Origin: an uncultured Desulfobacterales bacterium
Lineage (GTDB): Bacteria > Desulfobacterota > Desulfobacteria > Desulfobacterales > C00003060
Assembly: GCA_964502365.1 (NCBI GenBank)
Contig: CAZCWQ010000001.1
Location: 8,053 to 72,052 of the forward strand
Direction of reading: 5' to 3'
Length of the DNA stretch: 64,000 nucleotides
In this document: piece by piece, positions 1 through 64,000 of the stretch
Numbering within the stretch: position 1 is the stretch's first letter
Layout: each line of letters begins with the position of its first letter
Notes under the pieces: generated by a model
What the model saw: only the letters and a program-made list of their open reading frames with translations
The model's database searches: none
What the model was told of the DNA's origin: nothing
Translations under genes and position numbers: made by a program

Positions 1-272
1 GTGTGGAAAGGGTGAGAAAACAACTCAACGGCGAGATCGGTTTTGGGCCGGAAGGGATACAATTTCTGGCGATTACACATCCTCATTATATAAAGTCTGT
101 TGACGGTGACCGGATCCCCTTTATTTCCCTGCCGGACTACGATGTGGCACCGCACGGATTTGGCGATTTTTATGATGCGCCTTTTCTTCTTGTAAGCGGC
201 GACACACTAGGCATAGGTGTGGGTAATGTGAGTCAGGCGTACCCCAGATACGGTTCAGGCACCCTGCGATAG
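1..272 (+). CDS. hypothetical protein, C-terminal fragment (gene enters from upstream of the window)
   Basis: The frame is open from the window edge to TAG at 270-272. No family is recognised from the 89 residues. Confidence 0.35.
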   Translation, partial: VERVRKQLNGEIGFGPEGIQFLAITHPHYIKSVDGDRIPFISLPDYDVAPHGFGDFYDAPFLLVSGDTLGIGVGNVSQAYPRYGSGTLR

Positions 273-292
273 CTTTTGAGCGGTAGGATACC

Positions 293-844
293 ATGTCTAC
301 GCATCATCTTATATTGGGCAAAACCGTTGATTTCATCACGGGCCAGACGATCGTGGACACTCACGACGAACGGGCCAGACAAAAGATTGCACGGTTCCTG
401 GTCGAAAAGAAAGGCTATTTGAAAGATGACATTGAAGTGCGGCGAGCAATAGAATTGACTGTTGACGGCGACAAGGCAACTGCCAGGGTTGATTTTCTCA
501 TCCGAGTAGCCGGTAAGGCCTTTGCCATAATCATCTTTGGGCCCGGTTCTCTGGTTACCCGTGAGCGCTCCACGCTGGCAGCAGCTAGACTTGTTGAGAG
601 CTATGCAGTTCCTTTTGCGGTGATAACAAACGGAAAGGATGCCGAAGTGTTGGAAACAAGATCCGGCGCTGTTATTTCCGAGGGGCTTGAAGCCATCCCA
701 TCAAGACAAGAAGCAGAGGAAGAAATGGACACATTAATCTTTGAGGAGATCTCTGAAGAGCGGTTGGAAAAGGAGAAGAGGATCCTTTTTGCCTTTGATG
801 TGTTGGCAAAGCGGGAATGTGACGAATTTACCTGCAATCTGTAA
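293..844 (+). CDS. type I restriction enzyme HsdR N-terminal domain-like protein
   Basis: 183-aa ORF. The pattern DFITGQTIVDTHDERARQKIARFLVEKKGY...DFLI resembles stand-alone HSDR_N_2-type domain proteins, recalled from memory. Confidence 0.5.
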   Translation: MSTHHLILGKTVDFITGQTIVDTHDERARQKIARFLVEKKGYLKDDIEVRRAIELTVDGDKATARVDFLIRVAGKAFAIIIFGPGSLVTRERSTLAAARLVESYAVPFAVITNGKDAEVLETRSGAVISEGLEAIPSRQEAEEEMDTLIFEEISEERLEKEKRILFAFDVLAKRECDEFTCNL

Positions 845-872
845 TGACTGCGAAATCAGGAGAAGCTCCAAC

Positions 873-1310
873 ATGAGGATTCTCTCTATTGCGATAAGCA
901 AGAAAAAAGGGACCCGCAAGGTCAAGGTTGATGAGGCCATTCTCATTGAGGACCATGGACTGGAAGGAGACGCCCATGCCGGACCGTGGCACCGACAGGT
1001 GAGCTTTCTTGCCGGGGAGAGCATTGAAAAGGCTCGCAAACGGGGCCTTGACGTTACCTTTGGCGATTTTGCTGAGAACATTGCCACGTCAGGCATTGAC
1101 TGGCCAAAAGTACCCGTAGGTACGCGATTAGAGTTGGGGGATACGGCGCAGGTGGAAATTACGCAAATCGGAAAGGAATGTCACAAAAAATGCGCTATAT
1201 ATTATCTGGCCGGGGACTGCATAATGCCCAGAGAAGGGATCTTTGCCCGTGTCCTTAAGGGAGGCAAGATTCGTCGCGGCGATGTGGTGCAGGTTGTGTG
1301 TGGGCCTTGA
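873..1310 (+). CDS. MOSC domain-containing protein
   Basis: ATG at 873 follows AGGAGAAG at 858-865. HGLEGDAHAG...RQVSFL...GDFAENI...GD motifs are typical of MOSC (Moco sulfurase C-terminal) domains. The longer ORF from 741 overlaps the upstream gene. Confidence 0.8.
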   Translation: MRILSIAISKKKGTRKVKVDEAILIEDHGLEGDAHAGPWHRQVSFLAGESIEKARKRGLDVTFGDFAENIATSGIDWPKVPVGTRLELGDTAQVEITQIGKECHKKCAIYYLAGDCIMPREGIFARVLKGGKIRRGDVVQVVCGP

Positions 1311-1334
1311 AAGTCTGGTTGGAACATAAAAGAC

Positions 1335-2210
1335 ATGATATCAGCTGGTTTTGTGCAACACGATATGAAGACTCAAGTGAACAGTATCCAATCTCATCGT
1401 GTGCTCCATTGTAAAGGGGAGACGTGTCAGACTTTCGAACATGAGCTGATTTGCGAAGAGCCCCTCTTGATTCGTGTTGAGGGCAAGCCCTATTCTGTAG
1501 TGATGCGCACTCCGGGCGAAGAGACCTTCCATGTGGCAGGATTTTGTCTCGCCGAAGGCTTGGTGGATAAGCCGAACGATATTGCAACCCTTGGTTACTG
1601 TGATGATGTGGATGGCAATGTTGCCAGCGTGACACTTGAACCAGAAAGACGGCAAAAGGTTTCGAGCCTGTTAAAGAGGCGGGGCTTTTTGAGTCAAACC
1701 AGTTGCGGCATCTGCGGCAAGGAATTGATAAAGGACTTATGTCAGATTCTAACTCCGGTAACAGACGAAACCAAAATCAACATTGACCGGGCCATTGGGT
1801 GCGCCGGCCAGCTTTATGAGCATCAAGAACTCTATGAGAAAACACGCGGCTCTCACGCAGCCTTGTTGTTTGATTCAGAGCCGAAATTTTTGGCCATGGC
1901 AGAGGATGTGGGACGTCACAACGCCTTGGATAAGGCAATCGGCAAGGTCTTCGTTGGCGGAAAGCTTGCTGATGCCTGTTTAGGAGTCCTCTCGTCTCGT
2001 ATCAGTTACGAGTTGGTCCAAAAGGCAGCCCGGGCCCATCTTGCGATTTTGATCGGCATGTCCCGCCCCACAGCTCTGGCAGTCCAGCTGGGCCGGACCC
2101 TGAATATGGCACTTGCCTGTATTAGTAAGAAAGGCGGGTTGTTGGTCTTTTGCGGACAGGAGCGTATTGACGGAGGCTTAGGCTTAGATGCAGGATCATA
2201 TCGACAATGA
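1335..2210 (+). CDS. fdhD: formate dehydrogenase accessory sulfurtransferase FdhD
   Basis: Carries the SCGICG cysteine loop and the GRHNALDKAIG motif characteristic of FdhD. Length is about 290 aa. The start is uncertain (1335 or 1362). Confidence 0.85.
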   Translation: MISAGFVQHDMKTQVNSIQSHRVLHCKGETCQTFEHELICEEPLLIRVEGKPYSVVMRTPGEETFHVAGFCLAEGLVDKPNDIATLGYCDDVDGNVASVTLEPERRQKVSSLLKRRGFLSQTSCGICGKELIKDLCQILTPVTDETKINIDRAIGCAGQLYEHQELYEKTRGSHAALLFDSEPKFLAMAEDVGRHNALDKAIGKVFVGGKLADACLGVLSSRISYELVQKAARAHLAILIGMSRPTALAVQLGRTLNMALACISKKGGLLVFCGQERIDGGLGLDAGSYRQ

Positions 2211-2281
2211 GAAGTTCGTAGATCAGATATTGACGATTCAGGTGAGCAAGATGGCGGTCCTATAAGACAAGAAGAGGCGCC

Positions 2282-2749
2282 ATGTCTAAAGAAAAAGGCA
2301 CCGTGGATAGCATTGAAGGCGGCTGGGCATGGGTTTCGACCCGGCGTAAGGATATGTGCGGACACTGCAGACATCAGGGCATGTGCCATATGGTCGATGG
2401 CATGGACCGGATGATAGTAAAGGCAAGAAATACAGCCCAGGCCCGCACAGGAGACGAGGTGGAACTTTATGTCAGCACCAAGACCAAGCTAAAAGGCCAG
2501 TTCGTACTCTATATGTTTCCGGTCCTTGGCTTGTTGATCGGCGCCTTCTCGGCAAACAGCCTCTCAAGGGTTTTGGGGTTGAATCAGAACGTGGGGATGG
2601 CAATCTTTACGCTGGGAGGTCTGATCCTGGCGTTTCTACTGGAGCGATTCGTTTCTAAACGCATGGAAACGAGGCAGGAACTGACTCCTATGGTCTCCCG
2701 AGTGCTACGAAGGGCCGTCAGTGGTGCCTCCAACGCCAGGGTTGTGTAA
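2282..2749 (+). CDS. RseC/MucC-family (SoxR-reducing system) membrane protein
   Basis: N-terminal Cys motif (CGHCRHQGMC) is followed by two TM helices, the typical RseC architecture. Confidence 0.65.
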   Translation: MSKEKGTVDSIEGGWAWVSTRRKDMCGHCRHQGMCHMVDGMDRMIVKARNTAQARTGDEVELYVSTKTKLKGQFVLYMFPVLGLLIGAFSANSLSRVLGLNQNVGMAIFTLGGLILAFLLERFVSKRMETRQELTPMVSRVLRRAVSGASNARVV

Positions 2750-2855
2750 CGGATCCTACATAATGTTTTATACTAACGTGGTACCCTCTTGCCCCCAGGT
2801 ATGACTTTTAGCGGTGGTAGATGGTGAGAACTGACAATTGAGGAAATTGAGTACC

Positions 2856-3269
2856 ATGCCCAGGAAACTCATCCATGTCGCATTTACTCTGGGAGTTATC
2901 CTCTGCCTTCTAGGGGTTGGCATCCTCCCAGCGCAGAAGGCTTGCGCTGGAGTATGCTGTATACGACCTGGGATGCACGGCTGCGAACATCCTCCAGGGG
3001 CAAAGGGGATCTCTCACCCCGCGGGTTGCTGCTGTGGAGGAGGGGCGTGCCCATGCGAGGTGTTGCAAGGCTGTGTTTCTAAGTTACTGGTTTTTTCTTT
3101 CTTTGTTGTGCCGAGCGTGGAAAATCCCGTCCAGTCAGACATAACAGATGGCGCGGTAAACTTATTTCCATCTCGTACCTTTCAGAGTGATTTGACTAAT
3201 AAGACTTGGACATTCGGCACAGGCCCGCCTTTGGAGCTTTATCTCCTAAATTTGTCCCTCTTGTGTTAA
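2856..3269 (+). CDS. Cys/His-rich membrane-anchored hypothetical protein upstream of the Cus-like operon
   Basis: ATG at 2856 lies 10 nt after GAGGAA. It has an N-terminal TM or signal segment, then CAGVCCIRPGMHGCEHPPG...HPAGCCCGGGACPCE. No family is recognised. Confidence 0.4.
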   Translation: MPRKLIHVAFTLGVILCLLGVGILPAQKACAGVCCIRPGMHGCEHPPGAKGISHPAGCCCGGGACPCEVLQGCVSKLLVFSFFVVPSVENPVQSDITDGAVNLFPSRTFQSDLTNKTWTFGTGPPLELYLLNLSLLC

Positions 3270-3461
3270 GCTTTTCCTGGTTGTCCCGGCATTACCTACT
3301 GGAAGTCGGCACGTTTAGTGATGGAAACGTCCTGAGACGGAGACTTGCAAGTCGTCAACTCCTTCACCCTCATGACCTGGGAGCTGACATCATCTGCCGT
3401 ACGGATCACACGTCCGCTTTCCTTTAAAGCGCGGATCCGTTTGTACAGGAGGAACGCAACA

Positions 3462-4733
3462 ATGAGAGTTTCGATTTTTGTATTCTTAGTGGGTTTGGCC
3501 GTAATTTTTCCACGTACCGCAAGAGCCTTGGATTCCCCCGAGTCGCTTGCCGGGTTGGCAGTTAAGGCAAACCCCGAGATTTCCATGCTTTGCCATCAAG
3601 TTGAGGCGTTAAAGGAGCAGGAAAGCGCGGCAACTATCTGGAAAGAGCCGGTGTTTATGGTCGAGTACAGTAATATGCCATGGGATGCCCCGTCTCTTGG
3701 GGAGCACGCGATGAGTGGGATTCAACTCAAGGTGCAGCAGACCTTTCCATTTCCTGGCAAGAATGACAGGAGGCGGGCGGTTGCTGCAGCGCACGTGGAC
3801 GTGCAGCGGCTTGAGCTTGAGGAGCTTAAAAGTCAACTTAGCGGGAAAGTGAAACAGTTCTACTGGAAACTGGTGCTTGTGAAAAAACGAAAAGCGATCA
3901 GAGAAAAACACATCGGTGTTGTCGATAGTCTGCTTGAGGCTGTAAAGGCAAAGTATTCTTCGGGCAGGGCCAATCAGCAAGATATTCTGAAACTGCACAT
4001 ATTAAAAGAAAAGCTCACTGACGAGATATACGATTTTGCCCAGAGAGAGCGGGAATTAACTGCAACTATAAATAGTGCACTTCATCGAGATATGAATGTC
4101 TCTATTGAAACTCACGAGGAGATCCCGCTCGTAAAAGTTACTGCCACGTCGAATCAACTTACTAAGGTTGCGCAGAAGGAACGAGTGCTGCTTCAAGTAT
4201 GGAAAAAGAAAGCCGAACTTGAGCGCCTTGCAGCACAGAAGGAGGGTTATGAAAAGTGGCCAGATATAACAGTCTGGACCGGGTACAGGATCAGGCGTGA
4301 AGTGGGTATGGACAGAGGTGAGGATTTTGTGTCAGTAGGCGTAAGTGTGCCGATTCCGTTTGATTACAGCAACAGGTATGAGGCAACAACTCGAGCGCGG
4401 CTGGCAAATGCGCTGGCTTATGAAGAAAAACACAAGTCCATCCTGGATGTAATTTCTTCTGACATAGATAAAAGCCTCTCAAAGTGGGAAAGAAGTTATC
4501 AGAAGGCATCGACTTACAGTGAGCGGTTGATTCCTGAGGCAAGGGCGACGCTGGATGCCGCGCTTTCCGCATGGCAGGTTGGAAGAGCTGATTTCACCTC
4601 ACTCTATCAGGCCGAACTGCAACTGCTGAATTTTGAGGAGTCTGTTGTTGTCGCTAAGGCGCAGACAGTTTTGATGTCCATAGAGGTTGAGTTTCTTGTT
4701 GGAGAATCTTCAAGCAGTGAGGAAGAGTCATGA
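3462..4733 (+). CDS. TolC-family outer membrane efflux protein (CusC-like)
   Basis: ATG at 3462 follows AGGAGG. It has a signal peptide and two long coiled-coil repeats typical of OEP/TolC. It overlaps the adaptor gene start by 4 nt. Confidence 0.8.
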   Translation: MRVSIFVFLVGLAVIFPRTARALDSPESLAGLAVKANPEISMLCHQVEALKEQESAATIWKEPVFMVEYSNMPWDAPSLGEHAMSGIQLKVQQTFPFPGKNDRRRAVAAAHVDVQRLELEELKSQLSGKVKQFYWKLVLVKKRKAIREKHIGVVDSLLEAVKAKYSSGRANQQDILKLHILKEKLTDEIYDFAQRERELTATINSALHRDMNVSIETHEEIPLVKVTATSNQLTKVAQKERVLLQVWKKKAELERLAAQKEGYEKWPDITVWTGYRIRREVGMDRGEDFVSVGVSVPIPFDYSNRYEATTRARLANALAYEEKHKSILDVISSDIDKSLSKWERSYQKASTYSERLIPEARATLDAALSAWQVGRADFTSLYQAELQLLNFEESVVVAKAQTVLMSIEVEFLVGESSSSEEES

Positions 4734-6136
4734 AAAAGTATGTTGTTTTGTTGGTTCTAGGTGTTTTCATATGGGGTTTGCCATGTCCACTAAGCGGCGA
4801 CAATCCTGTGAATAACCATATTCATGGCAAGCTTTACGCGGGCGATCAGTCTCATGAACACAGTGATAAGACGCTGTATACCTGCCCGATGCACCCCCAG
4901 ATTGTGCGGGAGGCTCCCGGACAGTGTCCCATCTGCGGTATGGATCTTGTGCCGCAGAAGAGTGCTGAGCGAGCTAAAGGCAAACCCATGGGTCAAGCCA
5001 CCATCCTTGTTGATCCTGTCACAGTGCAGAATATGGGGGTAAGGGTTGCTAAGGTCAACAAGGGCATTGTTCGTCGCCACATACGGACATTTGGCAGGGT
5101 TGAGACGCCTGACAACGCCTTTTCAGTCATCAATCTAAAGTTTTCCGGATGGGTGGAAAAGATATGGGTTGATGAGCAGGGGGCGAATGTAAGGAAAGGG
5201 GATAGGCTTTTTGCTATCTATTCTCCAGAGGTATTTTCTGCACAGGAAGAGTATGTCCTTTCCCTGAAAAACTACGGCAGAGACCACAGTATTACTCAAT
5301 CTGCCGAAAATAGGCTCAGGCTGTGGGATATCGCCGACTGGCAGATAAAAACAATCCGTAAACGCATGAAACCGATGCGCATGATAACTATTTCTGCGCC
5401 GGCATCAGGGTTCATAGAACAAGTCAACGTTGTGGAAGGTTCCCGTATTGCTTCAGGCAAAGACCTATACACCATTATCGATCTGAAAAAGGTATGGCTA
5501 AAGGCAGAGGTTTATGACTTCGACGCACCATGGATCAGAAAAGGATCGGATGTGAAGATTAACTTTTCCATACCCGGTTTTGGTGACTACAAGGGGCAGA
5601 TATCCTTTATCTATCCTACACTCAATCCTGAGACCAGGACACTGAGCGTGCGGGTTGATCTGGAAAACCCAGGTATGAAACTGAGGCCCGGCATGATCGC
5701 AAGTATGCTCATCTATGCACATTCAGAAGATAATACGCTGATCATTCCATCGGAATCCGTCATCAACACAGGGGAAAGGAAGATCGTTTTCGTGACAGAG
5801 ACCCTGGGCAGGTATGAGCCCAGAGAGGTAGAGACAGGTGTTGTGGGCGATAACCATGTGACCGAAGTTGTTTCTGGCCTCAAGGAAGGGGAAACCGTGG
5901 TTACAAGTGGCCAATTTCTGCTTGACTCGGAGAGTCAGTTGCAGGAGGCGGTCAAAAAGTTTCTTGATGCACAGCTTCAATCGTCGGAAGGTGCACATGA
6001 GGCCGATGCAAGGAAGCAAAAGGATAAAGACAAGGACAAAGAACTCTATACTTGTCCTATGCATCCCCAGATCATACAGGAACAACCCGGCCAGTGTCCG
6101 ATCTGCGGTATGGATTTGGTCAGGAAGAAGAAGTAG
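4730..6136 (+). CDS. efflux RND periplasmic adaptor subunit (CusB-like) with two heavy-metal-binding YTCPMHPQI...PGQCPICGMDL modules
   Basis: Shows membrane-fusion-protein architecture. The motif YTCPMHPQI(V/I)..PGQCPICGMDLV occurs near both the N and C termini. Confidence 0.85.
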   Translation: MKKYVVLLVLGVFIWGLPCPLSGDNPVNNHIHGKLYAGDQSHEHSDKTLYTCPMHPQIVREAPGQCPICGMDLVPQKSAERAKGKPMGQATILVDPVTVQNMGVRVAKVNKGIVRRHIRTFGRVETPDNAFSVINLKFSGWVEKIWVDEQGANVRKGDRLFAIYSPEVFSAQEEYVLSLKNYGRDHSITQSAENRLRLWDIADWQIKTIRKRMKPMRMITISAPASGFIEQVNVVEGSRIASGKDLYTIIDLKKVWLKAEVYDFDAPWIRKGSDVKINFSIPGFGDYKGQISFIYPTLNPETRTLSVRVDLENPGMKLRPGMIASMLIYAHSEDNTLIIPSESVINTGERKIVFVTETLGRYEPREVETGVVGDNHVTEVVSGLKEGETVVTSGQFLLDSESQLQEAVKKFLDAQLQSSEGAHEADARKQKDKDKDKELYTCPMHPQIIQEQPGQCPICGMDLVRKKK

Positions 6137-6147
6137 GAGAAAGTGTC

Positions 6148-9100
6148 ATGGTAAAGTGGGTCATTGAAAAATCTGTGCAAAACAGACTCTTTATCATCAT
6201 TATTACCGTTCTTGCCATCATGGCCGGGGTTTGGGCGATGCTGAACACCCCGGTTGATGCGATACCGGATCTGAGCGATGTGCAGGTAATCATATACACT
6301 CCTTATACCGGCCAAGCGCCACAGGTGATAGAAGATCAGGTGACCTATCCACTCACTACAGCCATGCTTTCGGTGCCGTATGCCAAAACCGTGAGGGGGT
6401 TTTCTTTTTTCGGGTTTTCTCTTGTGTATGTAATTTTTGAGGATGGAACAGACATATACTGGGCCCGTTCGCGAGTTATGGAATACCTGAATTTCGTGTC
6501 AAACAGGCTTCCCGAGGGGGTATCACCCCAGCTGGGGCCGGATGCCTCGGGCGTTGGTTGGGTCTATTTGTACACCATAACATCAGACAGACATGATCTT
6601 TCCCAGCTCCGCTCGATTCAGGATTGGTATCTAAAGTACGACCTAATGAGCGTGGCAGGTGTTGCCGAAGTTGCCAGCGCTGGCGGCTTTGTGAGGCAGT
6701 ATCAGATTGAGGTCGATCCTGAGAAGATGCGCGCCTACGGCCTGAGCTTAAAGCAGATAAACATGTCGATAAAGAAATCGAACATTGATGTAGGCGGCAG
6801 GGTCCTCGAGATGGGCGAAACAGAGTTCATGGTGCGAAGCAGGGGCTACTTGAAAACTATAGAAGACCTAGGAAACATCCCGGTCAGTGTGGACAAGAAA
6901 ACGCACACCCCTGTGCTGCTCTCCCAGGTTGCTCATATCCAGATAGGGCCTGAGATCAGGCGCTGTGTTATTGAGTTGGACGGAAAAGGCGAAGCCGTAT
7001 CAGGCATTGTTGTCATACGGTTCGGTGAAAATGCCTTGGATGTGATAAAACGTGTAAAAGCACGACTAAAGGCACTTGAGGCAGGCCTGCCCGAAGGCGT
7101 CAAGGTACACGCAAGCTACGACCGTTCAATGCTCATTCTTCGTGCCATTCACACCCTAAAAACAACGCTGTTCAAGGAACTAGTAGTGGTCGCAATCGTT
7201 TGCTTTGTCTTTCTACTGCACTTCAGGAGTGCGTTTGTTGCTATATTCACCGTTCCAGTGGGCATTATCTTGAGTTTTATTTTTATCAAATTTCTGGGCA
7301 TCAACGCAAACATTATGAGCCTGGGCGGTATTGCCATTGCTATCGGTGTGATGGTGGATGCCTCAATCGTAATGGTAGAAAATCTGCACAAGCACAAGGA
7401 AGCCGATGCCGGTCTTTCCCATAAGGATATGGTGATTAAGGCGGCAAAGGAGGTTGGTCCTGCACTATTCTTCTCGCTTCTTGTTGTAACGGTGAGCTTT
7501 CTGCCTGTATTTACATTACAGCAGCAAGAGGGAAGGCTCTTCTCGCCACTTGCTTACACCAAGACCTTTGCCATGGCCGTAAGCTCCGTACTAGCCATTA
7601 CCATTATCCCAGTGCTGATGTATTACTTTGTGAGAGGAAAGACGATTAGTGAGTTAAGGAATCCTCTTAACAGACTTATGATCATACTCTACAGGCCACT
7701 TATTAGACTTGTGCTCAGGTTTCCCCTCCTGACAGTACTGTTTGCCATCATCGTCACCGTTGCAACATGGTATCCGTTTATAAAGCTGGGCTCGGAGTTT
7801 ATGCCGCCCCTAAACGAGGGGGACCTGCTCTATATGCCTACCACCCCGCCAGGCATCAGTATTACCACGGCAAGAACTCTCTTGCAGCAGACAGACAAGA
7901 TTATCGCACTGCACCCCCAGGTCGCGCATGTACTGGGAAAAGCGGGAAGGGCAGATACGGCGACAGATCCTGCGCCGCTCAGTATGCTGGAGACACATAT
8001 CATCCTAAAACCACAGTCCGAGTGGCCTGAAGGAAAGACCATTGAGGATATTATCCGCGAACTTGACAATATGGTACAGTTTCCTGGGCTTACAAACTCT
8101 TGGACCATGCCGATTAAGACTAGAATCGACATGCTTGCAACGGGTATCAAGACACCAGTCGGCATAAAGCTCCTAGGCGATGACCTTGAGGAACTCTCCG
8201 AGTTGGGGCAAAAAATAGAGGGGCTGTTGCGTGGCATGCCCGAGGTTAGTTCTGTCTTTTCAGAGAGGGTCGTGGGTGGAAACTATGTAGAAATAGACGT
8301 AAACCGCAGACAGGCAGCACGCTACGGTCTTAATGTGGGTGATGTGCAGGATGTCATAAAGACTGCCCTCGGGGGTATGAACATCACAACCACGGTGGAG
8401 GGTCTTGAGCGTTATCCCGTGAATGTGCGGTATCCAAGGGAGTTGAGGGACAATGTAGACAAGATAAGAAGGCTTACAGTTTCTACGCCCATGGGGCACG
8501 CAGTTCCGCTCGGTGAGATTGCTGACATACATATACGCAAGGGTGTGCCTGCCATAAAAAGTGAAAATGCAAAACGTACGGCATGGATCTATGTGGATCT
8601 CAAAACCCAGGATATCGGCGGTTTTGTCGAAGGGGCAAAAAAGCTTGTTTCCAACCATATTAGACTCACACCCGGCGTATCCATGGTATGGTCCGGGCAG
8701 TATGAATATATGGAGCGGGCAAACAAGAGGCTTTCTGTTATTGTACCGCTTACCATAGCCCTAATATTTCTTCTGCTTTTCATGCACTTCAAGAACATGA
8801 CGGAAAGTCTTATTGTTATGCTCACACTGCCATTTGCATTGATCGGCGGGGTGTGGCTCATGTTCTTTCTGGGATACAATGTTTCTGTTGCAGTTGTTGT
8901 CGGTTTTATCGCCTTGGCAGGCCTCGCCGCAGAGACCGGTGTTATCATGCTGGTTTATCTTGATGAAAGCTATGACCGGTGGAAACATGAAGGCAGGCTG
9001 ACAACAATTGCAGACCTTAATTCCGTTATTATCGAAGGCGCTGTCATGAGGGTCCGACCAAAGCTCATGACAGTTGCTACAAACGTGTTTGCCCTGGTGC

Positions 9101-9255
9101 CGATCATGTTGATCACTGAGACTGGATCGCGTGTGATGAAAAGAATTGCAGCACCTATGGTGGGCGGACTGATCAGTTCTACCATATTAACACTCGTTAT
9201 CATCCCGGCCATCTATGCCCTGTGGAAGAGATGGACTGAGATAAAAAAGACCTAA
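6148..9255 (+). CDS. CusA/CzcA-family heavy-metal efflux RND permease
   Basis: 1035 aa from ATG 6148, right after the adaptor stop. Has a 12-TM RND topology with two large periplasmic loops and strong family-level similarity. Confidence 0.9.
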   Translation: MVKWVIEKSVQNRLFIIIITVLAIMAGVWAMLNTPVDAIPDLSDVQVIIYTPYTGQAPQVIEDQVTYPLTTAMLSVPYAKTVRGFSFFGFSLVYVIFEDGTDIYWARSRVMEYLNFVSNRLPEGVSPQLGPDASGVGWVYLYTITSDRHDLSQLRSIQDWYLKYDLMSVAGVAEVASAGGFVRQYQIEVDPEKMRAYGLSLKQINMSIKKSNIDVGGRVLEMGETEFMVRSRGYLKTIEDLGNIPVSVDKKTHTPVLLSQVAHIQIGPEIRRCVIELDGKGEAVSGIVVIRFGENALDVIKRVKARLKALEAGLPEGVKVHASYDRSMLILRAIHTLKTTLFKELVVVAIVCFVFLLHFRSAFVAIFTVPVGIILSFIFIKFLGINANIMSLGGIAIAIGVMVDASIVMVENLHKHKEADAGLSHKDMVIKAAKEVGPALFFSLLVVTVSFLPVFTLQQQEGRLFSPLAYTKTFAMAVSSVLAITIIPVLMYYFVRGKTISELRNPLNRLMIILYRPLIRLVLRFPLLTVLFAIIVTVATWYPFIKLGSEFMPPLNEGDLLYMPTTPPGISITTARTLLQQTDKIIALHPQVAHVLGKAGRADTATDPAPLSMLETHIILKPQSEWPEGKTIEDIIRELDNMVQFPGLTNSWTMPIKTRIDMLATGIKTPVGIKLLGDDLEELSELGQKIEGLLRGMPEVSSVFSERVVGGNYVEIDVNRRQAARYGLNVGDVQDVIKTALGGMNITTTVEGLERYPVNVRYPRELRDNVDKIRRLTVSTPMGHAVPLGEIADIHIRKGVPAIKSENAKRTAWIYVDLKTQDIGGFVEGAKKLVSNHIRLTPGVSMVWSGQYEYMERANKRLSVIVPLTIALIFLLLFMHFKNMTESLIVMLTLPFALIGGVWLMFFLGYNVSVAVVVGFIALAGLAAETGVIMLVYLDESYDRWKHEGRLTTIADLNSVIIEGAVMRVRPKLMTVATNVFALVPIMLITETGSRVMKRIAAPMVGGLISSTILTLVIIPAIYALWKRWTEIKKT

Positions 9256-9271
9256 GCAGAGGGAGGAAACT

Positions 9272-9814
9272 ATGAAATCAAGACACCTTATTGGCATGTT
9301 CTTACTTTTCTTGGCGGTTATAGGGTCTTCAGTGGTTTATGCAGGCACTGAAGAGTTTGACGCGGCAATGAACCCTATCTTGAAAGAATACTTGAAGATC
9401 CATGAGGCACTTGCGGCAGATAAGACGGACGGCGTAAAGAAGGCGGCAGAAAAGATTTTGAAACTTGCAGAGAGCCTTGATGCGCAGACAGTTACAGGCG
9501 AACATAAGCGTCATTATGAGCATGTGCCAATGAAGATCAAGGAGGCTGCGAGGAAACTTGCAAGAGGCAAAGATATCGGACAAATCAGGGAAACCTTCCA
9601 GGAGCTTTCTAGGCCCATGGCAATGTGGGGGAGCATGTCAAAACCAAAAGACATCTATGTTGTGTATTGCTCCATGGCAAAGGGCTCCTGGCTCCAGAAG
9701 GGTAAGGCCATTAGAAATCCTTACCACGGTCACAAAATGCTTCGCTGTGGAGAAATCGTAGGCGGTGCAGGTCTCGACAAAGACCCTCACCAGCATCACA
9801 TGAAGAGTCATTAG
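9272..9814 (+). CDS. DUF3347-like periplasmic protein with His-rich tail
   Basis: Strong RBS (GGGAGGAA), a signal peptide and a C-terminal HQHHMKSH. This family commonly accompanies metal efflux operons (from memory). Confidence 0.6.
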   Translation: MKSRHLIGMFLLFLAVIGSSVVYAGTEEFDAAMNPILKEYLKIHEALAADKTDGVKKAAEKILKLAESLDAQTVTGEHKRHYEHVPMKIKEAARKLARGKDIGQIRETFQELSRPMAMWGSMSKPKDIYVVYCSMAKGSWLQKGKAIRNPYHGHKMLRCGEIVGGAGLDKDPHQHHMKSH

Positions 9815-9881
9815 AAAAAGGGCAACAGCTCTACATAAGACATCAAAACCATGGTCACTCGTTGCTGCCGGCACAGCGGGG

Positions 9882-9900
9882 TGGATATCTAGGATATCCA
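9882..9900. terminator. hairpin between convergent genes (possible bidirectional terminator)
   Basis: TGGATATC-TAG-GATATCCA forms a perfect 8-bp stem between the DUF3347 gene and the convergent kinase gene. There is no clear T-tract. Confidence 0.3.
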
Positions 9901-9912
9901 ATAGATTATAGA

Positions 9913-11055
9913 TTAAGATGCCTTAGGCAGTGTAAAGTAGAAGGTTGCGCCTTTATCTGGCTCAGACTCGACCCAGACCTTGCCACCGTGTTCACGTATA
10001 ATCCTATCAACAATTGGAAGGCCTAGGCCCGTTCCTTCCTTGTCTTCTATTTGTTCTAATCGCTGGTACATCTCAAATATCTTGTGGTGATAATTAGAAT
10101 CGATTCCGATGCCATTATCCCTAACAGAAAATTGATGAGCCTCTCCCTTGTCTTCGTATCTGATCTCGATCTCAGGGTTCTCAGTATTCCCTATAAACTT
10201 GATAGCATTTGTTAGCAAGTTGTCAAAAACCTGATAGATTTTCTCTTCATCACAGTGGATGGTGGGAAGGTTGCCTGCCATAAGTAGCTTTATTCCTTTC
10301 TCCTTGACCCTGCCTTGAAGGGCAGAGGTTACGTTTTTTACTAGCTCAAGCGAAGGGACATCCTTAAAAGTGGTGGCTACCCGGCCAAGCCTTAACAGTG
10401 CCCCAAGGTCAGAGACCAATACCTCCATTCGGCGGGCATTGACCTTGATGTGATTGACATAGTCTAGGCACTCTTGCCCCAGTTCTTCTTGATAGTGCTT
10501 TAGTATCAGTGAAGAAAACCCGCTGATGGCATAGATGGGGGTCTTCATGTCATGTGAGACAATATGCATAAAGTCCTTAAGGTCCTCGTTTATTTTTCGA
10601 AGTGTCTCCTCGGCCCGCTTCCGATCTGTGATGTCATGGGAAAAAATAGCGATTCGCCCTACGTTTCCCTTTCCATCGAAGACAGGATAGACATTGTTGT
10701 CCAAGTACCTTCCGTCTCTTTGATCTTCGAACCGCACAGGGTTCCCCGAGCAGATGACCTCCTTGACTCGTTGTTTTCTGTCTTTGGCGATAGTGGCAGG
10801 GAGTACGTCATAATAATTCACGCCAACAAGTTTTTCCATGGCGTTCCCAAGTCTTTGGTGAGCTGTTTCATTCAAAGCAAGGATGGCCCCTTCGGTATCA
10901 ATTAGCAAAGCCGATTCAGTTGGGGCGTTTAGGAGCGCTCGCGCTGTCTCTTCGCTCTTCCGGCGTTTCTCTTCAGTCCGTTTCCATTGAATTGCCATCT
11001 GTTCTAACTGCTCGACTCTCTTTTCCAACTCTTCATATGTGGGCTTTGTCTCCAT
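9913..11055 (-). CDS. cytoplasmic PAS-domain sensor histidine kinase
   Basis: Coiled-coil N-terminus and a PAS region. H-box is VSHDMKTPI, with HATPase motifs DNGIGI and GTGLGL. Confidence 0.85.
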   Translation of the reverse strand: METKPTYEELEKRVEQLEQMAIQWKRTEEKRRKSEETARALLNAPTESALLIDTEGAILALNETAHQRLGNAMEKLVGVNYYDVLPATIAKDRKQRVKEVICSGNPVRFEDQRDGRYLDNNVYPVFDGKGNVGRIAIFSHDITDRKRAEETLRKINEDLKDFMHIVSHDMKTPIYAISGFSSLILKHYQEELGQECLDYVNHIKVNARRMEVLVSDLGALLRLGRVATTFKDVPSLELVKNVTSALQGRVKEKGIKLLMAGNLPTIHCDEEKIYQVFDNLLTNAIKFIGNTENPEIEIRYEDKGEAHQFSVRDNGIGIDSNYHHKIFEMYQRLEQIEDKEGTGLGLPIVDRIIREHGGKVWVESEPDKGATFYFTLPKAS

Positions 11056-11328
11056 CGTAACATCCTTCTATAGAAGACCTCGCGAAATGCCTCTGTTAGT
11101 TGTAAAATTAGCATTTTTCGTGGCTGAAAACTTATTGAGAATATTTAACTGGTTACGCGTAACGGATCCGGGTTGCAAGTTGCGACTTACAGCACTCTCT
11201 CTTCTTAACGCGCATCTCGTAGCATTCTAGCACTGAAAGGAATTCTACTATTCAATCTTACAAGACTGTTTGGTTCCGGCTTGTCCGGGTTGGGTGTGTT
11301 ATATAGGGAATGCGCTCACACTACCACT

Positions 11329-11571
11329 TCACTTCTTCAGTTTTTTGGCGATATAGATTCGAAGAGGACATTCACAAATATATTCATAGTCAACAGCTAG
11401 TGAGAATTTACACTCCCATGGCTTTTTTTCCTTACATAACAAGAATGATTCTCTTCCAACATCTTTTGCCTTACATAGAATCTCAAATCCCGACTTGTAG
11501 CACACAAAATCCTTCGGGCACTTGAACTCACCAACGATTTCGTGCAGTTCCATCTTGCACTCTCGCGACAT
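11329..11571 (-). CDS. small Cys-rich protein (paralog of 61663-61902 and 61926-62165)
   Basis: 80 aa. The Cys spacing C-x5-C-x8-C...C-x11-C-x-CP-x-R is shared with the two tandem ORFs at 61.7-62.2 kb. Confidence 0.55.
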   Translation of the reverse strand: MSRECKMELHEIVGEFKCPKDFVCYKSGFEILCKAKDVGRESFLLCKEKKPWECKFSLAVDYEYICECPLRIYIAKKLKK

Positions 11572-11648
11572 AAGGCTTCTCCTTTGACATCATTATGAAT
11601 TCGCCCGTCTTCTCATGGCCAAGTTGGATTCGACAGGCTTGTTAACGA

Positions 11649-12284
11649 TTATGATTTAGCCTTTCCAATCAGAAAAATACCGTAGGTAGCGCGCAGAGTG
11701 GGTAAGAATTGAATGGTGTCTCCCCGTCTGTCATGGTTGCGGCTGCTGATAGCTACCTCTTTGATGATACTAAAGCCAACTTCTTTTGAGAACTTCCTGA
11801 AATCCTTTATCGTAATGACTCGAATATTGGGGGTGTCGTACCACTCATAAGGCAGCTGCTTTGTTATGGGGGCATAGCCCGTCATGAGAAGTTGGAGGCG
11901 TACACGCCAATGGCTGAAATTGGGGAAGCTCACGATTCCCTTTCTCCCAATTTGCAACAAAGACTGGATCAACTTCTGCGGTTCATAGACCTGCTGGAGG
12001 GTTTGACTCAATATGACATAGTCAAAGGTATCATCCGGGTAATCCAAGACCTCTTCATTGATGTCGCCCTGGAGCACCGACAATCCCCTCTCAATACAAT
12101 GGGCAACCTTGGCTTCAACACGTTCGATCCCAGTGCAGGCCACCCCCTTCTTTTCCTTGAGATAATAAAGCAGATCCCCTTCGCCGCAACCAAGATCGAG
12201 AACCTTGGATCCTGGTTCAATCCAGGATGCGATTATCTGAAGATCAAAACGCATCCTGTTATTCTTGAGGTTCATTGTAGACAC
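11649..12284 (-). CDS. metW: methionine biosynthesis protein MetW
   Basis: SAM-methyltransferase-fold motif VLDLGCGEGDLL. It lies immediately downstream of, and overlaps, metX, the classical metXW arrangement. Confidence 0.85.
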   Translation of the reverse strand: MSTMNLKNNRMRFDLQIIASWIEPGSKVLDLGCGEGDLLYYLKEKKGVACTGIERVEAKVAHCIERGLSVLQGDINEEVLDYPDDTFDYVILSQTLQQVYEPQKLIQSLLQIGRKGIVSFPNFSHWRVRLQLLMTGYAPITKQLPYEWYDTPNIRVITIKDFRKFSKEVGFSIIKEVAISSRNHDRRGDTIQFLPTLRATYGIFLIGKAKS

Positions 12285-13431
12285 GTTCTAGAAATCCTTT
12301 CACCAGTGCGGACAGTCGCTCATTGGGCAGAAGAAAAGCGTCATGGCCCCACTCTGCCTCGATTTCACAAAAGCTCACATCAAGACCGTTCTTTTTCATG
12401 GCCTGCACCATAGCCTTGGATTGATAAGTAGGATACAGCCAATCGGAAGTGAAGGAAACGACCAGGAATTTGGCCTTTGCCTTGGAAAAGGCTTTGACTG
12501 CTGATCCAGAGTCATGTTGATTTTCCAGGTCAAAGTAGTCTGAAGCCTTTGTAATATATAAGAAGGAATTGGCGTCGAAACGTTCGACGAACTTTGTGCC
12601 CTGGTAGCGAAGATAACTCTCCACTTGAAAATCGGCGCCAAAATTGAAAGAAAAATCGCTTTTTTCCTGCAGTCTACGCCCAAACTTGTGCCTCATAGCC
12701 TCGTCGGACAAATAGGTAATGTGGCCGATCATGCGGGCGACGGCCAGTCCAAGGTCTGGTTTCGGCCCTGAATAGTAGTTTCCGTTGTTCCAAATCGGAT
12801 CTGCCATGATCGCTTGCCTGGCCACCTCATTGAAGGCAATGGCAAGCGCAGAATGCCTTGTTGTAGTTGCCAGCGGAACAGCCGACACAACCATGTCGGG
12901 ATATCTCACGCACCACTCGAGAACCTGCATCCCTCCTATGGACCCGCCGATTAGACAGAGGATGCTTCTTATGCCTAGATGGTCCATTAGCGCCTTTTGA
13001 GCCTTGACCATGTCTCCTATGGTCACCACAGGGAAATCGAGTCCATATGGCTGGTTTGTCTTGGGATTGATGGAGGAAGGCCCAGTGGAACCCATGCAAC
13101 TACCCAGAATATTTGAGCAGATAACGAAGTATTTGTTGGTATCAATTCCCTTGCCCGGGCCGACCATAATGTCCCACCATCCCGGCTTTGAGTCATCTTC
13201 TCCATAGTAACCGGCCACATGGGAATCCCCGGACAGGGCATGAAGGATCAAAATGACATTGTTCTTGTCGTGGTCCAGCTTCCCATAGGTTTCATAGGCA
13301 AGGGTAATTGGCCCCAGCTTAGCCCCACTTTCCAAGGTCGCCTCGTGGGGCGGTTGGGCAAAGGAGTAAAACCTCTTTTCAACTATCCCAACTGATATAC
13401 CTTGTCTGTCATGTTCGATGTATTCACTCAT
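12259..13431 (-). CDS. metX: homoserine O-acetyltransferase MetX
   Basis: Alpha/beta hydrolase with nucleophile elbow GGSIGG, about 390 aa, with family-typical N-terminal region. Confidence 0.9.
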   Translation of the reverse strand: MSEYIEHDRQGISVGIVEKRFYSFAQPPHEATLESGAKLGPITLAYETYGKLDHDKNNVILILHALSGDSHVAGYYGEDDSKPGWWDIMVGPGKGIDTNKYFVICSNILGSCMGSTGPSSINPKTNQPYGLDFPVVTIGDMVKAQKALMDHLGIRSILCLIGGSIGGMQVLEWCVRYPDMVVSAVPLATTTRHSALAIAFNEVARQAIMADPIWNNGNYYSGPKPDLGLAVARMIGHITYLSDEAMRHKFGRRLQEKSDFSFNFGADFQVESYLRYQGTKFVERFDANSFLYITKASDYFDLENQHDSGSAVKAFSKAKAKFLVVSFTSDWLYPTYQSKAMVQAMKKNGLDVSFCEIEAEWGHDAFLLPNERLSALVKGFLERVYNEPQE

Positions 13432-13433
13432 TC

Positions 13434-14690
13434 CTACACCTTGGACAATGCTTGTTCCAGATCCTCACAGATATCCTCCACCGCCTCAATACCAACTGAT
13501 AAGCGGATCATGTCGGGGGTGATGGACAGTTTCTTCCTGGTTGCGTCATCAAAGGAGACATACTGGGATGAGTATGGATGGATCACCAGGGTTTTACAGT
13601 CTCCCAAATTGGCCAAGTGGTAGATCAGATTGAGACTATCGATGAACTGAAAGCAAGTCGCCTGGTCCTTAAGACCGAAGGCCAGCATTCCGCCAAAGCC
13701 TCTATCGTCAAATTGCCTTCGGGCAATTGCGTATGATGGGTGGTCCTCCAGCCCCGGATAGTTTACCCAACGCACCTCAGGTAACTTCTTAAGGAATCGG
13801 GCCACCTCCACGGTGTTGGCCATATGGCGCTCCATGCGAAGGGCCAGGGTGTCGAGACCAATCATCGTAAGGTATGAGTGTAGGGGAGCCTGGGTGGTCC
13901 CAAAGTTGATGTGATGTTCCCGCCAGACCTTGTCCAGAAAGGCCAGCGGTCCTTTCCGCCCCACAAAAGGTTGGAAATCCGAGAACCGTTCCCGGTCCCA
14001 GGAAAAACTCCCGCCATCAATGACTACCCCTCCCACGGCTGCACCGTGTCCGCTCAAATACTTGGTGGTGGAATGGATTACCACATCGGCTCCCAGTTCC
14101 AAGGGGCGACAGAGATAGGGTGTGGCCAGCGTGTTGTCAACCAGCAAGGGGACGCCACGCTGGTGTGCGATCTCAGCAACGGCAGCCAGGTCTGGAATAT
14201 CCATCTTGGGATTACCGATGGTTTCCAAGTAAACAAAGCGGGTCTTTGAGTTGATGGCCTTCTTAATTGCCTCGGAGTCAGTGGACTCAACCAGGCGTGC
14301 AGTAATGCCATATTTCTTGAAGACATTAGTAAAAAGCAGATACGTGGACATGAAAAGGGAATTCCCCGTTACAAACTCGTCTCCAGCACGGAGTAAAGCC
14401 ATGCACGCGTTTGTAACGGCTGCCATGCCAGAAGACATGACCACCGCTGCCAGTCCACCCTCCAGAGCAGCCAGTTTCTCCTCCAGGATGCGATTAGTAG
14501 GGTTCGTAAGCCGCATGTAGATGTGATCAGTCCTCTTGCCGGCAAAGGTTTGGCTAAGGTTCTCTGCCGTGGGGTGCATATGAGAAGCCGTCTGGAAGAT
14601 AGGGGCCAAGGTTGCGCCGCTCCAATCTTCAGGCGACTGGGCCGCGTGAATGACCTGAGTGTGGAAACGGTAGGGATTTTCTTGACTCAT
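13434..14690 (-). CDS. metY: O-acetylhomoserine aminocarboxypropyltransferase / sulfhydrylase (MetY)
   Basis: Cys/Met-metabolism PLP enzyme with the lysine site HSTTKYLSGHG. It sits 2 nt upstream of metX. Confidence 0.9.
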   Translation of the reverse strand: MSQENPYRFHTQVIHAAQSPEDWSGATLAPIFQTASHMHPTAENLSQTFAGKRTDHIYMRLTNPTNRILEEKLAALEGGLAAVVMSSGMAAVTNACMALLRAGDEFVTGNSLFMSTYLLFTNVFKKYGITARLVESTDSEAIKKAINSKTRFVYLETIGNPKMDIPDLAAVAEIAHQRGVPLLVDNTLATPYLCRPLELGADVVIHSTTKYLSGHGAAVGGVVIDGGSFSWDRERFSDFQPFVGRKGPLAFLDKVWREHHINFGTTQAPLHSYLTMIGLDTLALRMERHMANTVEVARFLKKLPEVRWVNYPGLEDHPSYAIARRQFDDRGFGGMLAFGLKDQATCFQFIDSLNLIYHLANLGDCKTLVIHPYSSQYVSFDDATRKKLSITPDMIRLSVGIEAVEDICEDLEQALSKV

Positions 14691-14691
14691 G

Positions 14692-15093
14692 TTAACTCCC
14701 TTCTGGTTTCAGCAATGGCTGAAAGACCCTGCAATCTCTGCACATCTTCATCTTCTTCTTCCAGTTTGTTTGGACTGTTCCATCACAGATGGTCCCATTA
14801 ATAAACCAGCACAACCGACCGGCTCGAAATTCCCATGCCGGGCATCTTTGTCTGTGTTCCTGAGAACATTTTTTTATGACCCAGCACGACTTCTGTCGCT
14901 TCATCGCCCATGGCTTTCTTGAAACCAGGAAGAAGACCTGTCTTTCCACATGGGCCGGCACTGATCGCCATCCTTGCTCGTAGCTTCGGACAGCCTTTAC
15001 AGAAGTCCCCAGGAGTTGGGCCATTTCTTCTTGCGTCTTATTAAGCTTTTTTCGGAAATCTAGAAATTCTTTGCTGTCCACAGAAATATTCAA
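14692..15093 (-). CDS. XRE-type HTH regulator with C-terminal Cys-rich (two-CW-like) domain
   Basis: HTH is KTQEEMAQLLGTSVKAVRSYEQG. The C-terminus is CWVIKKC...CPAW...CWFINGTIC...CRDC. Its stop TAA lies 1 nt before the metY ATG. The start was moved to TTG 15093 (or GTG 15081) because the longer ORF runs through the promoter/operator repeats. Confidence 0.6.
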   Translation of the reverse strand: MNISVDSKEFLDFRKKLNKTQEEMAQLLGTSVKAVRSYEQGWRSVPAHVERQVFFLVSRKPWAMKRQKSCWVIKKCSQEHRQRCPAWEFRAGRLCWFINGTICDGTVQTNWKKKMKMCRDCRVFQPLLKPEGS

Positions 15094-15109
15094 AAGACCC
15101 TTGGTATTT

Positions 15110-15164
15110 GGTACCACAATGTGGCACCTATGTACCAAGTACCACAATGTGGCACCAGGGTCAA
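15110..15164 (-). promoter_or_regulatory. promoter with two tandem operator-like imperfect palindromes
   Basis: GGTACCACAATGTGGCACC at 15110-15128 and GTACCACAATGTGGCACC at 15139-15156, period 28 bp. Read on the minus strand they follow TTGACC (15159-15164), so they occupy the spacer and the region just downstream. Confidence 0.55.
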
Positions 15165-15238
15165 CAATAAAAAAACCGCCTTTACGTGACTGTGGACAAG
15201 TTGATGGGAAAGCGACCCCGCCCAAGGGTTTCTAATTT

Positions 15239-15490
15239 CTAGGCTGCATCCTTCTCCTGGTTACACCATTTCCTATACTTGCATGGAAACTCACCACAAG
15301 ACTTACCCGGTTTGTCAAAACAGTCTAACTGCCCTGTACTCAATTGTTTTCTGCGAATTATAGGAGTAATCACTCTTCTAAAGCATGAATCACATAGTGA
15401 TGACGAGACAGTGCCTGGGCCCCAACAGCGGGAGCAGTCTTTTTCCCACTCTTTTGAACAGTTAAGGCACTTTACACGCAGCTTGTTCAT
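15239..15490 (-). CDS. small Cys-rich hypothetical protein
   Basis: 83 aa with CLNC, CSRC, CDSC and DCF...C...C.YRKWC motifs. No family name recalled. Confidence 0.4.
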   Translation of the reverse strand: MNKLRVKCLNCSKEWEKDCSRCWGPGTVSSSLCDSCFRRVITPIIRRKQLSTGQLDCFDKPGKSCGEFPCKYRKWCNQEKDAA

Positions 15491-15854
15491 ATGATACTCC
15501 GAATCGAGTGGAATTCATCGGCATATACTGCCCACCTTTTCTTCTATACACGGGCACAACGTATCTGATGTGCTCTAGTGAGTTTCATACTTCATCATAG
15601 AAGCTTTCTATACTAAAATAATAGGGTTTCAGCCCTGAAAAGCAAGTGGGGTGAACACTGTATTTTTGAAAAAAGACCCCTATATTCTTTGATTGGGTTA
15701 TACGGTGGTTTGGTAAGTAGATAAAAAAGCCTCTGGTGTGGGTTATGCAACATGGGGTACGAAACTAGGTGAAGACTGCGGGCTATTCTTTCGGAAAGGC
15801 ATCATCTGATACCAACCGACCAGCTTCTTGCTATAAGTACCCATCACAGCCTTG

Positions 15855-16892
15855 TCAACGGGTCTGGAATCTAATGGAGAGGCCGATTTCAACCCTTCTG
15901 TTTTTTGCGCGACCCTCATAGGTGTCGTTGGATGCGATGGGCGACGTCTCTCCTTTCCCGTTGGCAGTGATGAGGTCCTTCCGTATCCCCTTGCTAACCA
16001 GATAGTCCTTTACAGACGCAGCTCTTCTCTTTGAGAGCGCCAGGTTGTCTTCTGCGGGCCCAAGGTCGTCTGTATGCCCTTCGAGATGAATCTTGCCAAC
16101 GGGAATCTGGTTCAACAATGCGCAAGCCGTGTCGAGGGATGGGAGGCACATATTCAGGATTCTATCGCTATTGGCTCGAAAAAGGGTATAAGAAATGTAT
16201 GGTCTAACCAGGCCATAAAAGGCATCGGTTAACCTCGTCACAGCCGTTTGATGGTCTTTTTCTGAAACCAAGTATATGTGTTCCCAGGCCGTTAATAGGT
16301 GTCTTAGGGCCTCCTTGTTCAGTTTTTCGTGGCGGGAAAGATCTCTATTGAATTCAGTGCCGAAAGCATTAAGGCCTGATATGTCCTCTTGTTTGCCAAG
16401 CCTATCAACGAGTTGGTGTATGAGCAGGTTTCGTTTCTGCACAAGGAATTCGCCGGCATAGAGATTAAGAAAAAAAAAGTTCGGATCTTCCCTCGAAACT
16501 TCTTCCAACCCTTTTGAGATAAGCTTGTATGCTCCGTCGAGGTCTCCCTTTCGCACGAGTCTGTGTAGCTTCCCATTTAAAGTCTCGGATTTCTCGTCTG
16601 GGGCCTGTTCACTTGAAAGAGATGCTGCGGCTAAGCTGGGATTTGATTCCATCGTCTCAAGGCCGTCTTCCTCGTTCTCCCATGAACTGGAATTCCAACC
16701 GTCTTCTTGGGGACCAAATCCTAAAGGGCCGGCAGTGTCGTGTTCTGCAAAAGTAAGGGCAGTTAGGAATGGGTCAACTTCAGGTGGGCTGTCCAGGCCT
16801 TCTTCCTGGATTGTTCCAAGACACTTGACAGGGACAGACATAAGAAAAACAAAAAATAGGGCGATTACGGGTTTTCCCATCATCCAGTTCAT
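15855..16892 (-). CDS. OmpA-family protein (C-terminal peptidoglycan-binding domain)
   Basis: Signal peptide present. The C-terminal GHTDDLGPAEDNLALSKRRAASVKDYL...NRRVEI is a canonical OmpA-like domain. Confidence 0.8.
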   Translation of the reverse strand: MNWMMGKPVIALFFVFLMSVPVKCLGTIQEEGLDSPPEVDPFLTALTFAEHDTAGPLGFGPQEDGWNSSSWENEEDGLETMESNPSLAAASLSSEQAPDEKSETLNGKLHRLVRKGDLDGAYKLISKGLEEVSREDPNFFFLNLYAGEFLVQKRNLLIHQLVDRLGKQEDISGLNAFGTEFNRDLSRHEKLNKEALRHLLTAWEHIYLVSEKDHQTAVTRLTDAFYGLVRPYISYTLFRANSDRILNMCLPSLDTACALLNQIPVGKIHLEGHTDDLGPAEDNLALSKRRAASVKDYLVSKGIRKDLITANGKGETSPIASNDTYEGRAKNRRVEIGLSIRFQTR

Positions 16893-16985
16893 TGAAGGAT
16901 CGATAAAACTTCGACGGCATCTGCCACCGCGCCAACCCTAAAACCATGCATTTCCAAACAGGGAGAGGAAACACAGGCACCAAGC

Positions 16986-17909
16986 TCATTCAAAGGCGGC
17001 ATATACTTGAATTCTGCTATTGTTTGTATCAGCAACAAAAACTTCCCCTTTGTTGTTGATGCACAGTTGAGACGGATAGTTCAAGAGCCCTTCTTTCCAT
17101 CCCATGTTGGTCTGCCGGCCAAGAAAAGAGCCGTTCTGGCCAAGGGTGACTATACTGCTTCCGTTTCTATCCACCAGATAAATCCGTCCCCTGGTGTCTG
17201 TGTCCATTGATGTGGGAAAGCGTACATATTCCTTCAAGTTCTGGGTCAAGGGAGAAAACTTCTCGGAACCTTTGAGGGCCAAAAACACCGTGGCGTTTAC
17301 ACTGTCAATTAACAATACATCCCCTTTAGGATCTACTGTCACGTCTGACAGAAACCCATAGTTTTCCGGAAAATCAAGCTGTTTCTGATATGCCCCTTCA
17401 GGGTCAAGGACAAGGACCCGAGAAGAAAATATGTCCAAGACGTATATCTGGTCTTTCTCGTCGATCTCAAAGCTTCTTGGAACAATGGACGCCGGCGAAG
17501 GTGTCCCTGTGGGCTCAAGATAATCTTTAAACTCGCCTTGTGGCGACAGGCGAACAATGCGGCGCTGCCTGCCGTCGAGGACGTAGATCTCGTTCTTTGA
17601 ATTCATCTTGACCATGATGGGATAGACCACCTCAGGCACCTTGATCGGTACTGTTTGGCCTCCCAATGTTTTGTCCTCAAAGGTGTACTGTAAGAGTCGA
17701 CCGTTTCCCGTGTCGGCCACAATCAGGAGGCCCTCGTCGTTACAAACCACCCCCTCCGGCTGCCTGAGGCCCACCCCTTTGTCATCGGCATATATGGACG
17801 CAACATGCCTGAACTTCACCATCTGGCCACAGAAGGACTTCACCGGCCAGAACACTAAAACCGTTAACGCCATGATTACTGCAAGTATTCTGTCTAAGCC
17901 TTTGCTCAT
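16986..17909 (-). CDS. NHL-repeat beta-propeller protein
   Basis: Start chosen at ATG 17909 (MSKGLDRILAVIMALTVLVF signal), 4 nt after the upstream cytochrome stop. Repeated ...YV.D..N.R(I/L)... NHL-type blades. Confidence 0.75.
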   Translation of the reverse strand: MSKGLDRILAVIMALTVLVFWPVKSFCGQMVKFRHVASIYADDKGVGLRQPEGVVCNDEGLLIVADTGNGRLLQYTFEDKTLGGQTVPIKVPEVVYPIMVKMNSKNEIYVLDGRQRRIVRLSPQGEFKDYLEPTGTPSPASIVPRSFEIDEKDQIYVLDIFSSRVLVLDPEGAYQKQLDFPENYGFLSDVTVDPKGDVLLIDSVNATVFLALKGSEKFSPLTQNLKEYVRFPTSMDTDTRGRIYLVDRNGSSIVTLGQNGSFLGRQTNMGWKEGLLNYPSQLCINNKGEVFVADTNNSRIQVYAAFE

Positions 17910-17913
17910 CTTG

Positions 17914-19230
17914 TTATCTCTTCCGTTCCGTGTGGCACTGGATGCACAGGTCATAGACAGTGGCAAATGGCATCATCGCAGGCTTGTTCCCTGTGCCGCA
18001 AGCCTTATGACAGCTTAGACACTCCACAGTGAGGTTCCTGTTCCTTTGGTCTACAACCTTTTCACCAATCGGATGTGTTGAGTGGGTCTGCCATTCGTGG
18101 CAACGGCCGCACAGCTCTATGCTGATAGACTCTTGTGAAATGAGCAGGACGTTATCTGAGGCGTGCGGAGAATGGCAGGCGATGCAATTGCCCGTCTTTA
18201 CGGGTTCGCACAACTTCGGGTTCTTGGGATTACTTATTGACCATTTTTGAAGTTCCACTGTATCGGAATGACACCTCCCGCAAAGATCGACAATGGCCCT
18301 CTTTAAGAGTTTCCCCTGCTTGGTGGCGTGGGGCCCATGACAATTCAAACATCCAGTCTGATCCACCAAAGGCCAGTGTGTGCGATTCTGGTTGAGCGTC
18401 TTATCAATCAGTTTCTTGTGACACTGCATGCACAACTCAGTGCCCTGCCATTTGGTCTTCAACGGGTTGGCCGAAGTTGGTTCTTGGTGGCATGCACTAC
18501 ACTGCTGTTTGCTCACAGGAACATGGGCATCGGCGAACACCATGCCCCTATCATTGGAGCCATGGGGGTCATGGCAGGAGCCACAGTTCGTCTTGGCCAC
18601 AGGGTAATTCATGTGCTTCCTGGAAAAAGAAGGTTTGCCCGTGTCATGGCACTCCACACAGAGGGAAGGGGCATCCTTCTTCAATAAGAAATCAGATTTC
18701 TCTGAGGCGTGCGGGTTATGGCAATTGAGGCACCCCTTTTTCGTGTTCAAGGGTTTATGTTTGAACCGGTTCTTCTTGACTTGGTTCCCCATGTCCTGGT
18801 GGCAATCAAAGCAAAGCTCGTTGCCTGTGTTGACCAGCTGAAACTGGTTGTCCGATCCGTGGGGATCGTGGCATTTGTTGCACTTGCCTTCTGCAACAAC
18901 CATATGGACCTTTTGTGCCTTCTCAGGCATCACGTCCTTATGGCAGTTGGAGCAAAGCCTCGTCGGCCCTGCGGTCAACAAGCCCTTGTGAGAAGATGTA
19001 TGAGGCTCATGGCATGCGGAACACTCGCCCCTTTTCATCAGAGGATGTACATAAGGGCTCTTAATCGTTTTTTGAAAGGTCTCATGACATTTCAGGCATA
19101 GTTGCCCTTTGGCCCCCAGCTTGAGTTTGTGTTTGCCCTCTGGGCGAGCACGAGTCGCCATAAGCAAAGTGCTCATGAGGCAGACCAGCAAGACAGTGGC
19201 GCGGCGCAGGTCAAGTTTCAATGGTCTCAT
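17914..19230 (-). CDS. multiheme c-type cytochrome, 16 CXXCH motifs
   Basis: I counted 16 CXXCH motifs. The start at 19230 forms an ATGA overlap with the upstream 26-heme gene stop, followed by a signal/TM segment. Confidence 0.9.
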   Translation of the reverse strand: MRPLKLDLRRATVLLVCLMSTLLMATRARPEGKHKLKLGAKGQLCLKCHETFQKTIKSPYVHPLMKRGECSACHEPHTSSHKGLLTAGPTRLCSNCHKDVMPEKAQKVHMVVAEGKCNKCHDPHGSDNQFQLVNTGNELCFDCHQDMGNQVKKNRFKHKPLNTKKGCLNCHNPHASEKSDFLLKKDAPSLCVECHDTGKPSFSRKHMNYPVAKTNCGSCHDPHGSNDRGMVFADAHVPVSKQQCSACHQEPTSANPLKTKWQGTELCMQCHKKLIDKTLNQNRTHWPLVDQTGCLNCHGPHATKQGKLLKRAIVDLCGRCHSDTVELQKWSISNPKNPKLCEPVKTGNCIACHSPHASDNVLLISQESISIELCGRCHEWQTHSTHPIGEKVVDQRNRNLTVECLSCHKACGTGNKPAMMPFATVYDLCIQCHTERKR

Positions 19231-21329
19231 GGTTTTTCCACTATGTGGCAGTCTACACATATATTGTCGGCAAAAGGCTTATGCATCTCGTCCTTGAAGA
19301 ATTTGGGATACCTTGAAACGTGAGGGGTGTGGCATTTTCTGCAATCCATCACCTTTGCGTCAATACGGATGTGGGCCTCGCCAAAAGAATCCGCGTCATA
19401 GTCGTGGCATTTTCCGCACAAGGGTTGAATCGGTTCCGCGATGAGGGCTAGTTCTGATGAAACATGGGGCAGGTGACATATCTGGCAGTTTTTCAGATCA
19501 GATGGCGCATGCACATAATACTTTATTTCAACGGCCTCGGGAGCAGTATCGCTCTCGCGCGCGGGCACCTCGCCTGGAGGAGTCTGCGCCTCTTTGTCTT
19601 CCGGGTACATTTTCGCTTTCAGTTCGGTATGGCAAGACAGGCACAAGTCAGGAAATGTGGCCAAGAGAAGGCTGTCGAGGTTTGCCTTATGAGGGCTGTG
19701 ACAGGCCGTACATTCCCCAGCCACCACGGGGCCATGTTGACTCTTGACGTCTGCTATTTCTTTGCCGGGGTCTGTGCCGTGGCATGAACGACACAGAAAG
19801 CTTTGCCTATTCACGATCATGCCCGGGATGTTACTTGCGTGGGCATCATGGCATCTTAGGCACTTTCCATCTCTGAAGTATTTGTGGCTGGAACCTCGCA
19901 CCTGCTTCTGCATAAGCTCACCGTGGCAGTTGGCACACAGTTGGGAGGAGGTGGCATCGGCTATCAGCATCTTTTCTCGGTCTGATCCGTGGGAACGATG
20001 GCAGGCGTCACAACTGCCATTGACTACAGGCTTATGGGTATTTGTTTTTGCGAACCGTATTTCAGCATCAAAATGACAGGCGTAACAAACCGTGTCCATC
20101 CTGTCCTTTAACATGCCCTTGAAATTCGACCCGTGGGAATTGTGGCAGGCATTACACATCCTGTCTGAAAAGGGTTGATGTGGGTTGCGGGTTCTCAGAT
20201 CTCTTTTTGTATTCTCATGACACGAGAAACACAGGTCTTCCACTTTTGCAATCAGGAGCTTCTCGTTCCTGGCGGCATGCCTCACATGGCATGAAAGGCA
20301 TCCTCTGTCGCTTGTGAGCGCTTGATGAGAGACCGCCACGGGGACGGCTTTATCGGCATGGCAACCGGCACAGAGTTGGTTGCCCTTCCTGGCAAGGAGG
20401 GTTGGATTTTCTGAGGTGTGGGGATTATGGCAAGAAATACATCGTCCCTTCTGAAAGGGCGAATGCTCGATATGCCCCCCTCCCTTAAGATCTGATGCCT
20501 TATGGCACTCGTGGCAAAGGTCGCTGCCCTTCATGGGCGTCTCAAAGGGTTTCTCGGACGAAGACGGGTTGTGGCATTTTATGCACTCAATGCTGAGAAC
20601 GGGGGGATGGGCACTGGTTCTCAACAGTCTGGGCTGTGATGATGAGTGGGGATTGTGGCAGTTGACACAGAGTGATACCTGTACAGGATAGTCGCCATGT
20701 GCTTTCTTGAATGATCTTTGACCATAGTCATGGCAGGATATGCAAAGGGCCGACTCTTTGTTCTTGAGGAGGTAAGGCTCGTCGGAACTGTGCGACAGGT
20801 GACAGACTTGACAAGGCTCTGTCTGCAATATCTTATGTACCACTTTCTTTTCGTAGCCTTCCCTCTTGTGACACTGGTAGCAAAGGTCGCGGCCTTGGGC
20901 CTTTAAGAGATGGCTTGCCTCGGACGCATGGGGGTCATGGCAGTTGGTGCATTTTCCTCTCTCGAGTCCTGTGTGCACCACGGACTTGTCCATGCCCATT
21001 TGCTTTTTTGTGTGGCACGGATAGCACAACCCCTTTCCCTCTTTCTTAAGTAGCAGCTTTGGGATCTTACCGTGTCTAAGGTGGCAATCTTCGCACTTAT
21101 TCTCCTTCACAACGGAATGAACGTTTTTCATTCCCAGATATTTAGCAGCAAAATCAGTGTGACACTCTACACACGCCTTACGCTCAAACTTGCGCGGTTG
21201 TCGCGAACGGACCGGCGCGCATGCCGAAAAGAAATAGAAAATCCCCGCCAGGACAAGTAGTACTCCCGCCACGACATATTTTCGCTTGCCAAGCATCAAG
21301 ACTCCGCGATCTCTCATTGCCATGGTCAT
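19227..21329 (-). CDS. giant multiheme c-type cytochrome, 26 CXXCH motifs
   Basis: I counted 26 CXXCH motifs in 700 aa. It has an N-terminal hydrophobic anchor ending FFSAC. Confidence 0.9.
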   Translation of the reverse strand: MTMAMRDRGVLMLGKRKYVVAGVLLVLAGIFYFFSACAPVRSRQPRKFERKACVECHTDFAAKYLGMKNVHSVVKENKCEDCHLRHGKIPKLLLKKEGKGLCYPCHTKKQMGMDKSVVHTGLERGKCTNCHDPHASEASHLLKAQGRDLCYQCHKREGYEKKVVHKILQTEPCQVCHLSHSSDEPYLLKNKESALCISCHDYGQRSFKKAHGDYPVQVSLCVNCHNPHSSSQPRLLRTSAHPPVLSIECIKCHNPSSSEKPFETPMKGSDLCHECHKASDLKGGGHIEHSPFQKGRCISCHNPHTSENPTLLARKGNQLCAGCHADKAVPVAVSHQALTSDRGCLSCHVRHAARNEKLLIAKVEDLCFSCHENTKRDLRTRNPHQPFSDRMCNACHNSHGSNFKGMLKDRMDTVCYACHFDAEIRFAKTNTHKPVVNGSCDACHRSHGSDREKMLIADATSSQLCANCHGELMQKQVRGSSHKYFRDGKCLRCHDAHASNIPGMIVNRQSFLCRSCHGTDPGKEIADVKSQHGPVVAGECTACHSPHKANLDSLLLATFPDLCLSCHTELKAKMYPEDKEAQTPPGEVPARESDTAPEAVEIKYYVHAPSDLKNCQICHLPHVSSELALIAEPIQPLCGKCHDYDADSFGEAHIRIDAKVMDCRKCHTPHVSRYPKFFKDEMHKPFADNICVDCHIVEKP

Positions 21330-21344
21330 TACGACTTTACAATC

Positions 21345-23267
21345 CTACGGTTGAAGATCTTCTCGGTGAATCTCTACCGGATAGTACGCTCTGAGTTCGT
21401 CTGCCCAGTGCTCGATCGACGCCTTCATCTTTTCCTTATAAAGGCCCTCTGCAATTTCTTCTTTCACATCTTCAAACGGTTTTGCCTTGGGGGAAATCAC
21501 GGCGGACACGAACAAGACATAGTACAGGCCATCAGGGCTCGCATACAGCCTGAAATCTCCAGAATCGGCCCCTGATACGGCCTTTTGGACTGCTTCGGGC
21601 AATCCCTCCAGGGTCAGCAGCGTCCCATCGAACGGTAGAACCCCGGCCGTGTCCTTGTCAACCTGCCCCGCTGCATTGGAACTCAACCAGTCAAAGTCTG
21701 TGCCTTTGTTCAGCTTCTCCATGGCATCCACGGCCCGACTTCTTTCTTTGAACACGACACTGCGTATTCTCATCATCTGCGGGAACGTGTACTCCTGAAG
21801 ATTGTCGTCATAGCGTTGTTTCAGTTCCTTCTCAGTGAGCTTGATGTCAGGGACAACGACTTTGTTCATGAAGGCGGCAAAGATGACCGAGTTTTCATAC
21901 TCCTTGACTCTCTGTTTATAAATCTCCGTCTCATGAATCCCCTGCTTCAGGGCCTCTTTTTCCAGTACCCGCTTTTGAAGTAGCTCTTCTAAGACCTCGC
22001 CCTTTCTCTTGTTCACTTTCTCCGTTTCGATGGCTCTCTCAACCCCGTGGTAAAATCTCGCTTTCAAACCATTGCTCAAGTCTGCAACGGTAATCGGCGT
22101 TTCTCCTTTTATCTCGGCAACAACTCGCGTGTCTTCCAAGAGGTCTTCGAATCCCGGTTTCTTGGATTCATAGTCAAGGGCATCAAAGATCTTGGCGTTT
22201 ATCTTCACATATTTCTTCTTCAAACCCTCGTAGTAGGCGTTGCCGGCACGAAGTTTCTCCTGTTTAAGGGCTTGGTGCCTTGCCTTTTGCCTTGCCTCCT
22301 GGTTCTCGTCTTTTGGGTAGCGAATACCTTCAAGGCGAAAGAGGATAAACCCTTTGTTCCCAAGTGAAAGGATAGGACTCACAGAGCCGATCTCCATTTT
22401 CGAGACAACCTGGGCCACCGGCAGCGTCAGATCCTTGGCCTTCAAATATCCTGCCTCTTGGTCTCCTTTCGCCACGCTTCGGGCAACGGCGCTGTCAACC
22501 ACCGTGTCAAAGCTCTTGCCTGCCTTTATCTCTTCCTGAATTTGCTTTGCTTCATGTTCCTTTTCAACCGTCACCGACCTTAGCTTCCATTCCTTCACTA
22601 TTTCCTTGTAGAACCGCTGCACTTCCTGCTCATCGGCCTTCACGTCTTTCATTTGCCGTTCAAGCAGAAGCTCGATAAGGCTCTTTACCGCATAGTCAGC
22701 CACAGCGCTTTTCACTTCCGGCAACTCGCCAAGGCCCATCTCTCTGGCCTCAAGCCCAATAAGTTTCATATTGATCATGCGCTTCATAATCGCGGAATAG
22801 TCTATCCGACCTGCCTCTCTTTCCTCCTGCCTTGCCGAGTGTGAGGAGGCAATGGCCCTGTTGAACTCTTCCAAAGTAATTGGTTCTCCGTCCACTGTTG
22901 CCACGACCTCCTTGTTGTCAACCAGGGGAAGTTCCTTGGCTTCGGCAAAGGCCAATGCTGAAGCCAGTAGCAAGCAAGTGGCAACGCACGCGAGCACAGC
23001 CCCTACCCATTGGACGGGACAGCCGGTCTGGTTGCTTTCATGTGTTAAGACGGAGGATAAGCGTCGGTAAAACTCCTTTCGAAATAGCAAGGCATTTGGC
23101 GACATGGTGGGCTGGGTCGGCCTGGCGAAAGCCCTGCCGCCAAGACCAACAGGAAGAACAGGCTTTGCATAGGGTTCCGGAGCAAGCATGTTGAAATGAG
23201 ACGATACCCAGGCTTTTCTTAATAACGGGATGCCCGCCGATTCAGCATTCATCGCATTGTGGCACAC
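21345..23267 (-). CDS. SurA/PpiD-like peptidyl-prolyl isomerase (PpiC/parvulin type)
   Basis: Has a TM/signal segment, a SurA-N-like VATVDGEPITLEEFNRAI and parvulin-like regions. The start is uncertain (GTG 23267, ATG 23252 or ATG 23105). Confidence 0.65.
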   Translation of the reverse strand: MCHNAMNAESAGIPLLRKAWVSSHFNMLAPEPYAKPVLPVGLGGRAFARPTQPTMSPNALLFRKEFYRRLSSVLTHESNQTGCPVQWVGAVLACVATCLLLASALAFAEAKELPLVDNKEVVATVDGEPITLEEFNRAIASSHSARQEEREAGRIDYSAIMKRMINMKLIGLEAREMGLGELPEVKSAVADYAVKSLIELLLERQMKDVKADEQEVQRFYKEIVKEWKLRSVTVEKEHEAKQIQEEIKAGKSFDTVVDSAVARSVAKGDQEAGYLKAKDLTLPVAQVVSKMEIGSVSPILSLGNKGFILFRLEGIRYPKDENQEARQKARHQALKQEKLRAGNAYYEGLKKKYVKINAKIFDALDYESKKPGFEDLLEDTRVVAEIKGETPITVADLSNGLKARFYHGVERAIETEKVNKRKGEVLEELLQKRVLEKEALKQGIHETEIYKQRVKEYENSVIFAAFMNKVVVPDIKLTEKELKQRYDDNLQEYTFPQMMRIRSVVFKERSRAVDAMEKLNKGTDFDWLSSNAAGQVDKDTAGVLPFDGTLLTLEGLPEAVQKAVSGADSGDFRLYASPDGLYYVLFVSAVISPKAKPFEDVKEEIAEGLYKEKMKASIEHWADELRAYYPVEIHREDLQP

Positions 23268-23335
23268 TCAGGTTCCCTTTGCAACTGCAAAACTGCCGGC
23301 TGCCCACAGGGCTCCAACAAGGACAAAAACATTTG

Positions 23336-23698
23336 CTAAAATACCTGTTTTAAAAAAGCCTTGATGTCAGACAGGACAAAGGGCTTGGGGATAAAAACGG
23401 CTCCCTTTTCTTCGATAGTCCTTTTTATTTCATCACCAACAGAACTTGCCGAAATAATGGCGACATTAGTTTCAGGGGATATCTGATGTATTTCGTCCAT
23501 GACATCCAGGCCACTCACATCGGGCAGTCCCAGATCGAGGAAACACACCCAGTAGGATGAGAAGTGCATCTCAATGATGGCATCTCTGCCCGTTGAGGCG
23601 GTTTTGATCTCTCCTTCAAAACCGCACAATTTACGAAGTGCGCCTGACATGCCGGACAGAATAGATGGCTCATCGTCAACGATTAGAATCTTTCTCAT
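23336..23698 (-). CDS. single-domain response regulator (REC only)
   Basis: ILIVDDEPSIL...FLDLGLPDVSG...KPF receiver-domain signature, 120 aa. Confidence 0.85.
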   Translation of the reverse strand: MRKILIVDDEPSILSGMSGALRKLCGFEGEIKTASTGRDAIIEMHFSSYWVCFLDLGLPDVSGLDVMDEIHQISPETNVAIISASSVGDEIKRTIEEKGAVFIPKPFVLSDIKAFLKQVF

Positions 23699-23769
23699 AA
23701 ATCACCTATTTGCCCAAGGGCTTTTTGTTATTCATCAACCCTTAAATGCTTCGCAGTAATCAAGAGGAG

Positions 23770-23784
23770 GCAATTACCATACCA
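23770..23784 (-). promoter_or_regulatory. candidate sigma-54 promoter for the REC-PPIase-cytochrome operon
   Basis: The reverse complement reads TGGTATGGTAATTGC, with GG-N10-GC at canonical spacing. It lies about 70 nt upstream of the REC start. Confidence 0.5.
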
Positions 23785-23942
23785 TGCAAGCTTCACATCC
23801 TTCTGATCTATCCATCCATATTCTTCATTCCCTTGTGTATGCACTGACAGCAAAGCTCACAGAACCAAACTGTTCTTTCCGAGTCCAATATTATCCTACA
23901 TAACCACTGAGCGCTTCAGGCCAATGACTCAATGTCACTCCT

Positions 23943-23977
23943 GGTGAAATCACCGAACAGACCCGGTGAAATCACCG
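23943..23977. promoter_or_regulatory. tandem palindromic upstream activator-like sites
   Basis: GGTGAAATCACCG occurs at 23943-23955 and 23965-23977. Each is the inverted repeat GGTGA-N2-TCACC, and the centres are 22 bp apart. They lie between the two divergent sigma-54 candidates. Confidence 0.55.
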
Positions 23978-24062
23978 CTTCTGCCTCAATCAACTCGCCA
24001 TTGCAGGGCGTCATGATTACCTAACACTTTGATTCGAAACGTGTTTTGTGGGGAAAAATCGA

Positions 24063-24078
24063 TGGCATGTAGATTGCT
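24063..24078 (+). promoter_or_regulatory. sigma-54 promoter for the NHL-omcS operon
   Basis: TGGCATGTAGATTGCT matches TGGCAC-N5-TTGCW at every conserved position except one. It lies 140 nt upstream of the NHL gene. Confidence 0.65.
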
Positions 24079-24217
24079 ATTCCTACTAAACAAATATGAA
24101 ATACAAAGGGAGATATTTGATCAATGTAGCCGTTGAAAAGAACCTGGCCTGTATCTGCCAATGTTGGAGGACAGCAGGTGCTTATGGTCCTCCACGCAAT
24201 GGCGAAGAGAAGCATAA

Positions 24218-25201
24218 ATGAGAAACCGACAAAATAAGATTGAATTACTCATTGGGCTGCGCCTTAAACGCATGATCGTTGTATGCCTTGCGAGTACAAT
24301 TTTCTGCGCAGGCATGTTCACTGGCGCGTCAGCACAAGTGGAACCGGTCTTTTTATACACTCTGTCCAACTTTGATGGTCCCATACCGTACAACTGGGCG
24401 AACATTTATTTTGACGAACAGAGAAACGAGATTTATGTGGTGGACAGGCGTGAGGGGGACATAAGGATATTCGATCAAAACGGCATGGAAATCCACCGTT
24501 TTGGTGACGATGGAAGGCTGGGCACTCTCATCGATGTTGCCGTTCGAAACGATGGAAACATCTTTGTTGTGTCCAGACAGGGGTTGAAGCCCTCAGTCCT
24601 TCTCTGTGATTTCAGAGGAGAGCCTCTGTCAGCACTCGAGTTCAGGAACTTCCCTCCCGATTTTTCGGTTTTTTCACCCGACCGCATCGCTTACCTGAAA
24701 GAACGGCTCTACCTGCTTGACACCATCTCCTTGAGGATAGCGATTACAGAAACCAACGGCCTTTTCCGGAACGGTTATGACGTCGTGTCTCTCCTGGGCC
24801 TCGAAGAAAAAAAGAGGGGAGAGGCGGACATCGGCGGATTCAGCGTTGACCGGGAAGGAAACATGCTCTTTACCATCCCGGTCCTCTTTTCAGCCTACAT
24901 ACTCTCTCCGGACGGGCAGATACAGGGCTTTGGCGGGCCCGGAAGCGCTCCTGGGGGGTTTGGCGTTGTAGGGGATATCGTGGCAGATGAAAGAGGCTAT
25001 TACTATGTGGCAGACCGGTTGAAATGTGTTGTCGATATTTTTGACAAGGATTTCCAGTTTCAGTCCGAGTTCGGGCATCGCGGATTCAGGCCGGAGAATC
25101 TTATAGGTCCCAAAAATCTGGTTCTGGATGCCGAGGGCAGGCTCTATGTGTCTCAGCTCGCGAGCAGAGGGGTCAGTGTTTTTAGGATAACCTATGACTA
25201 A
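24218..25201 (+). CDS. NHL-repeat beta-propeller protein
   Basis: Signal peptide present. Repeated blades such as YVVDRREGDIRIFD, YYYVADRLKCVVDIFD and LYVSQLASRGVSVF. Confidence 0.75.
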   Translation: MRNRQNKIELLIGLRLKRMIVVCLASTIFCAGMFTGASAQVEPVFLYTLSNFDGPIPYNWANIYFDEQRNEIYVVDRREGDIRIFDQNGMEIHRFGDDGRLGTLIDVAVRNDGNIFVVSRQGLKPSVLLCDFRGEPLSALEFRNFPPDFSVFSPDRIAYLKERLYLLDTISLRIAITETNGLFRNGYDVVSLLGLEEKKRGEADIGGFSVDREGNMLFTIPVLFSAYILSPDGQIQGFGGPGSAPGGFGVVGDIVADERGYYYVADRLKCVVDIFDKDFQFQSEFGHRGFRPENLIGPKNLVLDAEGRLYVSQLASRGVSVFRITYD

Positions 25202-25415
25202 TCTCAAACAACAGAGGCGCATAATTCTAAAGAGTAAGGAGGTGATCACAAGTAAGAAGTGATTAGCGTTTTCAGGGTGACCTAATGGGTACGGGCGAAC
25301 CACGAAGAACAGAGGCACATTGATTCGAAAGATGCGGAGGGGATTAGAAACATAAAGTGAAGAGATGGAAGATGAAGGGTCACAAAATCAAACATGAAAA
25401 GGAGGAAACTGAAAA

Positions 25416-26600
25416 ATGAAAACTACTAAGTTACTGGTTATCATGGCAGCAGTCCTGATAGCCGTTGGGTTAGGTGGCTCTGCCATGGCTTTCCATGACG
25501 GCGGTGTTGCACACTGCGACGGCTGCCACTCAATGCACCAGCAGGTGGACGGCGCGTCCAACCTTAGCGGGAATGCAAACAATAACCTGACCACAGGTTC
25601 AGACCCAAGCTCCACCTGTCTCAACTGCCATGCAGGAAGTGGAAGCTACCATATTCTGAGCGCAGATGGCACCAATTTTTACCCAGGTGGTGACTTCTAC
25701 TGGGTCACGGCAGGGTTATGGACGGTGGACCACGACACGGACAGCACGGACTCAAATCGCGGCCACAACATCACGGCCTTGGACTTTGGCCTTGGGGACG
25801 ATGGCAGACTGAATGTGGCTCCTGGTGGTACCTACCCCGATACCCAGCTGGGATGTAACAGCTGCCATGATCCTCACGCTAAAGTGGGCGGGGCTGGCGT
25901 AGGCCCCGGCGCACCAAACCCTGCGCCGATTTCAGGCTCCGGGTCATACGGTGACCCAGACCCTACGGATGGCTCTATCCTGGGTAACTATAGACTCCTT
26001 GGCGGTATCGGTTACGACGGTGGTCAGGGTGCAAGCGCCAACTTCGCCAATGCTGCTCCCATCGCTACGGCGCCAGCCTTTGGCTTTGCCCCCGGTAGTG
26101 TCGGCTTGACTGAGCGCGACGATAATCACGTAGACTACGGGTCAGGCATGTCGGGATGGTGTGGAAACTGTCATACCAGCTTCTTCTCAGGCGCCCACGT
26201 GCACCCGGTTGACACGGCTGCAACCCTGGGCGTGGAGGCCACTAATTACAATCACTACATCTCCACAGGCAACTTTGATACTTCAAGAACCGCCACAAGC
26301 GCAACCTACCTGGCGCTGGTGCCTTTTGAGAGAGGCACACCGGACAGAACACTCCTGTTGCCGACCAATACGGACGGTCCTGATGTTAATTCGCAGGTCA
26401 TGTGTCTGACATGCCACAGGGCTCATGCCTCACCATTCAAGCACATTGCCAGGTGGGATCTGAATACGGAGCTGCTGGCAGAGTCCAATGCAAACGCACC
26501 AGTGGCAGTGCAAGCCGTGCAATACTACGAAAGAGACATTGCAACCGACTTCGGCCCATGGCAAAGATCGCTGTGCAACAAGTGCCACGTGCAAGACTAG
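25416..26600 (+). CDS. omcS: OmcS-family hexaheme nanowire-type cytochrome
   Basis: Strong RBS (AAAGGAGGAAA), signal peptide ...AMA|FHDGGVAHCDGCHSMH and six CXXCH motifs. Blocks PGGDFYWV, APGGTYP..LGCNSCHDPH, YRLLGG, SGMSGWCGNCH, CLTCHRAHAS and a C-terminal CNKCHVQD parallel G. sulfurreducens OmcS as I recall its sequence. Confidence 0.85.
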   Translation: MKTTKLLVIMAAVLIAVGLGGSAMAFHDGGVAHCDGCHSMHQQVDGASNLSGNANNNLTTGSDPSSTCLNCHAGSGSYHILSADGTNFYPGGDFYWVTAGLWTVDHDTDSTDSNRGHNITALDFGLGDDGRLNVAPGGTYPDTQLGCNSCHDPHAKVGGAGVGPGAPNPAPISGSGSYGDPDPTDGSILGNYRLLGGIGYDGGQGASANFANAAPIATAPAFGFAPGSVGLTERDDNHVDYGSGMSGWCGNCHTSFFSGAHVHPVDTAATLGVEATNYNHYISTGNFDTSRTATSATYLALVPFERGTPDRTLLLPTNTDGPDVNSQVMCLTCHRAHASPFKHIARWDLNTELLAESNANAPVAVQAVQYYERDIATDFGPWQRSLCNKCHVQD

Positions 26601-26626
26601 TCTAAACTGTCGTGTAACCCTATTTT

Positions 26627-26660
26627 AAGGCTGAGGGCCCATGCCCTCAGCCTTTTTTTT
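26627..26660 (+). terminator. strong rho-independent terminator after omcS-like gene
   Basis: AAGGCTGAGGGC-CCAT-GCCCTCAGCCTT forms a 12-bp perfect stem followed by T6-8. Confidence 0.85.
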
Positions 26661-26810
26661 GACGGATTGACACCTTTGTGCTTAAAGAGGACAGAAGGGC
26701 CCTGATATAACCACCCAACAGCCCAGAAAGATTGTTCATATGGCAAGTGCGTGATACATAGTGGCACCTCCATCAGAGTGGAAGTAGTCGCGTCATGTGA
26801 GGAACGGCCT

Positions 26811-28223
26811 ATGATGGCACCAAGGATCTTTCCCCTCCTTCTTCTCCTCTCGTTTGTTTTGGGCAGCTGTTTTCCGCAAGGCTCCCTACATAACGTACGC
26901 TCAATGGACGAGGGTCACGTTATTTTGTATCTACAGCCTCTATCCCAGGAGGCATACAGGCTCCGGTTCGTTATCGGCGAGATTTCAGCCATCCGGGACG
27001 ACGGCACTCTGATTCCCCTCTTTCTGTCAATCAATGAGATAAAGGGAACAGGTCTTGTGGCTATCCAGAAACGGCTGGCATCAGGGGGATTGCCTCCCGG
27101 TTCATACACAGGGCTGTCCATCAGGATCAAGGACGCATTTGTGCAGGGGGAAGAAGGCGAATTTGCTTTGTTAGTCCCTGAAGAACCCACCAGGGTTGAC
27201 AGTCTGTTCAACGTGACCCGGAGAAAAACAGCCATCCTGTTTCTTTCCTTCCATGTTGCAGGAGCCATAACCGATCAGGTCCGTTTTACACCTGCTTTTT
27301 CCCTGAAACCCTCTGCCAGAGAGCTCCTCAATCTTACAGGATACGTCAGTGATCCTGCCTCCGACAGCCTCTTGGTCTTTAACAAGAAGACGATGCAGGT
27401 GGTCGGTGCCATATCAACCGGCACGGCACCCAAGGGGATCGCCCTCGACAGAAATAGGGGAAGGGCTTACGTGGCTGCTTATGAAGACGATACCGTGGAA
27501 GTCATCGATGTCATCGAAGGGGAGATTATTGGCAGGATACCACTTAACTTTGGTGATGGGCCGCTGGAGCTCGCGGTGGCCCCAGATGGAAGAACCCTCG
27601 TGTCAGTGAACCATGACTCCAATACGGTGAGTATCATTGATACGGTCTCTTTGTTTGAGATCAGGAGGGTCAGGGTTGCTGAAGGGCCCTCTTCGGCCGT
27701 GGTGGATCCTCCAGGCCTGAAAGCCTACGTTATGAGCCCTCTGGCCAATTCGGTCTCTGTGGTGGATCTGACGCAAAGTGAGGCTTCCGCAACTATAGCA
27801 GTCGAAGGCGGCCCTCTTAGAGGTGCTTTCAATCGCGAGGGCGATACGCTTTATGTTGTGAGCAGGGATTCACCCTACCTGACGGTCATAGATGCCTCAC
27901 GGTTGGTCATCACACAGAGGATTTTCATAGGCATTGGGGCCCTGTCCATAAAAGTGGACACGCAGACCGATCTCATCCTTGTGGGCATGAAGGCGGGGGG
28001 GAACATCCTGGTGATTGACGCTTTCGCTTCCATGGCCATCGATGCCATCGTACTGGAAGGCAATGCCGCTTACCTGACTATCGACGACGAAGAGAACAGT
28101 CTGTTTGTGGCCCTTCCGGACATCAAGTCTCTTCAGAAGGTCAATCTCACGAGTAAGAAGATTACGGGCGCCATAGACGTGGGCGAGGAGGCTTATGCAG
28201 TTGTCGTCGTGCGTGAGAGATAG
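26811..28223 (+). CDS. lipoprotein with DUF4382-like N-terminal domain and YVTN-type beta-propeller
   Basis: Start MMAPRIFPLLLLLSFVLGSC has a lipobox. The N-terminal half resembles the DUF4382 protein at 56673. The C-terminal half has repeated P.G(I/L)A(L/V)....(A/L)YV....D..V.VID YVTN-like blades. Confidence 0.7.
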   Translation: MMAPRIFPLLLLLSFVLGSCFPQGSLHNVRSMDEGHVILYLQPLSQEAYRLRFVIGEISAIRDDGTLIPLFLSINEIKGTGLVAIQKRLASGGLPPGSYTGLSIRIKDAFVQGEEGEFALLVPEEPTRVDSLFNVTRRKTAILFLSFHVAGAITDQVRFTPAFSLKPSARELLNLTGYVSDPASDSLLVFNKKTMQVVGAISTGTAPKGIALDRNRGRAYVAAYEDDTVEVIDVIEGEIIGRIPLNFGDGPLELAVAPDGRTLVSVNHDSNTVSIIDTVSLFEIRRVRVAEGPSSAVVDPPGLKAYVMSPLANSVSVVDLTQSEASATIAVEGGPLRGAFNREGDTLYVVSRDSPYLTVIDASRLVITQRIFIGIGALSIKVDTQTDLILVGMKAGGNILVIDAFASMAIDAIVLEGNAAYLTIDDEENSLFVALPDIKSLQKVNLTSKKITGAIDVGEEAYAVVVVRER

Positions 28224-28226
28224 CCG

Positions 28227-30401
28227 ATGAATGCGGTCCGTTCGCCAGCTGTGTGCCTGTTTTCGATTATCGTTATCTCCAGTGCCCTTTGGCCACCAAA
28301 CATTTGGGCCGAAGGGATCAACTTCCGTAGTGAATTCACCTACAGAGATTCCGACACCAAAACCACGAACAAGGTCACCGGCGAAGTGACCGAGAGTGAG
28401 TACTCAGCATTTAGGCAGTGGTACAACCTGGACCTATTCAGGACCATTTATCCCTACCTGACGTTAAGGGGCGGAAGCATTCTTGAGCTTAACGATTCTA
28501 TGTCCTCTTCTCAAGACACAGAAACCAAGACGGAGGAACAAACCCTTCGTCCATTCGCAGAAATCAACCTGAACAATCCGATTTACAAGGCTGGAATCGG
28601 ATACCGCGGGACCCAAATAGAAAGAGATACAACAGGGATTCCCACCACAAAGGACCTGAGAGACGAATTCAGTACCCTTTTCGGGTGGAGGCCTACGGAT
28701 TTCCCCGAGATGAACGTTCGCTATACCCATACCCATACTTATGACCATCCGGAGACCGTGGATACCATCGATAAACTGCTTACCTATGATGCCCGATATA
28801 CCGCATGGGAAGAACTTCGGATGAGCTATCTCTATATCCGAAATGAGAGACAAGAGCTTATCGACCCTTCCGAGACCTTGAGGCAAACGCATACCGGCAG
28901 GGTCGACTATTCACACAGTTTTTTCGGAAAACGCCTCTCTATGGGAACGGGTTACAGAATTCGTCATGACACTTTGGAGTTTCCCACATTGGCGACTTTG
29001 GAGTCTCCAGTGTTGCGCTCAGTAGGACTTTCGGCACTTGACGACACCCCCACCGACGGACCGGCCCTTGATCCAAATCTTGGCCTCATAGACGGGGATG
29101 TTGCCACGTCAGCCGGTCTGGATATCGGGTTGGCTGGCGATGAAACGACCCTGACAAACCTCGGGCTCGATTTTGGATTTCCCGTCTCTATGGATAAGCT
29201 GTATGTTTGGGTGAGCAGGCGTCTTTCCTCATCGGTCTCCAATGCTTTTTCCTGGTCTGTTTATACCAGCCCGGACAATACCGACGTGAGCACATGGTCG
29301 CTTGTGGCTACAGTTTCTCCTGCCTCGTTTGGGGCTCTTGACAATCGTTTTGAGATATCCGTTCCTGCGGTAAATACGCGCTTTATCAAGCTTGCAGTGA
29401 GGCCACTGTCTCCCATCGTGCCGGACGCTGCCAACTTTTCTAATATCTTTATTACAGAGATACAGGCGTTCAGCACGCAGTCAGGGGTGTCGTTGCAGAC
29501 GAAAGACACTACTGTGGACCACGACTACAACTTCAACCTGACGGGCAGGCTCAGCACGCACACCGTACTCGGCTATAATCTGTATTACAGCCTCCAGGAG
29601 CGGGACCCATCTGCTGAAAAAAGAACGCGCCTTTCTAATGACATCTTTCTTAAGCATACCTTCAACGAAATCTTTTCCGCCAGCACAAGTGTGTCACAAA
29701 CAGACACGAAGCTGACGGACCAGGAAACTCACACGTACACGTATGCCGCTTCGCTCAATGCCGACCATCTGGACACCTTCGGACAGACGCTGACGTACAG
29801 CGGCACGGATGAAACCCAAGACAATGATTCGGGCGATACGAATTCCGTCTTCCTTCGCAATAATGCAAAATTGTATAAGGGTTGGAGCGCCTTCTTCGAT
29901 GTGGGATACAGTTGGAACAAACCTTTGAACTCGGCCCGGACAACCTCCACAATCATAAGATCAGGGACAGACATAGAACCGAACGAAAAGCTTAACATCA
30001 ATATGAACTACTCCGTTACTGACACAAAACAAGCGGAGGAGGACGGGAGAGACACGTCCAGATCTTCACTGGATCTGCAAGCCTTCTTTCTGCCCTGTAC
30101 AACGTTGTCCCTTTTTGCCAGATTGAGCGTGCAGGACAGGGGGGGCTCCAGAACCACGCTGCAGGACTATTCCGTCAGCTGGTCACCTTTTCCTGACGGT
30201 ACCCTACAGTTTCTTCTCGGGTATACCGAGACCCTTAGGCCGGAGGACGAACAAAAGGACAGGACCATAAGCCCGAGTCTGAAATGGACCATAGGAAGGC
30301 ACATCCTCGCGGATATGTCCTACACCATTGCCACAAGCGAGACCGAGTTGCAGACAATCGATTCGAATAGTCTCAATATCAATGTGAAGCTCATTTTTTA
30401 G
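28227..30401 (+). CDS. predicted outer-membrane beta-barrel protein with internal discoidin (F5/8 type C)-like domain
   Basis: Signal peptide (...NIWAEG). Alternating-hydrophobic, Y/T/S-rich strands flank the insert, and the C-terminus is ...NINVKLIF with an aromatic last residue. The central ~150 aa reads GLIDGD...WSVYTSPDN...RFIKLAVRP...FITEIQAF. Confidence 0.6.
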   Translation: MNAVRSPAVCLFSIIVISSALWPPNIWAEGINFRSEFTYRDSDTKTTNKVTGEVTESEYSAFRQWYNLDLFRTIYPYLTLRGGSILELNDSMSSSQDTETKTEEQTLRPFAEINLNNPIYKAGIGYRGTQIERDTTGIPTTKDLRDEFSTLFGWRPTDFPEMNVRYTHTHTYDHPETVDTIDKLLTYDARYTAWEELRMSYLYIRNERQELIDPSETLRQTHTGRVDYSHSFFGKRLSMGTGYRIRHDTLEFPTLATLESPVLRSVGLSALDDTPTDGPALDPNLGLIDGDVATSAGLDIGLAGDETTLTNLGLDFGFPVSMDKLYVWVSRRLSSSVSNAFSWSVYTSPDNTDVSTWSLVATVSPASFGALDNRFEISVPAVNTRFIKLAVRPLSPIVPDAANFSNIFITEIQAFSTQSGVSLQTKDTTVDHDYNFNLTGRLSTHTVLGYNLYYSLQERDPSAEKRTRLSNDIFLKHTFNEIFSASTSVSQTDTKLTDQETHTYTYAASLNADHLDTFGQTLTYSGTDETQDNDSGDTNSVFLRNNAKLYKGWSAFFDVGYSWNKPLNSARTTSTIIRSGTDIEPNEKLNINMNYSVTDTKQAEEDGRDTSRSSLDLQAFFLPCTTLSLFARLSVQDRGGSRTTLQDYSVSWSPFPDGTLQFLLGYTETLRPEDEQKDRTISPSLKWTIGRHILADMSYTIATSETELQTIDSNSLNINVKLIF

Positions 30402-30592
30402 GTTACCGTGAAGGTCGTGACAAGTGGGCGCTCGAAACCGTCTGTGGCCGTTCCCAGACGACATCCGGTCCGTGGCAAGTGGGTTCGCAAGTTGACTGGC
30501 ATGGCCAAATGGTTTATATGGTGTTAAAAAGATAAGAGATTCACAGAAGACAAAATAGCGATACATCACCCTCTAAGGCAAGGAATTCTGCC

Positions 30593-31186
30593 ATGATTGG
30601 ATCGAAACGCGGTGTGAGTCTAATGAGATGTGTCTTGCCTTGCCTTTATCTTTCCTTGACCGCCTGTGCCGCCCCCCCTCCGCCCACCACGTATCATGAC
30701 CCGGATATGGATTTTGCGTCATTGCGCAGCGTTGCAGTCATGCCTTTTGAGAATCTCTCGCGAGACAAGCTTGCGGCGGAAAGGGTGCGAGACACCTTCA
30801 TTAACAACCTCTTGGCTACCACTTCGCTTTATGTCATCCCTCCCGGCGAGGTCGCACGGGGCAGCACAAGATTAGCGCTTGATAAGCCTGCTACGCCATC
30901 CGCGGAGGACATCTTAAAACTGGCCGTTATCATCAAGGCAGACGCTGTCATCACCGGCGTTGTCAGGGAGTACGGAGAGATAAGATCCGGGACCACATCT
31001 GCCAATGTTATATCCATCAGCGTGCAAATGTATGAGGTGCAAACGGGAACGGTGGTGTGGGCAGCATCGTCTTCGCAGGGCGGGATAAGCACATGGGATC
31101 GACTTTTTGGGGGCGGAGGCAAGCCGATGAACGATGTCACCGAAGCGGCTGTGGATGATATTATCAATAAACTCTTCAGCAAGTAA
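30593..31186 (+). CDS. CsgG/LpoB/DUF799-like lipoprotein
   Basis: Lipobox LSLTAC. SVAVMPFENLS...ADAVITGVV pattern is typical of the TolB-N/CsgG/LpoB-like fold family. Confidence 0.6.
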   Translation: MIGSKRGVSLMRCVLPCLYLSLTACAAPPPPTTYHDPDMDFASLRSVAVMPFENLSRDKLAAERVRDTFINNLLATTSLYVIPPGEVARGSTRLALDKPATPSAEDILKLAVIIKADAVITGVVREYGEIRSGTTSANVISISVQMYEVQTGTVVWAASSSQGGISTWDRLFGGGGKPMNDVTEAAVDDIINKLFSK

Positions 31187-32297
31187 ATATCTTATCACCC
31201 TTTTCACGGTTCTTATTATCCTCTGGGGTTGTGGAACGGTGAACGACCCTGTGAGAAGCGTGACGAGTGATTCCCCTGTGCATAGACCGCTCCGCGTGGC
31301 TTTTCTGCCGGTCGACAACCTTAGTGGAGGTCCTGCCCCCCTTAAGCATATCAGAGACTCCCTGTCAGACGGTTTCAAGAAACAAGGGATAACTCCCGTT
31401 GATGAGGCAGCACTTGAGAAATTTATTGCTGGGCACCGTGTCCGTTATGTAGGCGGTATGAACAGGGCCACCGCACAGGCCTTCCGAACAGAGATCTCTG
31501 CTGAAGCGGTCCTGATCACATCGCTGGAGCTCTATAGTGAGAGTGCTCCCCCCAGGATTGCTTTCACATGCAGATTGGTTTCTACGGCAGACGACACCGC
31601 AATTTTGTGGATGGATGGCATAGGGCTGGCAGGTGATGACTCTCCGGGAATTCTCGGTCTTTCTCTGATTGAAGATCCCCAGAGCCTTCTTGACGAGGCA
31701 GTGCGATACCTCGCCCTTTCTCTGTCGGCACATCTAGGAGACGGGGGCACGATGGCCACCCCCAAAAGAAGAGACAAATTTCAGCCGAAATTTTTTTACA
31801 GGTCCCCTGTGATGGCCACCGACAGACGTTACCGTGTGGCTGTCATGCCATTTTTCAATGTAAGTGAGAGAAAATACGCCGGCGAGATCATGGCCCTCCA
31901 CTTTGTCAAGGAACTCAGGCCACTCGAGAATTTTGCCGTTGTCGAGCCAGGTGTCGTAAGAGATACGCTGCTGGCACTCAGGGTCATCATGGACGATGGT
32001 CTATCCCTCGCCTACGCAGATCTCATTTTCGGCAGACTTAACGCCGATCTTATTCTTACGGGTAACGTACTGGATTATGAAGACTATCGTGGTCCCGCCG
32101 GGAAACCCAAGGTCGGTTTCTCAGCCATGCTGCTGGAGAAGAAGAGCCGGGAAGTGGTCTGGACCTGCCAGAATTATAATGAGGGGGACAACGGGGTCTT
32201 CTTCTTCGACCTAGGGAAGGTAAACACAGCCAACGCCATGGCATCCGAGATGGTACGTCTTGCCGTGGAAACAATGGCGAGGGAAGGCGGAAGGTGA
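31134..32297 (+). CDS. lipoprotein with two CsgG/LpoB/DUF799-like domains
   Basis: Lipobox ILWGC. Two copies of the same pattern (RVAFLPVDNLS... and RVAVMPFFNVS...ADLILTGNV). The start is uncertain (31134 or 31155) and overlaps the previous gene end. Confidence 0.6.
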   Translation: MSPKRLWMILSINSSASKYLITLFTVLIILWGCGTVNDPVRSVTSDSPVHRPLRVAFLPVDNLSGGPAPLKHIRDSLSDGFKKQGITPVDEAALEKFIAGHRVRYVGGMNRATAQAFRTEISAEAVLITSLELYSESAPPRIAFTCRLVSTADDTAILWMDGIGLAGDDSPGILGLSLIEDPQSLLDEAVRYLALSLSAHLGDGGTMATPKRRDKFQPKFFYRSPVMATDRRYRVAVMPFFNVSERKYAGEIMALHFVKELRPLENFAVVEPGVVRDTLLALRVIMDDGLSLAYADLIFGRLNADLILTGNVLDYEDYRGPAGKPKVGFSAMLLEKKSREVVWTCQNYNEGDNGVFFFDLGKVNTANAMASEMVRLAVETMAREGGR

Positions 32298-32306
32298 TAT
32301 TGGTAG

Positions 32307-33701
32307 CTAATCCAGGCCAAATTTTTTCAATTGGTATCTGAGACTGTCATAGCTTACGCCAAGAAGTTTTGCTGCCTGCGCCTTGTTGTTCCCGGTCCTT
32401 TCTAGAGCCTGAATGATGAGGTCCTTTTCCAATTCTTCCAGAGAGATCCCCGATTCAGGTAAAACAAAACGGTCGCTCGATGGTTGGACTGCTCCCATAG
32501 TACGTCCAAACATCCAGCTCGGCATTTGTTCAGGCTCGATTATTTCATTATCTTCCAGCACCACAAACCGCTCCACCAAATTTTTCAACTCCCTTACATT
32601 CCCCGGCCAGCCGTGAGCGCTCAGGACTTGCTCAGCGGCAGGTGAAAACCCTTTGATGGTTCTTTTGTTATACTTTGTGGCAAAATAAGAGAGGAAATGC
32701 CCGGCCAGTAGGGGTATGTCTTCTTTTCTCTCTCTGAGCGGAGGGATGTGGATATAGAATGGGCTCAGTCTGAAAAACAAGGCTTTCCGAAATTCGCCTT
32801 TTTCCACTGCCTCTGAGAGGTTTCTGCTTGTGCTAGCAATGGCTGTTAGGTCTACGGGGATTTCTTTGTTTCCGCCTATTCGTCTCACTGTCCTGTTTTC
32901 TAATATCCTTAACAATTTGCTTTGAAGCCCTGGTTGCATATCGCCTATCTCATCAAGGAGTATCACTCCTCCTTTGGCCTGCTCAAACAACCCCTTTTTG
33001 TCAGATTTAGCATCTGTAAAGGCACCCTTCTCGTGACCAAAGAGTTCGCTTTCCAAAAGTGTGGCAGGCATCGCTGCGCAATTGATTGAAACAAAGGGGG
33101 CATGATGTGATGGCGTACGGCCAAACATGAGATTGTGAATATATCGGGCAACGACTTCCTTGCCTGTTCCACTTTCTCCGGTAATGAGAATGGCAGATAC
33201 GTGGGCTTTAGCGATCTTTTGCACAGTCGCCTTTATTTCATGAATGGCCCCAGATTCGCCGATAAAATCCTTTTCTATGACCTCAGCATAGGCCTTCCTG
33301 AGATAGTTTACTTCTTGCCTAAGACTTTCTTTCTCGAGGACACTGTCCAAGACAATCTTGACCTCATCAGTATTAAAAGGCTTGGTGATATAGTCCACAG
33401 CCCCGAGCTTCATGGCTTTCACTGCGGTTTCTGCAGTTTCGTCAGCTGTCAGCATGACGACCTGAGTGTCGATAGGATTTTTCCCGCTCTTAATGTCTCG
33501 CAGGATATCTATGCCGTCTCGCCCAGGAAGGCTGATATCAAGCATAACCACATCCGGATCCCATGAGCTGATTCTATCAATGACATCGTTCGGATCAGAC
33601 TCTAAGTATATTTCGTAGCCCTCTTCCTTCAGTGCCTTCGATAGGACTGTGAGAATGAGCTCATCATCATCCAAAATAAACAATTTGCCCTTGCTTTTCA
33701 T
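32307..33701 (-). CDS. sigma-54-dependent response regulator (NtrC family)
   Basis: REC domain (DISLPGRDG), an AAA+ domain with GESGTGKE and the sigma-54 contact loop GAFTDA, and a C-terminal Fis-type HTH. It has an ATGA overlap with the upstream kinase gene. Confidence 0.9.
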   Translation of the reverse strand: MKSKGKLFILDDDELILTVLSKALKEEGYEIYLESDPNDVIDRISSWDPDVVMLDISLPGRDGIDILRDIKSGKNPIDTQVVMLTADETAETAVKAMKLGAVDYITKPFNTDEVKIVLDSVLEKESLRQEVNYLRKAYAEVIEKDFIGESGAIHEIKATVQKIAKAHVSAILITGESGTGKEVVARYIHNLMFGRTPSHHAPFVSINCAAMPATLLESELFGHEKGAFTDAKSDKKGLFEQAKGGVILLDEIGDMQPGLQSKLLRILENRTVRRIGGNKEIPVDLTAIASTSRNLSEAVEKGEFRKALFFRLSPFYIHIPPLRERKEDIPLLAGHFLSYFATKYNKRTIKGFSPAAEQVLSAHGWPGNVRELKNLVERFVVLEDNEIIEPEQMPSWMFGRTMGAVQPSSDRFVLPESGISLEELEKDLIIQALERTGNNKAQAAKLLGVSYDSLRYQLKKFGLD

Positions 33702-35908
33702 GCTAGCCGTTTGCTCTTGTACTGTTCCGCCTTCAACAAAATCGTAAAAAGGGTCCCCGTGCCTGGAGTGCTTTCAACGTGTATTTGGCCGCCCTGTTGT
33801 TCGATGAGGCGTTGGGTAATGGCCAGTCCCAACCCTGTGCCTTTTGCTTTGGTAGTAAAAAAGGGCTCGAACACCTTGTCCAAGGTCTGCTTGTCCATCC
33901 CGGTGCCGGTATCAGAGATTGTGATCCTTATGAAACCCTGCTTTTCATCATAACTGGTTCTAACGGTCAGGGTTCCGCCATTGGGCATGGCCTGGATTGC
34001 GTTAAGCATCAAGTTCAAGAAAGCCTGCTTAAGTTGCATGGGGTCAGCCAGGGTTTCAGGAAGATGCTCATCAAAATCCTTAGAAATATCTATTGCCGCC
34101 GTTACATTGGATAACAGGGAGGGGTCTTTGAGGCCAAAAGAAAGGATTTTGTCAATAATGTCATTTAAATCCACGGCCATGAGCTGAGGTTTAGGGGGCC
34201 TGGCAAAATCGAGTAGACTCCTTATCAATGATTCGATACGTCCAATCTCGTCGACCGCCTTTGATGCAATGGCCCGGTCTTCCTCAGAGATATTTGGTTC
34301 CTCTCTAAGAACCTGGACTGATACCTTGATGCCTGCAAGGGGATTCTTGATTTCATGAGCCAGTCCTGCGGCCCATTCTCCGACCAATTTCATCTGTTCC
34401 GCTCTCTGCAAAGTCTCTTGTACCCTCTTGCGTTCCGTGATGTCCCGAACCACGTGAATCAGACCTGTCATCTCTTTCTTGCTGTCAAACCGAGGCATGG
34501 CCCTCACCTCGAAATATTTGTCAAAGTGGGGCTCAAAGAATTCAAAAGACGCGGGCTCCTTAGTTTTGAAGCATTCACAGGTGGGACAATTTTCCGGTGG
34601 ACAGTCCTTCCCGTGGAAATAGGCATAGCATTTTGCCTTGACCACGTCCAGAGGTGGTAGTGCCAGAAACTCCTTTGCCGCCCTGTTGGCGTGAATGATG
34701 TTGAATTCTTTGTCGTGGACAGTAATCATGTCTCGAATAGTGTCAAATGTCTCTTCCCAGTCATTCTTGGCTTGAAGGATCTCGTTTTCTATTTTTTTTC
34801 GAGCAGAGATGTCTCTGTCAATGGCTAGGATGTATTTACGACCCATATATGTCAGGAGCCCAGCACTAGCCTCAACAGGAAACACTGTGCCATCTTTTTT
34901 TCTGTGGGGGATTTCTGCCTTGATCCACTCACCGCTCAAGATACGCTTGATACGCTCTGGCGCTTCTTTTGCAGCATCAAGCGTATCTAAATCGTTTACC
35001 AAATTGAGATTGAGCAACTCCTGCATGCTATATCCATGCATTTCTGCCGCCGCAGGGTTAGCGTCCACGATGTCGCCGCGCTTTTCCCCCTCAGCCTCTG
35101 CAATAAATATGGCATCCCCGGCGCCTTCGAAAAGCAGTCTGTAACGCTTTTCGGTTTCCACAACTTTGCGGATATGCTCTTTCAGCGAAGTAGCCATGTT
35201 ATTGAACGATGCTGCTACTTCTCCAAATTCATCTTTTAGGCCTTCAATTCTATGATCAAGATCACCGGCCCTTAACTTCCGTGTCGCCCTCAGTAGCGCA
35301 CTAAGCGGTTTTGTCAGGGTCGCCATAAAGAAAAAAACAAAAACCACGGCGGCAATGGGACCCGCGATCACTAGAACATAGATCAATGTTTTTGAATCAG
35401 CCACACTCTGAAGGGCATTTTGCGTTTCATCCGCCAGCCTGAGCGCTGCTTTATGGACCATCGTGTTGACGTCTGCTATGGCCTGTTCGGCCATACTGAA
35501 GGCCTCGTTTTCTTCCTCAGCCATCCTATCACGATTTGCCCGAAGCGTGAGTACCCTGTTCAATGCATCCTTGTATAGCCCAATTTGGCTTTCCAAATCC
35601 GTTAGGCGCTTGAGTACAGTTTCAGAGTGGTGACAGTCAAAACAGGACTTTACGACGTCGTCCATGCTCTTGACATTCTTGACAATAGTGCCAAGGTCTC
35701 GCCTGTGATGCGTCCCAATTAGCGCAAGGTCAGACTGGACACTTCTGAGATTAATCAACAGATGCTCCCTGAGTATTTCCACCTGATGAAGCATGATGAG
35801 ATGATCGAGTTGAGACGTAGCGGTTTGAATGGTGGCAATGATGTAGATGCCTCCTCCCACGAAAATGATGGAAAAGGCGCCCAGTGCCAGAAGTATCTTT
35901 TTTTTCAT
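33698..35908 (-). CDS. sensor histidine kinase with periplasmic CXXCH-containing helical domain, HAMP and PAS domains
   Basis: TM1 is aa 5-25 and TM2 about aa 176-197. CFDCH at aa 89-93 (nt 35630-35644) lies between the TMs. Then HAMP, two PAS-like regions (one with CPPENCPTCEC), H-box LAHEIKNPLAGI and GTGLGLAI. Confidence 0.85.
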   Translation of the reverse strand: MKKKILLALGAFSIIFVGGGIYIIATIQTATSQLDHLIMLHQVEILREHLLINLRSVQSDLALIGTHHRRDLGTIVKNVKSMDDVVKSCFDCHHSETVLKRLTDLESQIGLYKDALNRVLTLRANRDRMAEEENEAFSMAEQAIADVNTMVHKAALRLADETQNALQSVADSKTLIYVLVIAGPIAAVVFVFFFMATLTKPLSALLRATRKLRAGDLDHRIEGLKDEFGEVAASFNNMATSLKEHIRKVVETEKRYRLLFEGAGDAIFIAEAEGEKRGDIVDANPAAAEMHGYSMQELLNLNLVNDLDTLDAAKEAPERIKRILSGEWIKAEIPHRKKDGTVFPVEASAGLLTYMGRKYILAIDRDISARKKIENEILQAKNDWEETFDTIRDMITVHDKEFNIIHANRAAKEFLALPPLDVVKAKCYAYFHGKDCPPENCPTCECFKTKEPASFEFFEPHFDKYFEVRAMPRFDSKKEMTGLIHVVRDITERKRVQETLQRAEQMKLVGEWAAGLAHEIKNPLAGIKVSVQVLREEPNISEEDRAIASKAVDEIGRIESLIRSLLDFARPPKPQLMAVDLNDIIDKILSFGLKDPSLLSNVTAAIDISKDFDEHLPETLADPMQLKQAFLNLMLNAIQAMPNGGTLTVRTSYDEKQGFIRITISDTGTGMDKQTLDKVFEPFFTTKAKGTGLGLAITQRLIEQQGGQIHVESTPGTGTLFTILLKAEQYKSKRLA

Positions 35909-36888
35909 TAATCGTTCACGTAATCGTAGGTTGCCAGATCCAGTCCCACTTCTTGTGCATAACGGTAAACATTTTCGTAGTCTTTGTCCGTTGTCTCGAT
36001 AAATCTTTTCGCACCAAAGGCTTTTAGGACCTCCATCCCATCATGGTCATCATGCATGCTGGTCAGGGAATCCTTGAGCCTGGATTTAATCGAAGGGTCC
36101 AGGTCTGGCCGAACAGCCAAACCATTCTCCGGCACGTCAGGAGACCTTGCAAGCACAACCAATTCGTTTCTTACCCTGCTTTCTATATTAGACAGATGGT
36201 AGTATATAGTATTTTTTGCGGCGCCCACATCTGCCAGTTTGTTCAAAACGTCATGGATGGCGTTTTCATGCGTACCTGCAAAATAGGTTTCCTTGAAATA
36301 GGTCTTGTAATCTGCAATTCCGTGGGTCTTGAAATATGCAAGGGGAAGGAGATAGCCGGCTGTCGTGGCCTTGTCCACAAAGGCAAAAGTCTTTCCCCGC
36401 ATGTCCTTTGCGTCTTTGATGCCGCTGTCCTTTCTAACAAACAGGAGCCCATAGTACGTAGAACGGCCATCAGCAGTCTCAGGACGTGCAAGGGGTTCAA
36501 CACCTAATCTTGCATGGGCCAATGTGTAGGTGAAGCTCCCGAAGAATGCACCGTCCATTTTTGAAGCGACAAAATTCTCAATGATATTCCCGTACCGTGT
36601 CAGTACCTTCAGTTTAATATGCATTCCCATCTTTTTTGAAAGATAGTCGGATAGAGGCTCATATCGTTCAAGCTGTTCGAAGATATTGCGCTCAGGAATA
36701 AGCCCTATCACGAGAGAGTCTCCCTCCCGACTGGACGGCTTCACATTATCTTCTGCCCATATGTCAGTGCAGCTAACTGATATGGCCATCCAAAGCACCA
36801 TCGACAGGAGAATACTGCCCAGGCGCAACAAAGTCAGTTTTGAGGCACCGTTATGAAGTGAGACAGTGTTTTTCCCGGACGCAACCAT
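35908..36888 (-). CDS. PhnD/SsuA-like periplasmic substrate-binding protein
   Basis: Signal/TM segment followed by a type-2 periplasmic-binding fold pattern. Its TAA overlaps the kinase ATG (TAATG). Confidence 0.65.
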   Translation of the reverse strand: MVASGKNTVSLHNGASKLTLLRLGSILLSMVLWMAISVSCTDIWAEDNVKPSSREGDSLVIGLIPERNIFEQLERYEPLSDYLSKKMGMHIKLKVLTRYGNIIENFVASKMDGAFFGSFTYTLAHARLGVEPLARPETADGRSTYYGLLFVRKDSGIKDAKDMRGKTFAFVDKATTAGYLLPLAYFKTHGIADYKTYFKETYFAGTHENAIHDVLNKLADVGAAKNTIYYHLSNIESRVRNELVVLARSPDVPENGLAVRPDLDPSIKSRLKDSLTSMHDDHDGMEVLKAFGAKRFIETTDKDYENVYRYAQEVGLDLATYDYVND

Positions 36889-37077
36889 TGGTTTCTACCC
36901 TTTTTCTGCATGTGTGATATATAAGTGAATTGTGAAACTCCAAGAACCTGCGGCCTCAGTTGCAGGTTAAAAACAAGATATTGAGATGGTTACACGAAAG
37001 TAGATATCATTTTTTGGCGGAAAATATCAAGGAGGAAAGACAAGACAGTACCCCTTGATATGTCTGAAACCGGATAA

Positions 37078-38013
37078 ATGCAAAGACTATCGGTAGTAAC
37101 GATAACAATCATACTGTATGCCTTTAGCAACACTTTGCTATTTGCGGCCGACAACAATATCCCCGGGCTTGCAGATCTGGCAGAAGATACAAATCTTCAT
37201 TTTGACCAAAAATACTGCACGCAATGCCACGAGACGGTACCTGAAAAGGGAGTAGATACCTTGTTGAGATTTGACGGAAATCTTAGGCAGCTGTGTAGAT
37301 GTCATTACAATACGAGGGGTCGGTGTCCCCATCCGGCGGACATTCAACCCTCCCAGATCATGAAGACAAGGATCCCTGCTGATCTTCCCCTCAAAAACGG
37401 CAGGATCTGTTGTACCACATGCCACGATGTATATCTTCAGTGCCGAGACAGTGACATAGACAGGCTATTTCCGAAAGGAGACGCCTTTTTGAGAGGAGCA
37501 CCCTTTTCAAACAAGACAACACAGTGTTTTAGATGCCACGACAAAGAGCTATATGGGATGCTCAACCCTCACGACCAGTTGGACGGAAGCGGAAAGATCA
37601 TCGTCGAGCGATGTCTGTACTGCCATGTTGAAAAACCTGATGAAAAAAAGGCTGGATATAAGGATGTTAAGCTTGTCGGGGATCTTGAGATGCTATGTGT
37701 GAGATGCCATGGTCGTGTCAAGGCGAATAGGCAGTCCTTGCATGCCACTCACATTCGCAAGCCATCTGCCCAGGTCTTGGCTGGAATTGTCCAGGCTGAG
37801 AAGACATTTAAAACAACACTACCGCTGGACGCCGAAGGAAAAGTAACATGCGTAACATGTCATAATCCCCACGAAAAAGGTGTAATTCCCGCTACAAAAC
37901 CTGCGGCAAAGGGTGCTAGCGAGCCGTTCAAGCAACGCACACCGGGCAACATGTGCATCGCATGTCATGTCATGCAACAGGGAATCTCAGGCTCGAAGAT
38001 GGGTCGCAGGTGA
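37078..38013 (+). CDS. multiheme c-type cytochrome, 7 CXXCH motifs
   Basis: Signal peptide present. The motifs are CTQCH, CTTCH, CFRCH, CLYCH, CVRCH, CVTCH and CIACH, plus an odd CRCH. Confidence 0.85.
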   Translation: MQRLSVVTITIILYAFSNTLLFAADNNIPGLADLAEDTNLHFDQKYCTQCHETVPEKGVDTLLRFDGNLRQLCRCHYNTRGRCPHPADIQPSQIMKTRIPADLPLKNGRICCTTCHDVYLQCRDSDIDRLFPKGDAFLRGAPFSNKTTQCFRCHDKELYGMLNPHDQLDGSGKIIVERCLYCHVEKPDEKKAGYKDVKLVGDLEMLCVRCHGRVKANRQSLHATHIRKPSAQVLAGIVQAEKTFKTTLPLDAEGKVTCVTCHNPHEKGVIPATKPAAKGASEPFKQRTPGNMCIACHVMQQGISGSKMGRR

Positions 38014-38090
38014 AGTGCTCAGAGCCGGGTGGCCACGTTTCATGCCTATTGTTTGGAACACCCTGGTTGATACGGACATAGGGCCGCTGT

Positions 38091-38891
38091 TTACTGTTTA
38101 TTAGATTGGGTATCGCCGAATCGAAAGTCAATGACAGAGGGCAGGTAGAACGTATCGTATTTCTCTAGCATCCCAGTGACTTCTGTGGAAACCAGATGAT
38201 GAATACGATTTTCACTAAAGCCGAGTTGCGCAAAAGGGAGATAGCCCTCCTGTTTGTGACAATCAGTACAAAACACGGGCTTCTTTGATATGCCTGTGTG
38301 CAGTTCGACTTTTGCCTGAGCAACTTGATCAGCGGTATATTTGTCCTTGACTTCCAAGTATTGTTGCGCCGCTTTTTGGGTGATTGGCCTGAAAACGGTT
38401 TTTTCTCCACTGTCGGACACTGTTATTGGAAAGAGCTTGGCCGGGTATTTGCCGAATGCCCCTTTAACAGAAGAACTGACCTGCCCAGTTTCACGATCGA
38501 CCCAGGCAAAGGAAAAGTTGTTTTCCATAGAATCTTTCCTGACGTGGCAGACGGCACAAGCAATGAATCCGGTATGGAAATTCAGAAGGGACCGAACCTT
38601 TTTTTCTTTGCTATGAGGGTATGTCCCGTGACAAGTCAGACAAAGTGGCGGGTTTTGTTCAGGTTGTGTGACATAGTCGTCAACCATATGGAAATGACCG
38701 CGAGAAATGGTCCCTTTTTCTGTAAGGATTTCTCTGAAAACGTTTTCTCCTTTGGGACGTTCTGATATCCTAAAAGATTTTTTGGCAACAGCTTGGGGAA
38801 AGTAAACAACCCGAAGAAGCCAAAGGCCAAATGAGATAAAGACGACGATCAAAAGGGCTTTTATCAACTTTTTAATTCCACTAGCCATCAT
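38091..38891 (-). CDS. membrane-anchored triheme c-type cytochrome (Cbc-like operon, third gene)
   Basis: N-terminal TM helix with CLTCH, CAVCH and CTDCH. It is a paralog of the C-terminal two thirds of 41225-42169. Confidence 0.8.
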   Translation of the reverse strand: MMASGIKKLIKALLIVVFISFGLWLLRVVYFPQAVAKKSFRISERPKGENVFREILTEKGTISRGHFHMVDDYVTQPEQNPPLCLTCHGTYPHSKEKKVRSLLNFHTGFIACAVCHVRKDSMENNFSFAWVDRETGQVSSSVKGAFGKYPAKLFPITVSDSGEKTVFRPITQKAAQQYLEVKDKYTADQVAQAKVELHTGISKKPVFCTDCHKQEGYLPFAQLGFSENRIHHLVSTEVTGMLEKYDTFYLPSVIDFRFGDTQSNKQ

Positions 38892-38918
38892 TTTCAGATA
38901 TTGTTCCTATTTCCAGAA

Positions 38919-39674
38919 TCACTGGCCTTCCTGGATGATGTAAGTTTCCTGAAGTCTTGGATCAGACATGATCTTTTTATAGTGCAATGGGTGTTCTTCC
39001 TTCATAGTTTCTTCATCGATTACGCCATCTATCCAAACATTACTGAAGAGTTTGTACGGCCTCAAGTGGACTTCATACAAATGCCATATCATGATGGCCA
39101 GACAAGCCAGCACAGCTTCCATACCATGGATAATCGTGGCAAGATCGACTAAGAACCTGTTCCACAGAAATTCAGTCCACAGCATCAGACCAGTTATCGT
39201 CATGAGCGTATTGCCAAGAATAAGAGCCCCGTACTCCATCTTTTGCTTATAAGAGAAGCGGTCATATTGCGGGGGGGTTTTCTTAACACCAACGTAGAAG
39301 AGCATCGTGCTAATCATGTCTGTTAAATCCTTAGGTCTTGGGATCATATCCATGAGCCAACGACGCCCGGCCTTTTTAAACAACAGATAATAAAGATGGT
39401 ATAAACTGGTCAGCATCATAATGACGGCAGCAACCCGGTGTAAAATACCTCGATAATAGAACACAGGCTCCCGGGCTTCTCCAAGCATCTTGACTACTGT
39501 GGGTTCTGGGAGTTCCAACATGAGCCCAGTGATGGCCAGCACAATAAAACATGACACAAAGACAATGTGCTGTACTCTCTCTGCATAGGTTAGACGAACA
39601 AAATACCTTTTGGGTATACCTGAGCCCTTATCATAACTAGGAATATCTTTTAGCGTTACAACCTGTTCTGCCAT
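38919..39674 (-). CDS. membrane b-type cytochrome (FdnI/PhsC/Ni-hydrogenase cytochrome b family)
   Basis: About 5 TM helices with conserved His residues in TM helices (ERVQHIVF, LHRVAAVIM...YHLYY, IIHGMEAV...WHLYEVH). Confidence 0.75.
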   Translation of the reverse strand: MAEQVVTLKDIPSYDKGSGIPKRYFVRLTYAERVQHIVFVSCFIVLAITGLMLELPEPTVVKMLGEAREPVFYYRGILHRVAAVIMMLTSLYHLYYLLFKKAGRRWLMDMIPRPKDLTDMISTMLFYVGVKKTPPQYDRFSYKQKMEYGALILGNTLMTITGLMLWTEFLWNRFLVDLATIIHGMEAVLACLAIMIWHLYEVHLRPYKLFSNVWIDGVIDEETMKEEHPLHYKKIMSDPRLQETYIIQEGQ

Positions 39675-39702
39675 TTTAGCGGCCTTTCAAAGGAGGGGGC
39701 GA

Positions 39703-40863
39703 CTAATGCCCACTTTTGTGATTGCGTTTGGTTCGATAATAGTCCAGCATCTGGTGTAGTGACATAGATCCTATCACCAAGGCTATCAACACCTTATAAA
39801 AAAGTCTTACGAGGGTAAGTATCTTTTCCTGAAACACGTTTTTGTTGGAGATGCCGATTTCAGCTTGCCTCTTTGACTGCCAGGCTTTGTAGTTGACCTG
39901 AATGATATCTTTTCCGGCATAGGGCGCAACCGGCCCATTCATCCCAAACGCATGCTCTCTGCCAGCCACAAACTCCGCATCGGCATTGGGATGACATATC
40001 TGAACGCCTCCCTGGTGACGACAAGTATTTATTCTATTGGCAGGATTGACCGGCGAACGAGGGTCTGACGTGGTAAGGATATCATGTTTGGCATAGCCTA
40101 TGGGTACGTGACAATTCAGGCAATCCGGGGCGTTTTGAACGCCATATTTGATCTGAACCCAATGAAAGGTATCCCTGAAGGTCCCGACTGTTCTCAGGCC
40201 ATGTCGGGCCATCATTTGTGGATCTTCATGACAACTTAAACACAATTCCACGATCTCTGCCTGGCTCCTTCTCCTCCTCATACGGTGCGAAACATGCGAA
40301 TAGAATCGGTCTGCCCACTGTTGCTCCGTGTGGCAGCCAAAGCATCTGCCCAGTGCCTCATTGGCCAAAGGAGACCCCTCGCTCCACATAGTGCCACTAG
40401 GGTTGAGGATTCGATTATCGTGACAATACTTGCACGTCGGTAAGTCTTTGACATAGTTTTTGGGGCTCTTGGGTGTTCCAGTTCCGTGAGCGCTTGCTTC
40501 ATGTATCTTTAGAACCTTCAGGTGTGAGAATTGCTGTTTGCTGGACGGCTCTTCTGTGTGACATTTTGTGGCACAATCCACCTTCTTGACGTCGGTGTGA
40601 GGTATCTTGTCGAGGCCGACGTGACAGTCTTTGCATTTGAGCGTTCCATGCACCGACTCCGCAAACATCTTGTCGTTCAGATAGAATACCCTCTTGTTAC
40701 CATCTTCGTCATACCGTCCAATATGAGGATATCGGTGACACAACAGGCAATTCTCCGTGTCAGGGACCAGATCAATGGCTGCAAAGGCGACCCTAAAAGG
40801 AAGAACCAGAAAAAATACCATTATAAGAAACGCTATCACTGGTATCGAGCTGTCATTTCTCAT
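39703..40863 (-). CDS. membrane-anchored multiheme c-type cytochrome (6 CXXCH plus CX3CH), Cbc-like operon first gene
   Basis: Motifs are CLLCH, CKDCH, CKYCH, CFGCH, CLSCH and CLNCH, plus CATKCH. It has N- and C-terminal TM segments. I prefer the ATG at 40863 (MRNDSSIPVIAFLIMVFF...) over the TTG at 40944, which abuts a promoter-like site. Confidence 0.8.
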   Translation of the reverse strand: MRNDSSIPVIAFLIMVFFLVLPFRVAFAAIDLVPDTENCLLCHRYPHIGRYDEDGNKRVFYLNDKMFAESVHGTLKCKDCHVGLDKIPHTDVKKVDCATKCHTEEPSSKQQFSHLKVLKIHEASAHGTGTPKSPKNYVKDLPTCKYCHDNRILNPSGTMWSEGSPLANEALGRCFGCHTEQQWADRFYSHVSHRMRRRRSQAEIVELCLSCHEDPQMMARHGLRTVGTFRDTFHWVQIKYGVQNAPDCLNCHVPIGYAKHDILTTSDPRSPVNPANRINTCRHQGGVQICHPNADAEFVAGREHAFGMNGPVAPYAGKDIIQVNYKAWQSKRQAEIGISNKNVFQEKILTLVRLFYKVLIALVIGSMSLHQMLDYYRTKRNHKSGH

Positions 40864-40940
40864 GGATTCTATCTTTGTCCCAACTTCGCCTTTTTCCCAA
40901 GGCTGGATGGCCGAGTAATTGCTAGTAGTATCGTTTATAA

Positions 40941-40955
40941 TCAATGTCTGTGCCA
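40941..40955 (-). promoter_or_regulatory. candidate sigma-54-type promoter for the Cbc-like operon
   Basis: The reverse complement reads TGGCACAGACATTGA. The -24 box is perfect, but the -12 box is TTGA instead of TTGC. Confidence 0.4.
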
Positions 40956-41025
40956 GAATATTCCTATACGCCTGGACACATGGAAATCCAATGGGTTACA
41001 TGATTTAAGCTGTCTTCTTGAATGA

Positions 41026-41077
41026 TGAAATCAAAGAAATTTTGGTCAAAACACCATATGAAATCGGTCATTTCACC
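41026..41077. promoter_or_regulatory. cluster of TGAAATC-type sites related to the 23.9 kb palindromes
   Basis: TGAAATC occurs at 41026-41032 and 41059-41065. GGTCATTTCACC at 41066-41077 has reverse complement GGTGAAATGACC, an 11/12 match to GGTGAAATCACC. Confidence 0.35.
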
Positions 41078-41224
41078 ACACGGTCTATGACTTTTTCCTT
41101 ACACCCTGTGCCGTTGACAAATTGACAGAACTGGCCCATGATACTCAAATAATTCTGAACTATACACAAGACCAAGGCAAACCCGCAGGCCTTATGTTGG
41201 TTAAGAGGTCTCGTTTTTTGAAGA

Positions 41225-42169
41225 ATGAAAAAGCATCTGTTGGTAAATCTCTTGACTGTTGTTTGTAGTTGTTTTTTGTACACACAAGCCCTCGTTTGCT
41301 TCGCTGCCGACGAGACTGGATGCCTAACCTGCCACAAGTACCCAGGACTTGTAAGACGCGAAAAAGATGCACTCAAGGCGCTTCATATCGATGAACAAAC
41401 CTTTCTAGGCTCTCCCCATGGCAAGCTTAACTGCAAGCAGTGCCATGCAGACATCGTTAAGGTCCCCCACACCGGTCAGAATGCCGTCCGATGCGTCACG
41501 CCTGCGTGTCATGCGAGTGATAAGGAACGCGCTGTAATCGAAAAATATCCCTTACAGACCCTCCATCAGAAGGAGCATTCTTTTATCGTTAAGTTACAGG
41601 ATCAGTCATCGTGCAGAGTATGCCACGCCCTGTATCCCCACAGCAAGAGTAATCTGGTTAGAGCGCTACTCAACATGCACACAGGCTTCATAACCTGCGA
41701 GGTGTGCCATCTCAAACGAGATGCCTTTGCCCGTGTTGCCTATCAATGGAGCGAACCTGAACACGTTGAATTCACCGGCTTGCCTTATGGGTCCCGTTAT
41801 GATCCAGAGAGAGGAATTGTCAGAACAACCGGGAATCTTATATCTCGTTTGGTTGTCTTTGTTTGGGAAAAGGGCAGGAAAACGCTGTTCGTCCATAAAC
41901 AAGATGCTGACGAGGCGAATCGATTCTTGTTGGAGGAAAAAGGGCTGAAGGACAGGGACAAAGAGACCAAGTTGGTTTTTTTTCACAGGAATATCTCGCG
42001 TAAAGAGATAACCCTTGCCTGTAAAGAATGCCATTCCCGTAAGGGCATTCTGGATTTTGGCAGCCTTGGTTTCGGCAAAAAAAAGAGTAAAGACCTCATG
42101 GACCTCGATCTCGCGGGGTTGGTCGCTAAATACGACGTTTTTTATCTCCCAGATCTTTTTGGTCATTAG
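41225..42169 (+). CDS. multiheme c-type cytochrome (5 CXXCH plus CX4CH), mosaic of the two Cbc-operon cytochrome modules
   Basis: Motifs are CLTCH, CKQCH, CRVCH, CEVCH and CKECH, plus CVTPACH. The N-terminal ~100 aa parallel the 39703 gene and the remainder parallels the 38091 gene. Confidence 0.85.
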   Translation: MKKHLLVNLLTVVCSCFLYTQALVCFAADETGCLTCHKYPGLVRREKDALKALHIDEQTFLGSPHGKLNCKQCHADIVKVPHTGQNAVRCVTPACHASDKERAVIEKYPLQTLHQKEHSFIVKLQDQSSCRVCHALYPHSKSNLVRALLNMHTGFITCEVCHLKRDAFARVAYQWSEPEHVEFTGLPYGSRYDPERGIVRTTGNLISRLVVFVWEKGRKTLFVHKQDADEANRFLLEEKGLKDRDKETKLVFFHRNISRKEITLACKECHSRKGILDFGSLGFGKKKSKDLMDLDLAGLVAKYDVFYLPDLFGH

Positions 42170-42183
42170 TTCATCATAGCACC

Positions 42184-43170
42184 TTGAAACAGAATCTGTC
42201 GAAAAACCTTGCCCTCTTCAGAGCTACATGGGCAAATTGCTTGTCCCGCCTTTTTGTGTTGTCCTGCGTTATGCTGATGGTAATACCATTGCTCCCTGCA
42301 CATGCCGTACGGCTCGCCTATGTAAAAGGTCTTTTTGAGATTAACCATAATCTCCGAGCACCCACGGATGTCTCCGTTTCCAATCATGGCCTGATATATG
42401 TTGTAGACGGCGTACACCACGAAATCAAGATCTTCACGAGAAACGGTGAATTCCTGTCTTCTTTGGGTGGAAAGGGTTCTGGAAATGGCGAGTTTGAATC
42501 CCCTTTAGGAGTTGCAGTTGATGGCTCGGGCAGAGCCTACGTCGCCGATTCTGGAAATCACAGGGTGCAGATATTCAACCGGGATGGCAGCTTTGCCGCA
42601 TCAATTGACATTCCACCGGGCAATCTCCATCTGGCAGATCCCACAGATGTTGCTGTCAATGAGTCCACGAATACCTGTTACATCGTTGATAACGATAACC
42701 ATCGTGTCTTAGTCTATAATCTCAAGACCCTTGAATTTATGGGGAGCTTCGGAAAACCAGGGACCCAGAGGCGTGAATTCAGATATCCATTCCTTCTCGC
42801 CATAAACGCGGATGGATATCTCCATATTGTGGATGTCCTTAATACAAGGCTCCAGGTGCTCAGCCCGGAAGGTTATTTTGTTTCCGTTATTGGTAAGTGG
42901 GGCGTTGAACCGGGAGAGTTCTTCAGACCCAAGGGGGTGGCCATCGACAGGCAGGGGCGAGTTTATGTCAGTGATAGCTATATGGGGGTGATACAGGTAT
43001 TTGAGGCAGGCGGCGACTTTTGGGCCGTGATCGGTGATCCCAAAGATGAAACCGTGAAAAGATTTAGGACACCAACAGGCATATTCATCGACAATAATGA
43101 CCGACTTTATGTGGTGGAAACCTTTGCAGACAAGGTAAGCGTATACAGCTTGGGGACGGAAACCGAATAA
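42184..43170 (+). CDS. NHL-repeat beta-propeller protein
   Basis: Repeated blades (IYVVDGVHHEIKIF, AYVADSGNHRVQIF, CYIVDNDNHRVLVY, LHIVDVLNTRLQVL, VYVSDSYMGVIQVF, LYVVETFADKVSVY). The TTG start is uncertain. Confidence 0.8.
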   Translation: MKQNLSKNLALFRATWANCLSRLFVLSCVMLMVIPLLPAHAVRLAYVKGLFEINHNLRAPTDVSVSNHGLIYVVDGVHHEIKIFTRNGEFLSSLGGKGSGNGEFESPLGVAVDGSGRAYVADSGNHRVQIFNRDGSFAASIDIPPGNLHLADPTDVAVNESTNTCYIVDNDNHRVLVYNLKTLEFMGSFGKPGTQRREFRYPFLLAINADGYLHIVDVLNTRLQVLSPEGYFVSVIGKWGVEPGEFFRPKGVAIDRQGRVYVSDSYMGVIQVFEAGGDFWAVIGDPKDETVKRFRTPTGIFIDNNDRLYVVETFADKVSVYSLGTETE

Positions 43171-43179
43171 AGAAACACC

Positions 43180-45678
43180 TTGCCTTTGGAGCAAAGCGAA
43201 ACTCCTTTGAATCAAGTGAGATCTTACTGTGGCGTGAAGCAGGCGATTTGCCTCGGATTGTTATTCGCCTCCGTGCTATTCCAATTGCAGGTTTCCCACG
43301 CACAAGATGAAGCGTTGAGGAACCCTCGATCTGCAAAAGAGTGCGCCATATGCCACTATCGCTGGATCGATACGTTCTTTATCGATGGAAAAGGTTCCGA
43401 GCTGGTCCCGTACCAGTCGGAAAAGGTTGTGGCCACTCCTGATATGTGTTTTTCATGCCATGATGGCAGCGTGCTGGATTCGAGGGTAAGGGTGTACAAT
43501 GATTACGGACACAAGACGAACAAGCCACCGCCTTCTCATGTCAAGGTGCCCAAAACCTTCCCCTTGGATGAAAAGGGAAATGTGCAGTGTGCTACGTGCC
43601 ATACACCGCATGGTGTTCCGAGCGGGCCAACCGCCCAGGAAAGTATCTTCTTGAGAACTTCGAACAAAAACTCAGCCATGTGCCGGATGTGTCATGCTGA
43701 TGTGGACGGAGGGATAGATACAGGGAATCATCCCATCGGCGAGATGAAACAAGTTATTCCTGGAAGCCTTGTTTCCCTTGGCAGTGCCGTGGGGACAAGT
43801 GGTCGTCTAATCATTTGTGAGACATGCCACACAGCGCACGGCTCGCCTTACGAGAACCTTTTGATTAAGAGCGGCAGGGATTCCGGGCTGTGTGTCGAAT
43901 GTCACCGGGAAAAAGACAATAGAATCTCCCATGGAAAGAAAAAGCCGTTTCACCTGGTCAATGTCGTACCCAGGAGAGTCATAGTGCCCGAGAAGCTCAT
44001 TGAGAGGGGAGCAAGATTGGGTCGTGAGAGAAAAATCATCTGCCAGTCCTGTCATAAGGTGCATCATAATAAAATCAAACAGAGACTGTTGATCGTCAGA
44101 CAGGACATGCACTCCAGCCTATGTCTTACTTGTCACACAGAGAAGAAATACATTTTGGATACAAAACATAATCTCATCCATTCCGCACCACGAGAAAAGA
44201 ATCTCCAGGCAAAGACCGTAAGAGAGAAGGGCGTGTGCTCGGCCTGTCACTTGCCTCACAAACCGGCTCGGAGAGTAGATGAGGACCGGGATTTCGCTTC
44301 AGGGCTCTGTTTGAGCTGTCACAGCAAAGGACATGTGGGCGAGAATCCTCTGCTTGATGGGTATTCTCATCCTTTGAATGTAAGACCAAGCAGTAAAAAA
44401 CACGTAAATACCTTAGCTGGTGCACAAAGCATTCGGTCATCAGGACCGATGCTTCCTCTTTTTGCGGAATTTGGCATTCAGGACAAAACCGGGAAGCTTG
44501 CTTGCCCAACGTGTCATGACGCTCACAGATGGCAGGCGAACTCAACGGTGGGAGAAACAAGAAAAGGTGTGAAAGGAAATCGGATGACATCGTTTCTGCG
44601 GAGTCCATCGCCAGAGATTTGCCAGGACTGCCACAGCGAGAAGTTCTTTGTTGTAGACTCGGGACATGATCTGAGGAAGGTTGCTCCTTTGGAGAGGAAC
44701 ATTTTCGATCAGACGCCGTCGAAATCGGGTCTCTGTGGAAGCTGTCATCTTGTGCATGGGGGACAGAAAGATTTCTTGTGGGCGAGGGAAATTACTTCCA
44801 TGGGTGGGAGTATCGTGCAAGATTTGTGTTCGAGCTGCCACAACAAAAAGGGCATGGCAAAAGATAATGTGATAAAGGGGTATTCTCATCCTCTAAACAT
44901 CCTACCTTCGGAAAAAGACATCAAGACCACGCTTCCCCTTTTTGATGAAAACGACAGAATTCGTGAAAATGGTGTGATGCGATGCCACACGTGCCACGAT
45001 ACGCATGGTTCGCTTCCATCAGCATCAGGCAATGACCGCGTCGATGTTGTCAAGAACTCAAAAAACAGGTTTCTGAGATTGGAATATACACCATCTCCCA
45101 GGCTCTGCGAAGATTGCCACAGCAAGAAAGCGTACATTGAGAGGACCGAGCATGACCTGACTGTGACAGCGCCTTTGTCAAAAAATGAAATAGACAAACT
45201 ACCTTCTCAATCAGGCATATGCGGAGTCTGCCATGCTGTACACGGCAGCAAAAACAAGACAAGACTTTGGGCGCAGGCCTTTGGGACGGGTAACAACATC
45301 ATGGAAAGGATGTGCAATTCTTGTCATTCAGAAATAGGGTCAGCAAGAGACAAGATACCACGAATCGCGTCTCATCCAGATGTGCTCATTAACAACCTTG
45401 GACGAAACGCTAAAGGAAGCCTCCATTTTTTCCCACTGTTTCACAAAAGATCTGGGGAAATGGTGGAAGTTGGCAATATCTCATGTCCCTCGTGCCATGA
45501 CGGGCATATCTGGGATCCGCAGTCTCGCGCTAAGGGGAAAGGAAAAAGACTGGAGGGAGATGCGACCAACAGCTTTCTGAGGGGTAGAGCTCGCGATCTG
45601 CCCTGCAAGAACTGTCACGGCCCTGACGGACTGTTTAAGTTGCTTTATTTCCATGAACCTGGAAAACGGGCAAGCTAG
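43180..45678 (+). CDS. giant multiheme c-type cytochrome, 20 CXXCH motifs
   Basis: I counted 20 CXXCH motifs in about 830 aa, with a hydrophobic signal-like segment. The start codon is uncertain (TTG 43180 or a downstream GTG). Confidence 0.85.
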   Translation: MPLEQSETPLNQVRSYCGVKQAICLGLLFASVLFQLQVSHAQDEALRNPRSAKECAICHYRWIDTFFIDGKGSELVPYQSEKVVATPDMCFSCHDGSVLDSRVRVYNDYGHKTNKPPPSHVKVPKTFPLDEKGNVQCATCHTPHGVPSGPTAQESIFLRTSNKNSAMCRMCHADVDGGIDTGNHPIGEMKQVIPGSLVSLGSAVGTSGRLIICETCHTAHGSPYENLLIKSGRDSGLCVECHREKDNRISHGKKKPFHLVNVVPRRVIVPEKLIERGARLGRERKIICQSCHKVHHNKIKQRLLIVRQDMHSSLCLTCHTEKKYILDTKHNLIHSAPREKNLQAKTVREKGVCSACHLPHKPARRVDEDRDFASGLCLSCHSKGHVGENPLLDGYSHPLNVRPSSKKHVNTLAGAQSIRSSGPMLPLFAEFGIQDKTGKLACPTCHDAHRWQANSTVGETRKGVKGNRMTSFLRSPSPEICQDCHSEKFFVVDSGHDLRKVAPLERNIFDQTPSKSGLCGSCHLVHGGQKDFLWAREITSMGGSIVQDLCSSCHNKKGMAKDNVIKGYSHPLNILPSEKDIKTTLPLFDENDRIRENGVMRCHTCHDTHGSLPSASGNDRVDVVKNSKNRFLRLEYTPSPRLCEDCHSKKAYIERTEHDLTVTAPLSKNEIDKLPSQSGICGVCHAVHGSKNKTRLWAQAFGTGNNIMERMCNSCHSEIGSARDKIPRIASHPDVLINNLGRNAKGSLHFFPLFHKRSGEMVEVGNISCPSCHDGHIWDPQSRAKGKGKRLEGDATNSFLRGRARDLPCKNCHGPDGLFKLLYFHEPGKRAS

Positions 45679-46059
45679 CAAGTTGTCATTATAACTTGCT
45701 GTCGGAAAGCACATAAATACTGCCGGCGGATACGGAAGGATCATGTGTGTGGCCACCTCCATCACATCCAATTCAACGATTCTCATTCATCATAACCATG
45801 CCCACCAAACAGCAGGCCAGATCCTGTAAGCCTCCTACAAGCTAGCATCTGAAATCCAGCGATTATTTCAGACTATTCAGTTCCGAAATTCAAATGCCGA
45901 TACAATGGTCATGAATGACTAAAGGCTTGGCGAGGACGCGCTAGTCCATACGCAGCGTATGTGGGTTGAACTATCCCATGACATAGCGTATAGCTGGATG
46001 ATGCCAGCTTACCTATTTCCATATTGTCAGTCAGTTGCGGCGATTTTTTACGTGTCAAG

Positions 46060-47196
46060 ATGAAGAACAGGCTGGAAGCGATACTCATAACCATACTTGC
46101 TTTGACGGGAAACCTCGCCCTTCAAGTGCTGCCGGGTCCTGCCCACGCCTTCCATGAAGGGGGTGTTGGGTACTGCGAAGGCTGTCATGTTTTGAATGAA
46201 TCGCCAGAAGACCAGACTCCCACCGGCCCACAGCTTCGAGGCTCAGATCCGAGCTCAACTTGTCTGCGTTGTCATGCAGATGAAGGCAAGTTCTTCAACG
46301 TGATGAGTCAAGACGGGTCATCGTATACCCCGGGGGGTGACTTCTATTGGTTGACAAAAACTTTCCTGTGGAGTGTCAATGGAAGGTCTTACCGAAGCCC
46401 CGGCAACAATCACGGCCACAATGTCGTTGCTGCTGATTACGGCTTGGCTCCGGACCAGATACGGGGCTCGGCTCCCGGTGGCATATACCCTTCAACTGCG
46501 ATGGGTTGTAACAGCTGTCACAACCCCCATGCAATGACATCGACTTCTGGCTTTTACGAGGAAGACCCTCCCCCGGGAACAGAGGTGGGCAACTTCAGGC
46601 TTCTTGGCGGAACCAATTACCGCGCTGGTGACCGAGTTAACGGTATGGTTTTTTCATATCCATCCCCCGTGGCTGTGGCCAACGTAAATGACTGGATTGA
46701 GACCGACTTCAACCACACCGCCTATGGTTCAGGAATGTCCGATTGGTGTGGTAATTGCCACACCGGCATTCTCAATGAGGGCAACAAGCACCCGTGTGGG
46801 AAAATCGCGGGACTTAGCGCCACCATCATTTCCAATTACAACGCCTACATGGCCACAGGCCTTCTAGGCGGATTTCAAACAACATCCTATTTGTCATTAG
46901 TCCCTTTCGAGGTTGGGACAACGGCAGAGTATCTCCTTGACCCATCCAGCACGTCTGGGCCCGAAGGAACGGCCAATGTCATGTGTCTGACTTGTCACAG
47001 GGCCCATGCCTCGGCCTTTCAGGATATTGGGAGATGGGATTTTCAATCTACATTCATCGCTAATTCGCATCCCAAACCAGGTGACGGCGGCATAACCGGT
47101 AATGACGTACTCAACAGCTATTACGGCAGGAATATGATTGCAGAGTTTGGCAGCTTCCAAAGACAGCTTTGCAATAAATGTCACCTGCAAGATTAG
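46060..47196 (+). CDS. OmcS-family hexaheme cytochrome, second paralog
   Basis: ATG 46060, signal ...AHA|FHEGGVGYCEGCHVLN, six CXXCH motifs. It shares the same conserved blocks as 25416-26600 and ends CNKCHLQD. Confidence 0.85.
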   Translation: MKNRLEAILITILALTGNLALQVLPGPAHAFHEGGVGYCEGCHVLNESPEDQTPTGPQLRGSDPSSTCLRCHADEGKFFNVMSQDGSSYTPGGDFYWLTKTFLWSVNGRSYRSPGNNHGHNVVAADYGLAPDQIRGSAPGGIYPSTAMGCNSCHNPHAMTSTSGFYEEDPPPGTEVGNFRLLGGTNYRAGDRVNGMVFSYPSPVAVANVNDWIETDFNHTAYGSGMSDWCGNCHTGILNEGNKHPCGKIAGLSATIISNYNAYMATGLLGGFQTTSYLSLVPFEVGTTAEYLLDPSSTSGPEGTANVMCLTCHRAHASAFQDIGRWDFQSTFIANSHPKPGDGGITGNDVLNSYYGRNMIAEFGSFQRQLCNKCHLQD

Positions 47197-47406
47197 AGGG
47201 TTCTCGTATGTCACGCTAAACCGGACTTGCCAATTTCACCCCGCTGTGATTTACATCCAAAATATTAACAATTCGCCGAATACATTGGTTGGCTACTTAT
47301 GTCACAATATCGGGGACAGGAGGCAACCCCAACATTTTGCAGTATTTCTTTAGTTTCATGAAACAAAAGTCCTGTGTCGGTTAATCTTCATCAATCTAAA
47401 GGTATA

Positions 47407-47733
47407 ATGAAATCTAAGCCCTTATACGAAGAAATCACTAAGGCAAGAAAGATATTAGAGTTGCCCGAGTCAGCCACAATGCAAGAAATAACAGGACATT
47501 ATAAAAAGTTAATGACAAAATGGCATCCCGACAAATGTCGGGAGAAAAAAGGAATCTATGAACAAAAGGCAAAGGAAATTAACGATGCATATGAAATAAT
47601 TATGAGCTATTGCAATAACTATGACTTTTCGTTTTCAAAAGAAGAAGTGGAAAAACATATCACAGAGAGGGAATGGTGGTTCAAACGTTTTGGGAAGGAC
47701 CCCATATGGGGGAATTACAGTGATAAACCATGA
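47407..47733 (+). CDS. J-domain (DnaJ-like) protein
   Basis: HPD motif within KKLMTKWHPDK. ATG 47407 lies 5 nt after AAAGG; an alternative GTG start is at 47374. Confidence 0.7.
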   Translation: MKSKPLYEEITKARKILELPESATMQEITGHYKKLMTKWHPDKCREKKGIYEQKAKEINDAYEIIMSYCNNYDFSFSKEEVEKHITEREWWFKRFGKDPIWGNYSDKP

Positions 47734-47801
47734 ATCGTGAACCAGCTCTCCGAAAAGCCATATTTCCATACAGTGCAGGTATCGCCTAGCAAAAAACACA
47801 A

Positions 47802-47860
47802 CTCTCTGCAATAGCCCAACCTTTTGAAATCCCGAAAGTTTTGTGATATTCTAAACAAAA
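47802..47860 (+). repeat. promoter-bearing intergenic repeat, copy A
   Basis: CTCTCTGCAAT..CCAACC..TTGAAA(47824-47829)-17 bp-TATTCT(47847-47852), with TG at the extended -10 position. Confidence 0.7.
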
Positions 47861-47934
47861 TTTTAGATTACCTAGTTTTGGACGGGCTCCTTACCTGCCG
47901 GGACAGGCCACGGTAGCTCACAAACATAAGCCAG

Positions 47935-48306
47935 ATGGTCTATCGCACCCTCGCAGATTTTGCCTTAATCGTTCACTTTGCATTTGTCGTCTTTGCGGTC
48001 TTTGGAGCATTCTTGGTGGTTAGATGGCACTGGCTGGTTTGGATGCATGTCCCATTGGCTCTCTGGGCTGCTGTAATGGAAATTACCGGCTGGTTTTGCC
48101 CTCTCACTCATCTTGAGTACTGGCTGCGTACCAAGAGCGTAATGACTGTGCAGGACATGGGGTTTGTGGAACAGTACCTCCTCCCTTTGCTTTATCCCAC
48201 AGGACTCACACGATGGTTGCAGGTTGTTCTTGGCGCCATTGTTCTCGGTATGAACGGCCTAATTTATTCGTGGGTACTATGGCGTCACCTCAGGGTTAGG
48301 ACCTGA
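47935..48306 (+). CDS. DUF2784-like membrane protein
   Basis: 123 aa with 3-4 TM helices. The motif ...GWFCPLT.LE.WLR is as I recall for DUF2784. Confidence 0.6.
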   Translation: MVYRTLADFALIVHFAFVVFAVFGAFLVVRWHWLVWMHVPLALWAAVMEITGWFCPLTHLEYWLRTKSVMTVQDMGFVEQYLLPLLYPTGLTRWLQVVLGAIVLGMNGLIYSWVLWRHLRVRT

Positions 48307-48587
48307 CCACCTTCAGCACTGGGATCCGTCCGCTACGATGTGACTTATTGAGACCACGCTTGGAACCCAACGATTATTCCAGCACAGCAACGGCAAGTAA
48401 GTGCTGCTTTCCAAGGCAGCAGCGGCGGTTTCGTTCTGGATCGATGAACGAGACCAAGTCCAACTGGCGGAAAGGCTGAGTCATGTGCCATAGACTTCTT
48501 GGTTGTGTTAGTTTTGGTAATTTGCGATTATTTGAGCCGGGCCAGAGTTATCCAAACGTCATGAGCAAATGAAAACAGGAGGGTAAT

Positions 48588-48857
48588 ATGAAACTGAACG
48601 TCAAAGCCCTAGTGTTGACGGCAGGCATTATCTGGGCAGGGACCGTTTTAGCGGTCGGTGTCGCAAACCTAATTTGGTCTGGGTACGGCACCATGTTCTT
48701 ACAGGTGGTAGCTTCGATCTATCCTGGTTATGATGCCACCCGTTCCATAGGTGCCGTGATAGTTGGAACTTTGTATGCCCTTGTTGATGGTGCCATTTTG
48801 GGATTGGTTTTGGGCGGGCTTTACAACTTGTTTGTGAGCAAGGGAAGCCCCGTCTAA
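48588..48857 (+). CDS. small membrane protein (3 predicted TM helices)
   Basis: Strong RBS (AGGAGGG). 89 aa, Gly/Ala-rich and hydrophobic. Confidence 0.55.
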   Translation: MKLNVKALVLTAGIIWAGTVLAVGVANLIWSGYGTMFLQVVASIYPGYDATRSIGAVIVGTLYALVDGAILGLVLGGLYNLFVSKGSPV

Positions 48858-48879
48858 ACACGTAACAATCAGAAAGCGT

Positions 48880-49345
48880 AGCCATTTGTGATATTACACT
48901 GCAATCACCAAGGATACACTCATCTGACTTCTCAAATATCTTGGCTCTGCGGTTTTCCACCACCGGTCAAGTCACTACGCCTTCCCTCGGCAATGCCCTT
49001 TTCAACAAACGCTCTATACCTTCGACGCGCAATCCATTGCCTATGATCGATACCCATTCAATAGCCTACCAATCCCTGTCCACCTTTCCCATAAGAGCGC
49101 TATGGCCAGTATACGGGTGTTTATCCAATGCCTTTATATCCCTTACAGTCCTGGCACGAATCGGATTCAGGTGAATGTGGCGTATGAGCTCCAAAAGATA
49201 GAGGTCTTCCTGGCATAAAATCGACTTGTATCTATTTTAAAAAGGATGCCCGCTGCGGCGGTGACGCCTGTTATAAGGAACCGCATATCCGGTCAACAGC
49301 CGCCTCATCACCGTAGCAATCGGCACATCACCTCTGTGGATGTGT
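48880..49345 (-). pseudogene. degraded Y1 (HUH) transposase, RAYT/IS200-like
   Basis: The minus-strand translation gives ...MRRLLTGYAVPYNRRHRRSGHPF*NRYKSILCQEDLYLLELIRHIHLNPIRA...DW*A... followed by a frameshift before RRSDLTGGG. The HUH-containing N-terminal part is missing. Confidence 0.7.
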
Positions 49346-49850
49346 GGAACTTTTCTGCATAAGAGTGATTTGTATTGCACATTATTGCCGTCATTAGAAT
49401 GAAAGCTACCAGACGTGTTATCGCATCCAATGCAAGTTAACTATTTAACATCGCTAGTATATTATTCCAAACGTACATGTTGGCATGGTTCTTGATACTA
49501 AGAATAAACAGAGCAATTAACGACACCCCTCTGGACAAGAGAAAGGATCTTAAAATGCGTAGCAAGAGTCATCTCAGCAGTCCAGAAATAATAAGCCAGA
49601 AGGGGCCGTCTCATTTCTTACTCCTGTACGTCATTGGTGGGGTCTTGGAGAAATAGGGCGGCAGCGTGAAAATAGACCGAGACACCAACGCGGTCGCCTT
49701 GAGCATTCCACAGAAAAAAAGGACTGCTTGCTGTGAAGAGTTAGAGGGAGTGATAGACGTCATAAAGCCGTTCATTCGTCTTCTCCCTTCCCACGATTGA
49801 TTCTTGCATTTGAAAAAGGCTCAATGGCCCTCCTTTGAAGTGAGGTTCCT

Positions 49851-50081
49851 ATGGAACCAAATGCAAGTCCTCTTTGTAAGTCGGGTGATAGAAATGCTTT
49901 GTGTCCTTATTATGACGCTTGTTTGGATCACGCTGTGAAACATCGTTGGCAATGTTGGAACTGCTCCGTCTGCCCTCACAGACTAAAGAAACAGTGCCTG
50001 AGCGACGCGCCAATTGTTAAAGATCCAAACCCCGAATATCATATTGCCTCAGAAATCCTACGACAGTTGGCTTCATCCTAA
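49851..50081 (+). CDS. small Cys-rich hypothetical protein
   Basis: 76 aa with GTGAGG 5 nt upstream of the start. Cys pattern is C...C.YY..C.......W.CW.C..C. No family recognised. Confidence 0.35.
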   Translation: MEPNASPLCKSGDRNALCPYYDACLDHAVKHRWQCWNCSVCPHRLKKQCLSDAPIVKDPNPEYHIASEILRQLASS

Positions 50082-50437
50082 ACTCTCAAACCCTTTACTC
50101 GTTCAAGTCTATGCTACAGGTCCTCTAGTACGTTCGCCCATCCTTTCCTGCCTTTTGGCTGTTGACATTATATCTGTCAGCCTGTTACCAGATCATAGCC
50201 TCGCATTCCAGCGCTCTTCACGCCTATAATGAAAAGCAGATTGGGTTTAACTGGATCGAGGGTTTCACTCAAGCCCCTCCTTTGTCAAGTGTGTAATTTT
50301 TTTCAGTCCAAGAGATATTCTTTTCACATTTTCGCTATGGCTTTTACCCTGAATTTTGCCTAACTAAATGGAAATATAGAGATACTCCGCTTGGCCTAGT
50401 TCTTGCTCATTCTAACTTTAAAAGGCATTGCTCAGCG

Positions 50438-50620
50438 TCATTGCTTTTCATTAGGGTCGGGGAGCATTCCTTCCTTATTATGATACCTTGGTGGGAACAG
50501 CTTAACTACTTCAGAAGGCTCCCCGGCCTTTCTTCCCTTCTTGTGGTATGAAACAAGAACGCCCATGGCGCGTCCAGCCTCAAAAGGAAGCCCCCGGCCC
50601 TTACGGGTACCGGACATCAT
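50438..50620 (-). CDS. hypothetical protein
   Basis: 60-aa basic ORF directly downstream of 50637-50951. No homology recognised. Confidence 0.2.
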   Translation of the reverse strand: MMSGTRKGRGLPFEAGRAMGVLVSYHKKGRKAGEPSEVVKLFPPRYHNKEGMLPDPNEKQ

Positions 50621-50636
50621 TCACGCACATGAATAG

Positions 50637-50951
50637 TTATGAACGCCCCTTTTTGTCTGTGACCGGAATCCCTCCAAGGCCACAATAGCCATAGTCTTCA
50701 TTCTTGTCCTTGTCAGGGTTAAGCCAACGCCAAAGCATACAATTCCGTCCGAGACAAAGTTCAATCCCAGGTTCCAGCATCTGTTGCTGCATTTGTTTCG
50801 CAATTAGCTTCACCGGACAGACTAGGCTTCCAACGCTGTTATGTTGAACGATCATAACAATACCTCCTTTTCCATCTCTTCTTAGGGCATGTCGCCGGAC
50901 GAGGCATATTCCGCCCTCTTTCTTAGCTGTAACACCCGCATCTAACCGCAT
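50637..50951 (-). CDS. hypothetical protein
   Basis: 104-aa ORF, possibly starting at an internal Met. No homology recognised. Confidence 0.25.
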   Translation of the reverse strand: MRLDAGVTAKKEGGICLVRRHALRRDGKGGIVMIVQHNSVGSLVCPVKLIAKQMQQQMLEPGIELCLGRNCMLWRWLNPDKDKNEDYGYCGLGGIPVTDKKGRS

Positions 50952-51066
50952 CTGACCCGCTAAGGCCAGTATTTTCCGCCCACAGAACGGGGGATCTCCT
51001 GCACCTCCATACCCCTGTGTATCCCTTTAGCAGAAATCGTGGATTCTGGGGGCGGTTTTCATAGAG

Positions 51067-51345
51067 TTAGTCAACTTCTTTGTCCGTGTCCAAACATTGA
51101 CGGTAACAGTCCTGCAATTTCCGATTGCACTCATCCTTACAGCTCCAGCGATCATCCTGATAACCTCTAAAATACTTCCTCCTCGGCATCTTTTCGCATG
51201 TTGAGGTACACAACGAGTGCCGGGATTGGCAGTTCTTAATACAATCCCGCTGTTCTTGTGTCCTAACGTGCCGGGTTGGCTGTGCCGACTGGGCTGCACA
51301 GCCAACAAAAAGAGCCAACAGTGTTAGAATTGCCAGTTTTCTCAT
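51067..51345 (-). CDS. small Cys-rich lipoprotein
   Basis: Signal peptide with lipobox LFVGC. The mature part has 8 Cys residues (CIKNC, CTSTC, CKDEC, CYRQC). Confidence 0.55.
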   Translation of the reverse strand: MRKLAILTLLALFVGCAAQSAQPTRHVRTQEQRDCIKNCQSRHSLCTSTCEKMPRRKYFRGYQDDRWSCKDECNRKLQDCYRQCLDTDKEVD

Positions 51346-51820
51346 GTCCCCCTCACTTTGTTTGCCTTAGGATTTGAAGCAATATAACACTATATGCAAA
51401 GCCCCCACACCAGAAATGCTAATGCATGGGCATGTGCAAAACGCCTAAGACCTATCCCAGCACAGGCTTGCCTGCTCTTGCCTTGTGCTCTCCTCTTGAC
51501 TCTTGCGCCACAATCGGCTAAAGAAAACGCATACTTGCAGTACCGCTGTTCCATTTCTTAAACCAACCATATACACAGGAAGTCATATGAACCTCAAGAT
51601 GTGCCTGCCTAGTTCGTGACAGTCGTCGTAAGTGCTGTTGGGAGTATAATCTTTGGATAAAACCAAATTCATCTACCAGGCAGATGCCATGAACTGAATA
51701 TCACGAACCCGTTTCTCACAGGAAGAAGTGGGCTTTTGAGTTTCATTTGAGATCATACCTTTTTGCAGAGTGTAATGGTGGCAAGAAATCTCCTATCAGA
51801 CAAAGATTCAAATTTAAGCG

Positions 51821-52861
51821 ATGAATAGAAAAGATGTCGTAAAACGCATAGTCTTGACGATCATATTTATTGCCATTGCGTACTTTTCGTTTTCATATCG
51901 ACCTGCCTCCAAATCTGTCACATATAGGGTAAACGATGAGCAGATAACAACAACCTCCGATGGAAGTGCTAAGTTTTTTGAATGGGTAGGGCTTTTCTGT
52001 CTAGTTGTCGCCGTTTGGTTTTGGCGAAAGGAACTAAAAGCAACAGGAATCGGCTTTTTACACGGCCCAGAGCCAGACATTGAACAGCAATCTCCCCAAG
52101 ACCTCCAAAAACGTGAAGAACTCCATATTCAACAAGAGGAAGAGAGTACATCCGATATTCCTGCGTCTCCAAATGTGAGTCCTGAATTGTCGAGTAGTAC
52201 CAGAACACTACATAACTTTGAAAAGCATAGAGATTCAATAATGCAAATGCTTCGTGAAAATCATGCCTTAAATGCAATGCACCTTGCATAGGTAATTGGT
52301 GCGACACGGTCGACAGTTACAACCTATATGGATATTTTAGTACGAGAGGGAAAAGTTCGTCGTGATGGCGACTATACCGATCAGCGTGGTCTCCGTAAGG
52401 CGGAACTATATACTCTAACTTCATTGTGGGAAAATGTAGCTATTGATATAGCTCGTAGCAATATTCGTGAAAAACACACAGTCACTTGGGAAAGACGTTT
52501 TGTTAGAATAGGAAACATGAATGATGTCGATGCCATTCTAAAAACCGAGGATTTTATAACTTTCTTAATTGAAGTAAAATTCGCTAGGAAGATTATTGAT
52601 CTCTCCAAAGTATTGTCAAGACTTTCAAGTACCGCCAAGAAATTTGAACCGACAAGCAAGGCTGTTATTATTTTCCTTGTCCTAGTAAGTCGGGATGACT
52701 CTCAGATTAAGAGTCTTGAAAACTATCTCGACAATACTACTTTCGACACAGGAAATATTGAAACTAGGTTTCTCTTACTCTCGACGGATCAACTTGAGGA
52801 AGAGTCTCAAAAGAGATTTGGAGAAAAGGTTTTTTGGCCCATGTTTTTGCAGGATAATTGA
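51821..52861 (+). pseudogene. membrane / winged-helix / PD-(D/E)xK-like protein gene interrupted by one in-frame TAG (52289-52291)
   Basis: ORFs 51821-52291 and 52328-52861 are in the same frame with no other stop between them. The TAG falls inside an HTH-like segment (LNAMHLA*VIGATRSTVTTYMDILVREGKV). The C-terminal part has D...EVK nuclease-like spacing. Confidence 0.55.
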
Positions 52862-52903
52862 TTATGCTGGTTATTTGATAGCCCTTTATAGAGCGGATTA
52901 AAA

Positions 52904-52970
52904 CTCTCTGCAATTCATCCAACCGTGTGAAATCCCTAAATGTTTGTGATATTCAAAACAAACCTTGCTT
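52904..52970 (+). repeat. promoter-bearing intergenic repeat, copy B
   Basis: CTCTCTGCAAT..CCAACC..GTGAAA(52927-52932)-17 bp-TATTCA(52950-52955). Confidence 0.7.
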
Positions 52971-53123
52971 GAGGCTAGCTATTTCCTGAGCCGTGATCGT
53001 ACCAGTGATCTCTACTTCTCCCTTTATAGATATTTGGCCTGTGTTACGCCTACTAAAGAATTTTCGATCATGTTCCGATTAGAATCATGCATTTTCGTTT
53101 ATCAATCGAGCAAGGAGAGCTAG

Positions 53124-53573
53124 ATGACTGCGCCTGATCATGTGACAATATCGCAACAGCCCGATGTGGCCACTCAACTGAGAGAATCACTTAAGAACAT
53201 TGGCGGACTTCTCCATTATTTGCCTGAAAACGAACAAAAAACCCTCCTCCAGTTGTTAGAAGACTGGCAAAACCCTGAACGAAGAAGGCTTCAAAGGAAA
53301 CTTTACTCCCTCCCCGTAGATTTTGCTGTAGGAAATCGGGCCTTCAGCGGTTTTGTTCGAGATATCAATGGAAGGGGGGTGCACATCGAACCTTCTGGAC
53401 GTTTCCATGTCGGTCAGGCAATCACGCTTAGCTTTCCTTTTCCCGGCCTGTCAAAGCCTATAAAGACACAAGGAGAGATTGTATGGACTGACAAGCATGG
53501 GTTTGGAGTAAAGCTGGCAATGCCAAACAAGTATCTAGAAGAATACGTCCAGAAGAAATTAGAACAGCTCTAG
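53124..53573 (+). CDS. PilZ domain protein
   Basis: RBS AAGGAGAG. It carries RRRLQR (RxxxR) and DINGRG (D/NxSxxG-like) c-di-GMP-binding-type motifs at the right spacing. Confidence 0.65.
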   Translation: MTAPDHVTISQQPDVATQLRESLKNIGGLLHYLPENEQKTLLQLLEDWQNPERRRLQRKLYSLPVDFAVGNRAFSGFVRDINGRGVHIEPSGRFHVGQAITLSFPFPGLSKPIKTQGEIVWTDKHGFGVKLAMPNKYLEEYVQKKLEQL

Positions 53574-53647
53574 CCCGCCCTCTGATGCCGCCAGTTGAAA
53601 CAGTAACCTCTATATATTGTATGTCAGCCCCTTACTCTAAAACTATA

Positions 53648-53710
53648 TGTTTATGCAATTCACCCAACCTATTGAAACGCCTAAATCTTTGTCATATACA
53701 AACTCAATCT
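53648..53710 (+). repeat. promoter-bearing intergenic repeat, copy C
   Basis: ATGCAAT..CCAACC..TTGAAA(53671-53676)-17 bp-TATACA(53694-53699). Confidence 0.65.
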
Positions 53711-53967
53711 GTGCTGGAATTGCTCGATTCCCAGATAGAAGTCATGGCAAGTAAAGCTGCAATTGTGACAGCATAGATACCGCCTCAATATGTTGTAGCA
53801 CTTCCATTTGCCCCACCTGGCCGTAAACCAGGATGCAGTGCTCTTCTGTGAATACAGTCTTTTCCGCCATGAGATACAGTGTTCACCCTATTGATTCTGG
53901 CACTATCGGCAATTACTATATTATTGTTGTCTCCATGTGAAAGCAACGTGACAGAGAGAGGTGTAGC

Positions 53968-54288
53968 ATGACAGAGTTTATCCGTGTTCCTCCACAGGAA
54001 GTTAGGCAGAAAGTTGAGTCTGGCTCGGCTCTGCTTGTCTGCGCATATGATGATGAGCAGAAGTTTAACCAGAATCATCTCGAAGGAGCGATTTCGCTGT
54101 CGGAATTCAAGTCTAGACTAGCGTCTTTACCCAAAGATCAAGAGATCATATTCTACTGTGCTTGACCCAAGGAAGCAAGTGCTGTCGGTCAGGCAGAAAC
54201 ATACACAAAGGCAGGACACCGGAACATAACCGTACTAGGTGGCGGGGTTCAAGCCTGGAAAAGAGCTGGATATATACTTGAATCGTAG
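53968..54288 (+). CDS. rhodanese-like protein with in-frame UGA (candidate selenoprotein, or pseudogene)
   Basis: The ORF stops at TGA 54163-54165 inside ...IIFYCA[TGA]PKEASAVGQAETYTKAGHRNITVLGGGVQAWKRAGY. The same frame stays open to TAG 54286-54288, giving a complete ~106-aa rhodanese fold. Confidence 0.5.
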
Positions 54289-54365
54289 CTGAGACAATCC
54301 GTCCCCGTTTCAAGAATAATCACACATTAGGTCCATCGCCGTGAACAAAGGGAGATACTAGAACA

Positions 54366-54614
54366 ATGCGTGTACGTGTTACCGTGAAGAAAGGAAAATG
54401 TCTGGGTGGAATCCACAAACTTGGGCAGGCGTTTACGGTTGGGTGGACAACCCCTGAAGGAATGTGCTTGGGTGCCTGGAATGCCATATCTCCAAGTGTG
54501 ATTACACTGCTTTGCGGCGGGAATTTTCCATGGGAAAAACAGGCGGGTGTTACGACAATTCACTGTCCCGATCCCAAAGGCATAACATTTGAACTTAGAC
54601 GTATCGAAGAATGA
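54366..54614 (+). CDS. TIGR04076-like small protein
   Basis: RBS AAGGGAGA. 82 aa with ...G.C.GAW.AI.P....L..GG.FPW.......CPDP.....FE(L/I)RRI resembles the TIGR04076 family as I recall it. Confidence 0.55.
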   Translation: MRVRVTVKKGKCLGGIHKLGQAFTVGWTTPEGMCLGAWNAISPSVITLLCGGNFPWEKQAGVTTIHCPDPKGITFELRRIEE

Positions 54615-54682
54615 AGTACTAAAACCAATTATTAAGTATTCCTTAAAGGAGTGGGTTGCATTGACTTAGTCAAAAGTAGAGG

Positions 54683-54745
54683 TTGCTGAAATTCAACCGA
54701 CTTTTTGAAATCCTGAAGTCTTTGTGATACACAAAGTAAGTCTTA
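54683..54745 (+). repeat. promoter-bearing intergenic repeat, copy D
   Basis: TTGAAA(54705-54710)-17 bp-TACACA(54728-54733). It contains the perfect palindrome TTGTGATACACAA. Confidence 0.65.
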
Positions 54746-54797
54746 GTGCTCGCTGGTCTACAATAGCCCACAACTGGACAAGAAAGGGGTAGTTTCG

Positions 54798-55061
54798 ATG
54801 GAGAAGCCGAAGCAATCTTTGTGCGATACAGTTGATGACTCAGAAAAAGCCAACGAAGAGTATTTTTCTATGCTTGGGAGGTCTCTTTTCAGTTTCATTG
54901 AACAACATAAGGATCAGCTTCCCTGCATTAGCGTGGAAGATGCCAAGGCAAGGGGCCTGTGTAAGCTGAATGATCACTGCTGGAAGGAGGAGGGCGGAGT
55001 CAAGAGTTGTACCTGGGTACGACACACAGATGGCAAGCTGTACACCCTCACTCCCGAGTAA
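54798..55061 (+). CDS. hypothetical protein
   Basis: 87 aa with RBS AAAGGGG. No family recognised. Confidence 0.4.
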   Translation: MEKPKQSLCDTVDDSEKANEEYFSMLGRSLFSFIEQHKDQLPCISVEDAKARGLCKLNDHCWKEEGGVKSCTWVRHTDGKLYTLTPE

Positions 55062-55326
55062 GTCGTTCAAGAAAAGTCTCGCTGCATGCCATAGCTTCAG
55101 GCAAATTTTGGCATATAATCTAAGCGCTGTTCCGATCTCCATGCCAACAACTCCACCGTATTGAAATGGATTGATCATATTACGCGCTCCGTATAACGCA
55201 TTATGCGTAAAACAAAGCTGAGGTTAAGAACTTTCTTGAGGAATACATGACTGATATTTAACGGTGTGAGACTCTAATGCATGTAACCAACTAATATCAA
55301 AAGAGAAATCAAATTTGTTACGTGTA

Positions 55327-55375
55327 CCTGCAATTTTTGAAATTCCCAAAATTTTGTGATATTTAAATACACTGT
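55327..55375 (+). repeat. promoter-bearing intergenic repeat, copy E (shorter upstream arm)
   Basis: CCTGCAAT-TTTTGAAA(55337-55342)-17 bp-TATTTA(55360-55365). Confidence 0.65.
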
Positions 55376-55446
55376 GAATTGTCTCTTTGCATGCCTCAGA
55401 CAGTCTTATTGACTCTGTCATACGTGAGTATTTAGGGAGAACCGAT

Positions 55447-56100
55447 TTGGCGAAGGTTACGGTCTTTGTTTTGTGGTTTCTTTTATGGAGCAGTCCAACA
55501 GCAGCAGGTTCGTCCGAACAACCGGCATCGGCCAAATCCGTTAGTATTCTTCCAAACTCATCTGAGTCGAAAGAAATCGAGCGACCATCCGTTGAAATGA
55601 ACTTCCAGGATGTCGACATCCGTGATTTCGTGAGCTACGTCAGTAAGGTAACGAGAACGAATTTTATCCTTGGTCCCAATGTTAAGGGACGCGTCACAAT
55701 AGTCTCGGCCACAAAGGTCCCCGTGGATGAGGTTTTCAGCTTTTTTCAGTCGGTTCTTGAGGTTCACGGATACACGACCGTGGAGGCTGGAAGCGTGGTG
55801 AAGATCGTTCCGTCAGCAACGGCTCGGGGCAAGAGCGTTGAAACAGGGTTCAGAGAGGAATTAAGAACCGCAGGAGACAAGTTTGTTACGCAAGTGATCC
55901 ACCTCAACCATCTCGGCCTAGACGACACGAAAAGCCTGTTGACTCCCCTTGTATCCGAAAACAGTGTTATCGTCTCTCACCACCGATCAGGGATGCTGAT
56001 TATCACAGATTCCCTTTCAAACATTCAACGGTTACAACAGATCATAAAGGCCATTGATGTGCCAAAGGCTCTAGAAGAGATCTCGGTCGTTGGGGAATGA
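55447..56100 (+). CDS. secretin N-terminal domains only (GspD-like N0+N1, no secretin barrel)
   Basis: TTG 55447 lies 7 nt after GGGAGA. It has a signal peptide, an N0-like block (VEMNFQDVDIRDFVSYVSKVTRTNFIL...) and an N1 block (TQVIHLNHLGLDDTKSLLTPL...IITDSLSNIQRLQQIIKAID), then stops. Confidence 0.6.
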   Translation: MAKVTVFVLWFLLWSSPTAAGSSEQPASAKSVSILPNSSESKEIERPSVEMNFQDVDIRDFVSYVSKVTRTNFILGPNVKGRVTIVSATKVPVDEVFSFFQSVLEVHGYTTVEAGSVVKIVPSATARGKSVETGFREELRTAGDKFVTQVIHLNHLGLDDTKSLLTPLVSENSVIVSHHRSGMLIITDSLSNIQRLQQIIKAIDVPKALEEISVVGE

Positions 56101-56165
56101 GGACACCGCAACGCTCGCGAACGAGAGGGGAAATTCCACGTTTCCGTGACATATGGGTGCATGAA

Positions 56166-56459
56166 ATGACAATTAGAGTAAGATCCTTTGCTGTCCTTCT
56201 TCTCACGGCTTGCCTATTGTGTCTTGCTCCGCTCGCTGTCCATGGTCAGCACGTGCGGCCACTAAGAGAACCAATAGTGATCAAAGTAATCCGCCTAGAT
56301 TACGCTGATGCAGAGCAGCTTGCCTCTGTTTTAAGTCCTCTGCTGACAAGAGATGGCCGGATGGTGGCCTATTCGCCCACCAATACCCTTATCATTAGAG
56401 ACAGGAAATCCCTTGTTGAGCAATTGGTCAGAGTAATAAAAGGGGTGAGTGATTCCTAA
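56166..56459 (+). CDS. small secreted protein with one secretin-N (N1-type) domain
   Basis: Signal peptide, then IKVIRLDYADAEQLASVLSPLL...NTLIIRDRKSLVEQLVRVIKG. The start is uncertain (56097 or 56166). Confidence 0.55.
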   Translation: MTIRVRSFAVLLLTACLLCLAPLAVHGQHVRPLREPIVIKVIRLDYADAEQLASVLSPLLTRDGRMVAYSPTNTLIIRDRKSLVEQLVRVIKGVSDS

Positions 56460-56672
56460 CTCTACCAAGGACCAACCACCAGGGCATGCCCCTGTTGCTT
56501 TTGATACCAACACTTGGTACTTTGCTTCACACTTCGAGGCTTACAAAACTCAACCACAAGACCTAACGTCCTGAAATCACACAACTCACGTGATTGCATA
56601 ATTTTTGCATTTATTATAATCTCATTGTGCCATTGCATCACCGAGAAAATCCTTTTGAAGAGGAGAGAAGAC

Positions 56673-57566
56673 ATGAGACGGCATCTTGTTGTCATATCCT
56701 TGAATTACTGTTTGGTTTGTCTTTCCATGGCCGTTTTGTTGGTAGGTTGCGGTGGTGGAAGCAACGGTGACGGAAACGACCTTGCCGCCAGTAGTTCAGG
56801 AGCGCTAGGGACCTTTTCTTTGAACGTTACTGATGCCAAGCCCCTACTCCCTGATAACACTGAAAAAGTTTTAATTACCTTTGAAGAAGTGGATGTTCAC
56901 AAGACAGGTGAAGGATGGACTTCCCTGCCTTTGGCCCAAGAACCATATAAGATCGACTTGCTCCAGTTCCAAGAAGGCAAAACCACGGAGCTGGTTCCTC
57001 CGGTTAGTCTCGAATCTGGAAAATACACGCAGATCCGTATCGTGGTGAGCAGTGCAGAATTGAGAACCAACGCGGCGGCCTATTCAGTGACTGTTCCATC
57101 GGCAAGTATAAAGACAGACACTCAGTTTGACTTTGAGATGAAAGGTGGTGGCGCCGTACATGTCACCGTCGATTTCGACCTAAGCCAATCTATCGTTGTG
57201 ACCGGGCAGCAGCCCCCGTCGTATACGCTCAAACCGGTCTTTCACATAAATGAGACGTTAGAGGCAGCTACCATTTACGGTGAGATTGCTGAAGACACGT
57301 TCGTGACTAACAATTCTGGCCAAGCGATTGTCACTGTGGTCTGGGACGAAAATGCTGACGGGGATGTCAATTTCGACGATGAGATTTACACCCAAGTCGT
57401 GGTAACCAAGGATGACCCTGCGGAATTTCGGATTTTCTGGCTGGTTCCTGAGGAAGCCCACATCGTGCAAGTTGATTTGGACGGAAATCAAGGCCTTGAA
57501 TTTAAAGAAACAGTGTCATCCAATGATCTTCCAGCAGGTGCTCTGTACGACCTGGGTTCATTTTAG
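56673..57566 (+). CDS. DUF4382-like lipoprotein
   Basis: ATG 56673 follows GAGGAGAG. Lipobox LLVGC. The pattern ...LNVTDAK...I..V.VH......W..L......IDLL......L....L..G.YTQIRI.V... is typical of DUF4382. Confidence 0.65.
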   Translation: MRRHLVVISLNYCLVCLSMAVLLVGCGGGSNGDGNDLAASSSGALGTFSLNVTDAKPLLPDNTEKVLITFEEVDVHKTGEGWTSLPLAQEPYKIDLLQFQEGKTTELVPPVSLESGKYTQIRIVVSSAELRTNAAAYSVTVPSASIKTDTQFDFEMKGGGAVHVTVDFDLSQSIVVTGQQPPSYTLKPVFHINETLEAATIYGEIAEDTFVTNNSGQAIVTVVWDENADGDVNFDDEIYTQVVVTKDDPAEFRIFWLVPEEAHIVQVDLDGNQGLEFKETVSSNDLPAGALYDLGSF

Positions 57567-57719
57567 ATTTTGAGGACATTCTTGCCCCCGACCTAATGCA
57601 ATAAAAATTGGCTCAATAAAGGGCACCAGAGCCTAATGCAAGTTCTCTCCACCCGTCCCTTGACTTAAATCTGACACTCTATTATCAAACCGATAGACGA
57701 GCAAAGGAGATTCTATGCT

Positions 57720-58292
57720 ATGAGAAGAAGATGTTCACAGGTGCTATTATTGGTAACTATAAGCCTGTTTCTAGTGAGTTGTGCTACCCCAAAGGGAGTC
57801 ACAAAGCAGGAACAAAGAGATTATGTCCTGAAAATGAAAGACGAAACACTGGCCAGGCTATATGCGCAAAAGCCAGAAACAAAAGCCATGATAAAGAAGG
57901 CTGCGGGGTACGGAGTTTTTAGCAACATAGGTACGCACATATTTCTTCTCGCCGGTGGTAGTGGTTATGGGGTTGTCATTGACAATGCCACAGCGCACAA
58001 AACGTATATGAAAATGAGATCAGTAGGTTTCGGCTTAGGGATAGGCGTAAAGGACGTCAGGGCAGTTTTCATATTCAAGAACAAGAGAGTGTTAAATGAA
58101 TTTGTAGAGAAAGGCTGGGAATTTGGAGGGCAGGCTGACGCTGCTGCGAAATCCGGGGACAAAGGTGCCGCTGTTGGTGGTGAAGCATATGTTGAGACTG
58201 GCATTGCTATTTATCAGCTTACAGAAGCTGGTGTTGCTCTCCAGGCAACAATTGCCGGAACGAAGTATTGGAAGGACAAAGATTTGAACTAG
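57720..58292 (+). CDS. SYLF/Ysc84-like (DUF500) lipoprotein
   Basis: Lipobox FLVSC. GYGVFSN...GGSGYGVV...GFGLGIG...GWEFGGQADAAA pattern matches the family. Confidence 0.7.
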   Translation: MRRRCSQVLLLVTISLFLVSCATPKGVTKQEQRDYVLKMKDETLARLYAQKPETKAMIKKAAGYGVFSNIGTHIFLLAGGSGYGVVIDNATAHKTYMKMRSVGFGLGIGVKDVRAVFIFKNKRVLNEFVEKGWEFGGQADAAAKSGDKGAAVGGEAYVETGIAIYQLTEAGVALQATIAGTKYWKDKDLN

Positions 58293-58323
58293 TGACTGTG
58301 ACAGACACTTTAAAGGAGGAAAC

Positions 58324-58506
58324 ATGAAAATCAACATTGAAAAGAGTCTGGTGGAATTCGAGCCGGAAAGCGACACAGAGACAGCTATGGTTGAAGCCCT
58401 GTGGAGACTGATCGTCGACTGCGCGAAGTTTAATAAGAAGCTTGTGCCAGTCGGAGAATACATACCACAAAAGAAAAACCTTGCACGATTTGTTATTGAG
58501 GACTGA
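58324..58506 (+). CDS. hypothetical small protein
   Basis: 60 aa with RBS AAGGAGGAAAC directly upstream. Confidence 0.4.
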   Translation: MKINIEKSLVEFEPESDTETAMVEALWRLIVDCAKFNKKLVPVGEYIPQKKNLARFVIED

Positions 58507-58740
58507 CCTCACGTCGGGCCTCTCATGATCCTTAGAGTAAAGAGCATTGACACAGGTGTGAAAGGAGAAGGAAGCCTATGGCTCACCGTACCCTCAGTCT
58601 CAGCGAACCACTTTATCAGCCTTGTCCCAATAGGCGACGGACTAATGCTCGTTCGTAAGCAATAAGAAAAGAAAGGAGGGTTGGCGTGAAGCTTTCGGGC
58701 CTTCATCTACCCTTGACATACCAGTTGGTTATTCTTCTTC

Positions 58741-59862
58741 TCAACGGTAAAGGGCTCGATACTTTTTCCGCTTTTCTTTTTGCCATCTTGGACAGAGTGA
58801 AGGTTTGCCCTTCATCACCAACTGAAGACATGCATCGCATTTAGGGCTACATTTAAGGATTGATCTATCCCGTCCTTGTCGGGCCTTGAGGGGCCATTCA
58901 GGATCCACCCAGAGCATGCGTGCCAGCCCTATGAGGTCCGCCTTTTTCTCTTTCAAGATTGATTCTGCCAGTGCAGGGGTTGATATCCGACCAGCGGTGA
59001 TAACAGGTACCTTCACGTCTTTCTTGATAAAACCAGCCAAGGAAACCATGTAGCCGGGTCTACGGGATTTCTTGATAGTCTCGGGAAGGAAAAACGACTC
59101 ATAGGTTCCGCCCATGACCGAGATATAAGCTATACCCGCTTCCTCTAGAGCCTTTGCCAAAACAGCCGACTCCTCAACATGAAGTCCATCGGGGAGCCAT
59201 TCATCAGCCATGAAACGATACCCTACAGGGAAATCGCCCACCAAGTCCTTGACACGCTTGAGTACTTCGAGTGGAAACCTGATTCGATTCTCTATTGCCC
59301 CTCCATAGTCATCTTCCCTTCTGTTGGTCCTTGGAGATACGAACTCGGCAAGTAGATACCCTGTTCCTCCGTGGAGCTCCACCAAATCAAATCCGGCTTT
59401 CTTAACCCTCAATGCGGCTTTTGCGTATTGCTTTTGGATGGTCGTGATCTCTTTCTTTGTGAGCGCACGGGGCATGTTGTTGAAAGCCGGAACTGCTGAG
59501 GGTGCAACGGGTTCAGCGACATGGGCAAAACGCCCAGCATGATTGATCTGGAGGGCTGCCAGGGTGTTTTCCCGCTTAATAACGCCGGCCAGGCTTTCCA
59601 GGCCTTTCAGGTAACGGTCATGGTCGCAACGAATGGTCCTAGGTGAACCACTTCCCTTGGGGGTTATGCTAGAGTTCTCGACCACTATCAATGCTGCGCC
59701 GCTTTGTGCCATGAGTTTGTAATGATCCAGCAGCAACACAGAAGTCTTTCCACCAAGAGCAGCATACCCTAGATAGAGCGGAGCCATGGTAATACGATTC
59801 TTAAGCTTCAAGCCGTTCAGTTTTAGTGGTCGAAAAAGGTTAGGATAAAAGGCTTTTTTCAT
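58741..59862 (-). CDS. NADH:flavin oxidoreductase (Old Yellow Enzyme family)
   Basis: NRITMAPL, QINHAGR and HGGTGYLLAEFVSPRTNRREDDYGG motifs. The start is taken at MKKAFYPNLF. Confidence 0.85.
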   Translation of the reverse strand: MKKAFYPNLFRPLKLNGLKLKNRITMAPLYLGYAALGGKTSVLLLDHYKLMAQSGAALIVVENSSITPKGSGSPRTIRCDHDRYLKGLESLAGVIKRENTLAALQINHAGRFAHVAEPVAPSAVPAFNNMPRALTKKEITTIQKQYAKAALRVKKAGFDLVELHGGTGYLLAEFVSPRTNRREDDYGGAIENRIRFPLEVLKRVKDLVGDFPVGYRFMADEWLPDGLHVEESAVLAKALEEAGIAYISVMGGTYESFFLPETIKKSRRPGYMVSLAGFIKKDVKVPVITAGRISTPALAESILKEKKADLIGLARMLWVDPEWPLKARQGRDRSILKCSPKCDACLQLVMKGKPSLCPRWQKEKRKKYRALYR

Positions 59863-60394
59863 CTTCACACCCCTGTCAATTTCTTTCATTGTAACAGCCA
59901 TGAAATATACCAAGTTCTAATAGATCTCAATAGCAGATCGGGGGGATTGATAGATTCTTTCAACAACTGAACCGCTTCTTGATTTTTATATCTCCAGGCA
60001 GGTATTACAAGATATACGGCGACATCCTGTGTAGTCTGGCATGCAATAGACTGTCAAGGGGCTTTCGCTGCAATGGTCAATCCTTGTTGCCGACGCGGCG
60101 GGGGTGGATATTTACGCTTCGGAATTCTCACTGTCACGTGCGTATGATGGCAGGTAATCTTTGATCTGCAAAATCCAGCATCGCGGGCCTCAGAATGATG
60201 ATATCTATAGTCCCGTCACGACAAGATAGCCGTCTAGGATCGCCCCAAAAAGGCAACCAGACACCCTTCGGGACCTTGCCAATTCGGCTGCGGTTGTGAT
60301 TTACATTTAAGATCTCAAAAAACGTTAGAATCAACGGTGTGGCAAGATATCGAACCCATTGTTGTGTTCCCCGTAACCATCAAGGAGGAGTAAA

Positions 60395-61264
60395 ATGTTT
60401 AGACGTATCCCAATCCTTGTGACATCGGCCTTGGTGGTGAACGTTTTTCTCGTCTCCCAAACGTTTGCCGGCGGAAATCCCACCCAACTCACTACGTTCT
60501 TTAATCAACTATGGCTCAAAGCTGTTGTGTCAATCGAGCAGGCAGTCGGGTCAAACAAATATCAAGCTATCGGGACCGGCTTTCTCGTCGGTACCAAGAA
60601 TAAGCACATAATTTTGGTAACAGCTAAGCACGTAGTAACTGACAAGCAGGGCAACACGAAGAAAGGCCTCGCCTATCTAATGAATTTAAAGGACGAGAAA
60701 AGCAAGGTTGTTACAGACGCAAAGATGAAAGAACTCGGATTAGGTGATTGGTTTATTGCTGAAGATGCGGACGTTGCGGCCCGATTCACTGGTCGTTTTA
60801 AGACATCCGACATCGCTACAATAGACCCTGAGATGTTTCTCAAAAAAGAATCAATCCAGGCTGGTTCGCCAGCTCTAACCCTTGGCTTTCCGACGGGCCT
60901 ACGATCAAAAGAGTATGCCATACCGGTTGTCAGGAGGGCCATGGTTGCTATAGCGGATGCGAAGCGTTTTATCGTAGATGGCTTCGTTTTCCCTGGAAAT
61001 AGCGGTGGACCTGTGGTGTACATGCCGGCTTTTCAGATTGGCAATATTGCGTTAAATAACTACATTCAAGAGCAGCGATTGATTGGCCTGGTCTCCTCTT
61101 ACATTCCTTATATGGATACTGCAATCAGTTTGCAGACAAAACGCCCTCGCATTATTTTCGAAGAAAATTCCGGTCTGGCAAATGTAGTACCTGCTGACGC
61201 AATCCTGAAACTGATCGAACGTGAGGATATGCAAGCACTCGACAAGGTGATTCCCTCAGGGTGA
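60395..61264 (+). CDS. trypsin-like (S1) serine protease, secreted
   Basis: RBS AAGGAGGAG and a signal peptide. Triad context is GTGFLV...TAKHVV, DVAA and GNSGGPV. Confidence 0.75.
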   Translation: MFRRIPILVTSALVVNVFLVSQTFAGGNPTQLTTFFNQLWLKAVVSIEQAVGSNKYQAIGTGFLVGTKNKHIILVTAKHVVTDKQGNTKKGLAYLMNLKDEKSKVVTDAKMKELGLGDWFIAEDADVAARFTGRFKTSDIATIDPEMFLKKESIQAGSPALTLGFPTGLRSKEYAIPVVRRAMVAIADAKRFIVDGFVFPGNSGGPVVYMPAFQIGNIALNNYIQEQRLIGLVSSYIPYMDTAISLQTKRPRIIFEENSGLANVVPADAILKLIEREDMQALDKVIPSG

Positions 61265-61267
61265 TGC

Positions 61268-61335
61268 TCCCTGCAATCCATTCAACAAATTGAACTCCCG
61301 ATATTTTTGTGATACACAAAAGAAACCTTGACGGG
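61268..61335 (+). repeat. promoter-bearing intergenic repeat, copy F
   Basis: CCCTGCAAT..TTCAAC..TTGAAC(61290-61295)-17 bp-TACACA(61313-61318). It carries the palindrome TTGTGATACACAA and a downstream AAACCTTG as in copy B. Confidence 0.65.
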
Positions 61336-61662
61336 GCTTCCCTACTTGCCAAATGGAAGTCTTGGCTTTCAAATCAACACTATTGCCTGGCCAGACTGAC
61401 CCACCACATATTGATTATCCACCGGTTGCCTTGACTGAGAACTCCTTTCTATGGCCTTAATTTTGCGCTTTCTTTTCACTGGTCTAAAGTATCGACCAAC
61501 CCTCCAGAGAACAGAGGATCATATTGATGTTCAATGGCTCTCCGGCCTTTTTCTGTTTTTCCACCACGGCCATTCATATCGCTTGACTCCAACCCAAGTC
61601 GTTTAGTATAGAAAACCCAGTTAGGTTCGTTCCGAAACAACCAACACAATCTGGAAATCTCG

Positions 61663-61902
61663 ATGGGCATCACAGTAAGTGAGGACACACTCGCCCAGAC
61701 GACTAAGTGTCAAAACGGCTTTTTTTGCCTGTCCGGCACGGCACCTGATGTGTGCGAAGTCGAACGGGCTTTGGGATCTCATCCTGTTCTGTTTGTCAAA
61801 AAAAACACGTCCTATTTTTGTCCCTATGCTGGGCGTTTTGGAACGTCCTACGTTTGTGCGTGCCCAGTCAGGAGAGAACTTTACCAACGCTACGGCGTTT
61901 AA
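61663..61902 (+). CDS. small Cys-rich protein, tandem paralog 1
   Basis: 79 aa: TTKCQNGFFCLSG...CEVERA...FCPY...YVCACPVRRELYQRYG. Confidence 0.55.
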   Translation: MGITVSEDTLAQTTKCQNGFFCLSGTAPDVCEVERALGSHPVLFVKKNTSYFCPYAGRFGTSYVCACPVRRELYQRYGV

Positions 61903-61925
61903 CGCGATTTTGTGAGGATCTTTCC

Positions 61926-62165
61926 ATGGCCATTATTTTAAGTGATGATGTCCTCAATCAGACGACTAAATGTGAAATGGACTTCGCTTGTCTGTCTAGC
62001 AGGACAGATCATCTATGCAAAGTCGAACGAGCTATGGGGTGTGGGCCGGTTCTGTTCTTGCGCCAGGGAGAGGAACCTCACTGTTATTACAACTATAGGT
62101 TTGGAAACAGCATAATTTGTTCATGCCCTGTTCGGTTAAAACTGTACAATCGCTACGGTATCTAA
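61926..62165 (+). CDS. small Cys-rich protein, tandem paralog 2
   Basis: 79 aa from ATG 61926, colinear with paralog 1 (TTKCEMDFACLS...CKVERA...IICSCPVRLKLYNRYG). Confidence 0.55.
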   Translation: MAIILSDDVLNQTTKCEMDFACLSSRTDHLCKVERAMGCGPVLFLRQGEEPHCYYNYRFGNSIICSCPVRLKLYNRYGI

Positions 62166-62255
62166 TTTTTTTCCACTTGACGATTTCCTGGCTAACCACT
62201 AGGAATTGAAGTGGTTTTGCCGTTCAATTAACTCTCACCTGATAGACAAATAATC

Positions 62256-62480
62256 GTGTCAGTACATCGGTTGGATACCCTGGGCCTTAAAAGCCCTCAG
62301 CCCGTTCTGAAGATTGCGGTGAAGGCTCCATACATGCAACCTGGCGATATTTTGGAGGTATTGGAAGACTGTCCAACCTTTGAGCAAGAAGTGCGTATGT
62401 GGTGCGAGCGGTTGGGAAGGCTTTTGCTCTCCGTAAAGGATGAAGGGTACAATAAGAAGATAATCCAGATCCAGTTTTAA
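62256..62480 (+). CDS. TusA/SirA-like protein lacking the catalytic Cys
   Basis: LDTLGLKSPQPVLK corresponds to the TusA motif LD..GL.CP.P.L, with Ser (AGC) in place of Cys. The start is GTG. Confidence 0.6.
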   Translation: MSVHRLDTLGLKSPQPVLKIAVKAPYMQPGDILEVLEDCPTFEQEVRMWCERLGRLLLSVKDEGYNKKIIQIQF

Positions 62481-62755
62481 CAGGCAAACTCTTAGGCCCG
62501 AATGTTTTTAATTTGTCTCAAAGTGGCGATGTTCGCTTTCTGCTATGTTGATTTGGCAGTCATCGTAACGACCACAATATATAGTTCGAAAGAGAAACAT
62601 AGTCGCGTCGTTTTCTCGCCCCACCTCTGAGTTCTTAACCCCGACTCCGTCCGTTTCTAAAGAAAAAATTCTGGCGCTGACATTTTGCAGGGGCATGTCG
62701 GATTTTAAGTGGCAGTGTGGACTTAAGAGTTTTCTGTAAATGGTCGATAGATATA

Positions 62756-63022
62756 ATGAGGACGGACAAGAAGCAAATGGAGATCACAGCACGACTAAAT
62801 TCAACGGCGCTACACTCAGGGCTTTCAGGCAAGCAGTCTTCTGTAGGCGCTGTTGTCAACACAAGTCTGAAATACAGAGTTTATGACAAGAACAAGATTG
62901 CGGTTACCGTTGTAAACAAGAAATCGGGGGAGATCATACGTGAAATTCCGCCCGAGAGTCTTCAGAAGTTATCTGAGCGGATAGATAAAACCATAGGCAA
63001 TTTCTTCGACCAGGTGGCTTAA
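62756..63022 (+). CDS. flaG: flagellar protein FlaG
   Basis: The C-terminal ...VTVVNKKSGEIIREIPPESLQKL... is typical of FlaG. The start is uncertain (62717, 62756 or 62777). Confidence 0.65.
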   Translation: MRTDKKQMEITARLNSTALHSGLSGKQSSVGAVVNTSLKYRVYDKNKIAVTVVNKKSGEIIREIPPESLQKLSERIDKTIGNFFDQVA

Positions 63023-63198
63023 GAGGCCCTATGTGGCAGCGTTGCTTCTTCTTTGAACAAGAGGAGCAGAACTGGACGGTATTCTATTCTCCGAACATCT
63101 TTCCTGAAAAAGAAATTGCCCAACACCTTGTATGTGTCAGATTTGCCTCAAGACTGAAAATACTACAGAAGTCACAGGCGTGAATACTAGACTGCCCA

Positions 63199-64000
63199 AT
63201 GCAACATAACTTAAAAGAAAATATTTTGCTCGCTGTCAACAACCTCCCGCCCATGCCTCAAGTCATGCATAAGGCCCGGGAATTACTTCGAAGTCCCACT
63301 TCAAGTTTGAAGGATGTGGCAGATCTTATTGAAACCGACCAAGCACTTGCCATCAAGCTTCTGAGATTAGCCAACTCAGCCTATTATAGTCGGACAGGAA
63401 GAGTGTCATCTGTGCAAGAAGCTGCGGTTGTTCTTGGACTTAAGGGCCTGAGTGAAGTTATCACAGTGGGTTTTACTTCAAAACTTCTCGGCACTTCGCT
63501 TAAGGGTTACGGTCTCCCGGCCAGATCTCTCTGGAAACATTCTCTCGCTGCTGCTGTTGGATCGAGAATGATTGCAAACGTGAGATTCCCTGCGTTGGCC
63601 AATCAAGCCTTCTTTGCAGGACTGATTCACGATTCAGGAAAGCTCATCTTGGACCCGTACGTTCTAGAGAGAAAAGAAGAGTTTTCGGAACGCGTAGCGG
63701 ATGGCGAACAGATATCCCTCGGTGTTGAAAAAGAGATCTTCGGCTTTGATCATGCGGAGATTGCTGCACAGATTTGTGAAAAGTGGAATCTTCCAAAATC
63801 GATATCTATTGCTACTAAGTATCATCATTATCCTTCCCGGTCACTGGGCAATAAATTAGCATACATCATCCATGCAGCAGATCAGGTTGCGAAATGGAGT
63901 AATATGGACACAGAAGGAATAATACATAAACTCGACGGCGACTCAATTCAAATGCTGGGCATTGAAAAAAACGACATCGAAGTGATTATCAGTAAAGTGG
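63199..64000 (+). CDS. HDOD domain protein (3' end beyond window)
   Basis: LPPMPQV...LIETDQALAIKLLRLANSAYY...LWKHSL...GLIHDSGKL is a typical HDOD pattern. The frame is open to the window end. Confidence 0.8.
   Translation, partial: MQHNLKENILLAVNNLPPMPQVMHKARELLRSPTSSLKDVADLIETDQALAIKLLRLANSAYYSRTGRVSSVQEAAVVLGLKGLSEVITVGFTSKLLGTSLKGYGLPARSLWKHSLAAAVGSRMIANVRFPALANQAFFAGLIHDSGKLILDPYVLERKEEFSERVADGEQISLGVEKEIFGFDHAEIAAQICEKWNLPKSISIATKYHHYPSRSLGNKLAYIIHAADQVAKWSNMDTEGIIHKLDGDSIQMLGIEKNDIEVIISKV

What the first reader, a model, noticed from the sequence alone, without database searches (positions are those of the whole stretch)
47802..61335. Six same-orientation copies of a ~60-bp repeat that embeds a complete promoter, each heading a block of unrelated small genes
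**Copies and shared structure.**
- Copies lie at 47802-47860, 52904-52970, 53648-53710, 54683-54745, 55327-55375 and 61268-61335.
- They align as (C)TGCAAT - CCAACC-like - TTGAAA - TCCC.AA..TTTGTGA - TA...A - AAA(C/G)AAA.
- In all six the -35-like hexamer (TTGAAA, GTGAAA or TTGAAC) is separated by exactly 17 bp from a TAnnnA hexamer.
- That hexamer is preceded by TGn, an extended -10, in five of the six copies; copy C has TCA.
- Conservation extends through the spacer and about 20 bp on both sides. So this is a mobile or duplicated element rather than convergent promoters.
- Copies D and F contain the perfect palindrome TTGTGATACACAA.

**Context.**
- All copies face the same way.
- They precede functionally unrelated genes: DUF2784, PilZ, the UGA-rhodanese plus TIGR04076, an 87-aa ORF, the secretin-N proteins, and the Cys-rich pair.
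- By eye the region appears more AT-rich than the rest; I did not compute this.
- It also contains a dead Y1 transposase.
- The organisation is cassette-like, but I see no integrase and no attC-like R''/R' (RYYYAAC/GTTRRRY) boxes.
Basis: seen in the sequence. Interest (0 to 1): 0.75.

Follow-up and report, generated by a model that had tools for sequence, protein, structure and literature searches.

The report
Reused promoter-like repeat at gene-cassette boundaries
A roughly 70-base promoter-like DNA repeat sits in front of six unrelated small gene blocks in a variable part of an uncultured metal-reducing bacterium's genome, and in related environmental genomes it marks the points where gene blocks have been swapped; this fits the known but mechanistically unexplained class of 'mobile promoters'.

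Summary
Six same-strand copies lie at the stated coordinates. A degenerate pattern finds 6 matches against 0 expected. Profiles built from the copies find nothing else in the 64 kb.

The element is about 62-70 bp: CTGCAAT box, CCAAC, TTGAAA, 17-bp conserved spacer, TG-n-TAnnnA, A-rich start, AtCTT. It is not the housekeeping promoter. It matches no Rfam family and no plasmid or phage record. It does not fold like an attC site.

The motif scan of 185,579 species genomes gave only 5 isolated hits in unrelated taxa. About ten further distinct copies turned up on metagenome contigs. There the element precedes the same DUF2784 and PilZ modules, and also unrelated genes.

Homology between contigs repeatedly starts or stops at the element's edges. 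Some copies look like mosaics of two others.

Best reading: a portable promoter/operator module, a diverged "putative mobile promoter" family. It heads accessory-gene cassettes and serves as the place where cassettes are exchanged. Promoter activity is inferred only. Five of six copies lack the canonical T at the last -10 position, and leaders can be long.

An integron-like site-specific system is not excluded, but no recombinase gene was found in the window.

The parts
47799..47865 (+). Copy A. CTGCAAT box at 47806-47812, TTGAAA at 47824-47829, TG-n-TATTCT ending at 47852. It has a 1-nt deletion between box and -35 relative to the family. It heads DUF2784 (ATG 47935).
   Evidence: 53.4 bits. 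It is the only copy flagged by the sigma-70 scan. The element is conserved upstream of orthologous DUF2784 in L075 and L076-L081.
47935..48857 (+). Module A genes: DUF2784 (47935-48306) and an 89-aa membrane protein (48588-48857).
   Evidence: Pfam DUF2784 at 108 bits. The 89-aa protein scores 58.5 bits to NCBIfam holin_4, below its cut-off. The same two-gene module is 86-92% identical on L075-L081.
48870..48905 (+). A', a degenerate seventh copy (CAGAAA-N16-..TTTGTGATAT). It is immediately followed by another CTGCAAT box at 48899-48905. Homology to the L075/L076 modules stops at this point.
52901..52973 (+). Copy B. It heads the PilZ gene (53124-53573).
   Evidence: 67.6 bits. Pfam PilZ. The B-type element plus leader plus PilZ recur on L082-L084 and L090.
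53646..53717 (+). Copy C. It has TCA instead of TGn before TATACA. It heads a rhodanese with an in-frame TGA (53968-54290) and TIGR04076 (54366-54614).
   Evidence: 55.9 bits. Rhodanese and TIGR04076. Homology between the window and L082 ends exactly at the end of this copy's TGCAAT.
54679..54748 (+). Copy D. Box variant CTGAAAT; palindrome CTTTGTGATACACAAAG. It heads an 87-aa Cys-rich ORF (54798-55061).
   Evidence: 54.3 bits
55324..55369 (+). Copy E, a short variant. The CTGCAAT box is joined to TTGAAA by 3 nt. It heads the secretin-N / DUF4382 / Ysc84 genes (55387-58292).
   Evidence: 22.8 bits. Pfam.
61265..61335 (+). Copy F. It starts 4 nt after the stop of the Trypsin_2 gene. Palindrome TTTTGTGATACACAAAA. 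It heads two paralogous Cys-rich 79-aa ORFs (61663-61902 and 61926-62165) and TusA (62256-62480).
   Evidence: 60.7 bits

Best explanation
**What it is**

The repeat is a portable promoter/operator module of about 62-70 bp. Its consensus is CTGCAATc.A.CCaAC...TTGAAA.cCc.AAAT.TTTGTGATAttcAAA..aaAtCTt. It is a diverged family of the kind described as 'putative mobile promoters'.

**How it most likely works**
- Each copy sits at the 5' boundary of a small accessory-gene cassette in a variable chromosomal region. The host is an uncultured bacterium rich in multiheme cytochromes.
- Each copy most likely starts rightward transcription a few bases after the TAnnnA hexamer. The promoter parts would be TTGAAA as -35, a 17-bp spacer and an extended -10 TG.
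- The strongly conserved non-hexamer blocks are the CTGCAAT box, CCAAC, the CC..AAAT spacer, the TTTGT..ACAAA dyad over the -10/+1 region, and AtCTT. They probably bind one or more shared regulators, so the cassettes would be co-regulated.
- The element is the only sequence shared between cassettes. It also acts as the place where cassettes are exchanged between genomes: crossovers fall at its edges or inside it and leave mosaic copies.

**Shown versus inferred**
- Shown: the repeat family itself; its restriction to this region of the window; its presence in other environmental genomes in front of the same and of different genes; and breakpoints coinciding with it.
- Inferred: promoter activity, regulator binding, and the recombination mechanism.
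For: **Family and specificity**
- Six copies against 0 expected. No other profile hit in 64 kb.
- None of the 5 single-copy hits in 185,579 species genomes looks related.
- True relatives on metagenome contigs score 35-70 bits. Chance hits to the search pattern score 19 bits or less.

**Promoter-like anatomy and placement**
- The alignment is ungapped, with TTGAAA-17-TAnnnA, TG before the hexamer and an A-rich start.
- All copies lie in intergenic DNA on the same strand as the next gene, both in the window and on L075-L084 and L090.
- Conservation stops about 15-20 nt after the hexamer. This is expected for a promoter and not for a structured leader RNA.
- No Rfam match even at E<=1. No significant fold.

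**Reuse in front of unrelated genes**
- DUF2784, PilZ, rhodanese/TIGR04076, secretin-N and Cys-rich/TusA genes in the window.
- A PKD protein on L090, a B12-radical-SAM gene after a degenerate short copy on L082, and a response regulator on L030.

**Boundary behaviour**
- The DUF2784 module is 99.7-100% identical on L076-L081. It has at least four different upstream contexts that diverge within about 7 nt of the CTGCTAT box.
- Window-to-L090 homology for the PilZ module starts at 52903, the 5' edge of the element. Window-to-L083/84 homology starts at 52899.
- Window-to-L082 homology ends exactly at the end of TGCAAT of the next copy.
- L038 and L070 share only the 70-nt element, at 91% identity.
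- L090 and L063 share the upstream context plus the element, and diverge just after TGATATTC.
- The L083 copy is F-like in its 5' half and B-like in its 3' half.

**Precedent**
- Families of 50-100-nt promoters shared by non-homologous genes are documented. They are especially numerous in Geobacter uraniireducens, and the largest family is in Desulfurivibrio alkaliphilus (PMC3488235).
Against: - No transcription data were available.
- Five of six window copies, and most metagenome copies, have A rather than the near-invariant T at the last -10 position. The generic sigma-70 scan therefore accepts only copy A.
- Distances from the hexamer to the first credible start codon are long in several cases: 267 nt for C, about 345 nt for F, about 590 nt on L030 and about 740 nt on L090.
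- Within the window, pairwise identity is at most 82% over 45 nt and 76-78% over 64-66 nt. This is below the 80%-over-50-nt criterion used to define mobile promoters.
- Two of the 'different upstream contexts' of the DUF2784 module are themselves mobile-element insertions: a group II intron and an IS91-family element. Part of the breakpoint clustering may therefore reflect insertion-site preference rather than cassette exchange.
- A close DUF2784 ortholog (L073, 86% aa identity) keeps CCAACCTTTTGAAA but has a different 26-nt spacer and -10 segment.
- No regulator and no recombinase were identified.
Confidence: 0.55

Rival explanations
1. Regulon only. The copies are ordinary, vertically inherited promoters of a stress or sulfur-handling regulon. 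They are kept similar over about 60 bp by dense binding sites for one or more shared regulators. One candidate is a dimer on the weak dyad TGCAAT-N11-ATTGAA overlapping -35. Another is a factor on TTTGT..ACAAA over -10/+1. On this view nothing is mobile, and breakpoints at the element simply mark where selection stops.
For: - Several downstream genes share a sulfur or cysteine theme: rhodanese with FYCA-TGA (47.9 bits to rhodanese_LYCAU), TIGR04076, two Cys-rich 79-aa proteins plus TusA, and a Cys-rich 87-aa ORF.
- The element is conserved upstream of orthologous DUF2784 and PilZ genes in other genomes.
- Fixed spacing of most blocks is typical of protein-binding architecture.
Against: - About 45 of 70 positions are conserved. 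That is far more than a typical operator plus hexamers.
- L038 and L070 share the 70-nt element at 91% identity with unrelated DNA on both sides.
- Modules that are 99.7-100% identical sit in four or more contexts, with breaks within about 7 nt of the box.
- Mosaic copies exist.
- The distance between the CTGCAAT box and -35 changes in A, E and L030 (-1, about -10 and -7 nt). A rigid dimer site would not tolerate this.
- PilZ, secretin-N and DUF4382 do not fit the sulfur theme.
Confidence: 0.2
2. Recombination site of an unrecognised cassette-exchange system, functionally integron-like. The CTGCAAT box would be the crossover core for a site-specific recombinase encoded elsewhere. The promoter-like part would be a cargo feature that makes each cassette self-expressing.
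For: - Independent homology breakpoints fall in or next to the box:
  - the left end of the DUF2784 module on L077, L080 and L081;
  - the window-to-L082 break after TGCAAT of copy C;
  - the window-to-L076 break at the box at 48899-48905;
  - the L090 break at a CTGAAAT box.
- The box behaves as a separable module whose distance to the promoter core varies.
- Array-like layout: same-orientation repeats, small unrelated genes, slightly lower GC.
- A group II intron is inserted in the opposite orientation exactly at the element's 5' edge on L076/L078. From my own knowledge, this recalls class C introns that target integron attC sites.
Against: - Other breakpoints are not at the box. L090/L063 diverge after the -10. 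L083 switches parent in the spacer. The right end of the L076-L081 module lies 65 nt past A' at ...GGCAAG.
- No recombinase, integrase or transposase domain was found in any ORF of 200 aa or more in the 64 kb.
- No inverted-repeat or hairpin architecture.
- Only a handful of junctions were examined.
Confidence: 0.12
3. A non-autonomous transposable element (MITE, REP/REPIN mobilised by a RAYT, or an IS200/IS605-type PATE), or a transcribed RNA element (leader or sRNA), rather than a promoter.
For: - A decayed RAYT-like fragment lies inside the region at 49069-49353 (-).
- A short TTTGT(G)..(C)ACAAA inverted repeat is present in most copies.
- Contigs often break near the element.
Against: - No terminal inverted repeats or target-site duplications.
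- Every copy in the window and on the contigs with a called downstream gene points toward that gene. REPINs, by contrast, occur as inverted pairs.
- The small dyad has a variable loop (3-10 nt). Folds are not better than shuffles, with z from +1.2 to -2.4.
- No Rfam hit even at E<=1.
- Conservation lies mostly upstream of any plausible transcript start.
- The RAYT fragment scores only 21 bits against a cut-off of 80.
Confidence: 0.05

Closest known systems
Putative mobile promoters (PMPs; Matus-Garcia, Nijveen & van Passel 2012, PMC3488235)
   Same: - A 50-100-nt promoter-region sequence shared by genes whose coding regions, and whose upstream neighbours, are not homologous.
- Several copies per genome, and copies shared between genomes.
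- The paper names Geobacter uraniireducens (27 families) among the richest genomes and Desulfurivibrio alkaliphilus as holding the largest family (93 copies).
   Different: - The window copies are more diverged than the PMP threshold: at most 82% over 45 nt and 76-78% over 64-66 nt.
- All six are clustered in 13.5 kb instead of being dispersed.
- Here the element also coincides with synteny breakpoints and shows mosaic copies. That study did not analyse such features.
- PMP is a descriptive class with no defined mechanism.
Integron attC sites / CALIN cassette arrays
   Same: - Same-orientation short repeats separate small, unrelated, mostly same-strand genes in a slightly AT-richer region.
- Cassettes are found in different contexts between genomes.
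- No integrase nearby, as in CALINs.
- An RYYYAAC-like heptamer occurs in 4 of 6 copies.
   Different: - No complementary GTTRRRY partner and no imperfect hairpin.
- The repeat lies at the 5' end of the cassette and travels with the downstream gene. attC lies at the 3' end.
- The repeat looks like a promoter, whereas most integron cassettes are promoterless.
- Breakpoints are not at a single position.
Promoter-carrying intergenic repeats (Neisseria Correia/CREE elements, ERIC and similar MITE-like repeats; from my own knowledge, and cited in PMC3488235)
   Same: Short intergenic repeats that can supply promoter elements to neighbouring genes and that spread within a lineage.
   Different: - Those elements have terminal inverted repeats and target duplications, and they occur in both orientations.
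- This element has neither feature, and every observed copy points toward the downstream gene.
REP/REPIN elements with RAYT transposases
   Same: - Short intergenic repeats.
- A RAYT-like pseudogene fragment lies within the same region.
   Different: - REPs are 20-40-nt hairpins, usually in inverted pairs.
- This element is about 70 nt, has no stable hairpin, and has one orientation.

Membership tests
Putative mobile promoter family (PMC3488235 definition) | Promoter regions align over more than 50 nt with at least 80% identity | tested here: inconclusive
   - Within the window: A-B 82% over 45 nt; B-F 76-78% over 64-66 nt; the other pairs 47-76%. This is below the threshold.
- Between metagenome contigs the criterion is met: L038-L070 91% over 70 nt.
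Putative mobile promoter family (PMC3488235 definition) | Downstream CDSs and upstream CDSs of the copies are not homologous to each other | tested here: met
   - The Pfam families downstream are different in each case: DUF2784, PilZ, Rhodanese, Secretin_N, none, none.
- The upstream neighbours are also different: DnaJ-domain protein, MarR-like split ORF, PilZ, TIGR04076, 87-aa ORF, Trypsin_2.
Sigma-70-type promoter | -35 TTGACA-like hexamer, 16-18-nt spacer, and a -10 TATAAT-like hexamer with A at position 2 and T at position 6 | tested here: inconclusive
   - The -35 TTGAAA (5 of 6 matches), the 17-nt spacer, TA at -12/-11 and the extended -10 TG are present.
- The last hexamer base is A in 5 of 6 copies, so the consensus scan accepts only copy A.
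- Activity is not testable with these tools.
Integron attC site | R'' (RYYYAAC) and R' (GTTRRRY) boxes that pair, with L''/L', in an imperfect hairpin of about 57-141 nt | tested here: not met
   - RYYYAAC-like heptamers occur in A, B, C and F, but with no complementary GTTRRRY (reading).
- DNA folds of 86-nt windows are not better than shuffles, except weakly for F (z from +1.2 to -2.4).
Integron | IntI tyrosine recombinase with attI and Pc next to the array | tested here: not met
   - Pfam scans of all 33 ORFs of 200 aa or more, plus many smaller ones, found no Phage_integrase or other recombinase domain.
- The array may continue beyond base 64000, so this covers the window only.
MITE | Terminal inverted repeats and a target-site duplication flanking each copy | tested here: not met
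   - The repeat finder shows no inverted partners for the element.
- The flanks of L038 and L070 show no duplication.
REP/REPIN | 20-40-nt imperfect palindrome forming a stable hairpin, often in inverted pairs, with a cognate RAYT | tested here: not met
   - Only a 5-7-bp AT-rich dyad with a variable loop is present.
- All copies have one orientation.
- The RAYT-like fragment is decayed: 21 bits against a cut-off of 80.
Any Rfam RNA family (riboswitch, leader, sRNA) | Match to a covariance model | tested here: not met
   - No hit at gathering score in the 64 kb.
- No hit at E<=1 in 47500-62500.

The most novel reading that the evidence does not exclude
The CTGCAAT box would be the crossover core of a previously undescribed gene-cassette exchange system. 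It would work like an integron but differ in four ways:
- the sites lie at the 5' end of each cassette;
- each site carries its own promoter;
- the sites lack hairpin structure;
- the sites are used by a recombinase encoded elsewhere in the genome.

This would explain why modules that are 99.7-100% identical sit in many contexts, with breaks in or next to the box.
Probability: 0.12. Interest if true: 0.8.

Novelty: new member of a known kind. Interest (0 to 1): 0.5.

Why it matters
**If the promoter reading is right**
- This is a clear natural example of a ready-made promoter/operator module being reused to wire newly acquired accessory genes into one control circuit. The lineage is uncultured and rich in multiheme cytochromes.
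- The same 70 bp would also serve as the seam along which gene blocks are swapped between strains.
- This gives a concrete, testable case for how 'mobile promoters' spread. That mechanism has remained open since the class was described.

**If the box is a true recombination core**
- It would be a new kind of cassette system.

**Practical use**
- The profile built here separates true copies (35 bits or more) from chance hits (19 bits or less). It could be used to chart such islands in metagenomes.

Tried and rejected
1. **attC / integron.** I looked for R''/R' boxes and for a hairpin. R''-like heptamers occur in 4 of 6 copies, but there is no R' partner, no significant fold and no integrase. 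Rejected as membership.
2. **RNA element.** Rfam at gathering score and at E<=1 gave nothing. Conservation lies mostly upstream of the putative start.
3. **MITE / REP.** No inverted copies or terminal repeats.
4. **Generic housekeeping promoter.** There is no copy in the first 47 kb, despite many operons there.
5. **Phage or plasmid origin.** No blastn hit for copy B in 72,556 plasmids or 50,697 phage records. The 15 viral-contig pattern hits are single and score 19 bits or less.
6. **Species-genome scan.** Only 5 chance-like hits in unrelated taxa. Neither the source species nor close relatives with the element appear among the 185,579 representatives.
7. **Literature search by sequence strings.** Only irrelevant hits.
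8. **Other sigma factors and regulators, by eye** (sigma-54, sigma-28, sigma-32, ECF, MerR-type spacing, CRP/FNR, Fur, LexA, CIRCE, NifA UAS, dif/Xer). None fits all copies. These comparisons rest on consensus sequences recalled from memory and are leads only.
9. **Six-frame Pfam scan of the minus strand of 48300-52950.** No hits.
10. **TIGR04076 homolog contexts (L085-L089).** No element is present there. Homology is limited to the gene itself, so this added no junction data.
11. **Terminal inverted repeat for the DUF2784 module.** An apparent TIR between CTGCTATCAACCCACCC and the reverse complement of the right end was not supported by any other copy. Dropped.

Full report
**1. The observation**

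The six copies are at the stated coordinates, all on the + strand.
- The repeat finder returns a five-copy family of 59-64 nt and a six-copy 29-nt core.
- A degenerate pattern covering -35 to -10 matches exactly these six sites with up to 2 mismatches. Dinucleotide shuffles give 0.00 expected.
- nhmmer profiles built from the copies score them at 29-64 bits. Nothing else in the 64 kb scores above 7 bits.
- The stated details all hold in an ungapped alignment anchored on TTTGTGATA. These are the 17-bp spacing, TGn before TAnnnA in five copies with TCA in copy C, and the palindrome TTGTGATACACAA in D and F.
- Copy E is a short variant, with the CTGCAAT box joined to TTGAAA by 3 nt.
- A seventh, degenerate copy (A') lies at about 48870-48905.
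- GC is 0.46 in 47.8-61.4 kb against 0.49 upstream, so the AT bias is real but slight.

**2. Anatomy**

Fourteen full-length family members (five from the window, nine from metagenome contigs) give this consensus:

CTGCAATc.A.CCaAC...TTGAAA.cCc.AAAT.TTTGTGATAttcAAA..aaAtCTt

- Conservation starts 2-4 nt before the CTGCAAT box. It fades about 15-20 nt after the TAnnnA hexamer.
- The box-to-core distance changes in A (-1 nt), E (about -10) and L030 (-7). The core itself is never gapped. The box therefore behaves as a separable module.
- A short dyad TTTGT(G)-N3-10-(C)ACAAA spans the -10/+1 region in most copies. Its loop length varies, and folds are not better than shuffles.
- A weak dyad TGCAAT-N11-ATTGAA overlaps the -35. 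It reaches the ATTGAA form in 5 of the 14 aligned copies, so it is only a lead.

**3. What it is not**

- No Rfam family matches, at gathering score over the 64 kb or at E<=1 over the region.
- It does not fold like an attC site. It lacks an R' partner, although an RYYYAAC-like heptamer occurs in four copies.
- There are no inverted partners, terminal repeats or target duplications.
- It is not the housekeeping promoter. The first 47 kb holds multiheme cytochromes, an RND efflux pump, two-component systems and methionine genes, and contains no copy.
- No ORF of 200 aa or more in the window has a recombinase, integrase or transposase domain.
- Copy B has no blastn match in the plasmid or phage collections.

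**4. Distribution elsewhere**

- A 20-base-specified pattern, scanned over one genome for each of 185,579 species, gave only five isolated hits in unrelated taxa.
- A slightly relaxed form of that pattern (M and S widened to N) scanned over metagenome contigs gave 50 loci.
- Profile scoring separates true relatives (L030, L032, L038, L063, L070 at 35-57 bits) from chance hits at 19 bits or less.
- I then followed the proteins encoded after copies A and B, which gave more copies.
  - DUF2784 orthologs at 81-88% aa identity (L075, L076-L081) all carry the element at the same distance upstream.
  - PilZ orthologs at 97% aa identity (P0055) on L083/L084 carry it upstream; L082 begins inside the element. 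L090 (P0157, a member of the same 90%-identity cluster) carries it too.
  - L090 holds a second copy, 743 nt upstream of a PKD-domain gene.
- Two controls lack the element.
  - DUF2784 on L074 (68% aa identity) has none. L073 (86%) keeps CCAACCTTTTGAAA, but a different 26-nt segment replaces the spacer and -10.
  - TIGR04076 genes that are 80-90% identical at the DNA level (L085-L089) sit in other contexts without the element. Homology there is limited to the gene.
- The source organism is only represented by identical Logan contigs from SRR14802572 and by a 75,653-nt NCBI contig that I could not retrieve.

**5. Boundary behaviour**

This is the main new result.

*DUF2784 module*
- The module (element, DUF2784, 89-aa gene, A') is 99.7-100% identical over about 955 nt on L076-L081.
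- Its upstream DNA differs between contigs, and the sequences diverge within about 7 nt of the CTGCTAT box.
- On L076/L078 the upstream DNA is a group II intron on the opposite strand. Its GTGCG 5' end abuts the element (Rfam RF01999 at 116 bits, RF00029 at 58 bits).
- On L077 the upstream DNA is an IS91-family element (Y2_Tnp, 99 bits).
- On L080 and L081 the upstream DNA is unrelated sequence.
- Downstream, three contexts diverge at the same nucleotide after ...GATGGCAAG.

*PilZ module*
- The window matches L083/L084 over 52899-53659 and L082 over 52934-53659. The match ends exactly at the end of TGCAAT of copy C.
- After that point L082 continues with a different, short element and a B12-radical-SAM gene.
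- Window-to-L090 homology runs from 52903, the 5' edge of copy B, to 53623. L090 then has a CTGAAAT box followed 28 nt later by TTTCTGATA, a degenerate copy.

*Other comparisons*
- L038 and L070 share only the 70-nt element, at 91% identity.
- L090 and L063 share about 65 nt of upstream context plus the element, and diverge just after TGATATTC.
- The L083 copy is F-like in its 5' 22 nt (3 differences from F, 7 from B). It is B-like from the spacer onward.

*Reading*
- The element is flanked by breakpoints on either side and can be mosaic.
- This fits exchange within or at the edges of the element.
- It fits less well with a single fixed crossover point, although the CTGCAAT box is over-represented among the few junctions seen.

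**6. Function**

*For a promoter*
- TTGAAA-17-TAnnnA with an extended -10 TG.
- An A-rich start region.
- Intergenic position and constant orientation toward the next gene in every case examined.
- Loss of conservation soon after the hexamer.

*Against a promoter, or uncertain*
- The last hexamer base is A in five of six copies and in most relatives. The generic scan therefore accepts only copy A.
- Leaders are long in several cases.
- I have no expression data.

*Regulation*
- The many conserved non-hexamer positions suggest shared regulator binding.
- Four cassettes have a sulfur or cysteine flavour:
  - a rhodanese with FYCA-TGA, matching NCBIfam rhodanese_LYCAU at 47.9 bits;
  - TIGR04076;
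  - two Cys-rich paralogs followed by TusA;
  - a Cys-rich 87-aa ORF.
- Co-regulation is therefore plausible.

**7. Comparison with known systems**

- The closest described kind is the 'putative mobile promoter': 50-100-nt promoter sequences shared by non-homologous genes. They are reported as numerous in Geobacter uraniireducens, with a 93-copy family in Desulfurivibrio alkaliphilus (PMC3488235).
- The present family meets the non-homologous-neighbour criterion. Within the window it falls below the 80% identity threshold; between metagenome contigs it meets it.
- It resembles an integron array in layout, but fails the attC and integrase tests.
- It differs from Correia, ERIC or REP-type repeats by lacking inverted repeats and by its strict orientation.

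**8. Verdict**

- The repeat is real and non-random, and it is not a generic promoter.
- It is best filed as a new, diverged member of the mobile-promoter kind, with the added observation that it marks cassette seams.
- Confidence in the promoter-plus-exchange-seam reading is 0.55.
- A pure regulon reading gets 0.2, a site-specific cassette system 0.12, and a transposable or RNA element 0.05.
- Interest is moderate at 0.5. The kind is known but its mechanism is not, and this case offers unusually clear junction evidence that could be extended.

Noticed in passing
L076:14-1846 (- strand); L078:1-94: A group II intron (RF01999 at 116 bits, RF00029 at 58 bits, with an RVT_1/GIIM ORF) lies on the strand opposite to the DUF2784 module. 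Its GTGCG 5' end directly abuts the 5' edge of the element. From my own knowledge, this recalls class C introns that target integron attC sites in reverse orientation.
   Followed up: partly
L077:2-409: The ORF just upstream of the DUF2784 module is the C-terminal part of an IS91-family rolling-circle transposase (Pfam Y2_Tnp, 99 bits). The right boundary of the L076-L081 module is ...GGCAAG. From my own knowledge, this ends in CAAG, one of the IS91 target tetranucleotides.
   Followed up: no
window 49069-49353 (-): A stop-interrupted fragment resembles a REP-associated tyrosine transposase (..RRHRRSGHPF*NRYKSILCQEDLYLLELIRHIHLNP..). NCBIfam REP_Tyr_transpos gives 21 bits, E=2e-4, well below its cut-off. 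Pfam finds nothing.
   Followed up: partly
window 53968-54290 (+): The rhodanese gene has an in-frame TGA in the motif FYCA-TGA-P. It matches NCBIfam 'rhodanese-related (seleno)protein' rhodanese_LYCAU (47.9 bits, below cut-off). It is probably a selenoprotein. No SECIS check was done.
   Followed up: partly
window 51821-52861 (+): Two adjacent ORFs (156 and 177 aa) read as one protein across a single in-frame stop. The protein has a MarR-type winged helix (23 bits) followed by a motif that looks like PD-(D/E)xK (DAIL..EVKF). It may be a pseudogene or a read-through gene. It lies directly upstream of copy B.
   Followed up: no
window 48390-48576: The window carries about 186 nt between DUF2784 and the 89-aa gene that are absent from the otherwise collinear modules on L075-L081. 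The 89-aa protein weakly matches NCBIfam holin_4 (58.5 bits, below cut-off).
   Followed up: no
window 54334-54607 versus L085-L089: The TIGR04076 gene is 80-90% identical at the DNA level to genes on other contigs. There it sits between an ArsP-type permease and a NUDIX gene. Homology starts about 32 nt before the ATG and ends at the stop, so the gene alone has been moved between contexts.
   Followed up: partly
window 61396-61409; L078:~1080; L079:~890; L076:~2835: A second short motif (CTGACCCACCACAT / CTGACTGACCAAAT, followed by CTTG) recurs about 90 nt downstream of the element in several otherwise different leaders. The leaders after copies A, B and F and on L030 also share TTGGACGGGCTCC..CCTGCC-like stretches. 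This may be a conserved leader feature.
   Followed up: no
window 61663-62480 (+): Two paralogous 79-aa Cys-rich proteins (..TTKC...FxCLS....CxVERAxG..PVLF...) are followed by a TusA-family sulfurtransferase (47 bits). Together with the rhodanese and TIGR04076, this suggests a sulfur/selenium-handling theme in the island.
   Followed up: partly
window 17900-21050: Repeat families D2, D4 and D7 from the repeat finder lie inside multiheme cytochrome genes with 8-12 paired CXXCH motifs. They appear to be coding repeats of heme-binding modules, not non-coding elements.
   Followed up: partly
L001 (= window 56797-61300): A Logan contig from SRR14802572 is 100% identical to the window and ends inside copy F. 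Several metagenome contigs also end within 60-300 nt of an element. This may mean that assemblies break at the element.
   Followed up: no

Follow-up and report, generated by a model that had tools for sequence, protein, structure and literature searches.

A probable C-x-U rhodanese selenoprotein gene in a Desulfobacterales contig, from a 105-aa clade beside NCBIfam NF041203

Rhodaneses with the motif C-x-U in the active-site loop ("form 3") have been predicted to be bacterial selenoproteins since 2005 (Zhang & Gladyshev 2005), and the family is represented by the NCBIfam model NF041203 (rhodanese_LYCAU); reviews list it as predicted. A U-x-U form was described in 2007 from the Delta-1 and Delta-4 symbionts of Olavius algarvensis (Zhang & Gladyshev 2007; PMC1976440), and two of the homologous loci considered below, L023 and L073, come from these symbionts. 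That paper agrees with the first-pass annotation of this DNA, which had named rhodanese-related sulfurtransferases as one of the deltaproteobacterial selenoprotein families. In reviews of bacterial selenoproteins, no experimental characterisation of the C-x-U/U-x-U pair in a rhodanese active-site loop is given. The single-domain rhodaneses GlpE, YgaP, TSTD1 and BH2092 (PDB 1gmx, 2moi/5hbo, 6bev and 3nhv) have the same fold as the protein studied here, with the catalytic Cys at the same position.

The gene lies on the forward strand of the window, by which the whole 64-kb stretch of analysed DNA is meant. Its frame was found to run from ATG 53968 to an interrupting TGA at 54163-54165, flanked as EIIFYCA-TGA-PKEASAVGQ, and to be open from there until TAG 54286-54288, exactly as read in the first-pass annotation. 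The mechanical list of open reading frames contained only a 65-aa piece at this place (53968..54165). A GAGAGG at 53956..53961 (+), read off the sequence 6 nt 5' of the start codon, resembles a Shine-Dalgarno element and may serve as one. With the TGA read as Cys for scoring, the 106-aa product of 53968..54288 (+) matched Pfam PF00581 (Rhodanese) at residues 9-99, covering profile positions 2-101 of 102 with 45.7 bits against a cutoff of 22.2, while the 65-aa piece matched profile positions 2-69 only. A complete rhodanese domain is present only in the read-through product, which had been called a complete single-domain rhodanese of about 106 aa from the letters alone. Alignment to PDB 6mxv identified TGT 54157..54159 (+) as Cys64, the canonical catalytic cysteine of rhodaneses, and the UGA at 54163..54165 (+) is the predicted codon of Sec66, giving the motif C64-A-U66. 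From the translation, the Pfam match and 80 homologous copies built in the same way, we consider it very probable that 53968-54288 is one gene, encoding a single-domain C-x-U rhodanese selenoprotein of a known kind.

NF041203 was the best NCBIfam match of the window protein and of every clade member tested, and has in common with the window protein the Y-C-A-U motif (F-Y-C-A-U in the window), the single-domain architecture, and predicted Sec and Cys forms. The Sec column of the window clade also coincides, on the profile, with the W, encoded by TGA, of the protein P0321 (LYCTW, 127 aa), which aligned to the full model with 93.8 bits. The cutoff of NF041203 is 115 bits, and it was missed by the window protein (54.8 bits) and by the clade (49-65 bits). 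Clade members are about 105 aa long, compared with the 126 positions of the model, and usually only the C-terminal two thirds align. By sequence, the window gene is therefore placed in an uncurated, 105-aa FYCAU sister clade of NF041203: the family is already known, and the window adds to it a sister clade that present curated models overlook. The short basic loop of the classical GlpE/PspE type was absent from the window protein, and its scores on the GlpE and PspE NCBIfam models were far under the cutoffs.

A genome scan in which each species was represented by a single genome yielded 300 loci, and 80 of these were retained. The retained loci came from Thermodesulfobacteriota (Desulfobacterales, Syntrophales, Desulfobaccales and Desulfomonilaceae), Nitrospirota, Brocadia-type Planctomycetota, Poribacteria, Rokubacteria and others. 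In all, 81 copies were parsed, including the window's own sequence, which was re-found as L001; L047 was not parsed by the motif anchor and was left out. The Sec column was TGA in 81/81 parsed copies and TAA or TAG in none, while the genuine terminators of the same homologous genes were TAA in 39, TAG in 23 and TGA in 18. The alignment with UGA-containing orthologs that the first-pass annotation had proposed as a check thus returned an invariant TGA, with no scattered stops or frameshifts. No conserved neighbourhood accompanied the gene, with no neighbour family present in more than 7 of the 80 loci.

The sequence past the TGA had the properties of a reading frame. An in-frame stop within the next 33 codons occurred in 0/80 copies, while over the same stretch a stop interrupted the two shifted frames in 59/80 and 48/80 copies. 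Pairwise nucleotide differences at the three codon positions were 0.25/0.30/0.62 downstream of the TGA (measured over codons +11 to +35) and 0.26/0.19/0.61 upstream, and pairwise amino-acid identity was 0.58 past the TGA and 0.63 before it. Judged by these patterns, the segment 3' of the TGA evolves as coding sequence. The closest relatives, from other samples and with 86-98% identity, kept the TGA, the frame, the stop position and the hairpin described below.

In public protein data the gene appeared in truncated or altered form. A protein search returned 1210 relatives, and the best 120 were mostly exactly 65 aa long and ended in ...YCA; GenBank entries of this length, such as MGD8229880.1 and MFQ6078030.1, carry the name "rhodanese-like domain-containing protein". 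The "full-length" relatives among these 120 mostly had W at the stop column (YCAWP). For one of them, P0001, the DNA of contig L087 has TGA at this column, and translation of its called gene with the standard code does not give the query protein; hence, the W is a gene-caller artefact. That GenBank holds 65-aa fragments follows from the failure of the NF041203 model to reach the 105-aa clade.

Close relatives with a sense codon at the Sec column were rare: P0026, P0031, P0051 and P0107 have Cys (FYCxCP), P0043 has Thr and P0020 has Leu. An exhaustive profile search gave 998 cluster representatives at E <= 1e-10. Among the best 150 of these 998 there were 47 C-x-C domain hits with the motif FYCxCPx[DE]E, 21 hits that ended exactly at the Sec column, 4 with C-x-W, 3 with W-x-W and 2 that ended at the catalytic column. 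The loop motif YC.CP.E given in the first-pass annotation is therefore real, and the Cys/Sec correspondence that it drew from this motif was recovered in the more distant relatives, namely the four Cys proteins above and the 47 C-x-C hits. Its placement of the UGA at a Cys-equivalent position needs one refinement: the column is that of the second Cys of the clade's CxC motif and not that of the canonical catalytic Cys64, which lies two residues upstream. Other, distant profile matches (P0248, P0261, P0283, P0293 and P0301) were long proteins, one of 2327 aa, with 4-6 tandem canonical CGSGHRS rhodanese domains, and are unrelated to the Sec question.

The catalytic Cys column was itself variable. 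It was TGC or TGT in 65 copies and TGA in 16 (n = 81), giving U-x-U at L035, L039, L043, L045, L050, L052, L058, L059, L062, L063, L065, L068, L069, L071, L079 (copy 4238) and L080. The window gene is CxU; the form of these 16/81 copies is that described from the Olavius symbionts in PMC1976440. The U-x-U copies were spread across Nitrospirota and Thermodesulfobacteriota, and a rough NJ/Fitch estimate gave about 9 independent Cys/Sec switches at the catalytic column, with 5/16 U-x-U copies having a CxU copy as nearest neighbour. The form was described in 2007, and its repeated origin may not have been described before. At L079, CxU and UxU paralogs (3196 and 4238) lie 1 kb apart. On the Nitrospirota contig CAWHNC010000054, two identical copies of the gene (L015 and L016), oppositely oriented, are separated by about 11 kb.

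A putative SECIS-type hairpin was located inside the coding sequence at 54182..54196 (+), with the 5' arm CUGUC at 54182-54186, the loop GGUCA at 54187-54191 and the 3' arm GGCAG at 54192-54196, so that the loop begins 21 nt past the UGA. The structure was evaluated in a gap-free alignment of 80 sequences covering the first 60 nt from the TGA, in which a 6-bp helix is formed by columns 19-24 with 30-35 around a loop GGUCN at columns 25-29. In this helix 92.3% of cells were paired, compared with 18-50% when the 3' partner was slid, and its covariation score was reached by 0/500 shuffles; the 5-bp core was paired in 97.5% of cells across the 80 sequences. The pair of columns 21 and 33, which are the third positions of two Ala codons and therefore synonymous sites, occurred in four Watson-Crick types (U-A 55, C-G 10, G-C 4 and A-U 1), along with U-G in 7. 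RNAalifold independently returned the hairpin core at columns 21-24/30-33. The loop G at column 26 was invariant (80/80). Four-fold synonymous entropy was 1.5-1.9 bits across the gene and fell to 0.18 and 0.19 at codons +7 (GCC) and +8 (GGU), a result that makes no assumption about pairing and agrees with the covariation test.

The first-pass annotation had pointed to a hairpin at this place, which it called weak, and both the bases and the position were right. Its register was not: the bulged pairing UGCUG/CAG(G)CA at 54180-54195 was paired in 77.8% of cells, was equalled by 366/500 shuffles and had no covariation support, in contrast to 92-97% and 0/500 for CUGUC/GGCAG. Three relatives without Sec were examined at the DNA level. 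A perfect hairpin is kept by one of the two Cys forms, and the invariant loop G has been lost from the second Cys form and from the form with Thr. The Cys form that keeps the hairpin may be a recent conversion, and as a negative control for the hairpin the DNA of Cys forms is only partly informative.

By the published criteria for bacterial SECIS elements (PMC13188914, Fig. 2 legend), the loop has 3-9 nt with a G in its first two positions, the upper stem 4-16 bp, the distance from UGA to loop is 16-37 nt, and the MFE is <= -7.5 kcal/mol. The window hairpin agrees with the geometry, having a 5-nt loop that starts with GG, a 5-bp stem (6 bp in most homologs) and a spacing of 21 nt. Across the family the median energy was -13.1 kcal/mol and 96% of members passed -7.5. 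No Rfam match was obtained, either for the whole window at the gathering threshold or for 54100-54320 at E <= 10. The E. coli fdhF SECIS has a GGUC loop 18 nt past its UGA, comparable to the GGUC loop of the window at 21 nt, and in both the loop arises from an Ala/Val-Gly codon pair and sits on a short, G+C-rich stem within the coding sequence. The two differ in stem sequence and in length, the window stem being shorter (5 bp), and in the putative SECIS of the window no bulged U was seen and no lower stem was detected.

The loop GGUCA (54187-54191) is also fully complementary to UGACC (54163-54167), that is, to the Sec codon plus CC. The MFE fold of the UGA and 40 nt beyond it in the window was this pairing, at -8.1 kcal/mol, and not the SECIS-type hairpin. 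In the 80 homologs the complementarity was kept in 84.5% of cells, with zero compensatory double changes. A pseudoknot between loop and UGA codon is accordingly not claimed, the double changes being absent despite the kept complementarity; that the SECIS loop might also base-pair with the Sec codon context UGACC is a weaker possibility than the oxidoreductase reading considered below.

The first-pass annotation had set a simple nonsense pseudogene against its candidate selenoprotein, namely a rhodanese gene put out of function by an early stop, the open frame beyond it being a relic. The mechanical reading frame does stop at 54165, public gene callers give 65-aa products, and the local RNA fold of the window sequence taken singly was not significant: 54163-54235 folded at -10 kcal/mol with z = +1.0 against shuffles, so that no signal is seen until homologs are compared, and the impression of a weak hairpin was correct to this extent. 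Independent pseudogenes would be expected to carry stops and frameshifts at varied places, which were absent from the copies. Instead 80 copies, drawn from different species of several phyla, had the same TGA at one shared column, the 40 downstream codons were open in 80/80 with a coding pattern of substitution, and a hairpin with compensatory changes lay 3' of the TGA. The pseudogene reading is rejected at the family level, and for the window copy we regard it as highly improbable. The invariant TGA, the downstream coding constraint, the Cys pairs, the covarying hairpin and the literature together uphold the candidate selenoprotein. It is equally hard to maintain that one of the standard amino acids (Trp, Cys or Gly) is inserted at the UGA, whether through a reassigned code or through suppression by a near-cognate tRNA. 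This could be entertained since several databases show W at the column (YCAWP), and since Sec itself is predicted here from sequence. Trp is, however, the product of gene calling, as P0001 and the TGA of L087 demonstrate, and relatives without TGA have Cys, not Trp, at the column. TGA is also a normal stop, ending 13/36 Pfam-supported open reading frames in the window and 18 of the homologous genes; the window figure indicates a standard genetic code and excludes reassignment. An fdhF-type GGUC hairpin at SECIS distance is, in addition, the signature of SelB-dependent decoding, and the standard-amino-acid reading is accordingly given hardly any weight.

Somewhat more room, though still little, is left for a genuine selenoprotein family of which the window copy is not expressed as a selenoprotein, with Sec decoding lost or the weakened hairpin no longer working. 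None of selA, selB and selD (Pfam annotation of 42 ORFs) and no tRNA-Sec (tRNA scan) was found within the 64-kb window. The hairpin energy of the window, -6.1 to -7.0 kcal/mol, falls narrowly short of the -7.5 criterion because of a U-G wobble that stems from a Val codon and a basal G/A that does not pair. Downstream nonsynonymous:synonymous codon changes against the three nearest relatives were 4:2, 5:4 and 6:2, counts too few for a lineage-specific test of purifying selection (dN/dS). Against this reading, the identical weak core GCUGUCGGUCAGGCAG was also present in three distant homologs that contain Sec (L043, L045 and L060), the U-G variant occurred in 6/80 homologs and the basal pair was unpaired in 27/80, and the relatives at 86-98% identity retain all four features of the gene. 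In addition, the Deltaproteobacteria/Desulfobacterales, to which named relatives of a housekeeping enzyme of the window (80-87% identity, in MAGs) point, have large selenoproteomes according to PMC1976440. The selenoprotein reading is retained for the window copy as well, and from the sequence we infer that recoding of the UGA by SelB and tRNASec, with incorporation of selenium, takes place in the source organism.

Under the selenoprotein reading, the UGA at 54163-54165 would be recoded to selenocysteine, with the hairpin inside the coding sequence acting as a bacterial SECIS that brings SelB, carrying Sec-tRNASec, to the ribosome halted at this codon, and translation would go on for 40 more codons, to TAG 54286. 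The fold of the product was approached through a natural Cys-form homolog, for which an AF2 model had a pLDDT of 87.5 and a pTM of 0.80 and matched the single-domain rhodaneses BH2092, 6mxv, GlpE, YgaP and TSTD1 with a TM of about 0.75; the rhodanese fold is confirmed to the extent of this Cys-form model. In the closest sequence match, 6mxv, the canonical catalytic Cys of FYCGGGFRS (loop CGGGFRS) aligns with C64. The window loop, C-A-U-P-K-E-A-S, is two residues longer, is without the Arg of 6mxv and carries at +2 a further chalcogen residue, Sec.

The C64 and U66 columns both switch between Cys and Sec, as is expected for redox-active catalytic residues, and for this reason the two residues are proposed to work together. 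Cys64 and Sec66 would form a redox pair, either through thiol/selenol cycling with a selenenylsulfide or through a Cys persulfide resolved by Sec. By analogy, our best guess is such a Cys64-Sec66 redox pair, unlike the classical single-Cys persulfide carrier. The wider proposition, that the 105-aa FYCAU clade is functionally separate from other sulfurtransferases, as a rhodanese-fold oxidoreductase or selenium/sulfur relay that depends almost entirely on Sec, with a restructured loop C-A-U-P-x-E cycling via a Cys64-Sec66 selenenylsulfide and with repeated Cys-to-Sec switching at the catalytic column (UxU), is put forward tentatively, and we think it rather unlikely to hold.

A selenoprotein family known from computational prediction is thus confirmed at the sequence level, and the comparative evidence is unusually clear-cut: the TGA never varies, the hairpin covaries where changes are synonymous, and synonymous variation itself collapses locally. 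The family is also widespread, occurring in at least 300 species-representative genomes of Thermodesulfobacteriota, Nitrospirota, Brocadia-type Planctomycetota and others. Public annotation nevertheless routinely halves the gene: as the only curated model, NF041203, misses the clade, GenBank and IMG hold 65-aa "rhodanese-like" fragments or code-4 Trp translations, and a clade-specific model would mend hundreds of records. The scientific value of the finding is modest, and its practical value lies in annotation.

No further selenoprotein gene was evident in the 64-kb window. Other TGA-interrupted genes were sought there, yielding many chance candidates, and the best two (62989 to the end of the window, and 58092-58706 on the minus strand) were not selenoproteins. 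Near the start of the window, a MOSC-domain gene (741-1310, +) and an FdhD gene (1335-2210, +) share a frame, with a TGA and 8 codons between them; as each is a complete domain, these are two genes and not a read-through product. The presence of FdhD implies that the genome also encodes, at another place, a formate dehydrogenase, an enzyme that is often a selenoprotein.

Downstream of the rhodanese gene, a Cys-rich, 82-aa gene of the TIGR04076 family lies at 54366-54614 (+), 77 nt 3' of it, and from this arrangement the two may be co-transcribed. The adjacency was seen in the closest lineage only (L001 and L089) and not across the 80 loci. Sites resembling a promoter (53897-53924) and a terminator (54681-54698) were also present, and neither type was more numerous than in shuffles. 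Elsewhere, the window is dense in multihaem c-type cytochromes, at 16989-21329, 25416-26597 and 37078-47193, with Paired_CXXCH and MtrC/MtrF-like domains and lengths of up to 832 aa; they are accompanied by NHL beta-propeller proteins and a cytochrome b, and the set resembles extracellular electron-transfer clusters. A CusCBA-like heavy-metal RND efflux operon occupies 3345-9814 (+), comprising an outer-membrane factor, an AcrB-family pump, DUF3347 and a membrane-fusion protein with HMBD domains.
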